From Spizellomyces punctatus DAOM BR117 (lineage: Eukaryota): 64,000 bases of DNA. The notes under the pieces are model-generated. The model was not told where the DNA came from and made no database searches. It saw only the letters and a list, made by a program, of their open reading frames with translations. This document shows, piece after piece, positions 1 to 64,000 of this stretch. Both the position numbers and the translations under genes were made by a program. The first letter of the stretch is position 1. The number at the start of each line of letters is the position of its first letter. Location of the stretch: assembly GCA_000182565.2 (NCBI GenBank), contig KQ257467.1; one strand, 5' to 3'.

Positions 1-50
1 CCCAGACCACCCAGGCCACCTACCAAGAAAGCAAGATCCATGTAGTAGAG

Positions 51-3000
51 GTGGCTCCATACTCTTTAAGTACCCCCAAAGGGCCAAGAATTCCCCAGAG
101 TCACTTGCTGACTGTGCAAGGTAGAATCCAAGGAATCCCAGTAACCATTCTCCTGGATAATGGGGCAAACCAACTCTATGTGTCACAGTCCTTTGTCAAG
201 AAGGCACAACTGGTGACTCATTCTCTCCCTGGAGCAGAAATCTCTATGGCTGATGACAGAAAGCACCAAGAAATAGGCTTTGTCAAAGGTCTTCAGTACT
301 CAGTAGGAACCTACACAGAACAGTCAGACTTTATAGTAGCCCCAATCAAGTTTGACTTGATCCTGGGTATACCTTGGTTTGCCTGGAGGAATCCCAGTAT
401 CAACTACAACAAGAACACTGGGACCTTCACCACCTCCCAGCACCCCAGAGTCAGATGGTTTGTTAAGCAGGCCAGCTCTTCCAACAAATCCCAGAAGTCC
501 AATCTTATCACCATGGTATCAGCAAAGATGTTGGCCAGAACACTGAAGAAGAGGACAGCAACAGCTTTTGCTGTGTATCTCAAGAACCCTCAAGATACCA
601 GCACCCCTCCAGACACCATGGATTCCAAAGTCACCAAGCTTCTTGAAAACTATCAAGATGTCTTTGCTGAAGAGCTTCCCCCAGGACTTCCCCCTGAGAG
701 ATCAGTAGATCACAGAATTGAACTCAGTGACCCCAACCAGACCCCCTGGAGACCAACCTACCACCTCTCTTCTTTGGAGTTAGAAGAACTGAGGAAGCAG
801 CTTTCAGAGCTTCTGGAGGCAGGCCACATCAGACCATCCAAGAGCCCATTTGGAGCACCTATCCTCTTTGTTAAGAAGAAAGAAGGTTCTTTGAGGATGT
901 GTGTGGACTACAGGGCTCTGAATAAAATCACCATCAAGAACAGATATCCCCTCCCTAGGATTGATGAGCTGATGGATAGGCTGAATGGGGCCCAGGTGTT
1001 TACCAAGCTAGATCTGAAGTCAGGCTATTACCAGATCAGAGTCCACCCAGAAGACATCCCCAAGACAGCCTTCAGAACCAGATATGGTCACTTTGAGTTC
1101 CTGGTCATGTCCTTTGGAATGACCAATGCCCCAGCCACTTTCATGACTTTGATGAATGATGTTCTAAGACCCTTCTTGGACATCTTTGTCATTGTCTACC
1201 TAGATGATATCCTCATCTACTCCAAGACCCCAGAAGACCACCTGGACCACCTCAAGCAGGTTCTACAAGCCCTTAGGCAGAACAAACTGTATGCCAACCC
1301 CAGCAAGTGCCAGTTCTTCAAGCAAGAAGTAGAGTTTCTTGGCCATGTAGTCTCACATGAAGGAGTCAAGCTTGACCCCAAGAAAGTGCAGACTGTTCAA
1401 GAATGGCCCACCCCTCAGAGTGTCACTGAAGTCAGACAGTTCATGGGCCTGGTGACCTACTTCCATAGCTTTCTGAAGGACCTGGCAGAGCAAGCTGCAC
1501 CATTGACAGACCTGTTGAGAAATGACAAGCCCTGGACCTGGTCTGAACCTCAGGAGAAAGCTTTTCAGCAGCTGAAGGATATGGTCACCAAAGCCCCTGT
1601 ACTCAGACCCTTTGACCCAGCCTTGCCTACCACTGTCTTCCCTGATGCCTCAGGCTATGCAGTTGGTGCATGGCTTGGACAGGATGATGGGAAAGGCATG
1701 AGACCAGTTGCCTACCATTCCAGGAAGATGGCCCCAGCAGAGACCAGATATGACACCAGAGAACAAGAGCTGTTAGCCATCCATGATGCCCTCAGAGTTT
1801 GGAGGCCCTACCTGGAAGGAACCCCCTTCAAAGTTATCTCAGACCACCAGCCCCTCAAGTGGCTACAGAACCAGCCCTTCTTGACCAGAAGACAAGCCAG
1901 ATGGGTCATGAATTTCCAATCTTTTGACTTTGAGATTGGCTATGGCCCAGGAAGACTCCACACAGTGGCAGACATCCTGTCTAGAAGACCAGACCTGGCC
2001 CCAAGATGCATCAAGTGCAAGGCCTTGGTGACAGCAGAGTTGAATGCTGTGACCCACACCACCAGCACCCTTCAAGAGAGATTGAAGACCAGTACCACAG
2101 AAGACCCAGAACTTCAAGAGCTCATCCAAGCTTTGGATGACCCCAGGAGACCAGAAGACCAGCAACAAAGGCTCAAGTACCTCAGCCATCAGGATGGGTT
2201 ACTCTATTTCCAGGACAGGATCTTTGTTCCTAGTGACCCAGACCTAAGGTTGAGCCTACTCCAAGAAACCCATGACACTCAGTATGCTGGACACTTTGGC
2301 ATCACCAAGACCCATGATGCCCTAGCAAGGCATTACTACTGGCCAAGGATGTACAAGGACATTAAGAAGTATGTCAAGTCTTGTGATTCCTGCCAGAGAA
2401 GCAAACCTAGTCAGCAACCACCAGCAGGCTTGCTGCAGCCCCTCCCAGTACCCAAGACCAGATGGAGCCAGATCTCCATTGACCTGATCCCTGACCTACC
2501 CATGACTTCCTCTGGTCACAATGCCATCTTTGTCATTGTTGACAGATTGTCAAAGAGAGGCCACTTCATCCCTACCACCACCAAAGCCTCAGCCAAGGAC
2601 CTGGCCCTGCTCTTCTTGAAGCACATCTTCAAGCACCATGGCCTCCCAGAAGTGATTGTATCAGACAGAGACACCAAGTTCACCAGTTCATTCTGGTCCA
2701 ACTTGATGCAACTCTTAGGCTGCAACACCCTCCTAGCCACTGCAAGACACCAGCAGACCAATGGACAGGCAGAGAGAACCATCAAGATATTGAAGATCTA
2801 CCTCAGAGCTTCCCTGGAGTACAACATGAAGAATTGGGAAGATCTTCTCCCCTTTGCTGAGTTTGCCTACAACAACAGTGTCTCAGAAACCACAGGCTTT
2901 ACCCCATTCTACTTGGAGAATGGCCAGCATCCCAGGACCCCAGCAACACCACCAGGAGAAAGCAATGATCTTGAAGCAACAGACTTCCACCAGTATATTC

Positions 3001-3541
3001 AGCAACTGCTTCAAGTAGCCAAGGATAACATGATACTGGCCCAAGAAAGACAAGTTCAGCAAGCCAACAAGTCTCTCAGCAAGGCCCCAAGCTACCCCCT
3101 AGGCTCCAAAGTTTGGCTGTCTAGAGAAGGTATCACCCCAGAAGAAGAAGCCCAGAGGCCAGCCCAGAAACTTCTTCACCCCTGGCTTGGACCTTACAGA
3201 ATCAAGGCCAAGGATGAATTTCAGAATTACACCCTGGAGCTCCCCAGCACCATGAAGATTCATCCAGTGTTCCATGTGAGACTCCTCAAGCCTTACTTGG
3301 ACCCCACAGAGGAGTTCCCTACCAGACCAGTACCCCCTGAGCCTGAGCCAATTACCAGCAAGGAGAAGAGTTTTGGGAAGTTGAGAAGATTCTTGACCAC
3401 AAGACCAGAAGGAAGAAGAATCTCTACCTCATCAAGTGGAAAGGCTATCCCTCCTCTCAGAACACCTGGGAACCAGAAGAAAGCCTCCTACCCCATGGCA
3501 GAGAAATCTTGAAGGAGTTCCTAGCCCAGAAGGGAGCTTAA
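51..3541 (+). CDS. pol: Gypsy Pol polyprotein (protease, RT, RNase H, integrase, chromodomain after a 1-nt frameshift near 3355)
   Basis: Motifs LLDNGA (PR), [11 protein letters not shown] and YLDD (RT), DASG and SDHQPL (RNase H), H..GH..CDSC, SDRD and NGQAER (IN). A second frame from ~3359 reads [41 protein letters not shown] and ends at TAA 3539-3541. Confidence 0.93.
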
Positions 3542-3557
3542 TCTTAAAGTGGGGGAG

Positions 3558-4107
3558 TGTGACAGAATTCTTCTGTCAGTGCTATAGTTATACTGGTTAG
3601 ATGTGGTTCCAAACTAGTGGTCACATGACTTTGCTGATGGTGTCAGCATTCATTGGACCAGAATTAGATAAATAAGCAGATTTAGCCATTTCTGGCTAAA
3701 TTAGATGAGTATCCTGACACACTGGCATCTGCCCCTTTCAATCAAGTGGCACAGTGTATTTAGGATGACTTGTCTCACTTGTGATTGGCTATAAATGGTG
3801 CAATAGGCTGACAAATAGTTTAGGATGATATGTATAAGATCTGATTGGTTGCAAATGGTGCAATAGGCTGACAAATAGTTTAGGATGACATGTATGAGTT
3901 GTGATTGGTTGCAAATGGTGCAATAGGCTGACAAATAGTTTAGGATGATGTGGGTGAGATCTGATTGGGTAGTTAGGATATAGCATTTGTCAGCCCCTTT
4001 GTCTATAAAAAGAGGACCTCTCTGAGGCCCCTCAAAGAAGAATAACAAGTAGTAACCAAGTCTTCCCTAGTTTTCTGTTGTCTTCTTGTCCCTGCTAGCC
4101 TGTTACA
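3558..4107 (+). repeat. 3' LTR of Gypsy element A (550 bp)
   Basis: Starts TGTGACAGAATTCTTCTG directly after the PPT and ends CCTGTTACA. TATA-like TATAAAAAG at ~4004. Both ends match the solo LTR at 5708-6163. Confidence 0.9.
3757..3980 (+). repeat. 60-bp tandem repeat (~3.5-4 copies) inside the LTR U3 region
   Basis: Unit approximately TGATTGGTTGCAAATGGTGCAATAGGCTGACAAATAGTTTAGGATGAYA..., repeating with an exact 60-nt period across 3781-3960. Each unit has a reverse CCAAT box (ATTGG). Confidence 0.9.
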
Positions 4108-4216
4108 AAGAGCCACTGAAAATGGTGCCAAAGTTGAGTTTGGCAGCAAGGGATGCTGTATCAAGACTTCAGACAGCCAGGAGGCAATCCAGGGAACTCT
4201 AGGGGGCGGTCTATAC

Positions 4217-5134
4217 ATGTTTCATGCAAGAGAACATGCAAACATAGCCTCTGGAATGAGTTTGGACCTCTGGCATCACAGGTTAGGACATCTGAACATC
4301 AACAGCATCAAAATCTTGGCTAGGAACCAGCTGGGAAGCAGTCTGGAGGTCAAGAATCACACAGAAACATCACCATGTGAAGCCTGTGCCATTGGAAAGA
4401 TTACCAGGTGTCCCTTTCCAAAGGGAGAAGCAGCTAGAGCAGCTCTACTGCTGGGGGTGGTTCACAGTGATGTGTGTGGGCCCATGAAGACACCAAGTCA
4501 TGGTGGAGCAAAGTACTTTGTCACATTCATTGATGACAAGTCAAGGATGACGGCAGTTTATCTTCTGAAGGAGAAGAGTGAGGTTCTCAGCATATTCAAG
4601 GAGTTTGAGGCCTGGGCAACCAACTTCACAGGGCAGAAGATCAAAACTCTCAGATCAGACAATGGGGGAGAGTATGTGGGCGAAGAATTCAAGAAATTCT
4701 GCAAGCAGAAGGGAATTCAGCAGCAATTCAGCACCCCCTACACACCAGAGCAGAATGGTGTTGCTGAGAGGATGAACAGAACGCTGGTGGAAATGGGAAG
4801 GTGCATGCTGCACCACAGTGGACTCAGCTACAAGTTCTGGGGCGAGGCAATCATGACAGCGGTCTATCTCAGGAACAGGAGCCCCACTGCAGCACTCAGC
4901 AACCAATCCACACCATTCCAAGAGTTTACAGGCGGTAAACCAGATCTCCAGCACCTCAGAGTGTTTGGCTGCGTGGCCTACACTCATATTCCAAAGGAAA
5001 AGTGGTCAAAACTTGATGAGAAGGCCAAGAAGGCAGTCATAGTCGGCTACAGCACTCAGAGTAAGGCCTGCAGACTGTGGGTACCTAAAATAAACCAAGT
5101 ATTTCAAGGGACATCATTATTGATGAAAGCTTGA
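4217..5134 (+). pseudogene. Copia integrase region (truncated pol)
   Basis: 305-aa ORF with HHCC zinc finger, DDE core and SH3-like HLRVFGCVAY..KLD; frameshifted near 5100. Confidence 0.88.
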
Positions 5135-5707
5135 TGTGGGAAGCTCAAAGGCAACAGAAGACATCACTGCAAGAAGACAAGATTGAGATTCCTCTGGGAG
5201 GGGAGCCTTCATTCTTGGGCAACCAAGAGGGGCTAGGGCTGGATGGAGAGACTCAGAGAAGGTCCAATGTCACACTAGAACGCTATGTCTGATTGAGAAT
5301 CAGATATAGGAATATGTCAAACTACCTCTGGGGAGATGAACAGTTGGCTGCAAGTGGGTCCTCAACCTGAAACTCAACTCACATGGGTCATTAAAGAGGG
5401 AGGCACAAGGCAAACCTGGTGGCCAAAGGGTACTCCCAAGTTGAGGGACTGGACTACAAGGAGACATTTACACCAGTAGTTAAGTGTGCCACCATCCAGA
5501 TATCCCTCACACTGGCAGCCATGGGGGACATGGAGATCTATGTGTGGAGAGAGGACATCTATGTGGACCAGCCAGAAGGCTTCACCACAACAGGAGGACT
5601 TGCTTGCAAGCTGAAGAAGAGTTTGTATGGTCTGAAGCAGGCTCCAAGTGCCTGAAACAAAGTCATTGACCAGCAATGGACTTCCACAGATATGAATCAG
5701 ACCATTG

Positions 5708-6163
5708 TGTAACAGAATTCTTCTGTTAGTTACTTTGTCTTTAGTTAGTCAGTCAGTAGTATCAGTAGTGTAGTAGTTTGGACTTAGAGATTTTCAGTGC
5801 AAGTCCATTAGTCTTAAAATGGCAGGCACATGTCTCTGAAACAAATGTTAGTAAGGAGGCAGGCCTAAAGGTTGATTTACCTAAATTAGGCAAGTCATAC
5901 TCCTGAAAGGAAAATGTGAGTCAGAGACACATGTCTGAAACAAATTCCCCTTACTGAGCTGCAGAAAATAATTTTTGCTGCAAAGATAAGGAGGATACAT
6001 TGTGACTCAGTAGTTTAGAAGTCTTTTCATTGGTTAGAGATAAAACTGAAGCCTTGGCATTTTTGTCTATAAAAAGGGAGTGTTCCCACACCCCCCTCTA
6101 ATAGAATAACCAAGTTTTCCCCAAGTCTTCCTAGTCTTCTTGTCCCTGCTGCCTATTGTTACA
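5708..6163 (+). mobile_element. Solo LTR (456 bp) related to element A, inserted in the Copia RT
   Basis: TGTAACAGAATTCTTCTG...ATTGTTACA termini flanked by 5-bp TSD CATTG (5703-5707 and 6164-6168). TATA and R/U5 similar to LTR 3558-4107. Confidence 0.92.
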
Positions 6164-6951
6164 CATTGACTCTACACCAATAAGCTGACTGGCATCTACC
6201 TTATCCACTCTGTGGATAACCTGATTCTGGCTTCAAGCAATGTTCAGCAGCATCAAGAACTCAAGAGGCTACTCAAGAACCAGTTCAAGATGGCAGATGT
6301 TGGTGAATTGGAATACTTCTAGGTATTCAAATCAGTAGCTACATGGCCAACAGAATCAGCTGGCTATCTCAGCAGCAGCACAGGCTTCAGATTCTCAAGA
6401 AACTCAAGATGGAGGACTCCAAACCTGTTGTGTACTGTTTGCATGCTCAGCCCACTTTTTCAAATGCACAGTTGTGCTCAGTTTCCTGTCACTGTTTGGA
6501 AAGAGGAGTAAAGCTAAAAAGAGTACAATATTATATATTAGGTTCTTCTTTATAAATATGTATTAAAGTGAAATCAGTCCTGAATATATAGAAAAGGACA
6601 TCATTAGGTCAGGTAGAATGTGCAACTTACATTATATATTATATTAAAATTTATTTTTTAGTATATAAAGGGCAGCAAATATATATAAGTATTATTCTTA
6701 ATTACAGACAATAATTCTGATACAACCATACAACTTACACAACCTATTCACTGTTCAGTATAGCAGAAATATAGCAGCATTTATATTACTAAATTTGATA
6801 TTATCTCATCAGATTTGTGTACTTTTTATTACAATATACTTAATATAGGAAAGGTATCAGAAATAGCCTTAGAATATCAAGCTATCTATTAAAATATTTC
6901 CCTGCAACACAGCTTTTCCCCACATCATCTGCTGGTGCTCAATATACCATG

Positions 6952-7017
6952 GTTATTCCTCCAATAACTTGAGGACTTCTATGTGTTATTCCTCCAATAA
7001 CTTGAGGACTTCTATGT
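6952..7017. repeat. Perfect 33-bp tandem duplication
   Basis: GTTATTCCTCCAATAACTTGAGGACTTCTATGT at 6952-6984 and 6985-7017. Confidence 0.9.
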
Positions 7018-7077
7018 GTTAGCTAGTGAGGAGTTTCTGAGAAAATGATACAGAAAACAGAATGGGAATAAGGGTAT

Positions 7078-7677
7078 TGTAGCGGATTTTTTGTTGGTAG
7101 ACTACGGTAAAGACGACTTGGGTCTCCTAGCAGGTTATGTGGGTGGCCGTACTAGGAATCATAGTCTCCGAATCCTTTCTTTGGGCGTCGGTAGCGACTT
7201 GGGGGCGAGAGGCAAGGAGAGTCAGTTAGTTGTGAACCGAGCAGGATTTAGAGGCTTCGGTACGGGTGATCAGGCCGTTGAAGCGCTCTGTTAGGTTCCT
7301 GTTAACCTAAGATTGGAGTTGAGAAGCGAGTTATGGGGATTTTGTGTCGCTACGGCTTCTGCCCCCAACTTATTTTATTGAATACATCCTTTTTATACAA
7401 GATTCTTGGATAAACTGTTAAACTAAACTAAACTAATGGGTGTCGCTGCACCGCAACTGATTTATTGGTGGCGGTACCAATCTCTTCCTTTTCCGCACTG
7501 GCTCGGGCCTCCACAGGTTGTACAAGGCATGCTGAAATCTAATGCGCCAATTGCCATTCTCCGAACCAGTTTTTTTGGTCGCGGTAACCCAATCGGTGGA
7601 GTTGGTCACGCGATTCGTGCTTCCCGCGTCCGATTTGGGCTTACTCGCGATCTCTCGAAGACGTCCTCGTTGTTACA
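7078..7677 (-). repeat. 3' LTR of element B
   Basis: TGTAGC...GTTACA on + strand; direct repeat of 15369-15968; minus-strand AATAAA near 7373-7379. Confidence 0.97.
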
Positions 7678-7688
7678 TCCCCCCTTTG
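7678..7688 (-). other. Polypurine tract of element B
   Basis: + strand TCC-C-run-TTT immediately inside the LTR, read as a purine-only A/G run on the minus strand. Confidence 0.85.
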
Positions 7689-7734
7689 AAGAGCCAACGC
7701 ACCGGTGCTCCGAGCGGGGGTGTTGGGACATCAA

Positions 7735-10700
7735 TTACCAGGTCGGTACCAGATCTGTGGGGTCCGCTTCATCTGCATCTTGGTTCACGACCCAGATGAT
7801 ACTGGCACGGCCACCGACGTTGCAACAAAACCAGATTTGATCTGTTGCGGTACGAACGATGGTACCCGGGGTCACGTCGGGGCCAGTTCTGGTTACGTAG
7901 AGGGCCGTAAAGGTCTCCGCGGCCCTTTTCAGGTTTGTCGCGCGGAAATGGTACTCCGCGTGCTCGTGATGTCGGGGTCTGGTGAGCCTTGCAGAGGCTT
8001 CCGCTGCGTTCGCCGTCCTTAGGAGCACCGTCCTAGCTGCTTCAATGATGGCGGACGCAAACTCGTGGGTGTCGTCGTTCGGCCAATCGGTGAACGGAGC
8101 CATTTTTCGGCTTCCCGCCTCGTGTTGGGGAACCCCGCGGTCAAGCCAAGCGGCGCACGGAGCTGGGCGCCCTCTTTTTCCGGGTTTTTTCGCGTCGGCA
8201 ACTATTCCAACCACTGCTTCACCACCATCGGTGGCCTTGCTGTAGGGGTCCGCAATGTGGTTTGTGAGGGGCTGGCCCACCGCATAAGGTTTCGGAGCGT
8301 CGACTCCCAGCCAAAACTCATGCCCTGGAGTCTGCAGCGGCACGTTGGGGTTGGTCCGAAGCTGATGAACCCAGGAGTGAACCCAGGTAGCGATCGCAAC
8401 CCCAAGGCAATCCAGCACGCCCTCGGCCTCGAAGTCGCCCGAGTCTTCCTCCCAAGGGTAGCCGGACATGTACGTGGAGGGTACGCTCACTCCTGCTTGT
8501 CCTCTGAGATCGGTGTTCATTGTGTTAGAAATGGAAGTTTTAGTTTCGGTGTCGATAGAAGGGGTTTGCGAAGCAGAGTGAGTGTGTAAGGGAAGTAGGT
8601 CGTGGGCGGTTGAAGAAGAAAAAAGAGGGGGAGCGTGCAGGGGCGTCCTTTTAAGGTTGTCGCCGGCTGATTTTGACAGCTCAGACGCGCGTAAGCGTGA
8701 TCGGGAGGCTTGGTGTGGCGTTCTCGACTGGTGAGGTAAGCCACGCAAAACTGGTTTTCTTTCTGGTGAGAGGGCGTGATTATCATGTGAGCTATCGTCC
8801 GGATAAACCGCGAAGCATTGGTGGTCGGAAGCATAAGCCGTATCTTCCAGGGCGTCGCCTGCAAGGCTGACTACCAAAGAGTCCTCTACTAGTGTGCTAG
8901 TGGGAGCTCTGGATCTCCAGTACTCTTCTAAGGCTTCGGAAGCCTCTGTTAGGGCTTCCTCTGGTTCCCAGGTATCCTCATGGGGTGGGTATCCGGACCA
9001 ATGTATTCGAAATTGACGTTTTCCGCGCCTGGTTCGATGGTCTACTATCGCTTCCACTTCAAACTCGCCATCTGAAGCGTCAGAATCCTCCGCTTGTGCT
9101 TCCGCAACCTTTTCCTCAGTTTCGGCGTCGACAGGCTTCTGGTACGGACGTAATTTCGATATGTGAAACCATGGATGAAGTCGTCTCATCTTGTCTGGCA
9201 GTTTTAACTCATAGTTGTCACGGAGAGGGTTACAGTCGGTCACCGTGACTGGTCCCAGCCATTTCGGAGCGATCTTGGACTCATACCCTGCTAGGTTTTT
9301 CGTGCTCAGAAGCACCTTATCTCCTCTCCGGAACTCCAAATGTCATCGCGATAAATCATAATATCTTTTCTGCGAATCCTGGGCTTCGATCATCAGATCT
9401 CGGATAAGGATGTTTAGGTCACCGAGGTGTTTACAGAGCTCCTCCGCATCTGCATTTCTGGTTTCTGACGGCCTTTCGACGATGTCCACCAGTGGATTGT
9501 GGGGCTCATAGCCTAGGTCCATTCTGAATCGCGTCATTTTTGTCGCCTCATGTACTGTATCGTTGATAATGAATTCCGCAACTGGAAGAAAGGTGTCCCA
9601 GTCGTCTAATCGGGTGTTGACCATTGTGGTAAGGACCTGCAAGACTGTTGCGTTGTCTCTTTCTGATTGTCCATCACCTTGAGGGTGGTAGGCTGTGGTG
9701 AGCTCTTGATTAATCTTTAGGTTTTTGCAGACCTCCTGCCAAAATCGACTCGTAAATTTGGAGTCGCGGTCCGAGATAATGGTCTCCGGGATGCCGTGCA
9801 ATGGGGCGTAGCGCTCTATAAAGAGTTCCGCGACCTGAATAGCTGTCGCAGTGCTCTTGAGGGGCCATACGTGGATCCTCTTTGAGCATTTACATGCTAT
9901 TAACCAAAAGGCGTCGTACCCTCTGGAAGTAAGTGGGAGCTTGGTTACGAAGTCAGTCGTGATGACTGTCCAGCGTCCCGGAGCTGGTGGTATGGGTTTC
10001 AGCAACCCCGGAATCAGTTGCGGTACCCTTTTTGAGTGTTGACAGGTTTCACATCCTGCGCAGTGTTTTCTGAAATCTTGTGCCATTTTTGGCCACCAGA
10101 CTTGCGCTGCAGCTCTAGCGTAGGTTCTTTCGAATCCGAAGTGTCCTCCCCCCTCATGAAAAAGCTTGCGCACCTCAGGGGTGCAAGCAGGGGGCACGTA
10201 AAGGCGCCAAAGGTCTTCGGAGACTGAAAAACGGTGCCACAGCAGGTTATCTGCACGTTGCCAGTCCTGAAGAAAGCGCATGTCGGTGGTAGTGTACGTG
10301 TCGGGGCTGGTCTCCCATAGAAGGGTGCGGGCCTGTTGGGCGATGGGGTGGAGCGGGCCGGTGAGGCCAGCATGGATGGCGGTGATGAGTGCGGGCTGTA
10401 ACGCCAAACGAAAGATGGCATCTGCCAGTGTTGAGGAGGGTGCGGGACCGGCTGGCGGGGTGCGCGGCCGTCGTCCTTTGCGTTCCGACACCCATATTTC
10501 GGTCGCGGTAGAGCAAAGAAGAGTTTCCGCGCCAAGTAGCCGCAAAAGTGTATCAGCAACTATGTGGAAGCATCCTGGTTTGTGTATGATTGTCATCCAT
10601 TCGGACCAGTAACTAAGATCGAGGGCCCAGCGGAGGAGCTTTCGGTTCTCGCCTTTGTATTTGGCGAGCCACAAAAGAGCTCGGTGATCGGTAATGACCA

Positions 10701-13700
10701 TGAAAGGCAGGCCTTCGAGGTATGGGCGGAGTTTTCCGAGGCCCCAAATGAGGCATCCGGCCTCGAGTTCGACAGGTGGGGCCTTCTTTTCCGAGGTGGT
10801 GGTGCCTCGGGAATGGTAGCACAGTGGGCGTTTAGAAGCATCCGGCTGTAACTGTTCGAGCGTGACATTAAACGCTGTGTAGGAAGCGTCACTGTGAAGG
10901 GTGTAGGGGAACCCTTTTCTGGGTGCCGCAAGCACTGGAGCTGTTGTCAGAGCCTGCTTGGCGGCTGCAAAGGCAGAGTTTTGGGAGTCGGTCCATGAAA
11001 CTTCACGCTTCGCGACGAATCTGTGCAGACCTTGGTCGGGGCGCTTGCGAGCAAGGCGTCTGACACAAAAGGGGTCAATGGGCAAGTCGGCCAGCAATGA
11101 TTGGCGTAGATTGACCGCCGGTAGGTCTGAGGAGCTAGATTTAAGATGTTGCGAAACCTCAAATCAGGCTCCGGTTGCTGTGATTGTTGGGGCCACTGCC
11201 GTGTCAAGCATGGATGGTGAATTGAGCTTTTCAGCTCCTTTCCTTGGGTCAGCGCGACCCTTTTTAAGGTCTCGGTATTCACGAACGCCCTCTTGGATAG
11301 CGTCTTGCAGGGGTCGGACGAGTTCCGCGTAGCGAGGGATGAATTGGGCATAGAACCCAAGGAGACCCACGAAGGACCATAGGTCACCAATAAATTTAGG
11401 TCATGGCCAATCGACTATGGTTGCGACCTTGTCTGGATCGGTAGCGAGGCCCTGGGAAGAGGCAACGAAACCGAGGGCCGTGAGCTGGTGAAAGAGCCAT
11501 TGACACTTGTCGAGTCTTAGGGTGAGTTTGGCCCTGGAAAAGCGGTCGAGCCAGTCCGCGATGGCATCTAGGGCTTCCGCGGCTGTCTCCGCTCGTGTAT
11601 GGATATCGTTGACGAAGTTGTTGATATTTCGCCATTTGGAGGGACCCAAGGTGTCGTCCATCACCCGACAGAAGTGCGAGGGGGCAGTCTTGGGTCCGAA
11701 GGGCATGAAAAGTGGTTTGTAGATGCCATCGTGGAGTCTGATCGCGAGCCATTTGCGTACCGACGTATCAGTGATGGCGATTTGGTAAAATCCTTTGTTT
11801 GCGTCACCTCCCGATATGTATCGGAATGGGACTGCGATGATCCAGTTCAGGATGTCGAGCATGATGGGAAAGGGATATGGATCCCAGGCCATGCAGTCGT
11901 TGGCTCGGCGATAGTCGAAGGCTACCCGCGGGGGTTTGTCTGTGTAGCGAATAATAACAGGATCGCTGGCGAAGGTTACTTCGGTGGTTCGTTTCCACCT
12001 CTGAAGCCCCATCATGGTGTCTCGCTCCGTCTCGAGGGCTGTCCGCTCCAATGGAGAGTACGACCGTGGCCTCGAAAGGGGTGGCGGAGCCGAGATAAAT
12101 CGAGGCACATAAGGAATCTTGGTGTAGTTCCCTATGAGATGACCCTCATAGCTGAAGGCTTGATGGAAGTGTTGTAGAATGTTGATTAGGGCCCAGACCA
12201 CGGGTTTGGGTTGTTTGAGATCGACGTGGAAACGTTCCGCATCTTTTAATTGGGCTTTGAAGGCCCCTGGAGCCTTCTCTGTAGAGTTGAGGTTCCATTT
12301 GTTCCGAAGTGTCTGCCATTCTTCTTCGGAAATGTTCTCTTCGGGGTCCGCGACCGAATTATGGGTCGCGGTGGACAGTTTGAGGCCTAACGGGGCCGTT
12401 GTGCTAGCTGCGGTGGCATCAAGAGGGTTTTCGATGAGGAAAGTTTGGGCTGCCACGCGTGTCTGTCCCGTGATTAACATGGTTAATCTAGACTTCTGAG
12501 CTTTGGCTTTGGTCAGCCGTGGCATTGACACATCCTTCATGAATTCACCCTGCTTGGTTTTGTATGGCGTGCCGCGCATGTGATCGGTATCCAGCTCATC
12601 TGTTATGGAGCAGGGGATAAGGATGTCTGGATTCTTGAGCATCACCACGAAACTGGGTAACGGGGGTTCCTGAACCAAGGTTTGGAGTTTCAAATGTCCC
12701 AAAACGTCGTTGGCTAGGATGATGAGAGGTTTCCCGTATGCGATGACCCGAAAGTAGGCGCGGAAAGTCAGGTATTCTCCGCCGCGGCCTCTGAGGGAAG
12801 TTTCGAGGCATACTGTCTTGGTAGATGAGATACGTCCACCAATGCCATTGAAAGCCATCGTTTCCACATCCTGCAAATCGGTTTCGGAGAACAGAAGGCC
12901 TTGGTATGTGTCGGAAATCAGAGACTCGCAGGCCCCTGTGTCTAGTACCACAGGTGCCCAGAGCTGTGCGATGACGGCTAGCGTCCAGCAAGGCTGCGTT
13001 TGGGTCTTAGTCTGGCTTTTGAGTACATCGCCTAAATCTACTGAGTAGAAGGCGTTGATAGAAGGCACCGCGATCTCGAAATGGGGCGCGATGTCGTTAA
13101 TTGTTGCTTCCGTAGCCTTGATCACACTCTCAAAGTGTTCTCTAGTTTTGTTGTTTTGTGGTTTTGTTGTTTTATTCTGGCAAGCAACTTGTTCGATAGC
13201 CAGCATGACTATACGCGTCCGTTCGCTCTCTTCGTGTCTTTGGAGACGTGGATGGTCTTTAACGTGCCGAAATTTGGGGTTTCCGCGATGATAATAATAG
13301 TCTGAGCGAACGATATTGCCTGTCAGGAGAAATGCCACCAGTTGCAGGTTGGCGTATGCTTCAAAGATAACAGGATCTTCAGAGCTCCACATCAAGAATT
13401 TCTCGCACTCGTCGAGCTTTATCCAGGCAAGGAGAATCAAACGAGGGGTACCGTCTTCTCGGACCTTTCGCAGGATTTGATCCTTGTCAGCTTCGGCTGC
13501 GGCAGCGATGTAGAGGTGGTGGGAACTCCACGCAACTGCGTAGGGGTCGTTCCCGAGGTGCCCGGCGCCTCGCTTCGGTTCTTTGGCAAAGAAGCTGAGC
13601 GCGCGGGGGTTGTTGCCCATCATCAGAGCCACTTGCAGGGTACCCCAGATGATGGCTATGTTGTCCCAGACTCGGTCCCAGCCCTGCGTGGGCGTGCGGG

Positions 13701-15213
13701 GGTCCTCTTCCTTGGTCACCGTGACCTTGGAAAGAGGTGCGGTCATCAAAATTGTTGATTCCGAGTGCTTGGGTGAATGAAAGAACCCGATGGTGTGGAA
13801 TCCTTGATTAGCGGCTTCCGTTCTTTCCAGTTCCGAAGCCGAAAAAAGAGTCTCGGTGGTAGTGGACGTCGAGTCCAGCTCCACTATGTACGCCTTCTTC
13901 GATTCCTGTTTGGGTTTCCAACCTGAGGGCATGGGTGCTCCATATGGTCCTTTCTTTCCATCTTCAGGATCTTTTCGGTTCGGGTTCTGCCAGCAGAAAA
14001 CATTCCAATGCTTTTTCTGACAGAATTTGCAGGGTGCCGGTGGTTCCTTGTTGGGGTCCGGAACCATCTTCTGAGGACCATCGTGACCCTTTTTGGGGTT
14101 TCCGGTTTTATGCGGAGCCGTCTGCTTAGGGCCTTTGTTGGTTCCGGTCTTTTGTGACTTCTTCTGAGCTTCTGCAGCACCGCTGTAGCAAGGGTCTCAT
14201 TTTCTGGTGTCATCAGAGCCGAAATAAAGGCGCAGGAAGTCTTTTAATTTGGTCAGGTTCGTGACGTTACAGGATTTGACCATGATTTGGATGTTGCTGG
14301 GCAATTGTTCGACTATTAGGTCGAAATGCTGGTCAGCGGGACATTCTATGTTTGCCCGGTCGCCATAAGCGAGGCGCTGGAGATGAGTTTTGTGGTCGAT
14401 GAACACGAGAAAGCTGCGAAATTCTTTGGGGTTCGCATGGCAGCGCACATATTCGGTTTTGCGCTTGGACTCGGTTAGGGGATCTCGGAACTCTCGAAGC
14501 AGTTCCTCTTTCCACCTTTTCCAGGTCCATGAGCGAGTTTCCTGGGCTTCCAGAGTGTAAAACCAAGCGTCAGCAGGGGTTTTCTCGGCTATCATGGCTG
14601 GTAGGAGCTGTACCATCCTGGCATCCGACGTTGCGCTAACGTTTTGAAGAAGTTGGACTTTGTTAAGCCATTCTTCAATGTCTTGGTTTCTTCTGCCCAT
14701 AAACTCGGGTACGTCCTTTGCTTTCAAGGAATCGACCTTGGTGTCGCTGGCCCACGGGGCCGCTGGCACTTGGATTGGAGGCACCGCACCTGAAAAACTT
14801 GGTTTGGTACGCTCCCTTGGTGTGTCCGCCGTTTCCCACGGGGTTGCGGACCGTTCTCTTGTAGCTCGTGCTATGGGAGGTTGTTCAGGCAGCGGGCGAT
14901 GCGCTAGGGCTTCTAAGGCTCATGCGAGGCGCTCATCCGCCGCTGTCTGACGTTCGGAAAGCCTATGAAGCTGTTCCGTAAGGTTTTGAGTTGCCAACTG
15001 CATTGCAGCAGTCGAGCGGGCAATGTCTTCTTTTAACGCTGCCACTTCAGAGGCCATTGTGGCCAAGTTAGGGGCTTCCGGTTCGACGGAAGTGGTCCCT
15101 GAACGCCTTGGGCATGTTGCGGGAGGGACTTCGACGTCCTCCGCAGGACCCTGACTACGAGTCTGGATCACAGGTGAGCGGCCTCGCGTTGGTGAGCGTT
15201 CGACCGGCATCAT
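7735..15213 (-). pseudogene. Single-frame Gag-Pol-chromodomain-extension polyprotein of element B (~2,492 aa), interrupted by five TGA codons
   Basis: Track ORFs 14920-15312, 14197-14784, 11401-14067, 11164-11370, 9343-11097 and 7735-9339 share one frame and are separated only by single TGA codons. Motifs: capsid-like IEEWL..W..WK, CKFCQKKHWNVFC knuckle, LDTGA, FDYRRAN, FVND (YxDD position), SDAS, TDH, GHFG..CETC, SDRD, GQSER, chromodomain FEVEAIVDH..W.GY..TWEP. Confidence 0.9.
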
Positions 15214-15350
15214 TCTCGGTTTCGTGAAGTTCTGTCTCTGAAATGAGAGAAAAGGTTTCCGAGTAGCTACCTGAGTGGATCTTGGTTTGCGCAAGAGTTT
15301 TGGTACGACCAAATAAGGTTTTCAGCTGAATTTGAGAGGGGAAGGCGGTT

Positions 15351-15368
15351 CGTCGCGCTTCTCCACCA
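15351..15368 (-). other. Primer binding site, complementary to a tRNA 3' end (tRNA-Ala type)
   Basis: Minus strand TGGTGGAGAAGCGCG directly after the 5' LTR. Its complement ...CUUCUCCACCA fits the eukaryotic tRNA-Ala acceptor end (..UCCACCA). tRNA identity is inferred. Confidence 0.75.
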
Positions 15369-15968
15369 TGTAGCGGATTTTTTGTTGGTAGACTACGGTA
15401 AAGATGACTTGGGTCTCCTAGCAGGTTATGTGGGTGGCCATACTAGGAATCATAGTCTCCGAATCCTTTCTTTGGGCGTCGGTAGCGACTTGGGGGCGAG
15501 AGGCAAGGAGAGTCGGTTAGTTGTGAACCGAGCAGGATTTAGAGGCTTCGGTACGGGTGATCAGGCCGTTGAAGCGCTCTGTTAGGTTCCTGTTAACCTA
15601 AGATTGGAGTTGAGAAGTGAGTTATGGGGATTTTGTGTCGCTACGGCTTCTGCCCCCGACTTATTTTATTGAATACATCCTTTTTATACAAGATTCTTGG
15701 ATAAACTGTTAAACTAAACTAAACTAATGGGTGTCGCTGCACCGCAACTGATTTATTGGTGGCGGTACCGATCTCTTCCTTTTCTGCACTGGCTCGAGCC
15801 TCCACAGGTTGTACGAGGCACGCTGAAATCTAATGCGCCAATTGCCATTCTCCGAACCGGTTTTTTTGGTCGCGGTAACCCAATCGGTGGAGTTGGTCAC
15901 GCGATTCGTGCTTCCCGCGTCCGATTTGGGCTTACTCGCGATCTCTCGAAGACGTCCTCATCATTACA
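15369..15968 (-). repeat. 5' LTR of element B
   Basis: Direct repeat of 7078-7677, flanked by the PBS on the inside and TSD GTAT on the outside. Confidence 0.97.
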
Positions 15969-17665
15969 GTATGCTATTCTCTTATATAGGTCTAGTCTAC
16001 TATTGTAAGAACCACTAGGGAATATAGGAGCAGCTAAAAAGAAATATACACACATATGGCACAGTGGAATATGCCTATCAGTGATGCCACTTGGAGGGCT
16101 ATTAGCCTATAACTGCTGTAATAACCTTATGGCATATATTTCTTTGCTCAGCTTAAACCAATTGGTTATTAGATTCTTACTTTAGAGCAAGTAATAACTG
16201 GTAATACTCTGATTATTATGTAGTTCCCTAATCACTGATGAGGTATCTGGTTAGATTAAGGTTAGCCATGCAATTAATCACAACATCATGCCACATCCCA
16301 TTATAACTGCTGATATTATGGACTCAAATCTTTGCAAGTTATATAAATCTTGTAGTGGATTAAAAATGCCTCCTATATATCAGGGTATACATAATATAGT
16401 TGATAGAGATATTTCTATAAAATACAAATACTTGCATATCCATATTTGCCTTCTGTCTTATTATATATTGGATCTTCTGTCAAGTGCATTGCATGCACGG
16501 TAGGCGGTCCACACAACTCGCACAGATCTGGTACGGATCACGTGAATGTTCCTCAAACGCGTCCAGTCCCGCCGTCGTCATCTTGAGACGTCAGCCTTAA
16601 CCAGCCTGGCTGATTTGGGTGAGCCTTCCTCAAGGAACAAGCCAACATCCGCATTACAATCCATATCAGCTGGATGGCTTTTGGATTGAGGTGCCATAGG
16701 AACGCCAAACTCACAGCAAAATTTGTCTGGCACGCCAAGCACATTTGTTTAGGAAAGGAGCAAACGATGGGGGAGCCGATTAGAGTAGAGGCTGGTCAGT
16801 TGACGGTCATGCTAAACTTCAAATACGTATTTAATCTTATAGACCAGTTGGAATACCAGGCGATTTTGCTGTTCGTCTCACACCAGGCAGTAATGCTACA
16901 TGTATTGCTGATAGGCACGGCTTCGTATGCATCGTGAGTACACAACATTGCGACGGCTGTGTGTGGTGGTGGACCTGCAATCACATATTTACTCTTTCCA
17001 GGGTCAAATAGGAGAACTAGTGAACCACTACATCTTCCGGCCGCATGACGCTTCACAGGATCCACTTCGACTTGAACAGGTTCTCGTAACCCTTCCGGAA
17101 GTTGAATATGTGGAAAGGCAGGTCAAAGCGCCACGTAGTAAAAGGGGTTGAGAGGACGTGAATTTCCAGCGGCAATAAACCAAATATTTGAGCATAGGTT
17201 CCTCTAATTCGGTTATAAGTTCCCTCTGCCGCGTTTCCCTCTGCCTCTCGTACACCGAGGGCCAAGAAGCGGCCCTTTCTTTTTCTTCTTTATTGGTTTC
17301 GCGCCTTTCCCTGTCCTTCCCTTGCCGCGTTTGAACGGTGATTTCCCATATCGCGGTGTGGCCAAAACCGCACAACTAACGAAAACTGCAGCCAAGAGCA
17401 TAACGACTGCTAAATGCTTAGAGGATGTCCAATAATGGAATGCCCCATTCGCTGTTTCAACCATCGGGAATTTAGGGCATTTAGCGATCTGGTAGAACGA
17501 CCATCTTTTCCTAGTTGGCTGGCCGGAAAATCATGTGATTCACTTGAATCATCACTATGGCAACCCGGCTAACTGAACTTTGCAAGCACCCGCAGGTGGG
17601 GAGGCTTGCAAGGCAAACGCGCGGCTCTCATCATTTGGAACAATTCCAGCAGAACAACTACCGCC

Positions 17666-19108
17666 ATGCTCGCCGTTCGGTCACTCCCCCGTGTTGCCAG
17701 TGCCGCTACTGGGTAAGAGAGTGGATAAAAGATGCGCATTAGTTTTGGTAGGAGTGCGGGAGCCGCCTGAACAAGAGTGGAAAATTTTCATTCAATGGTG
17801 CTCTGGGGAAGAGATGTAGCGTTAGAAATGTTTGGAACATGGCCCTTGTTACTCCGTCGATAGCTGGGGAGTATGGTGCATTCGAACGACCGCTTGCTAA
17901 CGATGCTGTCGTTGTGACCTTTAGTCAACCGGCGATTTCGTTTGGCGTTCAAACTCGTAACATGGCAACTTTGAAAGAGAGTGAGTGATATGAGAGACTT
18001 TGAAGTCTAAGAATATTACTGACCACATTCATCTCTACAGTCTCCGTTCGATTGAAGTCTGTGTCGAACATTGCCAAAATTACAAAGTCAATGAAGATGA
18101 TTGCCTCTACAAAGGTTACCAAGGCACAGCGGGTGATGGAAACCGCTCGGGTGTACGGTAACTCTGCCACAGGTACGGAACGTTGGGTGGGCTAGATTCC
18201 AGTCACAAGCACCTTGTTGGTTATTCATCTAAATACCCGACAACACAGCTCTCTACCAGCATACTGGTACGTCGACCAACGAAGAAAGTGGCAAGCCCTT
18301 GGTCGTCGTTGTATCCTCGGATCGTGGATTGTGTGGAGGTATCCACAGTTCATTATCCAAAACCACCCGGAAGTATTTGTCTGCCCATCCCGAGGCTGCG
18401 CTAGCAATCTTGGGTCAGAAGGCCAAGGCGCAGCTGCAGCGTGACAGCCGTCAGCAGATTGTTGTGACTTTCGACAGTGTCGCAAAGAACCTGCCTACGT
18501 GGACCGAAGCGGCTCTGATTGCGGATGAGATCTTGAAGACGGGAATCGAGTTCGAGACTGCCAATATCATTTACAATAAGTTCAAATCTGTTATTGCATT
18601 TGACACCGTCATTGTTCCTGTTCACTCGTACAAAGCGCTTTTGGAGTCTCGTAAGTTTACATTGTTTGGCGGGATTTGTTGTAACAAATTGGAAAGGCAA
18701 TTTCTCATGTGGTGCGATGCTGTTAGCCAAATTGTCTGCCTACGAGGTGGAAGACCCCGTGCTGAAGAACTACGAGGAGTTTACTTTGGCCAACACCGTT
18801 TTCTGGGGTATTGCTGAGGGGAATGCATCCGAAATGGCGGCCAAGCGTACGGCCATGGAGAACGCTACAAAAAATGCTGGTGAGACCCTTTTTTTTTCTA
18901 TTTCTTGTATTTGCACCGGTTTGATACTAAGAATTGCCGTACTCTTCCAGGCGAGATGATCCAGAAGTTGACTTTGACCTACAACCGCTCTCGTCAAGCT
19001 ACTATCACAAACGAACTGGTAAGTGGTTTGTGTGCATTCTGCCGCTACCCACATTCTGACATGAGGTTTCCCAAGATTGACATTATCACTGGTGCCATGG
19101 CCGTTTAA
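17666..19108 (+). CDS. ATP3: Mitochondrial F1 ATP synthase gamma subunit (multi-exon)
   Basis: Presequence MLAVRSLPRVASAA; mature N-terminus ATLKEISVRLKSVSNIAKITKSMKMIA; SSDRGLCGGIH; SEMAAKRTAMENATKNA; YNRSRQATITNEL; IDIITGAMAV*. GT-AG introns. Confidence 0.97.
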
Positions 19109-19326
19109 ACCCGGGTAGTGGGATGTATACCTTTATTAAGCATGAATGGTGGGCCTCTAGATCAAATAGACTGTGGTGGTCCATCATGAAGTAACATAAC
19201 AACTACCTATGAGCCTCTTCTCATTATGACTCCGAGCACATGTAATCGAAACTTCAGTCATCACAAGCGTCGTCTATGTAGTATAGGCTTTGCATGAAAA
19301 AGTGGCTCGCGTCGAGCGTCCCTGCG

Positions 19327-19997
19327 TCACCGACACAAATGACATCTCCAGGTTCCTGTTAAAAGAAGCGTGAAGATTTTGCAGAACCACAACGTGAAGG
19401 AAAGGCAAAGACCTTTGGGTATTTTCTTTAGTGGTGGAGTGGTACAATAGGTATGAAACCCGCGATCACAGTCATCACAGAGTATGGTCATGGACTGTGG
19501 AAGAGAAATCGATTCGACCTCAGTACGTTGGTCCTTCCCTATTTCAGCGGGTTCTAACCTCGTTGCCCACTTCCTTACACACGACACAGCATTTGCAATC
19601 TCGACATTCCCAGTGATAGATCATCACATTTCGCGTTGCCTTGACGGAGAGATGTAAACATGAAGGGTGATCTGATAAATCTAGTGTTACGGCTCGGCTC
19701 CACTTGCCCAGGAATCTTCGGGCAATCTTACCACTCAAACTACAATTACTACAGCTCACTAGCTGCTCTGGAAAGCCATAAGCATTCTGATCTTCGGTCC
19801 CTCCGCACTGGAGACAAAAAGGACTATGGGATTGGTCAACATGTGTTGGTGACAGCGTCCAGTGGGTAGTGTCGCCACACTGTGCACCTTTTCAATGACG
19901 AGCCAGTAGGAACAAGAGCTGCGTCTGACTGGCTACGAGCATCCGTTATGTTCAAAGCGACATTTCCAGTGTTCGTCCTCTGTGTTTCTTGAGTCAT
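19327..19997 (-). CDS. Small stand-alone double PHD finger (DPF-type) protein, ~140-150 aa, 5 exons
   Basis: Spliced reading MTQETQ...PFCLQCGGTEDQNAYGFPEQLVSCSNCSLSDHPSCL...WECRDCKCCVVCKEVGNE..ILCDDCDRGFHTYCTTPPLKKIPKGTWRCHLCR*. The start codon is inferred. Confidence 0.8.
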
Positions 19998-20350
19998 CTG
20001 GTCCACAAGAGCGGAAGTGGAAAGTTGGGAGTTGGCTTACTCCACACTGGGGCACGTGACTAATAGGTAAATGAGGTACACAGCCCCGGCGGATCCCGCT
20101 GCTGACGTCCTCGTCGATTACCTCCGATCCCTCCTTCAAGTTTGTGGGGACTGAGCTTGGGGACCTGAAAGCTCACCACAAACAGTCTGCACCCCTGCAC
20201 CCTTAATAGATATTTTTTTGAAATAGCAATTTGTGCTTCAGATCTATCAACCCCCTACATCCAGCGACAGTGGACATGGCTTCCGCATCGGACAGCCATC
20301 CTCTTTTTTTCAGTAGGTGTATGCAACTGCTTTCTATCTGGTTGTATACC

Positions 20351-23300
20351 ATGCCAATTCTTCCTGTATTGGCATTAGTGGAAGATGACGATGAGAGGAG
20401 TGACCAGGAGGAATTGAGCCCAGGAGGATCGAGATCACCAAAATATACCGACGAGCCAGCGTCCTTGTTACAGACTGCTCGAACGCTCGTCGTGTCATTG
20501 TTTCTTCCTTACACCGTGTCCATCGATCCATCACCACCTGCGGTACAGCCAAACGCACCACTTGAACGGCGACGAAGTGTGGGTGCAATAGAGTTCAAAC
20601 GTCAGCGAAAAGCGTCCGAATCTCGAGGCCTACGACCAGATCCTCATTGGTGGCATATCGATACATCTGGATTAGGTAACATTGGGCTACAAAATGCATT
20701 GAAATCCATGCAGAGTCGCATGGCCGATCCCATCTGGATTGGATCGCTGGGGGTATCCACGAAAGATTGGTCAGACGAAACTAGAGCTAGCGTACGCTGC
20801 AAGCTAAGGAACGAATATAGCAGTGTCCCGGTGTTTCTTGCAGATGATGAAGTTGAAGGGCATTACAATCAATTTTGCAAGCAGGTATGACCAACTGCAT
20901 CAATGATGAATGATGGAGCGCAGCCGGTACATCACACCTGAGCGTTATTACTGTTGACCAACGTATCTTAACGATGTAATGCGGTGCCTTCACTACACTA
21001 CACTAATGATCCTTTCCTGAAGGTTCTGTGGAAACCGTTCCATTATCAACTACCTGATTATCCCAAAGGAGAAGCATATGAGGAGCAAGCATGGAAGCAC
21101 TACATCGCAGTCAACCAAAAGTTTGCCAATGCAATTGCGGAGACTTATCGAATAGGCGATATTGGTTTGTATCGTGTCAAAACTCATCGTCATACCGTTA
21201 TCTAACCGCGTAACAGTTTGGATCAACGATTACCATCTAATGTTGGTACCGGCAATGGTGCGCCAGCTAGTGCCAGGGGCGATCATTGGCTTCTTTCTTC
21301 ATATCCCGTTTCCGAGTTCTGAGATATTCCGCTGTCTCCACGGTGAGTGCAACGGCGCCTTAACTCTGGTGGATATCTTAAACATGACTGAGATCTGGTG
21401 ATAGTTCGAAAGCAGGTGTTGGAAGGAATGCTGGGCGCCGGTAAGCATCTGCACCATTGTGTCCACGTGGCTCTCGTGGGTGTCCTAATGCTTTATCTGC
21501 CCTTCAAGACTTGATAGGGTTTCAGGTGCGAGTACGCATACATTAAAATCGACTATATGACAATTGACACGAACGTCGAATATAGACGTATCCCTTCATG
21601 CGGCACTTTCTCATGACGTGCACGCGGTTGCTGGCATTGGAATCAACCCCCCGAGGAGTACAACTGGAAGATAGGGTTGTTTCCGTGATGCCTATACCGA
21701 TAGGTATCAATTTAGATGCGTTGAATGAAAAGAGGTATCGAGCGTCTGCACCACTTCCTTTTACGAACGCCAGCTTAACGTCTACTGCTTCTTAGAAACC
21801 ATCCCGAAGTTGCGGAAATCCTTGCGTCATTACGAGAAAAATACGATGGGATGAAAGTCCTTATTGGAAGAGACAAAAATGATTACGTGAAAGGGGTCCG
21901 CCAAAAAATGCTAGCTTTTGAGCGATTCCTAAAGGATCATCCTGAATGGCAGGGCAAGGTAAGGGAACACAACTTAATCGAAGTGAGGATGATCCTTACA
22001 AAACAGGCACCAGGTTGTCTTGATCCAAGTGGTTTTATCCACTACTGAGGCTAATGAGAATGAGTGCCGGGTGTCCGATGTGGTTGCCAGAATAAATTCT
22101 CGCTTCGGAAGCATTGAGTATTCGCCCGTTGTCTATTTGCATCAAGATATATCCTTCAGTCACTATTTGGCACTATTGACAGTGTGTACTGCTGTGATAT
22201 TTCGCTTGATGATATCGGAGCTAATGCTACTGTTTTCTACATATATAGCTAGCCGACGCATGTGTCATTACGTCGCTACGGGATGGAATGAACCTAACGT
22301 CACACGAATATGGTACGACCCTTAGCTACTGATCGATCAGCGCAATATTTCCATGACCATATGTTCCCTGTTACATCTAGTTGTATGTCAAGAAGAACAT
22401 CATGGGCCGCTCGTGATCAGTGAGGTGACTCTACACATGCGCTTGATTCTGATATGACATTGCACTGATATGGACCGTTAGTTTGCTGGAACATATGGAA
22501 GCTTTGGTGCTGCTCTCAGGGTTAGTATCATCAGTGGTGTAATAGTGAGATTGTCTGCTCAAAAATTTGTTGCTCATCCACCTACCAGGTGAACCCCTGG
22601 GACGTTCGTGAGGTTGCTGACGCCATCAACGACGCATTGACCATGGGCGATGAGGATAAGGCTTTCCGCTGGAAGGTAAGGACAACTCTAATGTGATCGA
22701 ATATGATAAATATTGAGTTGTTGTTTTTGTTAGGAACTGTACTCCCACGTAGTTGGAAACACTGGTACGTCGATAATTGCGTGCACATCCCACCATGTCT
22801 TTAACCTCTTAACTCGGTTAGCACAAACATACGTTGAGACTTTTACCAGCGAGCTTGTGAAAGCGCACGAAGAAGTTGCGCAAACTGTTTCCACCAGTAT
22901 ACCTCCTCTGCCAACAGATCATGTAGTGGCAGAGTACGCGCAAACTCGGAAACGAATCTTTGTATGTAATTTAGAGCGCGCTGATAGTGTATGGAGCCTT
23001 GACTAAACAAGTATGTCTTAGTAGTTCTTAGATCAAGATGGAACGATCATGAATTTCAACAAACATTCATCGAGCAATTTGCTATCAAACCGAATCCCTA
23101 CTGAAAAAGTTGTAAATCTCGTGAAAGCTCTAGCCAATGATCCACGAAATATTGTATATATCATGAGCGGGCGCTGTAAAGCGGAGATGAATGACTTCGC
23201 AAGAATACCGAATGTCGGATTGTGGTAAGTATCAATGGCCTGATTACTGATGAGCGGAAATCTGAAGCCGTCGATCATGCAGTGCTGAGAATGGCTGCTT

Positions 23301-24612
23301 TTTGAAATATGCGAATCGACACAAGTGGGAAACTATGTTACCTGATCACGATTTATCCTGGCGAAAGCAGGTGCTGGAAATCTTCGAGTATTACACAGAG
23401 TAAGTTCGTGAGGATGCATTCACGATCTGTCTCCATGCACATAACCTATGTACTAGTCGAACACCAGGCTCTTATATAGAGCAGAAGGAGATAGGCATGG
23501 TATGGCATTATGGACACGCGGACATGAGTTTCGGTTCATGGCAGGCAGCCGAATGTCAAAATCATATTGAGCAAGCTCTGACAGCGTCCTATGCGATTCA
23601 TGCTTTGGCAAAGAAACGCAGCATTGAGGTGATGCCACGAAATGTAAACAAGGGGACCGTGATCCGTAGAGTGCTGGAGCATCACCAAGGGCGTGGCCCA
23701 TATCATCGTCGGATCAAGCGAGCACAATCAGCAATTTCGGGACAGGCTGTGGATTTGGCAGAGCGATCGCTGGACAAGCGACGCAGCTTTTCTGGAAGTA
23801 GCGCACATGACACCGACACAGAGAATACACAGGAACAAGGGGATGGTCATGTCGAAGACGGACATGGAGGAGAGACCGACAGCCAAGATGTGGCCCTGGC
23901 GCTGCCCACTCGCGAACGCGTAGACTTCATATTTTGTGTTGGCGATGATCGAGCGGACGAGTATATGTTTGAGTACCTGAGGCGGCTTGAGCTTCACTCG
24001 CACAAGAAGGAACTTGCCCGCGGCGGTGATCTGTCTGGTGATCTCTTTGGGGGTTTGGATGACATTCGAAGCATTGGGTCCTCGACTTTCCCTTCTCCAG
24101 CGTATCTCTCTGCGCCTTTCTTTTCAGACTTTAGCGAGCACAGAGTGGCCCAAAGTCCGTCCGAGCTACCGGTTTCCAACATATCCTTCAATGAATCCTC
24201 TCTTAGTGCGGATCTGCAAGGTAAAAGTGGGATGGACGCCCAAACGGAGGAAGAACAGGCGTTTGAGGACGGATTGTCTGGCTTGAGCCATTCACAATCT
24301 CTCTCTGGTCACACAAGCTTTACGGACGCATTTCCTACCATGTCCGACATGTCCTCTCTACCCTTTTCCCTTGAAATGCCATCGCATCGAGGGGTTACGA
24401 GCCCTCAGGCTTTACCTCTCAATTCATACACCACTCGACGGCGCCGCTGCGTGATAACAGCAACAGTAGGAAAAAAGAGCAGTGCGGCAAAGTGGTTCTT
24501 GACTGGACCGCAAGAGGTTCTTGGCTTGCTAGAACGGTTATTGGAGTGTGGCAAGGCCAAAGGGGGGAGGAGCACGGTGCCGGAAGGGGGAAGAGAGCTG
24601 CAGTCAGTGTGA
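20351..24612 (+). CDS. TPS2: Trehalose-6-phosphate synthase/phosphatase (Tps2-type, GT20 plus HAD domains), many introns
   Basis: HYNQFCKQVLWKPFHY, VWINDYHLMLVP, GFFLHIPFPSSE, RDKNDYVKG, RDGMNLTSHEY, HAD motif FLDQDGT, AENG, VGDDRADEYMF. The start could be the upstream ATG at 20276. Confidence 0.92.
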
Positions 24613-24907
24613 GTTTTGTCTGTTGCGCGTTTTGTGACCTTGCATTTCGTACCTAGTGGGTCTGCTAGTGGCCAAGATGGTGATCCCATTTGATTTTGTA
24701 TTATGTTATGTATATCCTGATATGTGAGCTCGGAGAAGATGTATTTTGAAAACACGGACCCATATCTGCGTGTGGAGTTGTATTGTGTTTGGAAGTATTC
24801 ACACTTCCTCCTGTTTTAATCCACACATGCTGCAAACAAATCTACCGATCAAAAAATACAAGAAGTAGGCTACTGACGACCGTCACTCTCCCCTCCTTGT
24901 CCCTTGA

Positions 24908-26844
24908 CTAGTGAATAATTTCGCTCAGTAGAGCCTTGTCCGGGTTGAGCGCCTCAAAGAGATCGAAATCAAAAAACTTTTCATTAAACCACGGATACTT
25001 TGAATCGACGCCCTCCTTTGCCGCATTGTCTTTCATGAGCCGTTGAGCCATCTTGTCAATCGCAATGACGCTCAGAACTGTTTGTATGTACGCGTCAATC
25101 AGGTCGTCAACCCCGATACCGAGTTGATTAAAGTCTTTGCGGTCCATGAGGAGGAGACGTTGGGCTTCTGTTGTCCATTCATCGTCGACTTTGACGGAAA
25201 GATTGGTGCCAAGCATTTCCCAGGATGTTACTGATAACAATCGAGAATAAGGATGTGTTCAACCACGCGGTATAAATAATATTGGTTCTTACCATTGGGA
25301 TCATCTTCCAAATGTCTCAACAAGGGCTTTCGGGCCCTCCGAGCATAGCATGCGACAGGCTTGAAACCACAGGCATTGGCTGTGACCATCATGCGGAGAT
25401 CGCTGACAAAGGTATGGTTCTTTTTATTTGGGATGGTTCCAACATGGTAGAACCTTCCGGCTCGGGTGACACTGCTCCAAGATGCATTGCCGACGAGGGA
25501 CTGAACAATAAACTTGTCGTAAAAGTGGTCCGTTTCCATAAAGGCCTCCAGTTCCTTTTTGTTGGTTATAGTGTAGACGCCTTGACCTATAACAGAATGG
25601 GACCTGGCAATTAGATGGATGGAATTAAAGAGGGTGGGTTGATGATTTTCCTTCACCTGCATTTGAGTAGGGGACTTTGATGACGGCGTGTCCGCCCATA
25701 CTATCCAGCCAAAGCGGTATTTCGCTCTTTGATACATTGCGAATAGTTTCTGGCATGCGGACGGCGAGCCCGGTCCCAGCCAACTCAGAGTTGAGGAAAT
25801 CATACGCGCGAGCGGCCATCATCTTGTTTCGGCCGCCAGCAAGACAGGACACGACCTATTGCTCGTGTCAGCTTGTGCATATTAGCCCAAAATTCAGATA
25901 CAGGAGGGCTCACACTGTTGAGGACGATGGTTTTCGCATTGATAGGGAAGCGATTCCAGGGTTTTTGCGTTACATAGCGGAAGCACGCGCGGATTGGATG
26001 CCATTCTGGTGGAAAGAATTACGAGGGATTAATGGACTTTTGACCATGTACACCAAACGCATGCTTAAAGCTTGCCTTTTTTGTCATCGCGAATGTACAT
26101 AATGCCATCTTCCCATTTGACTGGAGGATCTGGGTCCTCCAAATAGTATTCTGCGATCCAGACGCGTTCCCCAGTTGACTCTGCCATGACAGCAGCATAT
26201 CCGCTTGCTTCCATCATGTTTTTGTCACAGACGACAGCGAGGTCTCCTAGAGATTTGTCTGCTTGCAGAATCAATTCTTTGAAAGTGAGGTCGATTACGA
26301 CGCCGTAACCGCCGTGCTCTTCAGGGTCGGACAAAAGTGGCATGGATTTCTGACCGGACGGGCATGAATTCGTTTCAACAATGATCATTTGCCGGTGCCC
26401 GCTTGCGGTTGTTACGTTAAACAAGTCTGAGCCGGCCCATAGAAAATACTTTGGCTTGTATGCAAGGAGCTCTTTGAGAGCGGCAATGTTGACTTGGGGA
26501 TTGAGATGGGTATATCGAGCTAGAATGCGCTCGTTGCCGAGGGTAAAGAATGAAGCGACGAGAGGATGAATGTTTGCGTTGAGGACTCGAGGATAAAAGT
26601 GGCGCTCTGGTTCAAAGTCGCCTGTATTTACAGGACGGGCGTCGAGGCCTGTTTTCTTCTTTTTTGGTTTTGGGGGTTCGGCCCCAGGAACTATTTTTCC
26701 ATTTACCTCTTCAGAATCGGATACGATGCTTGAAGAGCTGTTTGGAGGGCTTGGAGACTTGCTTCCGTTTACCGGGGGAGCGACTTCAGAAAAGCTGAAT
26801 TCCCCAGCGTCCATGGAAGGAGATGCGAGCGGCGACCGTTCCAT
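24908..26844 (-). CDS. Uncharacterised protein, circularly permuted ATP-grasp-like ligase (4 exons)
   Basis: Exons join in frame. GSDLF...[10 protein letters not shown] (D..ExN), [26 protein letters not shown] and GTNLS are ATP-grasp-like motifs. The fold assignment is inferred. Confidence 0.7.
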
Positions 26845-27425
26845 TATCGTTCAGTGTCGTGAAAAGTGCTGAAATGCCGGGGGGAAAAGACGAGAGCCAG
26901 AAGAATGGGGGCTTTAAAAACACAAAATGCCAGAGCGATAAACAACACCAAAGGGAAGGGAGGGGGGGGACAAGCGCTTTGGAAACGCGTCCAACCGACC
27001 TGTACACGTGTTTGACGCGTCGTTGGTTTTTGGGCTCTCCATTCAATTGGACTTGGCATTTGAAGAGTTTTGGGGAGGGAGGTTTTCAGCTGTCAACGAT
27101 ACGCCATTTGCAAAGAGTTTATGTTATGGACAAAACAGTTCATCGACAACCAGTGATGGAATATTCAATACACAGCGCAGGAACGCCCCACTTTTCGATC
27201 CTCTTCAGTCGGGTACCCGCGCACTTGGGTTCCATCATGGGCCACATTCCCTCAGAATACGCCGAAATAGGCGCACACATACGTATTACCTTAACGGACA
27301 AGGAACACGAGATCACTTGACGTTTTTGCCTGGATTGTTGTTCCCCCAGTTAACGTCGCTCCGGAGGACCGGAGGGCCTTCCAGGGGCGTTGATGGCCAG
27401 GAACTGATCACGTAACACATTTTTA

Positions 27426-27433
27426 TCACGTGA
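27426..27433. promoter_or_regulatory. Palindromic E-box TCACGTGA (bHLH-type site); similar boxes occur in many promoters here
   Basis: About 70 bp upstream of ATG 27495. Related boxes at 16538, 17531, 20052, 28992, 29004, 38148 and 60362. Confidence 0.5.
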
Positions 27434-27494
27434 CTCGAGGGCAGGTTACGAACAAAGATCTTTTCGTGTGTCGCTTCTTTGTTGGACTGTAATC

Positions 27495-28040
27495 ATGGGC
27501 AAAGAAGGCGATGCATCACTTCGAGAGACGTTGCGGGAACGAGTGGAAGAGGTAAAGACAAAGTTGTCTTCAAAGCTGGAGCAAAAAGGGTTGAAGGGAG
27601 GACCTCCCGCTCACCCCTCAGAATGCCGCGCTGCATGTGGAAAGCTTCTCCACACAATCTTTTTCGGTTCCCCCTCTCCTCCTCCCGCTCTCTTGGTCGC
27701 AGAGGAGGAGGAAGAGGAGGGTTTTACATTCAAAGTCACCCCCAAAGGGGAGATTCAAATCAGAGGCTCGCCCTTCCAGGCCATGACCCGTCCATTCATT
27801 AGTGGAGTCGAGCAGCTGGTCACGTCTGTCACTTCAAACTTACAAGACGCCTGTGAAGCTGCCTGCACCCACCCCGAATTTGGTCCAAAGCTCTTTCCCG
27901 CAAACATCACTCGTTGCTTGGCCGATGCACAGACGCCTTCGCAAGTTCAAAAGTGCGTTCCAAACCTGGATCAGTTCCTTGAATTTGCCATGATTGCGGA
28001 AGAAATCAGTGGATTGGAGAGGCGTGTCGATGAGCTGTAA
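27495..28040 (+). CDS. Hypothetical intronless 181-aa protein with two CX3C motifs
   Basis: Clean ATG-TAA ORF between genes, preceded by a TCACGTGA box; ECRAAC, ACEAAC and a further C-x12-C. No recognised family. Confidence 0.6.
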   Translation: MGKEGDASLRETLRERVEEVKTKLSSKLEQKGLKGGPPAHPSECRAACGKLLHTIFFGSPSPPPALLVAEEEEEEGFTFKVTPKGEIQIRGSPFQAMTRPFISGVEQLVTSVTSNLQDACEAACTHPEFGPKLFPANITRCLADAQTPSQVQKCVPNLDQFLEFAMIAEEISGLERRVDEL

Positions 28041-28326
28041 ACCGTTACTGGGAAATCGTCGAATTGGATTGCTTCATTGTATATATCATCATTTATGTAG
28101 TCTGTACTTTAGGCTAGAGCTCATGCGATACCCTTGTATTAAAAAGAGGCATTTCATCTCGTTTGTACATTGCATGGATCTCCGTACACATTCGTATTCA
28201 GTCAAACACGGAACAGGTACCGCAGTCGCCATGAGTGTCCAAACATTCGCAGCAGGTGAAAACAGGTAGAACAATTATATTGTGGACCCTCACGCAACTC
28301 CCGTCCCTCCATACAAGGCATTCCCC

Positions 28327-28869
28327 TTAGTGGGCACGACGAGACTCGGCAATGACGTTGGACATCTCTTCGACCTTGCGCTTGGCACGGCCAAAGGTAC
28401 CGAGCTACAGAAAAGAATTTCATACAAATAAATTTCAACGTCGCCACAACAGAATTCCGCCAAACTGCTGTGCTACATACCCTCCTCTTTGCCAACTTTC
28501 TTGCACGCTTGTCGGCAGAGTTCTTGAGCAATTCCATAATGCGTTTTTCGTAGGGAGAGTATCCGGCAACCTCACGGACGAGGTCACGGACAAACTTTGT
28601 GCGTTTGGCGAGCACCTACAAGTGGGACGAGAGAACTCGTCAGACATGGTCTCTTTTCTGCGACCGATACCCTCCCCATATCCGTTGATTCCGCCGAGAG
28701 CGACGCCCCGCACCACCAGTTCCCAACAATCTTTCCACCGCCCCGTGCCGTCATCTCCCAAAATGCTTACCCCCTTGCGGTTAACGGGCTTGGCCTTGAG
28801 TTCACGCTTGGTGGTGACGTGACCCTTGTTGATGCCAGTGGCAATTCCGGACTTGGGTGTTGGTGCCAT
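28327..28869 (-). CDS. RPL36: 60S ribosomal protein eL36 (3 exons)
   Basis: [89 protein letters not shown]. Confidence 0.97.
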
Positions 28870-29197
28870 CCTTGTGATCGTGTCCCAGGAACTTCGCAAA
28901 GAGGAAGAACAAGAGGGCGAATGCAGGGAAAGAAGCCTTGGCTGTCGGGGCGAATTCGTCGCTCAAAAACCACAGCGAAAAGAAAATTGCATCACGTGGA
29001 CGGGTCACATGACAGTGACGGTTTCGATTCTCGCTTGAGGCAATTCACAAGTTCTGGTCAAGGGTTTCTTGTTCAACTTACACCATTCTTGAAGCGACAT
29101 TTAGAATTACTCCATTGGCAGATTGTACTCACGCACTGACTTGAATCACACGCCAGTGGTGACTTTGTGAGGTTGCCGTTCTTCAATGCCGCCTGGT

Positions 29198-32100
29198 ATG
29201 GACGACCTTTTAAAGATCGTCCTGGAGGAAGTGGCTTTGGAAGAGAGCCAAGGTTGGTTATAAACTCGCAAAGGATAAATCTCGTATCATTGATCATATC
29301 CTTGGAAGCAACAGTTAAAAGTGCATTGTTAGTTGGGGGGTATCGTTGATACGCCAAGAAAGACTGTGGATGCACGCACCAAGAGGAGAGCCTTGTTGGT
29401 GGAAGGTGCGAGGTTCGGGTCTCGGTGGGAACACTCCCCGATGGAAAGCACTCAGTGTCTTTCTTGCCTAAACTCTTGTCGCTGTCGCGTTAATTCTAGA
29501 GAAAATCCTGTTAAAAATAGCTCTATCGACGAACTAACCTATCCTGTACCAGGTTGCACACCCGAAAGACTGTGGAGCTTACTGGAGGAACGCCGTAGCA
29601 AAGATCAAAACGCAGAAGACGACACCGATGACGATGCTTTGGAGCTGAGAAGAATGGCCGGAAATGGTAGGGATGCATGTTGTTTTCTCTAATAAGTGAT
29701 CGTTTTCTAATTCGCATATTCTGACCACATATTCTCACATTAGCAGATTCGATCAGGAGATATGTGCAGCTGGACAGCCACATGAAAGAATATTTATGGT
29801 CTTTTATAATATCCGTGGACGATATACGGTGTGTAAATCGGCAGGTTGGTAATGTCCATTCAGTGGCAACGCCGAAAAGCGCAAAGAAGGGCAAAGGAAA
29901 ACGAAAATCAGAACAGGTGTGTGCTGTCTTAGGCTCTAGGAACGCTTCACGCTTTTGCTTCAAACAGCCTAACATTGCTACAGGAGCCCGCCGAATCGAC
30001 CCTTGATGTGGATAATACCACTCCAATCCCTACGAATGAGTTGACATCCATGTCGTTGCGACAAGCTTTAGAAAAGTATGGCGATGGATTGCACATTGTC
30101 GCAAGCGAGGAAGTCCGGCGGATTGCAATTCTTGGCCATTATGACGTTAGTAGCATGCGCTTTTTTTGGTCCCTTGGGCAGAAGAGTTCATCTCATGCGA
30201 TTACGGCGTAGCCAACCGTGAAACTCAGCGCAGCATTATTTGCGACGCTTTCCCTGATTGCAAAGTGTCGAAGTGCCGGCATCACGCAAATGGAGCTTTC
30301 AAAAGTTCTACATTACGATCCTCGGTCGTTGTTCCACTACATCAAAGTGCTGGGGGAGATGAAATTTATGTAAGATCATGTATCTGACAGGGAGACATAT
30401 GATTGGTTACTTACCCTTTGTCAGTGTCAAGTTTCCTCTTGTAACAAAAGGCACCTACACCAACCTTTGTATCCACAAACGGTTTGCGGATCAAAATAAT
30501 ACATACCAAGAGTACAAAAAGCGAACTGAACAGATGGTGGGACCCGCCAAGATCGAAGGCCTTGACTCTGCCGTTGCCAATAGTACCATATGCAAATATA
30601 ATCCCCAGACGGCGGTTAGTCACTCAGCTGGACACAACGCAGTCTCATATCACAGCGAGCTCGTTAAGGAACAAATCACTACGTTGCTCAGGGCAGCCAA
30701 GAACCACGTCATGGTCGTTCAGGATTTAATGCAGGCACTGGTATGCTGACAGAATACAACAATCTGAGGAAACAATCATGGTGATCGACTCTTTTGCAGA
30801 AACTCGATACTAGTAAAAGCCGCTTTGAGCGTAAATGGTTTAACCGCCTTATCGAAACACTCGTCAAGGGCGGATTCCTTGAACGCGTTAATGTACCCCG
30901 GAGACGAGATGGATGGGAATGCAAGGGTCATGATCGATGCGTCCGCCTCTTGAAAATGTATTTGCCATCCGGCGGTGTCAATATTGGACTTGATTTGCCC
31001 TCGAGAACGTCATTGCAGTATCAGTCGAAACAGCAGACGGCAGATCCTGAAAGAGATATCATTATGGGTGAAGGAGGAGTTTTGGCTGATCTACCATTTG
31101 AGTGGCAAGTGTATCGTCTTATTGCACTCTCTGGCAAAAAGGGTGTTACGGCAGGGGTATGCATATCATATCTTGTACATACCTTCTCGGTTTGTTAATC
31201 TGATCTCTTTGACCAGGTCGTTCAACGCTCGTTAAATAACGTCGGTAGCCGTTTATTGAATAAAATCTTGACGAAGCTGTTAAAACCTCCGGATGCCCCA
31301 GTGACTTCCATTGGGGCCAATCGAGTTGCCGAATTTGTTGGCCGCGAGCGTCGGTACCGGTACTACTCTTCAGAAGCGTACAACCATATGATGGGACATA
31401 CCGAACAAGCTGCTGAGCTGGGCTTGCTAGAGAAAATGGTGGCATCTGGTGGTCAAGGTGAGACACGGAGCACGCCCAACTCGAAGGGGCCTCCGGAGAA
31501 GAAGAGACGATTGGTGAATGCGAGTACTGCAAATACTGTGGAATCGGCGCCTGAGCAGCTAGCAGGTGAGATTTGCATGACTATGACGATCGTCCCATGT
31601 GTGCTTACCGTTGCACGCTGCTCAGATGGGAGCCGCAACTCCAACACGGCCGATTGCTTATCATCGCTCGGAGACGTAAGTTTGCATCGTATTCGTTGTA
31701 GTTCTTGCGCTGTGCCCTATTAATGCTTCACAGGTCATTTGCACCCTCTGCTACAAGAGTGACAATGAAGATCAGATACTGCTGTGTCATCATTGCAAAT
31801 CGGGAATTCACACATACTGCCACAACCCACCGTTGACCGCGATACCGCAAGGAGACTTTTTCTGCAGCTCAACATGTAGAAAAAGCGTGAAACCGACTGG
31901 AGAACAGGGATCCGCTACCCAATCCTCACAATTTGATCCTATGGACGTTGACTCTTCCACTGGTCAGTGCAGTTGTGACAGCATGTTGATTGTAGCACTG
32001 TTTTTGATGGTTGTGACTGGACAGAGCAACAAAGTGTGACACAGCCCCTGCCTGTGTCGCCGATAGCAAGGTCTAAAACCGCAATAAGTACACCAACGAC

Positions 32101-35100
32101 CACCGCCATACCATCAGGTATTCTGCGTTGAAAAGTATTCAATGGCGTGGCATATTTGACCAAGGATATTATTAACAGGCGCAACCACTCCTGGCTCTGG
32201 CCTATACAACCGCACATCGATCACTGCGGTCCGTCGTCGCAACCATTTGTTACAGCTGGTTGAGGACAAGAAGATTCTTGAAGTTGGACATTTGTTAGTG
32301 AAGGCGTACCAGGATCTAGTGTCGTCACAGCAAGACGGATCCACTCCTGTTCACACTGTTGACAAAAAGACCTTGGTCCGGACCGCAAAGGCCATGGAGG
32401 CGGATGGGTTACTTAAGATTCACACTATCACGCTACCTCAGATGAACGGCGGATATAGTAGCAAGATGCTATTCCTCCACCGGTCGCTGGAGCCAACAGA
32501 TAACAGAGTTCAAGAGTACATTGCTATGATGCACGATCGTCATGTGTTACTAGGCGGCAAGTATAAACCCGCCAAAGTTGAGATCGAGGATCTTGAGGTT
32601 GAGCGATTGGAAGATCTTCACAAACGGGCCATGATTGAAAAGGAATATAGTCGATCAGCGACGCCAACAATGTGGGGGCAAGTTGGGGTCTTCAGAGGGG
32701 TGAATGGAGACGAGCTGGCGCATATGGCTAATACCCTTGGTTCTGGCGGGTCCCACATCATGGAAGGGATTCAGAATTCACAGACCCGAGTATCAAGTCC
32801 TGCGGTTGGAGCTGGTACCCACGTGTCGCCAAATAACGAGATCGATGTCAAAACACCAACGGGCCAGAGTCTGGACTTGCAAAGGCAAACCGAATCCAAG
32901 AAAAAACTGCCAGGCAGCCAAGATCCCGATTCGGATCAGTTTTGGCTCAACGTTGCACAACACTATGGATATATCAACGCGAAGATGCTACGTGCAAGAT
33001 ACCTTCACGAATGGCTGTGGAACCGGGTGTTAGATAGGAAAGATCAGTCTGAGCGCACACCTGCGTCCATTTCCGGAGGTCCGTATAAGAATGGGGGTAT
33101 ATTCCAGGCCGCAATGCTGTTCCGTGAGTTGTCCTTTGACATGTTTCTGAAAATTGTTGGACAAACCGTGGCAAGTCCGGTTGTCGATGAATTTATGCGG
33201 CGTCCGGATTATGCAGATGTGAAGATTGGGGACCTGCCACCTGCCTTACGCACTGTGGTATTTGGAGGGAAGACCCGATACCGGCGATCACTTAAGCAAA
33301 TACTGGATATTTTAGAGGCCCTACACATTGTAATGCCCATGCCTCGCCTTGACGAAAACGGCAAGTACGTACATGCAGGTCTTGGAGACGAAAGGGCGAG
33401 TATTGCTGCGATGGCCGCTGACTATCTCCATCCCGTGTATCGGCTGGAATGGAGAGTACCACTGTATGACTGGGGAGCAGATGATCAACGGCTGTTGCGG
33501 CATTATACGATTGAAAGTTTGGAGGATTTAAAGCAGTATTGGTTCCAATTGGAGTTTACTTGTTCACGAAAGGATACGCAACGGATCCAGCGGTGGAGAG
33601 CTTACGAGGAGGGACAAACTGAGGAATCGTTGGAGCAGCACGACAATGGCCCCATTGACCTCACCACTGAAGAGAATTATTCCTTAAAAGTTCGCTCTGA
33701 GCGTCCAGGTTATTTGATGAAGGATAGTCATCCACTCGCTCATTTGAATAACGTGCGCAATTGGCACACTACTTTCCCCTATTCCGCACATCAAAGAAAT
33801 ATTCTTGAGTCGCACGTGGATCGCAGAACAGGTGAAACCCCTCTTGACAATGACCTCTTGTGCAGGCAGCTCGCCGAGGATACCGGACTCGGCATCGCCA
33901 GAGTAAAGTATTACTTTAAGCGAGCGGAGGATATGTATCAAGCCAAGGTTGCACTTCAACAACAGGCTCGGGAGAAGAGAAAGTTAACGCTTGAAAAGAG
34001 GCGCCAGGAGCTTGGTGTAGGGCGATATGCTGTTGGCATAAGACCGAGATCTTTGAAGACCGGGAGAATTACTAGAGCGGCTCGCGCCACATTTGACCAC
34101 GAAGGGCAGGAGGAAGCGGGCGGCAAAGAGCAAGTCCAACGTGCTGGGCGCAAAGTGCGAGAGGTCCTCCAACGACAGCGTGAAAGCCGGGTTCCAGGAC
34201 GCAGATCTTTCCGTGCCGGTGCAGGAAATGGCCCAGCTGCCGGCAGAGGGCCTGTTGTTGCCGTTGCCTCGGGTCTGGAGGAACTGAATGAGGAAAACAT
34301 CCCGGTTATTGCTGACGAAGATCGTTTCCAAACTCAGTATCAACAAGTCGCCAAACGAGTACGGCCCAATTGGACTGCGCAAGATGACGAAACGCTTCTT
34401 CATGCATATGCAATTATGCATAATCGATCAGGCCCCCGCTTCCAGTGGATACCGCTTGCAGCTCTCTTTGAAGGCAGCGACCTGTCAGCCAGGAAGGGCA
34501 GCAGAATGACTGAGCTGTGTCGCCGGAGGATGAACGTTCTTCTGAAATCCCCAGTCACACAAGACCGGTTGAATAATTTGACTTCTCAGTGGCCTGCGAT
34601 TCTCGCGAAAGGTGTTGCGGAGAACAAGCTGGAAGCACAGGAAAATGTGGATATCCAGAACCTCAACCTGGCTCCCATGATTGAATACTTCATCACAACC
34701 AATGCAGCCTTGGCCAAGTATGTATATGGGCGTATTCAGACATGACTTGAGTTCTAAAAATTACTCAATAAATCCCGAGCAGGTCAAAAACGGACTCCGC
34801 ACCGTTGATACCACTTCCTTCGACTTCTCAAGAGCTCGAAAGGTTCTTTGTCGTGAAAAATAAACTAAGCCGGAGTATCCAGGCGCTGACGGATCTGGAG
34901 GATGAGCTGGATGAACGATACAGCTCGCGAAGCAAAATGTCTGTTTTGTACGCCAGGTCACTGACAGGGTTGCTTACGAATGAAGATCAAGTTGATTTTG
35001 CTGTGTCCTCTGACCCGACATGTGAGCAAGTAGAGGAGAATGTGGTCAAGGCTGTCATCAAGGTAATTGCATAGCACTCTCAAATCTTTGTATTGTTTCT

Positions 35101-36809
35101 GAAGCCCAGGATCATAGATGATCTTGATGACTCCCGAGTCAGCATACGACCCTACTCATGCATTTTGGATCCTTCATGCTTTCCCTCACCATGTGATTGC
35201 GAACGCACTTCGCAAAATGAATGAAGATCAGTCCATTGTAAAGATCAAGGGGAGCACTGATCGCAGAGTGCCTGGTCGTGGATTCGTTTTGTCAGACAAG
35301 TGTGTGGCTCGCTTTTTTTTCACATTCATGCAATTGTTTCTGAGATAAATGGCTAGGTTCCTTTCTACAATCGCAGGACCTCTTCCGGATCGTTTGCTCC
35401 CCCAAGCAGTGGCATACCATAGAGAACTTTTTGGAGAACTCAAGAATGGGCAGTCAATGTTTTCCCCATTTGCCAATAGCGGGGCAATGGCGGCTCTCCT
35501 GGAGGCCGTCGCTGCTCGGTTGATCAGATTACAACCTAAATTCAATATTCGACTGGAAACGCACGGAGTTTTTGAATTATATGATAGTGAGTGATCAGCA
35601 GAGATAGAGTTCGTTTACCTGGTGTGTTTAATCTGCTTTTGCAGACCCGTCAATGGGGAATGCCGACGTATGCATTCTGCCTCCGGCCACCGAGTTACTC
35701 GTTTCAAGGACAACGACAACTGACAAGGGAAAACGGAAAGCAGATGATATTGAAGTCCCATCAGATGCCAAACGAACCAAGGATGGTCATACCGAACCAC
35801 CGCGTCCTGAGGTGGACGAGGAAGTGGGAACGATCAGTACGACGGCGTGTTATGGTGAAACAGCGGAGGAGGTGCTGAATAACGCGCCCATTGCGAAGGA
35901 GAGCGATCGTATTTGGATGCGCAAGATCTACGAAGTGGTCAAAGAGGCTGGCATTTGTGGGGTTTCGGCGTTGAACTTGCAGGTATGTAGTCTGGGATGT
36001 AGTTGTTACGCAGAGAATAAAGTTCATGTGCTTTTTACGGTTTCAGTCCACATTCCGTGGTTTTGGCATTGACGGCAATCAACTGGACAAATACTTGCGT
36101 ATGTTTTCGACAACGTTTCGATTGGCAAAACCACCAGTACCACTCGTATCACAAGTCGGATTTTCCGACATTCGATACGTCTCCGACGACAATCTATCTC
36201 GATGGACAGTCGCCACTACCCGACAAGCTTATGAACAGAGCGGGGACATAGTTGTGGAATCAATGCAGCTTGATGCCCCGCGCGCTCCCAAAATGGGCTC
36301 GGATGATTTTACAGCGGCGCGAATGTGGTACGATATCAATGGAAAGCAAGTTGATAGTGTAAAGCGGGCCTGCATGGAAGCTGTTTTGGGCACTATAGTG
36401 CAGAAACCTGGGATATACGAGGTACGTTGTGCGTTAGTTGGCAAGTCATTGCAGCACACAATTGAATGTCATGTCGGCTGACAGGCGAAGCTGTATCGGC
36501 GCTTGGGAAGTGTCATGACGAGAGTAGAACTGGCAGAGATCCTTCAAATACTCGTGGACCGCGGCGCTTGTCGAAGAAAGTGCCTTCTAAAGCCCCGACC
36601 TATAACAAGCTTATTTGGTGGCTTGTTTGGACCAAATGGCCACGTTGAAGAGTACACCGAATGCGGTAAGAGGGCACTCCAATTTGGTTTGCGAAAGTCA
36701 TTGGTGATGAATAATGTGGGTGCATATTGTAGCGGAAACGTATCTCGACGATCATCGCATAAGCTGTTACTGGCCTCAAGAAGAATGGTACTTGAAGACT
36801 CTAATGTGA
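29198..36809 (+). CDS. TFC3: RNA polymerase III transcription factor TFIIIC B-box-binding subunit (Tfc3/tau138/GTF3C1-like) with an internal PHD finger
   Basis: N-terminus MDDLLKIVLEEVALEESQGCTPERLWSLL; B-block winged-helix segment LIAKCRSAGITQMELSKVLHYDPRSLFHYIKVL...TNLCIHKRF; QVYRLIALSGKKG; VDKKTLVRTAKAM; WTAQDDETL; C-terminal MWYDING...VLGTIVQKPGI. About 16 exons. Confidence 0.85.
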
Positions 36810-37014
36810 GCGTGACAATTACAGTAGCACAAACATCAAAGCAGGCAATTGGTGTTATCGTAAAGCTGGATATAATTTGTAAATACACATATGAATATAC
36901 TTGTATATTTGAAGGTGATAACTTTTATTGTGTGAGTTGCAGATGCCAGAATCCTGTATACAAAAAAAAGCACACTTTGTGTCCCGTAATATTTATCACG
37001 ACCGTAGCTCCAGT

Positions 37015-37833
37015 CTATTGACCACCATATAGTTCATGGATCCGGTCCCAAGTGCGCTCGAAGTGGGTGGGGCACTCATACCCGTGTGGGTTCTTGGTCA
37101 GGTAATCCTAAGAACAATAAATCAGTTATATTCGGCATCTAAATTGCTCGCTGAATTTCATCCTACTACCTGATGATAGTCTTCCGCATTCCAAAATGTC
37201 CCCACAGGCTCTACCGTCGTTGATACCGGGTGACTGCCAAAATGGTGTTGGACCGCTTTCACTTGCTCTCGCGCAATCTTCTGCTGCTGCTCATTATGGT
37301 ACAGAATGGCCGACCTGTACTGCGTACCAATGTCTCCCCCTTGTCGATTCTTTGTCGTTGGGTCGTGCATACGGAAGCTGTACGCAACACATCAAGCAGG
37401 TCAACTTAGGTTGAAGTCACCGATTTTACATCTCCGAAACCTACAAGAAGTCCACTAATTCTTCATAGGACAGCTTCGTCGGATCATACTTGATCTGTAG
37501 CGCCTCGGAGTGACCCGTTGTTCCACTGCACACTTGCTTGTACGTGGGACGTTCTGCCGAACCACCAGCATATCCCACCAGCGTTTCTATGCCATTTTGC
37601 CCAAATTTCTTTTCAAAGGATTTCTCAACACCCCAAAAGCAACCTGCCGCAAAGGTTGCGAGATCGTATTTTCCCTGGGGGTCTGGTGCAAAGCCTGTAC
37701 CTGCGGAGGATGTTGAACCCATCTTGTTTGGTGCGAATGAAAAGCAACGCTGGATGTTTGTGATGCGGAATAAACTTGTCGCACGAGAAGCTGTGAAAGA
37801 GTTCCTGATTGTGTTTGGTATGATGGGATTCAT
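37015..37833 (-). CDS. MSRA: Peptide methionine sulfoxide reductase A (3 exons)
   Basis: [62 protein letters not shown]. Alternative in-frame ATG at 37722. Confidence 0.96.
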
Positions 37834-38292
37834 GCACACTTTTTCTTTTCGGAAACCCACAGCGGGAGGACTCTCCCGCAACTTTGGCCAGGAGTGGCGA
37901 GAAGGACGCTTACGCTGTGCTTTCCGTGCTGTGCTGGGTGAGTCAACTTGTAATTCAACTTTCCACCAATTTTCAAGCTTTCAACTAGACTTTTTGGTTG
38001 AGATATCATTACTGTTTTAAACTACATACACCTTCATTGTCTGTATATTTCAATGATTCCAAGTTTTGGAATTGTTCATCTTTTTTCCAAGTAGGATTTC
38101 ATGCAAACTCATCCAAGTTTAAACTTGTAGTATCATATCTCTGCCTCGCACGTGATGAAGCAAGTCATCCATCATCCGCTTGCAAGTTTCGTTCCGTCGT
38201 ATCATCTCCCAACAATCCGTCCACAAAAGCATTTCCAAATAACCCATAACTATTGAGCGTAGAAGCTGGTGTCAACTTCGTAGTTTGCAAAT

Positions 38293-39296
38293 ATGTCACG
38301 ATATCAGCCGCTGTCTGTAGAGCCTTCAGCTGCTAGGAGGCGGTCCCGAGCCGCTTTTTATTGCCAAGGGTGTGGGGACTTTTGCCTACAAGTATTCGAA
38401 GGCGTATCTCATAAGCTGCCAACACGGATGGAGATAGTAGGATATTTGTCTGGCGGATTGGTACGTTGAGACTGCTTATCCTTGAGGGAAAGGAGCGTTG
38501 CCGCACCGGCAATGGCAAGCTCTGTCGAGCCAGTTCTTAGTCTTGCGCTCTACTTAAAGAGAAGAACCTTGGACGCAGGTCGATATGCTGATAGAGCCTT
38601 CCTATTAGTTTGCGATAGGATGGTGGGTTTTCATCGACGGTGTCGTCTTCTCATCTACACGCGATCCTCCGTTGCCCGTTCAAATCCGTTTTGAGGATTG
38701 GATCCCAGGAGTGCTATCCACAATAGCGCTGATCATGTAAGGCTCTGTCCTTTTTGTAAGAAATTATTAAATACTCTCAGGTTTTTTGCTAACTCATCTG
38801 GCTGTTATCAAACCAGTGTCAATTTGATCAATAGAGATATGTTGAGCGCAGACGATAGCTCGTTCAGTGGAACAAATGTGGCAACAAAAGCTCGTGGATG
38901 TGCTTTTGTGGGAGTGTCTATGGCTTTAGGGGCGTTGGGGGGAGCCTTGGTGAGCTCGATATTGCAGGTCTTACCACCGTCCGATACAGGCGTATATTAA
39001 TCTCTTGGTGCAGGCAGTAACAAGCTTAAAGTACATCCTACCGGGGTATAAGGGCGACGCATTCTACTTTGGTATCTGCATTGCTGCACAGAATTTCCTT
39101 ATTTTCGTCTCGTGAGTAGCTTCCTTTCGTGTTTTGCTGCATGCTTGCCGAAGGGATGTCAAGCGATGGAGGCTTTGCTCGTCCTGCCATTTTACTAATA
39201 TATAGTGAATGATTTGCTCTACTTTAACCATGCAGATCCATGATTTTATGGTTTGGAAGAAATAGCGGTACAGAAGAACAATACCCTGGATACTGA
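38293..39296 (+). CDS. VPS68: Vacuolar protein sorting Vps68 / TMEM50 (UPF0220) membrane protein
   Basis: GYLSGGL; GWWVFIDG...FEDWIPGVLSTIALII; VNLINR...KARGCAFVG; AQNFLIFVSSMILW. Confidence 0.9.
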
Positions 39297-39531
39297 TGCA
39301 CAACACGGATGCAACACTCTGCGGCCTTTCGAGTACTAGCAAGTTTTCACGGTTTTTGTATGGATGGTAGACATTCAAACATGCGTTCAGTATTCTCCTG
39401 ATACTCGTCATATAGTGGTAATTGGTACCCGCGTTTGACCAACATGACTTAACCATTAATAGCAAGACTGTATAGCAGCTTGTTTACAAAGCAATAACTG
39501 ATATTCCATACAACACTATTTCCCAAACAAT

Positions 39532-40743
39532 TTAGCAGCAACCACCACCTTGCTGAGCTTGCACTGGAGCACCGCCGCCAACCTTGACATTGGCCTTGTT
39601 GGCTGGCGCCGCAGCAGCGGAACTGCCCATCCTGAAGTTAAACAAGAGAGTGAGCCGCTTGCGCATATCTCTTGTGCAAACACCTGACCCCGTCCATATA
39701 CCTGTCTTTGATCTGCTTTGCCATTGTCAGGAAAGCCTGCTCAACATTCGTGGCGTTCTTTGCACTGGTCTCCAAAAATGGGATCTGCAGGTTGTCTGCA
39801 AACTCCTAAATTTTCAAAGCGAGCATCGATTTCATTTAGAGATATTCCAATTTGCCATACGCATCTTTTTCGTCGTTTTATACCTTTGCCGTGTTGTACT
39901 CCACAACCTTCTTGTTTGTCAAATCGCTCTTATTTCCAACCAAAAGCTTGTTGACCCCTTCGCAAGCGTACCGATCAATCTCCTGGAGCCACTGTTTCAC
40001 GTTGGTGAAGGTATCCTGATCTGTCACGTCGTAGACGACAATGATACCGTGCGCACCACGGTAGTAACTAGAAGTGATAGTACGGAATCGCTCCTGGCCG
40101 GCAGTGTCCCACTAGGGAAGGACTCTGCATTAGTCTTCCTTCCCCTGACAGAAATGTCATGATTGGCGGACGACAGGTTCTAAAGCTTACAATTTGTAGC
40201 TTCACGGTCTTCCCCTCTAATTCAATGGTACGAATTTTCTGATGGATAGATGATGTGTTAGATATCCAAATACAACACGGAGTAATTTCCGTAATGCCAC
40301 TACTTACAAAGTCGACACCGATGGTACTGATATAACTTTCAGTGTAGGTATCATCCTGTTTCAACAAAAATGTTAGCTCCCCGTTTTCACAGAACAAAAA
40401 AGTGCATCGCACTACTCACGGCAAACCGGAGAAGCAAGCAAGACTTTCCCACACCGGAGTCGCCAATAAGCAACAGCTTAAAGAGGTAGTCGCTGGAAGG
40501 GATAACAAGGTTCATAAGCATTTCCTCACAACGAATGTCCATAGCTAGCCTATTTCCCAAAGTTTACATATTCTCTGCACGCAAATGCTCTCGGATTGTA
40601 TGCCAGCCCAGGTCTACTCCAGTATCTGCAAGTCATCCACTCCACTGTAGCGGTTGGTAGTGCCAGTGCAATCTCCATCACAAACACACGTAATAGAAAG
40701 CCTCCATTTCGATGCAGTAGACTACTTACTATTCAGGATTCAT
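39532..40743 (-). CDS. YPT1: Rab1/Ypt1 GTPase (multi-exon)
   Basis: [64 protein letters not shown]-terminal GGGCC*. Confidence 0.98.
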
Positions 40744-41331
40744 AATTGCAAAAGGATATCAGACTGTATTGGGAGTTCAGAAGAGGTTATGTCAGTCATG
40801 TCATGAGACACCGCAATTACAGCCGCCAGGGTCAACTATGCCCGTGTTGCTCACGTCCCCGTCATGCCACCATGCAAAAATCTCCGGCTCAGAATAAAGC
40901 CTTCCATCACTTGTAAGCGACTTTGGTTCCAACTTACCACTTGACACAAGATTATAAAGAGATGGAATGCGATTGTGAAATAAGAACGCGGTTATGCAGT
41001 CCGTCTAGGCTCAAACTGAGGTCTTTTTCGTTATTGAAGAGCGAGGGCAGTCTCTTCCTTCTCTCTTTCTAATGCCGATGGCTTTCAAAAGGATGTTTCG
41101 CGAGTTTAGTGGGAAGGAAAAACGTGAGATGGCGTTCGCAGCCCAACAAGAAACGTGTCGACTAAAAGCTGCGGATTGCGGGCTTTGTAAACGGCACTGA
41201 CCCGATGATAAAAAGGTTTCGCATTATCATCAGGTGGCTTAAGTCAGCAGACATCGCATTCCCCGACCTCCCGTTTCCAGATTGCAGAACGTTTATTTAT
41301 CGACTAAATGACAGTGTTTAACATTAGGATT

Positions 41332-43698
41332 CTATATTTTACGCTTTGGAATAAGGGTCGTTGGCAGTACATCTGGCACTTCCGCCCATCCCTTTTTATG
41401 AATATCACATAAATGCATAGCAACAACAAACTCATCAGAATCCAGATATCCATCTAAATAAACAATGAAAACACAAGTCATAAAAATATGAGCATTGTTC
41501 TTGTGGTAATTAGAAAGCGTGGTAAAACCAGTAAAACCATACCTTGGGTCCAGTCTGCCAATCTCCACACTTTGGCAAGCAGTTGGGTGTCCAAGCCAGT
41601 GGATTCCAAGATTGGTTTGACCGTGGCACCAGATACCTTTCCGTCTACTCCTGCCAGGGTGCGGAAGCGCTCCAGATATTTTCGGCGGTCAATGGCATCT
41701 AAAAGAACGAGAGCTTGCGCATGAATGCAAATCCAGGCTTGCCAACTAAAAATGGATAAAAAGCCAACCATATAGCCATATTTCCTCAGTCTGCGCTTTG
41801 CCTGGACTTCCAGGTGTGGGAGAGATTGGACTCTCGAACGGGTTTCTTTCCGGTGCAGCAATCGTCGGCTGGGCAGCTGGATACTCTGACATTAGTTTAG
41901 GGAAATCGATCGATAGGGCCTAGGGAGCACCGATGAGTTTATTGAGAATGAATAATCTCATATAGTATAAATAAGGGCATACCTCATTGACAGCTTGCAA
42001 CATCTTGTCATTGAGTTTGGAGAACTTTTCCAACTTGAACATGGCTAGCTTCTCCTTGAATTTTTCGGGATCAGGAAAGTCTCCTCGTGTTAATCCGTGA
42101 ATACGTTCAAGCTTTAAGAACTCCGCTTCCAAGTTGGTAATCAAGCTGTCTTGCTTGTCCTTACGTCCAAAGAAGCTGGGCATTTCTTGGCGCAGATGAG
42201 AAATGATGAGGGCGTGCACCTTTGAAAATAGTCCCCATATCCAGTCAATAATGTATCTGGACTTTGGCAACGACATTTACCCACCTTTGCCATGCGCGTT
42301 CTTTTTACAATCTCATTGATTTTTCTGACTACAGCGTTCCGTGGAAGCGCCTTCAAATCATTCAACAGATCCTGTTGCTCGGCTTTGAGCAGAGCAGCAC
42401 AATCAACGTTCTGAAGTGGTTGATCCCAGAAGGAACCGATGTCTAAGAGAGCAATGTAGAAAGAACAATATCTTTCATGTCAGGACCGGCGGAATGTATG
42501 GCAATCAAAGGAGAAAATACGTACACACCCGCGGTACCTCTGGGGTCCCTAGCACCTTTCCAAGGGACCACATCAGAGCACCGTATCTAATATTCTCTTT
42601 AGATCAGAGTCATGTGGCATCGCTGATCCAGAATAGTCATACATACACACGCATCAATTGCTGTCCAGTAACAGTGTCCGCCTTGTTGAGTACGACACGA
42701 ATTTTTTCGTCATTTCCTTTCAAGGACATGATTGCACGTTTAAATTCATCTCCAATGTCCAGCTTCGCAACATCAAACAATAAGAGGATGAGTTGACTCC
42801 GTCCGGCGAACCATTCCACGACGGATGTAAAGTCATAAGATCGCCCAATGCTCTGTTTCTCTCCGCTCAGAATTCCGGGAGTATCAATCAGGATGACATT
42901 TTCCAAGACGGGAGAGTTGACAAGAGAAACCTATATGCCAAGCAGAACATGTGAATATCAAGTGCCAAAGAGTCTAGTAAGCAGATGGAAACCTATCGCT
43001 CGTACCTGGAACTTCTGGAGGAAAGATGATCCAAATCGCGTCATGGCAGTGAAAGGCAACTCTGCACTGACTGCAGCAGCATTGCCTGGAATGATCCTCT
43101 CGTCGCCGTTCATGACCGCAACAAACCGGTCAGTCTAGTATTGATCAGTGTTCATATTAGGACTCTCATTGCCAACCACTTCTGCACTTTCTATACATAC
43201 CGTGGGTTCCGGTCCAATGTGCAATCCTGGGTACTCCTTATCCAGAATGTACTTGACGAATGTGGACTTTCCAACACTGTATTGCCCGATAAGCAGTACC
43301 ATCGGTTTTGCCTCGATATCGGCATCGGTAAGGTAAGGGGAATGAAATTGTTCAAAGTTATAAGTTTGCTCCAATGGTCGAATCTTGGTCTAGTATGGAA
43401 TGCATAACTGGTCAATATTATGCGGTACAGGTTAACGGAGACGACTCAACACGAACTTTGTAAATTCTTTTTAGACCATCGACAATATCAGAGTATTCTG
43501 CTTTTGAGCTAATATTTGCCGTGGACGATTTCGGTGAGAGCTTCGCTTTACTCTTGTTAGGTCTGAATAAACACACGTTCGTTGCAAATCCAGTAAGATT
43601 GAAGCTCAAAGTAAGAGGGTTCCGCTGATCACTTACTTTATAGACCTCGTAGGAAGCGTAGGAGGCCCCCCTGCTGGGCTGCTGGGTGAATCGCTCAT
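41332..43698 (-). CDS. EHD: EH-domain-containing dynamin-like ATPase (EHD/RME-1 family)
   Basis: KPMVLLIGQYSVGKST, IGPEPTTDRF, IDTPGILSGEKQ, LNKAD, VYGALMWSLGKV, C-terminal EH domain (LAKVWRLAD..DGYLDSDEFVVAMHL). Confidence 0.95.
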
Positions 43699-43970
43699 AC
43701 TGTCTCTTACTCAAACTAGAAGGTGCAGGTTGGAACAATGAGAGAGCGGAGACCACTTCTGCTGAGCTTCGCGTCCTTGGATCTGTAACGTAAGCAAGAA
43801 GAAAGCCACACTTGCCCGTACCATGGGTTCGCGACAGTTTATTCTCCGACTGAAATATTTTCAGCCCAGAGGGCTCAACGACCTTTGGCAAAAGGCATTA
43901 ATGTAGTCTCCTATAGAACATGCGAAATTTCCCCGTCTATGTGGTCTACGTATCTATATCTAAATACATG

Positions 43971-45821
43971 TCAAGAGCCAACCCGCCAACTTTTCAACCC
44001 AAACCGTTCAAACGCGCCTCGCTCAAGATCAGCCCGGTGGTTTGGATGGGCAACTTCAATTAGAGCTTTTGCGCGTTGGACGAGTGATTTTCCGAAAAGA
44101 TACGCAATTCCGTATTCGGTCACTACATAGTGAACATCTAGGATGTACAAAACCACATCAGCATACGACCCTGTCTAGATGACTGTACGGTACTTACGGG
44201 GCCTTGTCGTAATGACCCCTGCACCGGGTTTAAGAATGGAAACAATGCGAGAACCTCCATATTTGTCGGTGGAGGGAAGGCAGATGATCGGCACGCCTTC
44301 ACGACTCAATGCCGCACCTCGTTCGAAATCGACTTGCCCTCCTACTCCAGATATCATACGGGTACCGATGGAATCTTGCCGGCAAAAGTTAGGAATGGCC
44401 TACACCATTAACTATACCAGTATCCTCACCTGCACACACTTGACCGGTCAAATCTACTTCCACTGCTGAGTTTATGGCTGTAACCCGCGGATTACTACCG
44501 ATAAGGCTCGGGTTATTTGTCACTGATGCGTCAAGAAAGGAAACCGTGGGATTGTCATTTACAAAATCGTAGACGCGACGAGAGCCCTGCGATTCAAATA
44601 TATAGCTTGAGTACAAGTTGACAGCCGGTATTCTCCCACAGGTCATCAAGTACCATCACGAAGGAAGTGACAATCTTTCCCGGCATGAAACTTTTGTTGA
44701 AGTTTGTTATAACGCCCTTGTCAATCAAGTCAATTACTCCCTCTTCGAACATTTCTAGTAGGTAAGTAGGTAAGAAGGAAGCAATTTTCATTTCCTGGTT
44801 CTTGTAGGAACGAAAGGAATATGCGACAATAAGATTAAGTGACATACCCGTATGGATACCGAGATCCTTATGTCCTCCAAGCTGAGACAAAACTGCATTT
44901 GGAATCGCCCCTATCCCCATTTGCAACGTAGCACCATCCTTAACCAGCCCGGCAATATGTTTTCCAATAGCCTGTTCCACCTCGGTGGGCCCCACGCCAA
45001 CTTTGCGCTCAGGTAAAGATTCATCTACATGGAATACGTAATCAAGCGATGAATAATGTATCGAACTTGCGCCGTGGGTTCGAGGCATGGATGGATTAAT
45101 TTGCGCAATCAGTATAGGAGAAACTTGAGCCGCAGCCAAAGAGGTGGCTACTTCTACCCCCAAGGAGCAGTATCCATGCCGGTCAGGAGGGGAGACGTTG
45201 AGGATGGCTACATCAGGCTTCATGATCCCCGTTCGCATGAGCTTTGGAACTTCGTGAAGGAAGACGGGCACGTAGCTCCCAGCACCTGCAGCGACAGATG
45301 CTCGTGCGTTGGCTCCAATGAAGAAGTGATTAGTGTAGAATGAAGCCATGTTGCCTGGTACGTTGCATCTAGATCGGTATATATATATTGTCATGAACTG
45401 CCATCTCAGGGTGATAATCATTAGCATCCACACTTACGGATTTGGCTTTTCGAGATGGAGGTGGCAGAACTCTACATCTTTCAATTCCGATGCGCGTTTT
45501 GACAGAGCTAGGAAAATCGCCCAGTTAATTTGGCATTAAGGATAAACAAAAGGCAGGCCGCCCGCACTTTAGGGCGAATTCTGCATATTTCAAAGTTACA
45601 TCTATCGCAATATTATTCTTACCCTCTAGCAATGTCCCTGGAACAGCTGCAACACCATGTACGAATACTCGAGAGTGTGACTTTATATTCGCCACGGCCT
45701 CTTCGGCTGTGGTACATACGATAGGTGTTTTTCCAGTGCGGGTAAGGAGCGTGCGATAAATCGATGCTCGAGAAGAAGAAGGTGATAGAATTCGACCCCG
45801 CATCGCTCTGCCGATATGCAT
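43971..45821 (-). CDS. Acetyl-CoA hydrolase/transferase family I (4-hydroxybutyrate / acetate:succinate CoA-transferase-like) with mitochondrial presequence
   Basis: VSPPDRHGYCSLG, DGATLQMGIGAIP, LGIHTEM, AINSAVEVDLTGQV, SGVGGQVDFERGA, YVVTEYGIA; Arg/Ser-rich N-terminus. Confidence 0.92.
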
Positions 45822-46210
45822 AGTTGCTTGTAAAAATGCGGGAAATGCAACGCCGATGGGTCTTTAGGAACTGTGCATGGCAAGCGCTGTGGTATCGAGG
45901 TGACCGGTGATGACTCACGGCTGCTTAGTCATCATTCAAGAAACTTGATGTTGTTCCCGCCGTCTTTCAACTTTCTATGCGCAAAGACATTTTCACCATT
46001 CGTGAGATACCATGGGCAATTTTATATGGGCCTACAATTGTATATCATTGAGTAAGAATAATGAGTCCCATGACGGAATCTCCTCCGAGGTAACAAGGTG
46101 CAATCATGTGCGCAAAGGCGAGAGTGTTTGTTCCGCCTAAATACATCCGCTAATTATATAAACTGTATCCTTGAACATTCATCCCTGCACATTCAACCCT
46201 TTCCAAGTCC

Positions 46211-49200
46211 TCATGCTGTCCCAAAACTATATAGTTTACAGACCGCATCAGCGCCTGCAGAAGCCATGCAATTTGAGGCTTCAGGATGAAAGTTGACCGC
46301 CCATATTCCCTCGTCATTCTTTTTTCGGTGCGAAGTATATTCTTGGACACACTTTCGTGTTGTCAGATCCCACCATCGTATTGAACAGTCATGACCTAGA
46401 AACAGTACCAGGAGTCAGAAGTCGCTTTACTTGCAATCGCCACAGTCAAAAAGTCTTACCCCCTGAGACCAGAGTAAGCCCATCTGGCGAGATATCCAGG
46501 GCTGAAACTGAATCTTGATGAGCGACCATCGAATGCGCACATTGTCCTACTCGCACGAATTAGTGAAAATATCATCTGACAATGACCACGGCTTGTACCC
46601 ACCTGTATTTGTGTCAAATATCCGAATATATCGGTCTTCATGCGCGGTAATGAGTAGCGGGAGGGTGGGATGGCAAACAACCTTGTTGATCTGTCCAGAT
46701 GTGGTGTTATCTAGTAGATAGAGTTCATTCATCAGCAACATGGTGAACAAGTCAACAGAAAGCTATGGTAGTGTACCAAAGGTTCCGTCATGTCGGCATT
46801 GCAACGTTTCCTGTCCAGTTTCAGCGTCGAAAATCTTTACGATGCTGTTCTGATACGACACCGCTATCCTGTTCAAATTGGTATACACCCAGTCCACGGA
46901 CGTCGGATTTTGCAGCCCGCTGCTTTCCGCTTCTTTTACCACGTCATTTGTACCTCCCCTATTTGCGTTCTCATACCATAGCGTGCTGCGCAGTTGCCAG
47001 TGCCCTGGTGTTGTATTCCATATCTTCAAAGCACCATCACTCGAAACGGAAGCCAGCCATGGGCATTGCTGCTGCAGCGGATGTAATTTCATATCCCAAA
47101 CAACGTCAGAGTGGCCGACATATGTATGCAACTTAAACTGCTTGGTATTCTCTATATGAGAAAGGAATTGTCATCAGTAAAAGGTGGCGTCTCGAACCGG
47201 AACGCTAGTTGCGAACGTACGGTAGCTAGCATATGGATCTCTTGTCAATGGTGGTATGCGCCACACACGGATAGTTGCATCGACACTTCCTGTATAACAT
47301 GTTTGTCCATCCGCTGAAACAGCGAGTGACGTCAACGGTTCAGTATGCCCGCGGAAGGTATAAACGGGCTCCAGCTCCGGTAGCATTCTGAAAAACAGAT
47401 AGAAAATGCACAATTGTTACAAATCTAGCCTCAGCCTCCAAAAGTGCATACAAATGCTCACTTGCTACGATCTTCCAATTTGCCGATATTCCAGAGTTTC
47501 GCGGTATTATCCTCAGACGCAGTAACCAGGGCACCATCATTGGTTGAGAATGCCACAGCGCGAATGGAATCCATGTGACTAAGGAGAAAGATTTCAATGC
47601 GTGATTTCTGGTTAACTAAGATTGGGGAATGACATACTTTCTCAATACCGCTTTGGGCCGCCAGATTTTTTGGTTGGCGGGTTTTGCCGAACCCTTTTTC
47701 TGGTTGCGCGGTGCACATGTTCAACTGTCAGACTGTTTGCGATGCCCACAATCACTCTGCACTAAACCCACCTTGGCCCCTTCGTCCACATCGTCTTCGT
47801 TCAAAGTCAGTGTGGCCAATCCCCCATCCAAAGACAAAGTATTGGCAACGACGGACGGAATACCGCCCGGCTTTGCCTCTGCTGCAAGATCGGGTTGTTT
47901 GGTCATCAGAGAGAAATAAACTTGCAGGATATGTTTACATACCAGGACTTTTTCGTTTGGCATGAGCACCCTTTCCTTCTAAGCGGCTCATGACTTTGCT
48001 AACTTTCTCAGGAGTCAGCTTCAGCTCTTGCATCTCATCTGGCGTCTAATAATTCGCAGGGATCTTAATTCACATCGTCTAATCTGCGTCATGGGGTTGC
48101 ACAGCAGTATTCGTCATACCAATCGTCCGTCATTAACACGGCTTTCTTTCCGCTCCTGGCCTTGCTTATCCTTCGGTTTCTTAGAGTCTTGATTGGATGC
48201 CTTATCAACAAGGGATTTTACTGCTGGCTCTTTGCCTTCCACTGCCTCCTCCGGGGATTGGATGCGCGCATCATTGGGAGCATTTTCTTGTGCTTCTGGC
48301 GGGCTGGTGTCCACCTTTGGCACTTTGCTTCCTTCAGTATGTTCTGCAGCTGCCGGCGTCTCGCGCTTTATCTTGGTAATGACGCGCTGCGGTTCACCTT
48401 GAATGACTTCTGATGCAGATTCTTCCGAGGCAGCCGCGGCAAATTGCCGCGCTGTTGGTAACGTCCCGCGAGCCCTTGCCGCCTCCCGCTTTCCAATCAC
48501 TCTTCCCAATGCTTCCGGGTCCGCAGTAGATTCGAGCCCAGAAGGATCTTCATTGCCGCTTGCCGCGGTTTTCGGGTTCACCGAAGGGGAGACATTACCT
48601 CCGGTTGTGGATGTTGTCAACAAGTAGCTCATTTCCCGCAGGTAACTATAAAACACAAGCGTCAATCAAACAGGCTAACCAGTGGTTTTTCGGAGACAAT
48701 TGCCCACTTTTTTAAGATCTCTTTACTTCGCACATGTCCATATCCTTTCGAAAAGTTCAACAACGTCCCCATCCCACCACCAGAGAAGTTGAGAGTACCA
48801 TAGTTGGAAGGAGCGGATAGCACCGCCTCAGGAAGAGTCGGTACATTTTCTGTTGGAGCCGACATGCCTGAAGTTACTGCATTCGGCTGCGTAGCCGCTG
48901 CCACTGCATCTTCTGATGATGGTGATACGGTTTGCTTCTCTTGTCGTAATTTGGTGAACTTATTCCTAACAACCATGAGGTAAATAGCTGTCATGACGGC
49001 GAGCCACCTTCAAGAACAATTTCATCGATGCTACCTTTCCTGTCGCAAGGCGTATTCTAACATCTTAACCCTTCGCATCAAATCGGTCCGAAGATTCTCC
49101 ATTCCCCTCCGCTCACCCTCCAGTAGTGCTATTCGCGCCTGAGAAAATCCAAACGATTAATCCATTAGCTTCGTGTATCCGCATCAATTGAAAGCGTCAC

Positions 49201-49494
49201 AGCGCTGCTAATAGAGGTCGCTCACGCAGAGAGTTTCGATTTCTGTCAATTTGCCCCGCCAAACTTGTCAGCTCAGAGACATGAATGACTAACCTTCAGG
49301 TCAGCCCTTTCTATTTCCCATTCATTTCGCTCTCTTTCAAATTTTCGCCACTCTACTTGAAGAAAATGTAGAACACCGGGCAAAGTATATGTTGCAACCC
49401 CAGTAGCAGAACCGTTGCTGTCGTTAAGTACAGTCGTCCCCTGCGATATCCCCGCGCTGCCTCGACTTGCTTGTTGTGCAGCGGATCCCGACAT
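46211..49494 (-). CDS. STRN: Striatin (STRIPAK WD40 scaffold, Far8/Pro11/STRN)
   Basis: YTLPGVLHFLQVEWRKFERERNEWEIERADLK; ARIALLEGER...RVKMLEYALRQER; WD repeats SHMDSIR, TFRGH, AHEDRYIR, HRKKNDEGIW. Confidence 0.95.
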
Positions 49495-50333
49495 AGCTTG
49501 TATAAGCAGAACAGAAGTGGGAATGTGTCGAGATCACTCGTGGTGTGCAGCTCGCAGGATTTGTGATGGTTGTGAGAGCGTTGACCGTTCGGTGGTGAGC
49601 AAGAGAACACAGAAACTGCCTGATCGCACGCGTCCGAACGAATCTCGTCCTATGAAGGGACGCCTTCGTCTTGCTACGATGGTGATAGCGAATAGGTGAG
49701 GAGTCTATATCGCGTCAGGCTGACCTTTCTCCCATGTAACGTTTGGCCGCGAAGAAATCGTCGGGTTGTTTTTGTCAAGTCGTCCAGGCTGGTCGCGTAC
49801 GTCCCATGCAAGGGATAATGCGTTCCAAATCGGGACAAATGACGATCCTCCAATCCCCGCCAGCAAAAATCGTTGGAGGACAACGAAGACGACACCGACA
49901 GCAAAGGCGCAGGCAAAATGCAGCAATGCAGCAGGACTTGGACTCTTTTTAACAATTAGGACTGGGAAAATAGTCAAGGCTTTCAAGACATTCAAGAATG
50001 ATCGACGAGTCGTCGATGGAAAATGACAGCTGCCTTTGCTCCAAATGATCAATAATCGGTCATACCGCAAACTTCTCTTGACATTACAGTAGACCATCTT
50101 GGCGGCAGTTGGTAAAAGTACTGCAAATTGTACTGCCCACAACGATAGCACAGCGTTTATCCCCTCTGCATACTTGTTCATATCGACTAAGCCACGACAT
50201 AATGATGCGCGCGATGACAAACCAGAGTAAGCCACGGCGACTATCGGCGGAAAATCGTGTAGAGCGTTCGCTTTGTTGAAACAATCTCCGCAATATTGGA
50301 ACTCCAGTGTCATAGGAAGGCTCTGAAGCAGAT

Positions 50334-51786
50334 ATGGATTTGCAAATCCCTGTGGTAGAAGAAGAGCTTGTCGATTTTCGTCAGAAATGGCGAGAGGAAG
50401 TGAGTGCAAAGGTCGCGGCAGCTCCGTACAGCACGACGTCCCCGGCGTCCTTGTCGGACAAAGCTTTGGAACGAACTCCAAATGCCACACTTCAGAAATC
50501 CGCAGCCTCTGTCGCACCACCTTTGGCGTCTTCGTCCTTCGCCGCAATGCCTTCTGTCGCCGTTGGGAAGCTCACGCAAAGCAGCCTGGTTGAGTCGATC
50601 TCGGAACAGGGCAAAGAGCTGCCTAGTGAAGCAGAGGATCCAAGTTTGGAGGCCTATCTGTTGGGAACTAAATATGAAAGGTTTGTTTTACGGTGTATTG
50701 CTTCTCCGAATGTGCTTCCATAACATGCAAATGTCACAGGATGGGGAATTTATCAGCAGCGTTGACCTCATATCGAGATGCCGTCCGTCTGGACCCGCAT
50801 GTAGAGCAGCGCTTCCGCAAGATGCTTTTACAACCTTCTCACCCAATACACACCCATCAAGAGAAAGAATCAGACCCGAATTCTGAATTCTATACGTACT
50901 ATGATTTTCACGAACACACCCACACAACCCACAATGATCATGCGAACGAGATAACCGATCTGGTTGAACGCTTTCAAGCTTTGGATGTGGCGTTCATGCC
51001 ACACATCCTGGACCGTAAAATAACACTCGCCAAACTGCCTTCCGAAATCGTAACTCAGATCATACACTGGGCGCTCCTTTTGCATGGTCATGACACATTT
51101 TGCTCGCTGTCCTTGGTGTCCAGGAAAATGCTTCTCTTATGCCGCGAACAGTCTGTATGGCGATTTGTATGCGAAAAAGTCCATTATCCTGGGATGGGAT
51201 TCCGTTCTGTGGCTGAGGAATTGCCACTGTACAAGGGCAACTGGTTCAATATGTGGTTAGACAGACCGAGGCTTAGAAGAGATGGGCTGTACATATCCCG
51301 AGTAAACTATGTACGAACGGGTGAAGCGCAATCGTTTTACGCACCGGTTCATCTGGTGACATATTATCGGTACCTCCGATTCTTCCCGCATAAAGTTGTC
51401 TGTTGGACAACGACAGTAGAACCGGCGAAAGCCGTACAAGTGCTACTATCGGACGAAGTGTTGCAAAAGGGTTCAATGTCGGGCGAATATCTCCTTTCCT
51501 CCAATCATCTGTACCTACATATGCGGGCGCACGATCGACCGGGAGTGTCTTTCAAGTGCAATCTGACACTCGCCAGCAGCCGCCGAGGCAAACATAATAA
51601 GCTCAAATGGGGTAAGCAAGCATTCTGCTAGACAAGAATCGGTTCGCTGTCCTCATCAATATTTTCACAGTGGAGTATTGGCAAGAGCGGGATAGTGACT
51701 CGTCGTATCGGTCAGATGTACCCACTAGAACACTTCGGACCTTTTATTTCTCTAAAGTACGGTCATACCCAAGATCCCTTTTGTAG
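50334..51786 (+). CDS. HRT3: F-box protein, FBXO9/Hrt3/Pof7-like (3 exons)
   Basis: ELVDFRQKWREEV; TPR-like YER.GNLSAALTSYRDAVRLDP; F-box LAKLPSEIV; RPRLRRDGLYISRVNYVRTGE; PVHLVTYYRYLRFF; FYFSKVRSY. Confidence 0.88.
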
Positions 51787-51853
51787 GGGAAATTTACAGC
51801 GATATCTACAGTAGATCTGTGCAATTGCAATTGTATATATTCATGTACCATGT

Positions 51854-54800
51854 TTATTGCTCCTCCATCATGATACCTAATTTCTCCATACCATTAAGTA
51901 TCTTTGCGTTCAGTTTGACCCCATGTTTAGCCTTCACACGAGCATAGTACACTGGACAATCCAATGATATGCACGCCGAATCCAAATCTAGGGCGGTACT
52001 GTGTCCAGAGCAAGAACGACAGACACGCTGCAATTGGATATATCGTTTTTCCGATTCGCTTATGCGACGCGCGAGCTTGGATGCAGACGTCTGAGGATCC
52101 CTTGCGCATGAGCCACAGATCTCTAGCAATCCTCATTAGAAAAAGATATATTCTCGCCCCTTGTAGAAAGAAATGTACAAACCGTTATGTGTCAACTCAT
52201 GACACACGAGACAATGCTTAGCCACATAATATTGATCAATGGTTTGCCCAGGACCATTTCTCAACTGTTGTTGCAATTCGGGCCGCATTTGCGATGCGGT
52301 AAACTGAATTGCTCGTTGTACCTTAGGCATCTCGTTGAACCAGCTTTCGACGTCTAGTAGAAATTTCTTTGGTTCAGGAGCGCACCGGCACTTTATGAAC
52401 AATGGGAGTCTCCATACCTGCCCCTACAAGAGCGAAGACTCTCGACAAAGCCGGGATTATCTGTCTTGTAATATAATACGTCCCATGTAATTGCAGTGTC
52501 CTTCCCCGCGAAATTAATGAGCGCATAGTGTCGACAAATCAACTTGCGTCACGTACCTGCTATTTAGGAGCTCTTCTGGAGGTACAACAGAATCTATCAA
52601 ACGATAACCCGGTCCGCCATGAACGACCACATACGGCACTCTCTCCCCATATTGAGGTTCAGATCGTCCATCCACGGCCATCTTTTTGGTACTGATCAGT
52701 GCGCCAGGTGGTGGGGGACCCCGGGCACTGTTGAACGGTACAACTATATGAACTCTCAATCCTGGCATATAAACCAACGGCCAACTTTACCTGTACGTTC
52801 CGAGCTTTACTTCTTTCGCGATGATGAAATCCTGTATAGACACGCGACCCGACAAGATTTTTGTCCATTGTCGATAGAGGTGCTCCTTCACTCTTGACAG
52901 GTCTTGAGTGCGGAACAGGATCCTGCGGCAGTGGACCGTCCGTCAGGACTAAATAAACATTGATACGAAAAGGTCACTGCTCACTTCAGACATTGTTCCA
53001 TAGTCTTCGCTACCGCGGGGCAGCCGTCCCTTCGCACAGTTTCGATTCCCTTAGCATCGAAACCGGGCTCCTTTTCATCTGGACTTTCGTATTTGAATCC
53101 CACATACCGCTTCTTCGCTAGGAGAACACATGGATGGTATACCTGCCGATCCTTGTAAATGAACCAAAGCAACCAAAGCAACTGCTTAAGAACCTGGCGC
53201 GCTACCTTCTCGAATTTGAGTTTCACAGGCTCGGGGTTCATTTTTGTGATGGTATCGACGATGTCTTTACCGATGCGGAAAGCATCGTCCTTGCTCACGT
53301 TTGGAAGATAGACAAAAAGAGAGTCAGTGTCTCCATAAACCACTTTTGCGCCCCATTTCGCGGTGCTGTGGATCCGTTCAATAGCCTGGGATTGCAATTG
53401 CGTCAATCACCTTCAATCCAAATTCATGGTTAACAATTGAGGCCTTTGCAGACCTTTTCCAAAGTAGCTCGGCCAGTTTGCACTATAGCATCAGCAATGT
53501 CAACGCATGGCATGCGACCTGAAAAGCTGGCACCCGTGTAACCATAAGTGACGTTTGCGATGAACTTCAAGCCCAATTGTCGCGCTTCTAGAGTCCGCAG
53601 CACGGCCTTTAAGGTATGAGGTTTAACATCAGAAATTACAATTTCTCTTCTGGGAGTCATACTTTATCATCCTTATGAATCTTCATTGACTGCTTGACCA
53701 TAACTCGAGTATCCAAGATTTCTGATAGCATTCGCCTTAGTGTACCTTCGCGAATGTGAGGCTGGACAAATACGAGACCATTCGGAGATACTAATGTAGG
53801 GTTAATAAAGAGGGAGACGGCTGATGACAAACAAAGCTTTTGACGGCCTACCGTTCAAGTGATCCTTGAACATTTCCACGAATTCTACCGGTACTTCAAA
53901 GTCGTCTAAAACGCCAAACTTGTGCGGCTTCCCAACGGACTGAATCCGCCCCAAGCAAGTCGAATAACTGACAAAGTAAATTCTGTAAGCTATCGCTCAC
54001 TTTGAACAGCGCATACATGCACCATTGCCGTACCAATAATTGTATGCAATCATTACGGAGGGATATAATGATTGGAAATCGAGTACCAGCAACGGACTGT
54101 TGTAGAACCGAGACTGTGGCTCCATGACGAGCGGGATGCATTCACACGCGCGTTGCGCTGCCACCTGCAAAGAAAGCTCTTAGGTGCGTGGGGTAATACC
54201 TAGAACCGCCCTCCTGAACAAACCTGCTTTCTGCTGGGAGACACCATAATGAAATTCTCTGGCTTTACGATCCGAGCCATGATGGATTCAACTTTGAACT
54301 GTGATCCTCGCGTAATGACCGAGTAGAAATCAATACCAAAAACACGAGCGAACTCGCTAGTCAAACAGGGTACCACACTCCACTATTAGCGGCGCTTTAT
54401 CTCCCACAAGAGCAGGCAGTACATACCTTGTACGACTTATCATTTGTGTATCTTCCAGCAGTTCAACATTGTACTGCGTACGGCTGATGTAGTATTTGAT
54501 AGTTCGCCATTTATACAGCATTCCTTTGTCGTACCATTCCGTCAGAGTCCGATGGGCATATTTTGGAACTCTAGTCAGCATGAGTAAATCGGTGCTCCTT
54601 GCCCAAAACTAGCATAGGGAACTCCAAACCTCTTGTGCAAAACATGATACGCCGTACTCTCCAGGCTGTACGACGTCAGGTTGAGCTCTGATCGCATTAA
54701 TCGCCACACATTGAGAAAGATACGCCCAGTGCAGTGCAAGTGTGACTGCTTGCGGAAGCCCCACGAATCCTCGTCTCGTCCAAACTTGGTGTTTGCGTTA

Positions 54801-57800
54801 TCCGGCAAAACTCGAGAGAGCTCAGTGCATAAATCAATATCTGATTTCAAAATGATTGTCAGATGAGCGGCATTTGCCTTAGTCCAATTGATAGACGTTA
54901 CCAAGTGCGACTCGAGCGCGCTCAACGAGATAACCCCAGGACGAATTGTGTATCTCGTACCCTATAAGCAAATCGGGATCGAATGATCGCACTCGGTCCA
55001 CAAGTTTTTCAAACAAGTCTTTCTCGCTTGAAACTGAATCTACCACGTAACCTTTTCAAAAGTGAATGTCAGGCCGTACTGTATTCTAAAGATACTTTGC
55101 TTCTCATACCACTGATTCCAGTTTTGTTGAGGTGAAAGTCGTCTTGTATCATTATTACACCAACATGGGATCTGACGAAAGCGGAATCACATCATAGAGA
55201 GAGATTTAAAATGTCATAAACTTCCCCCTACAACCGATTTAAAGGCGTACCCAGGTCTATGTCCATTGCTCTTATATCGACGTTCGTCCTCATTCTGCAA
55301 GCAGTAGAAAACCGCACAAACTGGATCATGCCTCGGATCAGGCATAAAGTCCTCTCGGGATCGTGCTAAACATTGAGGTGATGTCAACATACGCTAAATG
55401 AGGAACTCCCGCATGTTCTTACCGTGCAGCTCCAAACTCATTGTGCAAATATACTCTTTTTCCTGATGAACTTTGTTGACGTTGATCTGACTATATTTGA
55501 ACCCATAAGGGTTCTTAGGCGTTGGGGCTTCAATCTAGACCAAGATAGTGAGTAAGCTTCGAAATTGTTGTCTAGAGGCAGGCATTATCTGGTTTCCTCT
55601 ATCGTACTTGTGATACATCTTCTGGCTTTCGCCGTACAGAGAGACTCTTCTGTGCCGCAATAGCTACAACGGACAACGTTGAATACAATGAAACCTTTTG
55701 CTAGTGGGCAACAATTACGCACGTTCACTTTCAACAACGACATCTCCCTTGACGTTAGTTTCCTTTCTTGACGGATTGTTCTTTAGCCACTCCATCACAT
55801 GGGTGCGGGAAGGTGGACATGACGCTAATGTCCACACGAACAAAGAACTTGGAATGAAGCTCCTATCCACAAATTTAGTTCATATGCTCGGCGTCTGAGG
55901 ATAATGAACAATCAGTTCATAATTACCTATCACCCTCAAATACGTTGATCTCCTCCTTCCAGAATGCCAATCCTTTGATTAGCTCACCCGGAACTCCAGT
56001 AGAGCTCTGTAATGTCGAGGAATGACAGCCGGAAGTATCGAATTCTGATAAATGCTCAGTATCTTCCGGTTTGAATTTAAACTCCCTTCCAGCAAATACT
56101 TTCGGCCGTGGAGGAACATCAAGAGGATTGCTGAAATGTGGTTCCCGGTAGAGAACTTTGGGAATATCATAAGTGGCAAGAGAGAGAACGAGCTCATCCG
56201 CGGAGGGAGGAGGTGCAAACCGGTAACAGGCCGTTGAATGTCTTTCTTCCGCAGATAGGGAGAATCTTTCCGACGGAGTACTACTTGGAGCAAGTTCCAA
56301 CTGCGAGACAAACGATTGTAAATGAGTTCGCGAAGGTGGTGCCTCCATGAGAAGTGTTGAAGGAAGTCTGTTGCCGCCAGCGAACGATGTTGTCTCACAA
56401 GTGTCCCGGTTGACTTCATCATCACAAGGAGGAGGATCCTGCCGATCCTTATCTACGATGCTGCCAGATGACGAAGGAGATGTTTGCATGCCATCCAATA
56501 TCGGTGTGGCCTTGGTCTCAGAAACTAATGATTGCATCTCGGAATTGAGTCTTTTGGTCGCGACCTCTTGCTCCTCAGTTTCCATCTGCTCCGCGGTGGT
56601 AGAGCTTATTCCATCGTCGATAGAACCCTCACTATCGCTGTCAGTCTCCATCGGGGACCCAGAGTGTCCCCCAGGATCGTACTGGTCTGATCCATGTATC
56701 GTCTGGTCATACTCCGCAAAGTGAACTGTTTTGGAGACACTTTGAGGGGCATCAGCATGTGAAGATGGTTGTTCGGGGTCACCACGTGCTGCCTCATGCA
56801 CTGTCTCCTCCAAAAATGTTTTCTGATTTGGGAGTTCAGAAGGGGAGCCGACAGAGGGTGGGTCGCAGATGAAGGAGGATAACTCAAAAGGGATCTCCTC
56901 AACTGCTGGAGGAGACCACATACCCAATATTGACGAAGTAAAGTACGTAGAAGAAGGGACCGACTCATCTCGGTCAGACTGGGAACGGAAGTGATCCATC
57001 TGGTCGCCGCTGTCCGAGCTGCTGTCGGACCAGTTCACTGAGTCAGTCAAGCGTACGGGCGATCTTTCCAGAGCATCACAGTATGCTTCATTCTGAAGTA
57101 TGCTAGTGGCACCCGCCGGGTTCTCGTGGACGAATTCGGCAAAAAAATCATCTGGTCCAGACAGCTCAGTAGTAACTGACCGGGGACTGGATGGAGGAAA
57201 ACATAGCTCGTCATCGACGCGTTTCCGTGAACTATTCTGGACAGAATGTATGGGAGACCGCTCGTGAGAAGATGACAACGGCTTGGGGCTCCCAGCCACA
57301 ATGCGGCGACGTTTGACCGGTATTTCGATGCATACGAAAGAGCCAGATCGAGGAACTGGGCGGGATGGATGGCATCGATAGGAGGGGGGTCTAGCGGTAT
57401 TAGCCACATCATTTGGTTCATGCAGGTCGTCTGAGGAATCATCCACGTAACGAATCGGACGTTTGCGGCGTGCGGCTGAGAATGGAAGTGGAGAGCTTGA
57501 AAGTGGAACGTCGTGCGGGCAAGAGTCAACATCTGCGATATTGGTCTGAGAATCTTGAGTCCCCGAGTATCGAGTGTTCTTCTGCAGTAGAGACGTCGGT
57601 GGAGTATCACCCGCTCCATCCACTTGCGGGATACGCCTGTTGAACGAGGTATGAGGAGAAGCTCGCGGTGAAGTTGGAGAATCTGTCAACCTCTCCTCAC
57701 GATCATGCCCACTAACAATTTGCTGTCCAATCACTGGAGAATCATCCACATGCGAACTCTCCCCAACAGCATGGCCCCTGTCATCAATTTCATTCTCAAC

Positions 57801-60251
57801 AGGACTCCGGACTAATGCATCAAATGACGTCTGCACGCGCATATAATCGCGCGGTGTTGAGAGCAGCTTCTCAGACCACGGGGTACCGGCAGCCAAGTGA
57901 AACAATGTTTTTGGTGTACTGTCTCGGCTCAGTGGGTGGGTGCCAATCCGTTGCTCCGAACAGAGGGGTAATGAAGAACTGGTGTGGCTGGAGCCAGGGT
58001 CACTATTTTAAGTTCCAGATGACTCAAAATGGGTAGACAGACGTTTTTTCAAGGGCAATGTGGATCCTCTTACCAATGCTTTGGTGCGCTCCCACGGCTC
58101 TTCGGTGTAGGCGATGTGGGAGACGTAGCCAGAAATACATTTCGCTTGGTGGTCGGGGTTGTCCTCTGAGTCACTGACGAAGCTTCCTGGACTGATTTTG
58201 CCGGTGTCGACGTGGGCGTGCGCGGATCATCGTAGATCAATGATAAATCCTCCAGTTCTTCTTCTTCCTCGCGTTGCAAATCCTGCGGTTCGGAATCTCG
58301 ATCCTCTCCACCATCCTCAAAGTTTTCCCGCTGGAACTGATCCGGCCAAGCCTGGTCAATCATCTCATCTTCATCCTGACCATTCGCCATCCAATCAAGG
58401 ATCTCAGCAGCCTCTTTTTCTCCTTGAGACTAGAAGGGATTACTTTATATTCCGTCCTACGTACTCTAATCCAATATTAGAGACATCTACATACCTGTTG
58501 GGAGGGAAACGCTTGTGTTATCCTGTCGATATCTACTTCGATCTCCACGTCATCAAATAACTGCGAGTAGTCTTGCGCTGATAAGCTGTTACCCGCATGA
58601 ACAGGTGACGACTGTAACTGTTGCTCCTTCCTACTAGCATCATCACCGGACTCTATGGGTCGGACTCTATCAGCTCGGACAGCGGGAACTGATTGAAAGG
58701 CAGTGAGCACGTCGTCCATTAGCGCAGAGACAGACTGCTGAACAGATCGTGCTTGTCCATTCGCTTTTCTATGTTCATCCAGCTCCCCACATGCGCGACG
58801 AATCTGGTCACGCAGTCGCTCTTCATTGCTCCAAGGGGAGTATGGGAGTCGTTCACCAAATGGAGTTGCATTCATTGACAAGTTCGCCTCTAAACCCTTG
58901 GCCAGCCGCCGGTCGCGCTCATCCTAAATACACGGTGAGCAGAGAGCGGTAGCCTTTTGCTTTAAAGTAGGGGAGGACCTCCCGTTACCTGCCAAATCGC
59001 AGCTAATGATGGAACAAGTTTGGTGTCTTCCAGGTTTAACTGGCCCTTTGCAATATCTACAAGTGCAGTTGCTGGTCGCTCTTCTATTGTATGGCGATTC
59101 AAGATATCCGTCACCCATGTATCTAGTTCCAATTCGCAATAGCTCTGCCGCCTTATCCCGTAACGTGAGGGCCACTTGTATCGACCGTCGAGGTGCTCGT
59201 CCTTAAAAATTTGGGTTCCGCTCAGTGGAATAAGGGGATGCTCTCCACGGGAAATATCTATACTTCTTCCCAATTAGTTTACTACGCTCAAGCCGAATGT
59301 GCGATGGTTCTCCCCACTTACCCAGTATAGGCATCCGAAATCTTGCATCAGCCAATCGCATAAAATCCATGCCGTAGAGATTGTAATCAATGAAGAATTG
59401 GTGAAGGTAGGGTATATGGGCTTCAAAAGGTTGAAAGGCCTTTCCTAGAACACTTCCACTTTCCAATATCGCGACTATCCTATTGACCAAATTAGGATTG
59501 AGGGTTTTATAGGAGTTAAAGAGATGATAAAGCAAAGAAGCCAAAGGGAAAGACAAAACAAACGAAAAGACCACTAATTTTGTGAAGAAGGATATAGATT
59601 GATTTTGAGAAAGAATTGGTATTCGGCATGGAATCCGTAAAAAGGAATGCCTTTAACAAGTATAATGGATGCAATGTACAGGCTCTTTCCGGTGTTTCGC
59701 TGATTTTGGCCAAGAGCGAGGGCAGTGGCATGATTCAGACTCGTGCCAAGCTTATGAATATAGAGCCGTACTATGTAACCAAGGATGTGAGAAAGGGGGG
59801 GATTTGTCTACCCGCAGTTTGTCTGGCTGTATCTGCATATTTACCTCCTTGCGGGTCAAGTGGCCCGTCATAGGGAATATAGATATATGGATAGGCCTAG
59901 CAAGGAGCGCAATTCAGAAGTATTAGACATCTCTTTTTACTCTTGCACAAGTATATAACGAGCGGAAACGAGCTCTGCTCATTCTGGCGCCTCCTCAAGG
60001 TTTTTTTGTAGTTTTTCATTTGTAGTTACCTGATGTACATGGACACAGGCCTTCTGACCATTTTCAGTAACACCAAATATGCGAATAATGGGAACTTTAA
60101 ACCCCTTGGCTCCCGGGGCGGAAAACTGCGTTGCGCAATGATCTGTGAGTGGATTCGGGTACGCCAGATAGTGATCTAGAGTGATGATCCGAATCGATAT
60201 CAGTGGTTCCAGAGGTCGTGCATTATCCTCAGCTCTATGCAGCGGTTCCAT
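51854..60251 (-). CDS. REV3: DNA polymerase zeta catalytic subunit (family B)
   Basis: VPIIRIFGVTENGQKACVHVHQ; PFEAHIPYLHQFFIDYNLYG; LDFQSLYPS; KFIANVTYGY; YGDTDS; KKRYVG; C-terminal Cys clusters (CLVC, CGSC, CRSC, CISLDC). Confidence 0.97.
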
Positions 60252-60488
60252 TCTTGAAAATGGTGCACGACAACTGTGGGATGGAGAAAGATGCGCCGGT
60301 CATTTTCCCATGACCGCGATCTGGGGACATGCTTTGGTCGGCATGTCTGTCAATCGGATGATCACGTGGCTTTCCAGATATCAAGGCTGCTATTTATTCG
60401 ATGCAAATCATCGTTTAATTGGAGGATGGTCAAAAAGCAAGTATCGTATCTTGCTGTTGTCCATTAGTTTATAATATAAGAATGTCCT

Positions 60489-61026
60489 TTAACGTGCCCA
60501 ATCCTTTTCTGGAGGTTCTCCCATTGCTTTGAGCTTTGCGTTCTGCTCGTCCATAAACTTCCTATACGGACCTCTCATGACAGGAGGCAAATCTAAAGGT
60601 TCATTGAACCACCAATTAGGTTCGGCTCGGATCGCTTGCACTTCACGAGAGAGGCGGTTTACTATCCAGAAAGCAAAACACATAAGACCTTGACGGTAAC
60701 AAAAGAAATAGCACGAATTGCTACATACTTTTCGTTCCCCATGCAAGATCCACTTGATAGGCCACTAGCGCGGTAAAGGCTGTCACAGGCAGTATTGCCA
60801 GAGCTGGCTTACGTCCCATAGCCTTTTGCAGTCCCGCCAAGCCAATTATTGTCACCGCGGTGCCTGACATCCAGTAAACCCTGTCTCGGGTAGCAGCAAT
60901 ATTCATCGCAAGTTGTCTATCGCGTTGCTCTTTGTTCTGCTTTATCGCAGCGACTTGTTGCATCATTAGGGCATCTTTGGCCTTGTCGATGGCAGGACTG
61001 GTGATGCTTGATACGAGGGAGCCCAT
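60489..61026 (-). CDS. Plasminogen receptor KT (PLGRKT/C9orf46)-like small membrane protein, 2 exons
   Basis: MGSLVS..QRDRQLAMNIAATRDRVYW, two hydrophobic segments, AYQVDLAWGTK|VNRL, matching the recalled family pattern RQ.AM.IA..R / YQ.D..YG.K..R. Confidence 0.75.
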
Positions 61027-61229
61027 CGTGGAGGTGAAGAGTTTTGGGACACGGATTGGTGAAAACACATCCAAAGTCGTTTCAACCCGCGGGCAGATTA
61101 CGGAGCGTGGCTAAGTCAGCCGCATTGCTGGAACACTTGGAACTCTTGGATCATACCATGACTGTGCCACCATTGGCAAACTCCGCTTCGTCTGGAAACC
61201 TTTGAAGGTCGATGGTTTGCCATTTCGAA

Positions 61230-64000
61230 ATGGACCAGCTTTCGGCACCATCCAATTTAAAAAAGAGTCCTTCAAGCATTATACAGAATGCTTCAAAATA
61301 TAAAAACATATTCTCATCGACGCCAACAAAAACGCTATACACGCATCTCAAGATAGACGGAACTGCAACAACGAAACTCAAGGTTTAGAGTTGCTGCTCT
61401 CTCCGGACTGATACTCGGATAGAAAACTGATCTCCACTCCTCCAGTGCAATGAATTGTTCTTTTCAGTGCCTTTTGGCACTGGGAGTATCGGAGTATTTC
61501 CAATTCCACGTACTTCCGTTGTGGAAACCATCAAAATCGAAAGCTCTGCACCGCTGTTACTGCGTAAATACCTCCTTGCTAGAGCAATTCTTGTCCAGTT
61601 CCTAACCAATCTATACTCGAAAAAGTCCATGGAAGACAATTACAGGACTATGAATTTTCTCCGCTTGAGCCGACCATTATTGCCTCTTCAACTCGGTCAG
61701 ATGGTGTCGTGCGGCTGTGGAAAATACCAACAGATATTAGTACGCATCCAGTTGGCAGAGAAATAGATGCTGCAACCATATATTTGGCTGCACATGAAAG
61801 GAAAGTGGAGTTGATAAAGTTTCATCCAACTGTCGGCAACATCTTGGCCACAAGTTCAGCGTAAGTGTGAGCCAAGCGGTCATGCCGATGTTTGCAGTTT
61901 GGCATACAATAGTTGCTTGGAGTGCGAGGCAGTGTCTCAGAATTACTTTGCTTTCTTCAAGTGACTCTACGATCCGTCTGTGGGACATTGAACACATGCA
62001 AGATCGACTAGCGCTGACTTGTCCCAACGACACCGTAGCGCAAAGTATCAGCTTCGACTACTGTGGGGACATGGTAACCGCGATCACTTCTGCGGGAGTT
62101 CTTGTGGTGTACGATCCCCGCGCAAGCACCGATCCCGTCTACACCACGCAAGCAGATCATGTAGCCTCCAAACCCTGTCGAACTTGTTGGCTTGCGCCCG
62201 ATCCCACTGTTGTGACAACGGGCTTCAACAAGCAGAGTGCCCGTGAGATTGCGGTCTGGGACACAAGAAGCTTGCAAAAACCCATTCAGGTGCTCGAGAC
62301 TACGGGAACCGGTGTCGGGGTACTGCAGCCGTTTTGGGATCCTGCTCTCCCGTTAGTGTACTTTGGGTCGAAAGGCGAGGGCATAAGGGTGTACGAGTTA
62401 ATGGAAGGGACGTTGAAATATGTAAATGCTGTAAAGGTCGAAAAACAAGCGGTGAGCAATGCAATGAGAAGTTCCGAATGTTTAATCCATCCGACCCTGA
62501 TCCATTCCGTAGACAGCGGTAGAACTTCTGCCTAAACCCCTTTGTGATAGTCGGAAATGCGAAATCGCCAGATTCTTGAGACTAGGGTATGTGATTTGGG
62601 ATGGACTCTGGGTTAGACAAGTTCTTGCCTACTTATTCGTCCCGACAGTACGGACAACGCGGTAGAAACAACCTCCATTCATGTGCCACGAGTTGACGGC
62701 GAAAAGACCTTTCAAGCCGATTTATACCCGCCAATACCTATAGTCAACCCGGCAGCGAGCTCCCATCAATGGTTTGATGCCGGTGATTCCATCGAACCGA
62801 TGATGGTTGATGTGGTCGCCCCTGAGCCTGTTCAGGTGACGGTAATTTCAGCGCCGGACGACGAGGACGTGTTGAAATTTCAAACAAAGGGAAGTGGCCC
62901 AACAGTTGAAGAATTGCTATTGCAAAGGAAAGACACTCTTCGACGGCAGAGTACGCAAATACGTCGCGCTCCAACTGCAAAATCTCATCCCATCAGCCGA
63001 TCAAGTTCAGGTGCTTCGCTGTCGGCCCTGGGATCCACGCAATCTGAACCTTCTCAAGCTACTACTACCGTTTATCTAGACGGAACAATCGATATTGAGC
63101 GCAGAGGGTGGTTTGGAACCGTATGGGAGCGGCACTATCTTTCGCTGAAAAAATCACGTCTGTACGTGGGTTTGGATCAGGACGCAGAAATGCCCCTGTA
63201 TTTTATTCCCTTGGCCAGCATTCGAAAGCTTGATGTGTTCAGTCTTGGGCCAGATAGGGGGGATGGATCACATCATCTGGGACTCGTTATTGAGACTTCA
63301 GAAAGGGTCTGGAGGTTCAAGGCCGGGTCAAAACCAGAACGGGATATGTGGTTCAATACGTTGACATCCCTGCTAACGGTTCAGGGATCGCTTGGCGTGA
63401 GTAGTGCTCCACTCCCTTCATTACCGAAGAAAGAGTCGCAGACTCGGTTGGCGAATCGGTCGTCGACTCTGGTCGTCGGAAATAGGGAAGGGGCATCTTT
63501 GATTGGAAATATACAGTGTCTCATCTCCAGCGGTCCAAGTTCGAGGCCTAGTAAACCCACTTGGACTGCACGCTTTGCCGTGCTGGATGAAGAAGGTCTC
63601 CTTCACTTGTACCCACCAGACATAAAAGCATATACCGAAAATAAGCCGCCCCTCGAAAGCTTCAACCTTAGTGCAGCAATCTCTGTGAGGCTGGCTGACT
63701 TGTCATCAGACACAACCCCACTTGACCTACTTGCTGACAGTCAGATACACACCAGCAACCTCACATGCTTCCAAATAAACACCACAAAGCGTAAATTATT
63801 GTTTCGGTCGCGAAATGCACATGAAGCAGCGAATTGGGTCTTGCAAATTCGGAGGGTGGTCGTCAGCAAGGGATTTGTTCCCGCCAAGGAGATTGTGAGC
63901 GACGACGTTCTTGAGGGTTGGGTGGAAGTAAAAAGTGGAGGTGAGCGGGTTAAACTCGCTCCTCGGAGATATTGGTTGGAAGTGATTGATGGGACCTTCT
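61230..64000 (+). CDS. Coronin with multiple PH domains (class-4 coronin/villidin-like), 3' end outside the window
   Basis: Coronin N-terminus SKYKNIF; WD repeats (AHERKVELIKFHP, STIRLWD, TTGFNKQSAREIAVWD, GSKGEG); CEIARF; VPR...FQADLYPP; then PH1 (~63070-63365), PH2 (~63500-63860) and the start of PH3 (~63900). Confidence 0.88.

Follow-up and report, generated by a model that had tools for sequence, protein, structure and literature searches.

The window analysed here, a stretch of 64,000 nucleotides from Spizellomyces punctatus DAOM BR117, begins with a Ty3/gypsy chromovirus (element A) that sits within an older copia relic (element B) and does not contain a single CpG dinucleotide. The CpG-free state is a property of the whole A family and not of one decayed copy; purifying selection has acted among its copies, and CpG-specific decay is visible in the elements that surround it. 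In our view, element A quite probably belongs to a chromovirus family that was active recently and from which CpGs were purged by a mutational ratchet filtered through purifying selection.

Dinucleotide counts gave zero CpG for element A with its margin (1-4206, G+C 48%), where about 232 were expected (236.8 by a count over 1-4107), and the earliest CG of the whole window was found at 4207. The probability of zero CpG arising by chance in the element A stretch is about e^-232. In 2-kb bins, 0 CpG were counted against 119.2 expected in 1-2000 (G+C 0.49) and 0 against 112.9 in 2001-4000 (G+C 0.48), while from 7083 on the observed/expected ratio (o/e) of the window was 0.81-1.03. The initial annotation, which had described about 4.1 kb of GC-balanced, CpG-free DNA with arginine encoded by AGA/AGG, was therefore right on both points: the 68 Arg codons in the frame 3..3512 are 50 AGA and 18 AGG, with no CGN codon. 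NCG codons are missing from this frame as well, and its 393 codons ending in C and 305 codons starting with G form no C|G junction, compared with 102.4 expected. The non-coding 3' LTR likewise contains 0 CpG (21.4 expected at 40% G+C). TpG and CpA are in excess by 86 and 88, respectively, so that roughly three quarters of the CpGs that are missing can be accounted for; together, element A contains about 694 TpG and CpA sites.

The pol gene of element A (3..3353, plus strand) extends past the 5' end of the window and encodes protease (PR), reverse transcriptase (RT), RNase H, integrase (IN) and an SH3-like domain. In its product (P0001), Pfam domains RVT_1, RT_RNaseH, Integrase_H2C2, rve and SH3_Tf2-1 follow one another, and together with the catalytic residues they give the order protease, RT, RNase H, integrase that defines Ty3/gypsy chromoviruses. 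The catalytic residues are complete, i.e. D52 of PR, D401 and D402 of RT, D548, E589 and D614 of RNase H, and H757, H764, C794, C797, D827, D888 and E924 of IN. A chromodomain at the integrase C-terminus, another chromovirus hallmark, is encoded in the -1 frame (3356-3537, Pfam Chromo, E=3.9e-20) and is followed by TAA at 3538-3540, the actual stop codon of pol, both on the plus strand. A 1-base frameshift at 3354..3355, private to the window copy, puts the chromodomain out of frame here; other copies, whose contigs carry an extra base, have it in frame. An open pol of more than 1,100 codons with intact motifs had been claimed from the sequence. This stands as far as the frame 3..3512, open across 1169 codons, and all catalytic residues are concerned, but not for the chromodomain, as the final ~50 codons of that frame are its frameshifted reading. 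The window copy itself is thus probably dead.

Downstream on the plus strand, a run resembling a polypurine tract (3546..3557), a function suggested by its position, directly precedes the 550-nt 3' LTR (3558..4107, TGTGACAG...CTGTTACA). Contigs of other copies break at 3558, and the end of the element at 4107 is exact, since the LTR terminates in CTGTTACA and contigs show loose ends at 4107/4108. Within the LTR, a 60-nt unit is repeated in tandem about 3.5 times (3759..3968, family D2, 84-88% identity), each repeat having GATTGG and lying upstream of TATAAAAA at ~4005; a regulatory role of these repeats may be supposed. The GTCACATGAC motif, a putative E-box variant, was found at 3620..3629 of the plus strand, where the initial annotation had placed it. 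Only the 3' LTR of element A falls within the window, its 5' LTR, primer binding site and gag lying beyond base 1, and BLAST detected no further copies or solo LTRs of A and B elsewhere in the window.

One account of the missing CpGs would be passive decay in situ, with A being a single old copy whose frame stayed open by chance. Several observations seem to agree with it: the entire nest of elements at 1-7100 is CpG-poor, TpG and CpA are in excess in A, and conserved Arg is replaced by His at residues 254 and 488. However, both of these His residues are also present in P0004, a relative with 65% identity. Furthermore, of 307 columns with 85% or higher conservation among 109 homologues, the A protein agrees with 269. 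The 38 misses include six behind the frameshift, and the other inspected ones are mostly common to P0004. Four relatives have CGN codons for Arg at 93 positions; there, A keeps Arg in 57 cases and shows no Cys, Trp or stop, so that the many non-synonymous CpG-derived changes expected of a decayed copy were not found. Relatives use CGA at part of the shared Arg positions (9/32 in L004, 12/30 in L029), which under passive decay should have yielded several TGA stops, and A has none; the earlier argument from CGA-to-TGA stops is supported by this. The older host element B also retains CpGs, and other copies about 99% identical to A are equally CpG-free at the sites listed (see below). Passive decay of a single copy is already contradicted by these data, and we regard it as extremely improbable.

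Other copies were examined in contigs of sequencing runs. Of the 24 rows considered, 20 contain part of the stretch; the eight containing at least half of its words all come from one sample, which is possibly the source of the window. Contigs of 4 of the 24 runs (X1, X6, X9 and X14) were compared with the window, with contig word depths not taken as copy numbers, whereas the rhizosphere, soil, RNA and metatranscriptome rows (X11, X16, X17, X19, X20) lay outside the comparison. Of 249 differences, 40 were listed, 28 of them in A (1-4107) and 12 in copia element B. The main contigs of X1 and X6 are ~99% identical to A across 1-3822. Of their 32 differences, the 24 listed create no CpG, while the other eight could be CpGs. 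Among all 28 differences listed in 1-4107, none creates a CpG, compared with 3.4 expected (P=0.017), whereas 5 of the 12 listed in B do (Fisher P=0.0012). Closely related copies are thus not CpG-rich. The differences listed in the coding part of A were synonymous in 15 cases and non-synonymous in seven, where 6.8 synonymous ones would be expected (P=2e-4). The proposal that CpGs were lost while the family was replicating under purifying selection is supported by this ratio and by the family-wide lack of CpG. Some of the other copies have T behind 3354 (word depth 26.2/29 in X1, 29.2/35.7 in X6 and 3.5/3.5 in X9) and the remaining ones G behind 3355, either extra base restoring the chromodomain to the pol frame. 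Other A contigs also run into different flanks at 4107. Judging by the loose ends at this position and by the base added at 3354, the contigs do not represent the same locus, again at odds with passive decay of one copy. An assembly artefact as the source of zero CpG was rejected because independent contigs agree.

The surrounding elements record how CpGs are lost at this locus. Element B (4108..7077, plus strand) is a decayed Ty1/copia relic in which Pfam finds an integrase and, in a different frame, part of RVT_2; contigs do not cover it at 6176-6916. It contains 10 CpG, and four of its first five stops are TGA, in agreement with the TGA stops previously reported for it. Contigs of other B copies have different sequence before 4108. 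Only part of the family contig's CpGs has been lost from B at 4219-5100, and CpG transitions constitute the five of 12 listed differences mentioned above. As A is inserted in B and is therefore the younger of the two, and as B still retains these CpGs, it follows that A arrived CpG-free. The relic continues beyond the neighbouring element C with a plus-strand tail free of CpG (15969..16497, next CpG at 16498), and no Pfam domains were found in it (15969-17000). The CpG-poor zone, comprising 1-7100 and then 16001-16500, is wider than A, as CpGs have been depleted from the adjoining copia relic too.

Element C (7078..15968, minus strand) is a CpG-rich chromovirus (o/e 0.94) inserted in B with a GTAT target duplication, and it serves as an internal control for CpG decay in situ. 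Comparison of its two 600-nt LTRs (7078-7677 and 15369-15968) revealed 14 differences, of which 13 are CpG transitions to TpG or CpA, on both strands. Among the 90 CpG nucleotides, 13 thus differ between the LTRs, as against a single one among the other 510 (odds ratio 86, P=1e-10); the rate ratio rests on the single non-CpG change, its lower bound being about tenfold. Both in-frame stops of C are TGA. Contig word depth of C at 7164-7400 is high (95-108), so that CpG richness is clearly not fatal in the short term. An excess of CpG to TpG/CpA changes, as expected of decay by deamination of 5-methylcytosine (5mC), was hence found in the LTR pair of C, in the listed differences of B and in the TpG/CpA content of A, and from this we infer 5mC deamination as the mutagen.

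RIP or a RIP-like deaminase induced by repeats, rather than spontaneous 5mC deamination, could have removed the CpGs instead. The rate ratio in the LTRs of C would speak for it, being higher than the roughly tenfold figure for mammals, although its confidence interval is wide. The CpA-to-TpA bias of ascomycete RIP, which would show as a high TpA/ApT and a low (CpA+TpG)/(ApC+GpT), was not observed in A: the former is 152/223 = 0.68 and the latter 686/426 = 1.61, both outside the customary thresholds for RIP, and CpA is enriched rather than depleted. As for TpCpG hypermutation of the Pucciniomycotina type, only three of the first 10 CpG changes in the C LTRs are in TCG context, so this basidiomycete pattern does not fit either. 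We therefore hold a RIP-like process to be unlikely. We also rejected APOBEC-like editing, because the loss is CpG-specific and symmetric.

Relatives of A indicate in which order its CpGs disappeared. At the protein level, A is closest to sequences from metagenomes, and the hits that carry names are algae and plants; the best protein match is 65% identical. No close DNA relative was found in the metagenome scan, the best hits being partial stretches of 62% amino acid identity that can serve as outgroups only. Over the matched stretch, CpG o/e of 47 related elements ranged from 0.11 to 1.49, and zero in A is more extreme than any of them. The closest relatives with DNA, L026 and L036 (62% amino acid identity), have o/e of 1.17 and 0.87; the CpG purge in A is therefore derived. 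The metagenome relatives form a graded series of CpG loss. In eight CpG-normal relatives examined, 21-42% of CpGs are in CGN codons, compared with 31/48, 29/35 and 14/21 of the remaining CpGs in the CpG-poor elements with open frames L007 (o/e 0.34), L018 (o/e 0.19) and L002 (o/e 0.10), and A itself has 0 CGN among 68 Arg codons. The order in which CpGs are shed from coding sequence thus becomes apparent, synonymous sites being cleared first and Arg CGN codons last.

The metagenomic, algal and plant matches also raise the question of horizontal transfer, i.e. whether the CpG-free state evolved in another, heavily methylated host. Near-identical contigs occurring under a second organism label (X14) might point in the same direction. 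On the other hand, the required CpG pressure is demonstrated within this genome, the closest relatives with DNA are CpG-normal and no donor is in sight, which makes such an origin quite improbable, even more so than RIP. The host is a Spizellomyces-like chytrid, one of its proteins sharing 93% identity with a protein of Spizellomyces sp. 'palustris'.

According to a published study, 5mC in Spizellomyces (S. punctatus) is found in transposons only and is symmetric at CpG (PMC12695648); its source data (supplement file 2) give 'Spun' a value of 0.65 for the correlation of CpG methylation between strands. The mutational ratchet would build on this. The host would methylate transposon CpGs, and methylated CpG would turn into TpG or CpA at a rate far above that of mutation elsewhere. 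Every inserted copy would decay, and transposition would continue only in lineages with working proteins. CpGs at synonymous sites, in NCG codons and across NNC|G junctions, would be the earliest to go, whereas Arg CGN codons would persist until rare recoding to AGA/AGG. As no protein needs CpG, the ratchet could reach zero. At this end state, the element would offer no substrate for CpG methylation and would be immune to the CpG decay now killing its CpG-rich neighbour C. The ratchet may suffice to explain the CpG-free state without any selection for evasion.

Alternatively, CpG loss might have been an adaptive counter-defence, selected among lineages because CpG-bearing copies were methylated and silenced; we entertain this only tentatively. 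The CpG-free family could then be neither marked nor remembered by maintenance CpG methylation, a possibility that we likewise rate below even chances. Equally doubtful are two joint proposals: that the family stays transcribed inside the heterochromatin to which its chromodomain would target it, and that the chromodomain would permit it to settle in methylated heterochromatin where CpG-bearing rivals mutate to death. The idea is favoured by A falling below the minimum of all 47 relatives, by the lack of new CpGs among the 28 differences listed for the family, by the equally CpG-free non-coding LTR and by signs of recent activity of the family. Against it, we infer from the roughly 694 TpG+CpA sites and the rate ratio of C that mutation alone predicts only about two CpGs, and zero is therefore not significantly below the neutral expectation. 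Moreover, according to a preprint, S. punctatus transposons are also marked by H3K9me3 and H3K27me3 (10.1101/2025.03.17.643675), so being without CpG need not equal being without repression. At CpG sites, and at these alone, escape of A from methylation holds by definition; escape from silencing might accompany it. If the counter-defence were real, A would represent a methylation-proof retrotransposon persisting as an active resident, and CpG-poor intact relatives in soil metagenomes, with leftover CpGs mostly in Arg CGN codons, would be on the same path. Nanopore methylomes, RNA-seq and histone-mark maps have been published for Spizellomyces (PMC12695648; 10.1101/2025.03.17.643675).

What the probable mutational ratchet has left behind here is complete CpG depletion in a family that retains all catalytic residues and whose near-identical copies show purifying selection. 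That methylated repeats become depleted of CpG is textbook knowledge, such depletion usually being read as the tombstone of dead copies. With the CpG-rich chromovirus C adjoining A and visibly destroyed at its CpGs, the locus constitutes a natural experiment in an early-branching fungus, and it raises the question whether a CpG-free element escapes silencing and is longer-lived. Since Spizellomyces is culturable and transformable and its epigenome maps are published, the question of escape is directly testable. A literature search reaching few subscription journals turned up no account of a retrotransposon without CpG from chytrids or other fungi.

Compared with fungal and green-plant chromoviruses, A has the same PR-RT-RNase H-IN-SH3-chromodomain order, TG..CA LTR ends and a polypurine run before the 3' LTR, and its copy is likewise inserted in another transposon; it differs in belonging to a family without any CpG, in contrast to the 47 related elements. 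Retroviruses such as HIV-1 show CpG suppression, which is linked to the CpG-sensing ZAP protein. Similarly to HIV-1, A is a reverse-transcribing element recoded away from CpG under purifying selection, but ZAP is a vertebrate RNA-binding protein, whereas the pressure on A comes from a mutation bias at the DNA level, as the locus demonstrates; we know of no ZAP-like CpG-sensing system in fungi. RIP of ascomycetes and TCG hypermutation of Pucciniomycotina are, like the process seen here, C-to-T hypermutation of repeated fungal DNA, but dinucleotide indices and contexts do not fit, and A was not inactivated by the process. Finally, methylated transposons, such as vertebrate L1, Alu and ERV elements and fungal transposons, lose CpG via 5mC deamination. 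The signature is the same, with CpG to TpG/CpA changes on both strands, here also in situ in B and C. The cases known so far concern copies that are old and dead, or depletion that is incomplete, while in the A family, functional-looking and recently active, depletion is total and includes every Arg codon. The element A family therefore represents an extreme case of known CpG depletion, and it is this extremity that is new.

Element A, which occupies the 5' end of the window up to 4107, is devoid of CpG. A direct count gave no CG in 1-4206 and the first at 4207, against 236.8 expected over 1-4107 (119.2 and 112.9 in the two 2-kb bins over 1-4000, with G+C of 49% and 48%). The absence noticed by eye in the initial annotation is thus confirmed and lies far outside chance. 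From 7083 onward, CpG observed/expected (o/e) per 2-kb bin was 0.81-1.03, so the host DNA is not CpG-poor. An open frame of 1169 codons spans 3..3512, and all of its 68 arginine codons are AGA (50) or AGG (18), both as previously described. It contains no NCG codon and no C|G codon junction versus 102 expected (393 C-ending codons, 305 G-starting). The third base preceding G-starting codons was A (137), T (107) or G (61), while elsewhere C was commonest (393/864). TpG and CpA were in excess by 86 and 88, respectively, indicating that most CpG losses were transitions; the arginine recoding required changes other than transitions at CpG.

On the plus strand, frame 3..3512 carries protease, RVT_1, RT_RNaseH, Integrase_H2C2, rve and Tf2-type SH3 domains (Pfam), with all catalytic residues present. 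The intact RT, RNase H and integrase motifs of the initial annotation are therefore confirmed. A chromodomain (3356-3537, Pfam Chromo E=3.9e-20, ending at TAA 3538-3540) lies in the -1 frame, indicating a single frameshift near 3354 in the window copy; over its final ~50 codons the long frame misreads this domain. A purine run (3546-3557) directly precedes the 3' LTR (3558-4107, ends TGTGACAG...CTGTTACA), which has no CpG versus 21.4 expected. Judged by pol domains, chromodomain and LTR, A is assigned to the Ty3/gypsy chromoviruses; the window starts within it, gag, PBS and 5' LTR lying beyond base 1. The LTR contains ~3.5 tandem copies of a 60-nt unit (3759-3968), each with GATTGG (inverted CCAAT), upstream of TATAAAAA near 4005; these units look like a repeated enhancer. 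The protease active site is the unusual variant D-N-G (residues 52-54 of the translated frame, ~nt 156-164); of 109 homologues, 67 have Ser and 12 have Cys at the middle position.

Downstream lies the decayed Ty1/copia relic B (4108-7077), in which a Ty1/copia integrase (from 4108) precedes a partial RVT_2 that is read in a different frame (Pfam); four of its first five stops are TGA, and 10 CpGs are present. Next comes C (7078-15968), an 8.9-kb minus-strand chromovirus of CpG o/e 0.94 with chromodomain, integrase, RNase H and RT, and LTRs of 600 nt each (7078-7677 and 15369-15968). GTAT flanks C on both sides as a target duplication. The ~790 residues of C upstream of RT gave no Pfam match and are unusually long as a gag-protease region. 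The stretch 15969-16497 past C, also without CpG, fits the far side of B. The sequence changes at 4108 and 7078 therefore indicate that A and C were both inserted in B, which was confirmed by contig loose ends: beyond 4107, other A copies continue in sequence unlike that of the window, and the sequence upstream of 4108 likewise differs in other B copies. The window contains housekeeping genes with introns; ordinary intron-bearing host genes in 18233-58007 encode ATP synthase gamma, trehalose-phosphate synthase/phosphatase, a GTF3C1-like protein, acetyl-CoA hydrolase and an F-box FBO_C protein, with CpG o/e of ~0.8-1.0 across them. Normal euchromatic genes therefore adjoin this transposon nest within 2 kb. 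The ORF 62617-63999 is 93% identical to a Spizellomyces sp. 'palustris' protein, the next matches being other chytrids, and served to place the host; together with upstream 61798-62535 it forms a coronin-like WD40 protein with PH domains. In the chytrid homologues of this protein, gelsolin and villin-headpiece domains follow, which is an unusual fusion.

The two LTRs of C, identical at insertion, now differ at 14 positions, 13 of them CpG versus TpG or CpA, and at one site TG in one LTR faces CA in the other. Changes affected 13/90 CpG nucleotides versus 1/510 others (odds ratio 86, Fisher P=1e-10); with a single change outside CpG, the rate ratio is bounded below at only about tenfold. Two in-frame stops, near 14197 and 9343, split the pol of C, and both are TGA. 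Mutation of CpG-rich transposons in this genome is therefore CpG-specific and occurs on both strands. By the usual thresholds RIP does not fit, given TpA/ApT of 0.68 and (CpA+TpG)/(ApC+GpT) of 1.61 in A, nor does TCG-type hypermutation, with a TCG context in only three of the first ten CpG changes in the LTRs of C.

Logan contigs of four of the 24 listed sequencing runs were compared with window 1-7400; X1 and X6 are one sample, which may be the window's own, and X9 and X14 are other samples. The main X1/X6 contigs cover 1-3822 at ~99% identity, with two differences in 1-535 (535 nt), 22 in 506-2816 (2311 nt), four plus one gap in 2881-3560 (680 nt) and four in 3558-3822 (265 nt); seven aligned X14 contigs were all at least 95% alike. 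All contigs spanning the frameshift (X1, X6, X9) carry an extra base, either T behind 3354 (word depth 26.2/29 in X1, 29.2/35.7 in X6, 3.5/3.5 in X9) or G behind 3355 (2.85/29 in X1, 6.54/35.7 in X6). Each restores the chromodomain to the pol frame, so the family sequence is open where the window copy is broken. Among 40 listed differences of 249 (28 in A, 12 in B; eight further differences of the main A contigs fall outside these), none of the 28 in A creates CpG in the window's context, where 3.4 would be expected from the change types (P=0.017), and at these sites the CpG-free state thus extends to the family copies. In B, 5/12 are CpG where the window reads CpA (Fisher P=0.0012 versus A), that at 4175 occurring in only one of three X6 contigs, the one without the neighbouring 4174 change. 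The 22 listed coding differences in A comprise 15 synonymous (6.8 expected, P=2e-4) and seven non-synonymous ones, in agreement with the suggestion that the lineage is under purifying selection.

Passive decay of one copy in situ is not borne out by the protein. The translated pol matches 269/307 columns at least 85% conserved in 109 homologues, and six of its 38 misses fall behind the frameshift. Five misses resemble CpG products (R254H, R488H, D840N, D920N, E931K); H254, H488, N920 and K931, like a cluster at 907-931, are shared with P0004, a 65%-identical relative, and are old lineage features. At 93 aligned positions where four relatives together use CGN arginine, A has arginine at 57, always AGA/AGG; the remaining residues include Lys (13), His (5) and Gln (4), and none is Cys, Trp or a stop. 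CGA occupies 9/32 and 12/30 shared arginine positions in two relatives (L004, L029), and in-situ decay of a CGA-using ancestor would predict several TGA stops, contrary to A. The pol is thus not damaged in the manner predicted by CpG decay, and the many CpG-derived amino-acid changes that would have spoken against the initial annotation were not found. Being inserted in B, A is younger than that B copy. B has kept eight CpGs in 4219-5100, with at least four more in its family contig, and A arriving with ~230 CpGs would presumably have retained most under the same regime. As the younger A is CpG-free while B retains 10, we infer that A arrived already CpG-free.

No CpG-free relative was present among 47 metagenome loci coding for relatives (o/e 0.11-1.49 over the matched stretch). 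The closest two (L026 and L036, 62% amino-acid identity) had o/e of 1.17 and 0.87, indicating that the purge in A is derived. Loci L002, L018 and L007, with open frames of 1285, 1476 and 1235 aa, had o/e of 0.10, 0.19 and 0.34, and 14/21, 29/35 and 31/48 of their CpGs lay in CGN codons, compared with 21-42% in eight CpG-normal relatives examined. Such mostly-CGN remnants are in the order that a ratchet under purifying selection would predict, and A is the end point of this graded series. L002:728-4582 and L018:28-4455 are soil-metagenome chromoviruses with fully open frames; these may be other lineages part-way on the same path.

According to PMC12695648, 5mC in Spizellomyces occurs only in transposons. 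The source data of that paper (supplement file 2) list a between-strand CpG methylation correlation of 0.65 for 'Spun', and a figure legend there sets such correlations against species without DNMT1/3/5. A preprint (10.1101/2025.03.17.643675) describes H3K9me3 and H3K27me3 on S. punctatus transposons. The evidence best supports a mutational ratchet on which selection for transposition competence acts as a filter: in inserted copies, methylated CpGs would mutate very fast, and only lineages whose CpG changes do no harm would propagate. As no protein needs CpG, nothing in the coding sequence keeps the family from losing all of them. From 694 TpG+CpA sites and the rate ratio of C, the neutral equilibrium would be ~2 CpGs; zero CpG therefore does not demand selection for evasion. 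A CpG-free A would logically present no substrate for CpG methylation and be immune to the decay now breaking C, and histone-based repression may still apply. In the literature searched, with most subscription journals outside its scope, a retrotransposon family free of CpG was not described for chytrids or any other fungus. The CpG decay process itself is known; what is new is that it has reached a complete, family-wide CpG-free end in an element that looks functional, with a decay control adjoining.

What the first reader, a model, noticed from the sequence alone, without database searches (positions are those of the whole stretch)
7735..8916. Gypsy element B carries an unassigned ~390-aa in-frame extension after the chromodomain, in the env position
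Seen: the frame does not stop after the chromodomain (8917-9063). It continues through a ~130-aa Ser/Thr/His-rich linker and then a ~260-aa globular-looking block (MNTDLRGQ...WVVNQDADEADPTDLVPTW, own ATG at 8520), ending ~50 bp before the PPT. No clear signal peptide or transmembrane anchor is visible, so it does not resemble a classical env. A pyrimidine tract (minus strand, ~8610-8632) upstream could serve as an internal promoter or splice acceptor. Known: chromovirus Pol normally ends at or just after the chromodomain, as element A does here. Inference: a retroelement-encoded accessory protein (targeting, anti-silencing or particle factor), possibly not described before.
Basis: partly seen in the sequence, partly recalled or inferred. 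Interest (0 to 1): 0.8.

Follow-up and report, generated by a model that had tools for sequence, protein, structure and literature searches.

The report
Unknown folded domain behind chromovirus integrase
A dead copy of a chytrid-fungus retrotransposon carries, fused behind its integrase chromodomain, a conserved 245-residue protein domain that matches no known family, so this group of elements encodes an extra, still unexplained component.

Summary
Element B is an 8.9-kb LTR retrotransposon on the minus strand (600-bp LTRs at 7078-7677 and 15369-15968). Its single gag-pol frame runs past the chromodomain (8914-9063), through a 151-aa Ser/Thr/Pro/His linker (8464-8916), into a 242-aa block (7738-8463). 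The frame stops 47 nt before the polypurine tract.

This copy is dead: five in-frame TGA codons lie upstream, and its differences from other copies follow a CpG-decay pattern. That the extension is open here therefore proves little.

The family evidence is what counts:
- Three diverged subtypes (about 50-60% identity) are annotated in Spizellomyces.
- Five deep relatives (24-35% identity) exist; four are 228-284-aa ORFs that start with their own Met, and the fifth is a partial model.
- All three gene models that include the chromodomain read into the block in frame.

AlphaFold2 folds the block confidently (pTM 0.83; 0.77 for a deep relative). It has no transmembrane segment and few conserved catalytic-type residues. 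Its most conserved stretch includes a basic loop that both models leave flexible.

Best reading: a real element-encoded accessory domain, made as the C-terminal end of Pol. It most likely binds something (nuclear import or chromatin tethering) rather than acting as an envelope protein. No evidence was found for a subgenomic transcript. The function remains inferred.

The parts
7074..7077 (.). Target-site duplication GTAT; the second copy is at 15969-15972
   Evidence: The flanks read directly show GTAT on both sides of the element. Four bases can match by chance (1 in 256).
7078..7677 (-). 3' LTR, 600 bp, TG...CA. It holds TATAAA at 7397-7392 and AATAAA at 7379-7374; reads with a poly(A) tail end near 7340
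   Evidence: Aligned with the 5' LTR: 586 of 600 bases identical. Motifs located. Poly(T) loose ends at 7340 seen in RNA run X23.
7678..7687 (-). Polypurine tract AAAGGGGGGA
   Evidence: Lies directly upstream of the 3' LTR on the minus strand.
7735..7737 (-). TAA stop that ends the whole gag-pol-extension frame
7738..8463 (-). Conserved folded block, 242 aa, from GYPW to the terminal W. It is made of three long helices, a three-stranded sheet and long ordered loops
   Evidence: Relatives found; alignments. AlphaFold2 gives pLDDT 80.3 and pTM 0.83, and only residues 1-19 of the 266-aa query are disordered. The model of deep relative P0011 shows the same order of elements.
8158..8190 (-). Basic loop KKPGKRGRPAP, inside the most conserved stretch of the family (GIVADAKKxGKRxRxxPCAAWLDxGxPQ)
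   Evidence: The K and the second R are invariant in 8 of 8 lineage representatives. Its N-terminal half (query residues 101-120) has pLDDT about 60 in the window's model, and the corresponding stretch (residues 102-126) is below 50 in the P0011 model. The RGRP core occurs only in type 1.
8464..8916 (-). Linker of 151 aa, rich in Ser, Thr, Pro and His, with low hydrophobicity
   Evidence: Composition. About 90% identical to type-2 copies (135 of 150 over ORF residues 31-180, a span that also covers the chromodomain). Partly conserved in type 3.
8518..8520 (-). In-frame ATG, 19 codons before the GYPW that opens the block
   Evidence: Annotated type-2 models P0014 and P0018 start at the matching Met. 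Deep relatives start 27-37 residues before the YPW motif.
8612..8633 (-). Pyrimidine tract of 22 nt; in frame it encodes APPLFSSS
   Evidence: The same peptide is kept as FPPFFSS in type 3.
8914..9063 (-). Chromodomain of the HP1/CDY/MPP8 type
   Evidence: Pfam Chromo, E 1.5e-16. Best PDB sequence matches are CDY1, MPP8 and HP1, E about 4e-11.
9142..9324 (-). Integrase C-terminal SH3 domain (SH3_Tf2-1)
   Evidence: Pfam E 4.2e-09.
9343..9345 (-). In-frame TGA, one of five; the others are at 11164-11166, 11401-11403, 14197-14199 and 14920-14922
   Evidence: At 14199 the other genomic copies read G, which makes the codon CGA (Arg).
9346..15321 (-). Gag, protease region, RT, RNase H and integrase, in the same frame as the extension
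   Evidence: Pfam RVT_1, RT_RNaseH, Integrase_H2C2 and rve. A single frame without indels relative to other copies.
15369..15968 (-). 5' LTR, followed by the primer-binding region TGGTGGAGAAGCGCGA at 15368 and downwards

Best explanation
The last 1.18 kb of element B's coding frame encodes a real, element-borne accessory module of a Spizellomyces chromovirus family: a disordered 150-aa linker followed by a compact 245-aa alpha/beta domain from a small family restricted to this lineage.

Shown:
- The block is translated in the Pol frame, as the C-terminal end of the single Gag-Pol polyprotein.
- It is conserved between diverged element subfamilies.
- It folds as one domain and has no membrane anchor.

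Inferred:
- It is a binding module, not an enzyme.
- It either stays tethered to the integrase-chromodomain through the flexible linker, or is clipped off by the element's protease.
- It uses its conserved, exposed basic loop (K..GKR.R) and conserved aromatic residues for nuclear import and/or a second contact with DNA, nucleosomes or a host factor.
- In this way it helps the chromodomain-bearing integrase reach its chromatin target.

The copy in this window is itself a relic, inactivated by methyl-CpG-type decay.
For: Frame and anatomy:
- One frame runs from gag to 7735, and the stop lies 47 nt before the polypurine tract.
- Three of the 3 gene models that include the chromodomain read on in frame into linker and block: the window's own P0005, plus P0006 and P0015.

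Conservation:
- The phmmer search of 1.84 billion representatives returned 8 hits at E<=1e-3, 7 at <=1e-10 and 4 at <=1e-30. They include proteins at 31-38% identity over about 250 residues, such as P0008 at E 5e-32.
- There are three Spizellomyces subtypes, about 50-60% identical to one another, and five deep lineages at 24-35% to the window's block.
- Type 3 occurs in two Spizellomyces species, at 70% identity.

Fold:
- The window's block gives pLDDT 80.3 and pTM 0.83 from only 14 sequences.
- Deep relative P0011 gives pLDDT 74.5 and pTM 0.77, with the same order of helices and strands.

Binding rather than catalysis:
- Residues invariant in 8 of 8 lineages are A, W, G, K, R, G, Q, W, T and A.
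- Only one Asp, and no His, Glu, Cys or Ser, is kept in 7 or more of 8 lineages.
- The basic loop lies within the most conserved stretch and has low confidence (is flexible) in both models.

Chromodomain: it is of the H3K9me-reader type by sequence.

Context: the copy sits next to a second gypsy element and copia fragments.

The block is not a duplicate of any upstream part of the polyprotein.
Against: - No function was tested, so the binding role is inference.
- Four deep relatives (P0008-P0011) are 228-284-aa proteins that start with their own Met. This suggests the block can work as a free protein, and their genomic context could not be fetched.
- The RGRP (AT-hook-like) core is confined to type 1, and Pfam reports no AT-hook in the window's ORF at E<=1.
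- No full-length Pol-block fusion longer than 586 aa was found with the profile. This is weak evidence, and the annotated models are fragments.
- The block has a higher G+C content than the rest of the element (0.605 against 0.51-0.54), which would also fit a foreign origin.
- RNA coverage of the block was 0-0.9x, so expression is not shown.
Confidence: 0.6

Rival explanations
1. The block is a separate third gene product (ORF3-like), made from its own AUG at 8520 through a spliced or internally initiated subgenomic RNA. It would act in trans, for example as a particle or nucleic-acid chaperone or as a counter-silencing factor. On this reading the in-frame fusion to Pol in Spizellomyces is incidental.
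For: - Deep relatives P0008, P0009 and P0011 begin with a Met 27-37 residues before the YPW motif, and P0010 begins inside the first helix.
- All three Spizellomyces subtypes keep a Met 13-24 residues before YPW.
- The ATG at 8520 has an A at -3.
- AlphaFold2 places the fold boundary just after this Met; residues 1-19 are disordered.
- Sense extra ORFs between pol and the 3' LTR, some expressed from spliced RNA, are known in plants (PMC7264820, section 4 read).
Against: - No stop or frameshift separates the block from Pol in any of the 3 models that reach the chromodomain.
- The linker is itself conserved at the protein level.
- No splice joint was seen, and coverage over the block was no higher than over pol in RNA run X23. 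Depth was at most 1x and only about 6% of the run was read.
- A Met within about 25 residues is expected by chance roughly 40% of the time for each lineage (my estimate).
Confidence: 0.2
2. The block is a piece of a cellular gene captured by an ancestor of these elements (transduction). It is carried along with little or no role in transposition.
For: - The block's composition differs from the rest of the element: G+C 0.605 against 0.51-0.54, and GC3 0.645.
- Free-standing relatives exist.
- Capture of host domains by LTR elements is documented: the orchid AlkB domain (PMC9289625, abstract) and rotifer ORF3s (PMC5408684, abstract).
Against: - The block is present in three diverged subfamilies and in many copies; at least 11 annotated models occur in one genome. 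According to the abstract of PMC7264820, simple transduction gives one or a few copies.
- It stays intact and alignable at about 50-60% identity between subtypes.
- No relative with any known cellular annotation was found among 1.84 billion representatives.
- Capture and a later function for the element do not exclude each other.
Confidence: 0.12
3. The extension is a meaningless read-through: the original stop after the chromodomain was lost, and the frame is open by chance.
For: - This copy is a pseudogene.
- The extension has few codons that CpG decay can turn into stops, so being open here means little.
Against: - Relatives at 24-38% identity have E-values down to 5e-32.
- The fold prediction is confident for the window's block and for one deep relative, each as first sequence of overlapping family alignments.
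- The block length and its terminal motifs are conserved.
Confidence: 0.02

Closest known systems
Chromoviruses (Ty3/gypsy LTR retrotransposons with an integrase C-terminal chromodomain, such as MAGGY, Tf1 and Tcn1)
   Same: Element B has LTRs, a polypurine tract, RT, RNase H, integrase, an SH3 domain and an HP1-like chromodomain in the usual order. Chromodomain-directed integration into H3K9me chromatin is the established model; Gao et al. 2008 is cited in a passage of bioRxiv 10.1101/2021.11.30.470311 that I read.
   Different: Pol normally ends at or just after the chromodomain, as in element A here. Here it runs on for another 393 codons. The fungal chromovirus surveys I could search do not mention such an extension (PMC2864245 and PMC3248453, passages only; neither names Spizellomyces).
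Sense additional ORFs, or env-like ORFs, between pol and the 3' LTR of plant and insect LTR retrotransposons
   Same: The position (after pol, before the polypurine tract) and the orientation are the same. They are also conserved across the copies of a family (PMC7264820, abstract and section 4).
   Different: Those ORFs are usually separate, often have transmembrane segments, and some are expressed from spliced RNA. This block is fused in frame, has no transmembrane segment, and no splice was seen.
Extra domains fixed in LTR retrotransposons: rotifer ORF3s (GDSL esterase, DEDDy exonuclease), the orchid AlkB demethylase, and the additional RNase H at the very C-terminus of Pol in Tat lineage III
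   Same: In each case a module was added to the 3' end of the coding region and is shared or exchanged between element lineages (PMC5408684 abstract; PMC9289625 abstract; PMC4408406 passage in section 6). Here type 1 and type 2 share a roughly 90% identical chromodomain and linker, but their blocks are only about 57% identical.
   Different: All of those modules belong to recognisable enzyme families. This one matched nothing in Pfam, NCBIfam or PDB sequences and lacks an obvious catalytic set of residues.
Integrase-linked tethering modules (Ty5 targeting domain, MLV integrase tail with BET proteins, LEDGF/p75 with AT-hooks for HIV)
   Same: The analogy is one of working principle only: a C-terminal appendage or partner that adds a chromatin or DNA contact to integrase. 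The list of examples is recalled. LEDGF and AT-hook appear together in the papers listed, which I did not read.
   Different: There is no sequence or fold relationship, and binding was not tested.

Membership tests
Chromovirus (Ty3/gypsy with chromodomain) | Two LTRs with TG...CA ends, a polypurine tract and a primer-binding site starting TGG | tested here: met
   The LTRs are 600 bp and 97.7% identical. AAAGGGGGGA precedes the 3' LTR, and TGGTGGAG... follows the 5' LTR.
Chromovirus (Ty3/gypsy with chromodomain) | Domain order RT, RNase H, integrase, with a chromodomain at the integrase C-terminus | tested here: met
   Pfam finds RVT_1, RT_RNaseH, Integrase_H2C2, rve, SH3_Tf2-1 and Chromo in that order. 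Pfam did not detect the protease in this decayed copy.
Retroviral or errantiviral env and plant env-like ORFs | Signal peptide and/or transmembrane anchor | tested here: not met
   The highest 19-residue hydropathy mean is 1.1. The block has pI 5.5 and GRAVY -0.40.
Retroviral or errantiviral env and plant env-like ORFs | Separate ORF expressed from a spliced subgenomic RNA | tested here: inconclusive
   The block is in frame with Pol, with no stop between. No joint was seen in RNA run X23, but depth over the region was at most 1x.
AT-hook DNA-binding motif | An RGRP core flanked by basic residues, conserved in the family | tested here: not met
   KRGRP occurs in the window's copy and in P0001 only. 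Other lineages have RLRD, RGRD, RARP, RARI, RTRE or RRRD. Pfam reports no AT_hook at E<=1. The wording of the motif definition is recalled.
Additional RNase H at the Pol C-terminus (as in Tat lineage III) | A conserved set of acidic catalytic residues (DEDD) and an RNase H profile match | tested here: not met
   Only one Asp is kept in 7 or more of 8 lineages. No RNase H Pfam hit in 10 of 10 members at E<=1.
Any Pfam or NCBIfam family | A profile match above the curated cut-off | tested here: not met
   None of 10 members matches Pfam at E<=1. In NCBIfam, only two unrelated models matched, in 2 and 1 of 14 members, at E 0.03-0.05.
Any solved fold in the PDB | A structural match that stands above background | tested here: inconclusive
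   See Tried and rejected. By the tools' own caveat, a missing match does not show that the fold is new.

The most novel reading that the evidence does not exclude
The block is a protein fold not yet represented among solved structures, and it is a mobile cassette of chytrid retroelements. It would be free-standing in some elements and fused behind the integrase chromodomain in Spizellomyces. It would be swapped between element lineages by recombination, since type 1 and type 2 share a roughly 90% identical chromodomain and linker but have blocks only about 57% identical. Its role would be to engage a host factor, for integration-site choice or for countering 5mC/H3K9me silencing. That would explain why it diverges much faster than the neighbouring chromodomain.
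Probability: 0.25. Interest if true: 0.75.

Novelty: new variant of a known kind. Interest (0 to 1): 0.55.

Why it matters
LTR retrotransposons rarely fix new protein domains. Those that were fixed (chromodomains, extra RNase H, AlkB, methyl-CpG-binding and methyltransferase domains) each revealed how elements choose targets or deal with host silencing.

Here an early-diverging fungus carries a chromovirus family with a second C-terminal module. The module folds confidently yet has no recognisable relatives.

Spizellomyces punctatus can be transformed genetically (Medina et al. 2020, seen only as a reference entry in PMC12695648). It also has both 5mC and 6mA, according to a passage of the same paper. 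The role of the domain in nuclear import, targeting or counter-silencing could therefore be tested directly. The domain is also a candidate for structure determination.

Tried and rejected
Structure searches
- Window model, Foldseek against PDB: 0 matches at E<=0.001; best E 0.41, TM at most 0.22.
- Window model, Foldseek against BFVD viral models: 0 at E<=0.001; best E 0.36.
- P0011 model, Foldseek: best E 0.20, to the SAS-6 N-terminal domain, with rmsd about 13 A.
- By the tools' own caveats, these blanks do not prove that the fold is new.

Sequence searches that found nothing useful
- PDB with profile A3: 0 hits at E<=10.
- PDB with single sequences: 1, 0 and 2 chance-level hits, none recurring.
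- ESM Atlas with two stored homologues: feature scores of at most 0.82 (chance range), structural TM at most 0.32, and the Atlas's own models had pLDDT 0.27-0.30.
- Profile search among proteins of 586-2000 aa: none among the 8,000 candidates scored.

Context of the deep relatives could not be fetched
- Metagenome contigs: 267 and 127 pattern matches, none confirmed.
- Viral contigs: 42 matches, none confirmed.
- Prokaryote genome contigs: 134 matches, none confirmed.
- No whole genome is held for this window, so tBLASTn for other copies and dN/dS were impossible.
- Within the window there is no second copy of the block.

RNA
- No RNA holder was listed by the look-up of sequencing runs.

Other checks on the region
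- Antisense ORFs over the extension: 0 Pfam hits in 4 ORFs. A fifth, minus-strand ORF in another frame also had none.
- Rfam on 7000-16000: 0 matches.
- Block profile against the element's own upstream polyprotein: no hit with all filters off.

Literature
- Searches found no description of this extension and none of the six SPPG gene ids searched.
- Supplementary files were not opened. Those of PMC5364385 (its 'Sp family 71', a Gypsy family) and of PMC3248453 may hold relevant annotation.

Tools
- I did not use complex prediction, because the report claims no specific partner.
Full report
**Anatomy**

Element B lies on the minus strand. Aligning its two ends shows 600-bp LTRs at 7078-7677 and 15369-15968 with TG...CA termini. 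They are identical at 586 of 600 positions. A polypurine tract, AAAGGGGGGA, lies directly before the 3' LTR. A TGG-initiated primer-binding region lies directly after the 5' LTR. GTAT flanks the element on both sides.

From 15321 down to 7735 there is a single reading frame of about 2,530 codons. Its only interruptions are five TGA codons, at 14920, 14197, 11401, 11164 and 9343. In this frame Pfam finds, in order:
- RVT_1;
- RT_RNaseH;
- Integrase_H2C2 and rve;
- SH3_Tf2-1;
- a chromodomain at 8914-9063, E 1.5e-16.

The best solved relatives of the chromodomain are CDY1, MPP8 and HP1, at E about 4e-11. The element is therefore a chromovirus with one Gag-Pol frame.

**The observation**

After the chromodomain the frame goes on for 393 codons to a TAA at 7735-7737, 47 nt before the polypurine tract.
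- The first 151 residues are rich in Ser, Thr, Pro and His and poor in hydrophobic residues.
- The last 242, from GYPW to the terminal W, are acidic (pI 5.5) and have no hydrophobic stretch long enough for a membrane anchor; the highest 19-residue mean is 1.1.
- The ATG at 8518-8520 and the pyrimidine tract at 8612-8633 both exist. The tract lies in frame and spells APPLFSSS. Subtype 3 keeps this peptide as FPPFFSS, so it reflects Pro, Leu, Phe and Ser codons rather than a signal.
- The chromodomain of element A (3347-3541, in a frame shifted from the rest of its Pol) is followed by a stop soon after the domain.

**This copy is dead, so its open frame proves little**

I laid contigs of two DNA-like runs on the element. 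They showed no indels. Their differences were dominated by positions where the window has A or T and the other copies have G or C.
- Of the 40 differences the tool displayed (221 more were not shown), 35 are of that type.
- Of those 35, 34 sit at a CpG in the other copies.
- Of the 23 that fall in the coding frame, 10 are synonymous.
- At 14199 the other copies read CGA where the window reads TGA.
- All five internal stops are TGA.
- All 14 differences between the two LTRs are transitions, mostly CpG against TpG or CpA.

This is the signature of methyl-cytosine deamination. A passage of PMC12695648 lists Spizellomyces among species that have both 5mC and 6mA.

Upstream of the extension there are 30 CGA and 5 TGA codons; the extension has only 3 CGA. 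An unbroken extension here is therefore roughly what chance predicts. For the same reason, a dN/dS near 1 among young copies would not refute function.

**Evidence from other copies and relatives**

No whole genome is held for the window, and the window has no second copy of the block. The evidence therefore comes from protein databases.

Searching with the block found:
- 4 proteins among 1,504 candidates of similar length;
- 2 among 4,015 longer candidates, one of them the window's own product;
- 8 at E<=1e-3 among 1.84 billion representatives read exhaustively by HMMER.

Cluster look-ups added further members. The named members come from Spizellomyces punctatus DAOM BR117, Spizellomyces sp. 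'palustris' and Gaertneriomyces sp. JEL0708. The window's own 484-aa product is itself on record in public sources without a name shown. The window is therefore most likely from S. punctatus.

An identity matrix on 250 profile columns and a tree give three Spizellomyces subtypes. The tree used 14 of the 17 rows; P0001, P0004 and P0007 were left out as too short.
- Type 1: the window's copy, P0007 (93% identical to it) and P0001.
- Type 2: seven models, 84-93% identical to each other and 55-60% identical to type 1. This clade has support 100/99.
- Type 3: P0002, with a 70% identical counterpart in the second Spizellomyces species.

Five deeper lineages are 24-35% identical to the window's block. 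In all of them the length, the YPW start, the stretch GIVADAKKxGKRxRxxPCAAWLDxGxPQ, TALYVT, DQIWF and the C-terminal strands line up. Chance ORFs or decaying read-through would not keep this.

**Fused or free**

All three gene models that reach the chromodomain continue in frame through linker and block: the window's own, P0006 and P0015.

In contrast, P0008, P0009, P0010 and P0011 are 228-284-aa proteins with their own Met. They were predicted on contigs of 7,956, 1,273, 7,835 and 8,261 bp. Three of these contig lengths are about the size of one LTR element. I could not fetch any of them: two metagenome scans, one viral scan and one prokaryote scan gave no confirmed locus. Whether the free forms sit in retroelements is the main open point.

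**A mosaic**

Against the type-2 protein P0006, the window's product is identical at 135 of 150 positions over residues 31-180 (chromodomain and linker). Over the block it is only about 57% identical. The drop comes between residues 200 and 270, and P0015 shows the same pattern. Either the block was exchanged between element lineages by recombination, or it evolves far faster than its neighbours. DNA of the other copies would be needed to tell the two apart.

**Fold**

AlphaFold2 on the 14-sequence alignment gives mean pLDDT 80.3 and pTM 0.83. Only residues 1-19 of the 266-aa query are disordered, so the domain starts at the YPW motif, just after the internal Met. The elements are:
- a long helix (40-61);
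- a long, mostly ordered loop region;
- two long helices (154-183 and 190-208);
- three strands (210-215, 233-240 and 243-250).

A second model, with the 31%-identical P0011 as target, gives pLDDT 74.5 and pTM 0.77 with the same order of elements. The stretch leading into the basic loop is the least confident ordered part in both models. My crude propensity profile agrees on the helices and the C-terminal strands.

**Tried and found nothing**

**Transcription**

In the one stranded RNA run that could be laid (raw reads, about 6% of the run read):
- The LTR is heavily covered: about 360x sense over U5 and about 374x antisense over U3.
- Poly(A)-tailed reads end near 7340, which fits TATAAA at 7397 and AATAAA at 7379.
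- Twenty reads cross from U5 into the primer-binding region, so some full-length sense RNA exists.
- Sense depth inside the element is at most 10x, and 0-0.9x over the extension.
- No splice joint was reported.

This neither supports nor excludes a subgenomic message.

**What it most likely does**

Shown:
- It is made in the Pol frame.
- It is a conserved, compact, soluble domain.
- It is joined to the integrase-chromodomain by a long, low-complexity linker.
- Few typical catalytic residues are conserved: one Asp, and no His, Glu, Cys or Ser, in 7 or more of 8 lineages.
- The most conserved stretch contains an exposed basic loop.

Inferred: it is a binding module. It would supply a nuclear-import signal and/or a second contact with DNA, nucleosomes or a host factor, working either in cis with the chromodomain-bearing integrase or after protease cleavage in the linker. 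The RGRP core that looks like an AT-hook is confined to type 1, so I do not call it an AT-hook domain.

The main rival is a free ORF3-like protein made from the AUG at 8520. The free-standing deep relatives keep this alive.

The insertion lies beside a second gypsy element and copia fragments, and about 2 kb from an ATP synthase gamma gene. This is compatible with chromodomain targeting but does not show it.

**Comparison and novelty**

Extra ORFs or domains behind pol are a known phenomenon:
- plant sense and antisense extra ORFs (PMC7264820, abstract and section 4; PMC11963269, abstract);
- rotifer ORF3s shared between element types (PMC5408684, abstract);
- an orchid AlkB domain (PMC9289625, abstract);
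- an extra RNase H at the very C-terminus of Pol in Tat lineage III (PMC4408406, passage).

This case differs in three ways:
- the module is fused behind a chromodomain;
- it is found in chytrid fungi;
- it belongs to no recognisable family.

Nine literature searches found no description of it.

I rate it a new variant of a known kind, with moderate interest.

Noticed in passing
window 7078-15968: All five premature stops in element B are TGA. One is shown to derive from CGA in other copies. Of the displayed differences where the window has A or T, 34 of 35 lie at CpG sites, and the differences between the two LTRs are also mostly CpG transitions. The element is decaying by methyl-CpG-type deamination, not by indels.
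   Followed up: yes
window 7078-7677 (LTR): In stranded RNA run X23 the LTR shows two abutting piles of opposite orientation that meet near 7354: about 360x sense over U5 and about 374x antisense over U3. Poly(A)-tailed reads end near 7340. This suggests a bidirectional LTR promoter, or many solo-LTR transcripts; depth inside the element is at most 10x.
   Followed up: partly
window 13723: One contig of run X1 joins telomere-type repeats (CCCTAA)n to the element at position 13723. This suggests a truncated copy capped by a telomere somewhere in that genome (table 7).
   Followed up: no
window 9627-9730: A contig of DNA-like run X5 skips 102 bases (34 codons, in frame) in the integrase C-terminal region. 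This looks like a length variant among copies. Several short alternative contigs also break between 9112 and 9759.
   Followed up: no
window 3-3541 (+): Element A is a second gypsy element that runs off the window start. Its chromodomain (3347-3541) lies in a frame shifted from the rest of its Pol, so it is also damaged. A 60-bp unit repeated 3.1 times follows at 3782-3968.
   Followed up: partly
window 4046-5652 (+): Fragments of a Ty1/copia element lie between elements A and B: gag_pre-integrs, rve and SH3_retrovirus at 4046-5131, and RVT_2 at 5395-5652. Together the three make a small cluster of retroelements.
   Followed up: partly
window 6952-7021: A perfect 33-bp unit repeated 2.1 times lies just outside the 3' LTR of element B.
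   Followed up: no
window 14200-14919 (-): The gag region gives a weak Pfam hit to Clr2_transil, a transcription-silencing protein (E 0.0048, 18.1 bits against a cut-off of 27). It is probably noise.
   Followed up: no
window 18233-63999: Ordinary host genes lie to the right of the element cluster: ATP synthase gamma (18233-18956), a glycosyltransferase family 20 domain and a trehalose-phosphatase domain (20222-24609), a GTF3C1-like protein (32160-34742), acetyl-CoA hydrolase (44597-45433), an F-box protein (50678-51628), and WD40 and PH-domain proteins (61798-63999).
   Followed up: no

What the first reader, a model, noticed from the sequence alone, without database searches (positions are those of the whole stretch)
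31734..31880. PHD finger spliced in frame into the TFIIIC B-box subunit (Tfc3/GTF3C1)
Seen: an exon missed by the ORF track encodes VICTLCYKSDNEDQILLCHHCKSGIHTYCHNPPLTAIPQGDFFCSSTC, a C4HC3 PHD finger. It is joined by canonical GT-AG introns in compatible phase to upstream (..SLGD|VIC) and downstream Tfc3 exons, within a low-complexity linker. Known: yeast Tfc3 and human GTF3C1 are winged-helix arrays without a PHD; this PHD pattern resembles BAZ/KDM5-PHD1 readers of unmethylated H3K4. Inference: a TFIIIC that reads histone tails directly, linking Pol III or insulator sites to chromatin state. I am not aware of this being described.
Basis: partly seen in the sequence, partly recalled or inferred. 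Interest (0 to 1): 0.72.

Follow-up and report, generated by a model that had tools for sequence, protein, structure and literature searches.

The report
PHD finger in chytrid TFIIIC subunit
In this chytrid fungus the largest subunit of the RNA polymerase III factor TFIIIC carries a well-conserved histone-reader-type zinc finger between two of its DNA-binding domains, which the yeast and human proteins lack and which I could not find described in print.

Summary
Bases 31734-31880 translate exactly as quoted and score as a PHD finger (Pfam E 1.3e-9). The window is Spizellomyces punctatus DAOM BR117. The deposited 2088-aa protein maps letter for letter onto 19 GT-AG exons (29186-36806, +). The finger lies in exon 10, which runs to 31962, not 31880.

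The host is the TFIIIC largest subunit (Tfc3/GTF3C1). The finger sits in the loop between WH4 and the extended winged helix, inside the B-box-binding module.

It is not a one-off. A full or partial PHD occupies the same loop in 14 of 16 named chytrid species and both Basidiobolus species, and in 0 of 15 other named fungi, fish or oomycete homologues. It is also found in 25 of the 104 of the 150 best library representatives where both flanking domains could be located. It is the most conserved segment of the protein.

Its closest solved relatives are BAZ2B/BAZ2A, KDM5A/B PHD1 and DPF3, readers of unmethylated H3K4. The H3 Ala1 and Lys4 contact residues are kept. The two Arg2-pocket aspartates are His and Lys in S. 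punctatus.

Histone reading is therefore plausible for the family and less certain here. The gene model is already public. I found no paper describing the feature.

The parts
29186..36806 (+). Coding region of the TFIIIC largest-subunit gene (Tfc3/Sfc3/GTF3C1 orthologue): 19 exons, 2088 aa, stop TGA at 36807-36809
   Evidence: Exact exon-by-exon match to deposited protein P0002; all 18 introns are GT-AG
29198..29602 (+). WH1 (Pfam WH_GTF3C1_N, aa 5-39), exons 1-2
   Evidence: 31.5 bits; coordinates computed from the exon map
30239..30491 (+). WH2 = B-block_TFIIIC domain (aa 181-246), exons 5-6
   Evidence: 61.2 bits, cut-off 22
30660..30970 (+). WH3 (Pfam DUF7599, aa 303-386), exons 6-7
   Evidence: 55.8 bits. 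Equated with WH3 from domain order in the human protein; this is an inference
31082..31384 (+). WH4 (Pfam DUF7646, aa 424-504), exons 7-8
   Evidence: 20.9 bits, below the cut-off of 27 in this protein. A local profile built from the orthologues finds it in 116 of 169 fetched proteins
31490..31513 (+). Basic motif PPEKKRRL (aa 540-547) in the linker before the finger; looks like a nuclear localisation signal
   Evidence: A comparable basic run (P-x-[RK]4-5) aligns in 8 of 10 orthologues; the function is inferred
31626..31675 (+). Exon 9 (50 nt, aa 565-581), low-complexity linker ending ..SSLGD
31734..31962 (+). Exon 10 (229 nt, aa 582-658, phase 0 in and phase 1 out): the whole PHD finger plus a basic and low-complexity tail
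   Evidence: 229 is not a multiple of 3, so skipping this exon alone would shift the frame
31740..31877 (+). PHD zinc-binding core, C584-C629: C-x2-C-x11-C-x2-C-x4-H-x2-C-x14-C-x3-C
   Evidence: All eight ligands are at least 90% conserved in 25 aligned rows
32025..32117 (+). Exon 11 (93 nt), Ser/Thr/Pro-rich linker
   Evidence: aa 630-702 are 84% small, polar or charged residues
32220..32543 (+). Extended winged helix (Pfam eWH_GTF3C1, aa 703-810), start of exon 12
   Evidence: 45 bits, cut-off 30
34356..35540 (+). DUF6581 region (aa 1415-1750), exons 12-15. This is the C-terminal part, which in the human protein belongs to the tauA half
   Evidence: 141 bits. The assignment to tauA is inferred from passages of PMC11811891

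Best explanation
Exon 10 encodes a genuine Cys4-His-Cys3 PHD finger that is a built-in part of the only TFIIIC largest subunit found for this organism. It hangs on two flexible, low-complexity tethers of about 75 residues each. One tether leads to WH4, which in the human complex is part of the rigid tauB core. [quoted passage not shown] Most likely mechanism (inferred): while the winged helices hold the B-box DNA, the finger catches the free N-terminus of histone H3 on a neighbouring nucleosome, preferring H3 that is not methylated on Lys4. TFIIIC would then bind by DNA and histone together. That would lengthen its stay, or bias it towards B-boxes in chromatin without H3K4 methylation, in the way the TAF3 PHD helps TFIID. 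Shown: the exon, its splicing into the deposited model, its place in the domain order, its conservation, and its sequence class. Inferred: the ligand and the consequence. I put the anatomy at about 0.95, H3-tail binding in the family at about 0.5, and H3-tail binding in S. punctatus itself at about 0.35.
For: Anatomy: exact 19-exon match to the deposited protein and the Pfam domain order WH1, WH2, WH3, WH4, PHD, eWH, DUF6581. Human TFIIIC220 has WH4 at 367-437 and eWH at 612-714 with nothing modelled between them; WH2 and WH4 are rigid, while WH3 and eWH become ordered on DNA (passages of PMC11811891). Yeast tau138 has WH4 at 334-416 and eWH at 550-640 (passage).

Conservation: a PHD lies in the same loop in 12 named chytrid species as a complete C4HC3, of which Blyttiomyces is seen only by my local profile (23.5 bits) and the ligand pattern, not by Pfam at E 0.001. 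It is present as half a finger in 2 more, and in both Basidiobolus species. Of the 150 best representatives of an exhaustive search, 104 had both flanking domains located and 25 of those carry it. Among 12 full-length carriers the PHD core has 56.6% mean pairwise identity. That compares with 49.6% for WH2, 51.5% for WH4, 36.8% for eWH, and 8.5-11.9% for the flanking linkers.

Class: the best solved relatives are BAZ2B (E 4.2e-15), BAZ2A, KDM5A PHD1, Lid, DPF3 PHD2 and KDM5B PHD1. BAZ2A and BAZ2B bind H3 with unmodified K4 (PMC4291147 passages). Using the alignments, the K4 contact is kept (KDM5A E305 / BAZ2A D1688 = E593). The Ala1 pocket and N-terminus clamp are also kept (L309/L1692 = L597, P331/P1714 = P619, G333/G1716 = G621, W335 = F623).

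Analogy: TFIID binding is helped by the TAF3 PHD and H3K4me3 (abstract of PMC3770614).
Against: No binding, expression or localisation data exist here. In KDM5A PHD1 the H3 Arg2 side chain is held by D312, described as critical for affinity, and by D315. S. punctatus has His602 and Lys605 at those places. 17 of 24 aligned TFIIIC fingers have Asp at the first position, and 12 have Asp and 6 Asn at the second. Powellomyces (S, K) and Gaertneriomyces (Q, R) share the loss. S. punctatus is also the only one of the 24 with Phe where 16 have Trp, and W335A strongly weakens KDM5A binding. The finger is absent from 15 of 15 named homologues outside chytrids and Basidiobolus, so TFIIIC works without it. 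The last zinc pair is C-x3-C rather than the C-x2-C of BAZ2A, and its effect on the fold was not modelled.
Confidence: 0.5

Rival explanations
1. The finger is functional but its ligand is not histone H3. It might dock a short N-terminal or internal peptide of another protein, such as a TFIIIC or TFIIIB subunit, a remodeller, condensin or cohesin. At least in the Spizellomyces/Powellomyces/Gaertneriomyces group it may have drifted to a new partner.
For: The Arg2 pocket is lost in S. punctatus (H602, K605), and likewise in Powellomyces and Gaertneriomyces. Even so, the eight zinc ligands and the PP-L-x-IP-x-G loop stay conserved, which argues for continued selection on some binding function. 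TFIIIC is reported to interact with cohesin and condensin (introduction passage of PMC11811891).
Against: The Lys4 and Ala1 contact residues of the H3K4me0 readers are still in place. Most orthologues keep the full H3-type pocket. No candidate partner was identified.
Confidence: 0.3
2. The finger with its basic tail (RKSVKP here; K-G-K in most orthologues) mainly helps DNA binding, nuclear import, or folding of the WH4-eWH loop. It would then be a structural zinc module rather than a reader.
For: A basic stretch directly after the last cysteine is common in the orthologues (consensus C-x-x-K-G-K). The finger sits next to the DNA-contacting WH4 and eWH. A basic NLS-like motif lies 35 residues upstream.
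Against: The conserved positions are the peptide-binding ones of known readers, not only the ligands. Flexible linkers with 8.5-11.9% identity on both sides do not suggest a fixed structural role.
Confidence: 0.12
3. The exon is an annotation artefact or a minor alternative exon, and the main protein has no PHD.
For: I had no transcript data. The NCBI name contains 'variant'. Skipping exons 9 and 10 together (279 nt) would keep the frame. Some public orthologue models lack the finger or hold only half of it.
Against: Independent gene models from 12 other named chytrid species and 2 Basidiobolus species place a complete finger in the same loop. It is the most conserved segment of the protein. 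Skipping exon 10 alone shifts the frame. The half-fingers look like mis-called introns, for example an inserted stretch inside the Thoreauomyces finger.
Confidence: 0.04

Closest known systems
TFIIIC largest subunit: yeast tau138/Tfc3, S. pombe Sfc3, human TFIIIC220/GTF3C1
   Same: Same order of WH1-WH4, extended WH and C-terminal DUF6581 region. The C-terminus aligns with human GTF3C1 chain 8cli_A at E 1.7e-11. A profile of the chytrid proteins finds fish GTF3C1 at E 2e-34.
   Different: The human and yeast proteins have only an unmodelled loop between WH4 and eWH, and no PHD is listed among their domains (passages). Fish GTF3C1 shows no PHD in Pfam. Here that loop holds a conserved PHD finger.
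BAZ2A (TIP5) and BAZ2B PHD fingers (PDB 4q6f, 4qf3)
   Same: Best sequence matches among solved structures (E 1.7e-13 and 4.2e-15). They share the acidic D-N-[DE]-[DE] turn, the L-L-L-C strand and the P-x-G-D-[WF]-F-C loop, which in BAZ2A hold H3 Ala1 and unmodified Lys4.
   Different: The BAZ2 fingers sit beside a bromodomain in ISWI-remodeller subunits. Their last zinc pair is C-x2-C, against C-x3-C here. They have C-D-G-C-D where S. punctatus has C-H-H-C-K.
KDM5A/KDM5B/Lid PHD1
   Same: E 2e-10 to 1e-9. E305, L308-L310, P331 and G333 have identical or conservative counterparts, and W335 corresponds to F623.
   Different: The Arg2-binding D312 and D315 are His and Lys in S. punctatus (and the alignment). 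In KDM5A the finger regulates a demethylase allosterically; no enzyme is attached here.
TAF3 PHD finger of TFIID (works like; not a relative tested here)
   Same: A general transcription factor that combines promoter-DNA contacts with a PHD-histone contact (abstract of PMC3770614).
   Different: TAF3 reads H3K4me3 for Pol II promoters. None of the 60 PDB chains listed is named TAF3, so it is not among this finger's best sequence matches, and the class and probably the mark differ. This finger belongs to the Pol III factor.

Membership tests
TFIIIC largest subunit (Tfc3/Sfc3/GTF3C1) | B-block_TFIIIC (WH2) domain above Pfam's curated cut-off | tested here: met
   61.2 bits against a cut-off of 22; exon 5 alone scores 41 bits
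TFIIIC largest subunit (Tfc3/Sfc3/GTF3C1) | N-terminal array WH1-WH2-WH3-WH4-eWH in that order | tested here: met
   PF23704 5-39, PF04182 181-246, PF24538 303-386, PF24657 424-504 (below its cut-off here), PF24101 703-810. The order matches human TFIIIC220
TFIIIC largest subunit (Tfc3/Sfc3/GTF3C1) | C-terminal part homologous to the tauA-bound part of GTF3C1 | tested here: met
   DUF6581 at 141 bits; aa 1969-2047 match 8cli_A 1984-2061 at E 1.7e-11
TFIIIC largest subunit (Tfc3/Sfc3/GTF3C1) | Sole copy in the genome, so it is the working subunit | tested here: inconclusive
   Only one S. punctatus protein appeared in the word-indexed searches. The genome itself could not be searched
TFIIIC largest subunit (Tfc3/Sfc3/GTF3C1) | Binds the B-box and assembles with the other TFIIIC subunits | not testable with these tools
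   Needs biochemistry
PHD finger (Pfam PF00628) | Profile score above the curated cut-off | tested here: met
   38.3 bits for the ORF and 32.5 bits in the whole protein; cut-off 24
PHD finger (Pfam PF00628) | Cys4-His-Cys3 ligands with canonical spacing | tested here: met
   C584, C587, C599, C602, H607, C610, C625, C629. The last pair is C-x3-C, as in 22 of the 23 complete TFIIIC fingers. All eight are at least 90% conserved
PHD finger (Pfam PF00628) | Cross-braced two-zinc fold | not tested
The fold is inferred from E 4e-15 to the BAZ2B crystal-structure sequence
H3K4me0-reading PHD fingers (BAZ2A/B, KDM5A/B PHD1, DPF3 type) | Acidic residue that pairs with unmethylated Lys4 (KDM5A E305, BAZ2A D1688) | tested here: met
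   E593 aligns with both (alignments; residues). The position is Asp or Glu in 16 of 24 TFIIIC fingers
H3K4me0-reading PHD fingers (BAZ2A/B, KDM5A/B PHD1, DPF3 type) | Ala1 pocket and N-terminus clamp (L309, P331, G333, W335 in KDM5A; L1692, P1714-G1716 in BAZ2A) | tested here: met
   L597, P619, G621, F623. Family counts: L 18/24, P 22/24, G 20/24, W 16 + Y 6 + F 1 of 24
H3K4me0-reading PHD fingers (BAZ2A/B, KDM5A/B PHD1, DPF3 type) | Acidic Arg2 pocket (KDM5A D312 and D315) | tested here: not met
   H602 and K605 in S. punctatus. The feature is met in most orthologues: D in 17/24 at the first position, D 12 + N 6 of 24 at the second
H3K4me0-reading PHD fingers (BAZ2A/B, KDM5A/B PHD1, DPF3 type) | No aromatic cage for methyl-lysine | tested here: inconclusive
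   No alignment to a methyl-lysine reader was made. All top solved matches are of the unmodified-H3 class (the classification beyond BAZ2 and KDM5A is recalled). Tallant et al. state that this class lacks the cage
H3K4me0-reading PHD fingers (BAZ2A/B, KDM5A/B PHD1, DPF3 type) | Binds H3(1-10) peptide, weakened by K4 methylation | not testable with these tools
   Needs peptide binding assays

The most novel reading that the evidence does not exclude
The TFIIIC of early fungi carried a histone H3-tail reader inside its B-box-binding module, so one polypeptide read both a Pol III promoter element and the methylation state of the neighbouring nucleosome. It was lost on the way to Dikarya, Mucoromycota-like lineages and other groups. 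This would make chromatin-state-dependent TFIIIC binding, including binding at non-tRNA 'extra TFIIIC' or boundary sites, a hard-wired ancestral property rather than something supplied by partner proteins.
Probability: 0.3. Interest if true: 0.7.

Novelty: new variant of a known kind. Interest (0 to 1): 0.5.

Why it matters
TFIIIC is known for two roles: promoter recognition for Pol III, and chromosome organisation at insulators, extra-TFIIIC sites and cohesin or condensin contacts (introduction passage of PMC11811891). In yeast and human no histone-reading domain is listed in its largest subunit. A conserved PHD finger tethered between two B-box-contacting domains would be a direct physical link between Pol III promoter recognition and the histone H3 tail. 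It would parallel the TAF3 PHD in TFIID for Pol II and the BAZ2A PHD in NoRC for Pol I genes.

The idea can be tested. S. punctatus can be transformed (titles and abstract openings of PMC7213984 and PMC10267658). The finger is also small enough for peptide arrays.

The finding has a practical side for annotation. Several public orthologue models mis-splice or lose this exon. One is auto-named 'Methyl-CpG-binding domain-containing protein 9', presumably because of the finger.

Tried and rejected
The isoform question stays open.

There is therefore no model and no fold search.

3. Origin of the finger: a tree of the fingers alone (33 rows, 55 columns) was unresolved and did not separate the 29 TFIIIC fingers from 4 outgroup fingers. 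The single-origin argument rests only on the shared position and the C-x3-C signature.

4. Taxa of unnamed PHD-bearing representatives (P0075, P0090, P0136, P0045, P0050, P0061 and others): a profile search with 28 of them returned only 6 rows and named 3 of the 28. It also named representative P0060, which was not in the query. The two Atlas calls gave no taxa, and an earlier Atlas call failed on the size limit. Their organisms stay unknown.

5. Host tree (FastTree on WH2-WH4 plus eWH, finger loop left out; 101 rows of which 28 carry the finger). The trait needs 10 changes, or at least 6 counting only strongly supported branches, and is clustered (0 of 500 shuffles as low). Many branches are weak, and some 'absences' are gene-model errors, so I did not infer numbers of gains and losses.

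7. Considered and rejected: a separate small PHD gene nested in an intron. The exon has no start or stop of its own in frame, it is joined exactly in the deposited protein, and it is collinear in the orthologues. An antisense gene was also rejected: only 46-59-aa stop-to-stop ORFs lie opposite.

8. The genome-contig collection holds only bacteria and archaea, so no orthologous DNA could be fetched to check the 'missing' exons.
Full report
**The observation.** Bases 31734-31880 (+) translate to VICTLCYKSDNEDQILLCHHCKSGIHTYCHNPPLTAIPQGDFFCSSTCR. The stop-to-stop ORF that holds this stretch matches Pfam PHD at E 1.3e-9 (38.3 bits, curated cut-off 24). A Cys4-His-Cys3 pattern occurs once in the six-frame ORFs of the whole window, at 31740-31877 (+), and never in 100 shuffles. 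So the finger is there, and it is not chance.

**The gene.** The large downstream ORF (32160-34745) is 100% identical to a 2088-aa protein of Spizellomyces punctatus DAOM BR117. NCBI calls it 'hypothetical protein, variant' and UniRef calls it 'B-block binding subun..'.
- A script that walked the window codon by codon reproduced that protein exactly from 19 exons, 29186-36806, all with GT-AG introns.
- Exon 9 is 31626-31675 and exon 10 is 31734-31962. Exon 10 is 229 nt, enters in phase 0 and covers aa 582-658. Exon 11 is 32025-32117 and exon 12 is 32179-34717.
Its end coordinate, 31880, is only the end of the zinc-finger motif.
- Exon 10 is not a multiple of three, so skipping it alone would shift the frame. 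Skipping exons 9 and 10 together (279 nt) would not.
- Retaining intron 9 runs into a stop at 31723.

**The host protein and the place of the finger.** Pfam finds these domains in order: WH_GTF3C1_N (5-39), B-block_TFIIIC (181-246), DUF7599 (303-386), DUF7646 (424-504, below its cut-off here), PHD (584-626), eWH_GTF3C1 (703-810) and DUF6581 (1415-1750).
- The C-terminus matches human GTF3C1 chain 8cli_A at E 1.7e-11 and is collinear with it.
- A profile of the chytrid proteins reaches fish GTF3C1 at E 2e-34.
- Passages of the human cryo-EM paper give WH1 1-163, WH2 175-247, WH3 253-337, WH4 367-437 and eWH 612-714. WH2 and WH4 belong to a rigid tauB core, while WH3 and eWH become ordered on the B-box. 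The roughly 550-residue tauB-tauA linker comes after the eWH (PMC11811891).
- Yeast tau138 has WH4 at 334-416 and eWH at 550-640 (PMC11724288).
- The chytrid finger therefore sits in the WH4-eWH loop of the B-box-binding module. It is flanked by linkers that are 79% and 84% small, polar or charged residues.

**Conservation in named species.** By Pfam, local profile and pattern, the same loop holds a complete finger in 12 chytrid species:
- Spizellomyces
- Borealophlyctis
- Geranomyces variabilis (two entries)
- G. michiganensis
- Gaertneriomyces
- Fimicolochytrium
- Rhizophlyctis
- Zopfochytrium
- Podochytrium
- Nowakowskiella
- Dinochytrium
- Blyttiomyces (divergent; seen only by my local profile and the pattern)

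The remaining named species fall out as follows.
- Half a finger is present in Powellomyces and Thoreauomyces. Their models look mis-spliced: an extra stretch is inserted inside the Thoreauomyces finger.
- No finger is present in Quaeritorhiza or Chytridium lagenaria. The latter is a partial model.
- That makes 14 of 16 named chytrid species, spanning Spizellomycetales, Rhizophlyctidales, Cladochytriales and Chytridiales.
- Both Basidiobolus species also carry it.
- None of 15 other named homologues has it: Blastocladiella, Piromyces, Dissophora, Geosiphon, Funneliformis, five basidiomycetes, two ascomycetes, two fish and Peronospora. The last three fetched were judged from precomputed Pfam lists only.

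**Conservation in the wider library.** An exhaustive phmmer search used the finger-poor Blyttiomyces N-terminal half as query against 1.84 billion representatives. It gave 391 hits at E no greater than 0.001.
- Of the best 150, both flanking domains could be located in 104. Of those, 25 carry a finger in the loop, 19 of them at 35 bits or more on my local profile. Three more truncated proteins carry it too.
- That profile was built from 13 of the named fingers, so only the other hits are independent.
- Of these 28 carriers, 23 are complete. 22 of the 23 end in C-x3-C, where BAZ2A has C-x2-C. This shared oddity argues for one origin.
- Among 12 full-length carriers, chosen out of the 23 complete ones for having all domains, the finger core is the best conserved segment. 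Its mean pairwise identity is 56.6%, against 49.6% for WH2, 51.5% for WH4, 36.8% for eWH, and 8.5-11.9% for the linkers.
- On a FastTree of the winged helices, with the loop left out, the carriers cluster (0 of 500 shuffles as low) but need 6-10 changes. A second carrier clade (P0075, P0090, P0136) belongs to an organism I could not name.

**What kind of finger.** The best solved relatives, in order, are:
- BAZ2B (E 4.2e-15)
- BAZ2A (E 1.7e-13)
- KDM5A PHD1
- Drosophila Lid
- DPF3 PHD2
- KDM5B PHD1

WSTF, DPF2, CHD4, UHRF1, KAT6A/B, PHF21A, TRIM24 and AIRE follow.
- Tallant et al. show that BAZ2A and BAZ2B bind H3 with unmodified K4. The N-terminus is held by the carbonyls of P1714-G1716, Ala1 sits in a pocket of L1692 and P1714, and K4 contacts D1688. 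There is no aromatic cage (passages).
- The KDM5A PHD1 study gives an Ala1 pocket of L309, P331 and W335. K4 contacts E305 and L308. Arg2 contacts D312, described as critical, and D315 (passages of 10.1101/715474).
- Through the printed alignments, S. punctatus keeps E593, I596, L597, L598, P619, G621 and F623 at those places.
- It has H602 and K605 instead of the two Arg2 aspartates. Among 24 aligned TFIIIC fingers, Asp is present in 17 at the first position, and Asp in 12 plus Asn in 6 at the second.
- So the family looks like a reader of the unmodified H3 N-terminus. The S. punctatus copy, like those of Powellomyces and Gaertneriomyces, has a changed Arg2 pocket.

**Mechanism and rivals.** The best reading is a tethered histone-tail handle on tauB that adds a nucleosome contact to B-box binding. 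This resembles the way H3K4me3 and the TAF3 PHD add to TATA binding by TFIID (abstract of PMC3770614). The anatomy is shown; the ligand is inferred. The rivals are:
- a non-histone peptide ligand, favoured by the altered Arg2 pocket
- a structural, DNA-binding or import role for the finger and its basic tail
- an annotation artefact, which I consider very unlikely given the conservation

**Novelty.** I ran these full-text searches:
- 'TFIIIC' + 'PHD finger': 31 papers, 20 listed
- 'GTF3C1' + 'PHD': 24 papers, 15 listed
- 'B-block binding subunit' + 'PHD': 4 papers
- 'Tfc3' + 'PHD': 8 papers
- 'TFIIIC' + 'histone reader' + 'tRNA genes': 1 paper
- 'Spizellomyces' + 'PHD finger': 2 papers
- 'TFIIIC' + 'PHD domain': 16 papers

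In none of the listed papers does the title or abstract opening concern a PHD in a TFIIIC subunit.
- Where I opened papers, 'PHD' meant a PhD programme or another protein.
- The dedicated paper on the evolution of this subunit contains neither 'PHD' nor 'zinc', although it used the Batrachochytrium protein (PMC3945056, term search).
- The conservation analysis of the human-structure paper covered 29 fungi (methods section). Its one occurrence of 'phd' was not among the passages shown.
- Subscription journals and supplements were not searched.
- The architecture is, however, already visible in public protein records. I therefore rate it a new variant of a known kind, of moderate interest.

**Left open.**
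- Transcript support and isoforms
- The true state of the 'missing' chytrids
- The organisms behind the unnamed carriers
- Any binding data

Noticed in passing
window 19327-19620 (-): A second, unrelated PHD-finger exon (Pfam PHD 32.9 bits, matching profile positions 11-45 only, so probably split by an intron). It lies on the minus strand between an ATP-synthase-gamma-like ORF (18233-18817 +) and a glycosyltransferase-20-like ORF (20222-20890 +, 30.1 bits, below its Pfam cut-off of 32.5). It also gave a 48%-identity tblastn hit to the TFIIIC finger.
   Followed up: partly
window 28202-28615 (-) and 37441-37980 (-): Neighbours of the TFIIIC gene. A ribosomal protein L36e gene lies head-to-head upstream (Pfam 74.9 bits). 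A peptide methionine sulfoxide reductase (MsrA-type, 88.4 bits) lies tail-to-tail downstream.
   Followed up: partly
window 31490-31513 (+), aa 540-547: Basic motif PPEKKRRL in the linker before the finger. A comparable basic run aligns in 8 of 10 orthologues, so this is probably a nuclear localisation signal.
   Followed up: partly
window 31788-31799 (+), aa 600-603 of the finger (C-H-H-C) with K605: S. punctatus, Powellomyces and Gaertneriomyces have replaced the two aspartates of the usual C-D-x-C-D motif (H/K, S/K and Q/R respectively). Most other TFIIIC fingers keep them. This is a lineage-specific change in the presumed Arg2 pocket.
   Followed up: yes
public orthologues P0003, P0006, P0020, P0008 (not in the window): Apparent gene-model problems. 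The Powellomyces model lacks the first half of the finger. The Thoreauomyces model has an inserted stretch inside it. The Nowakowskiella model is fused to an annexin. One Geranomyces entry is auto-named 'Methyl-CpG-binding domain-containing protein 9'.
   Followed up: partly
unnamed representatives P0075, P0090, P0136 (with P0095, P0102 nearby on the tree): A separate clade of 2300-2440-aa TFIIIC homologues with a divergent finger in the same loop (longer first loop, C-x3-C end). The organism is unknown. P0095 has 12 cysteines in the loop but did not match my finger profile.
   Followed up: partly
whole window: ARAGORN finds no tRNA gene in the 64 kb.
   Followed up: yes
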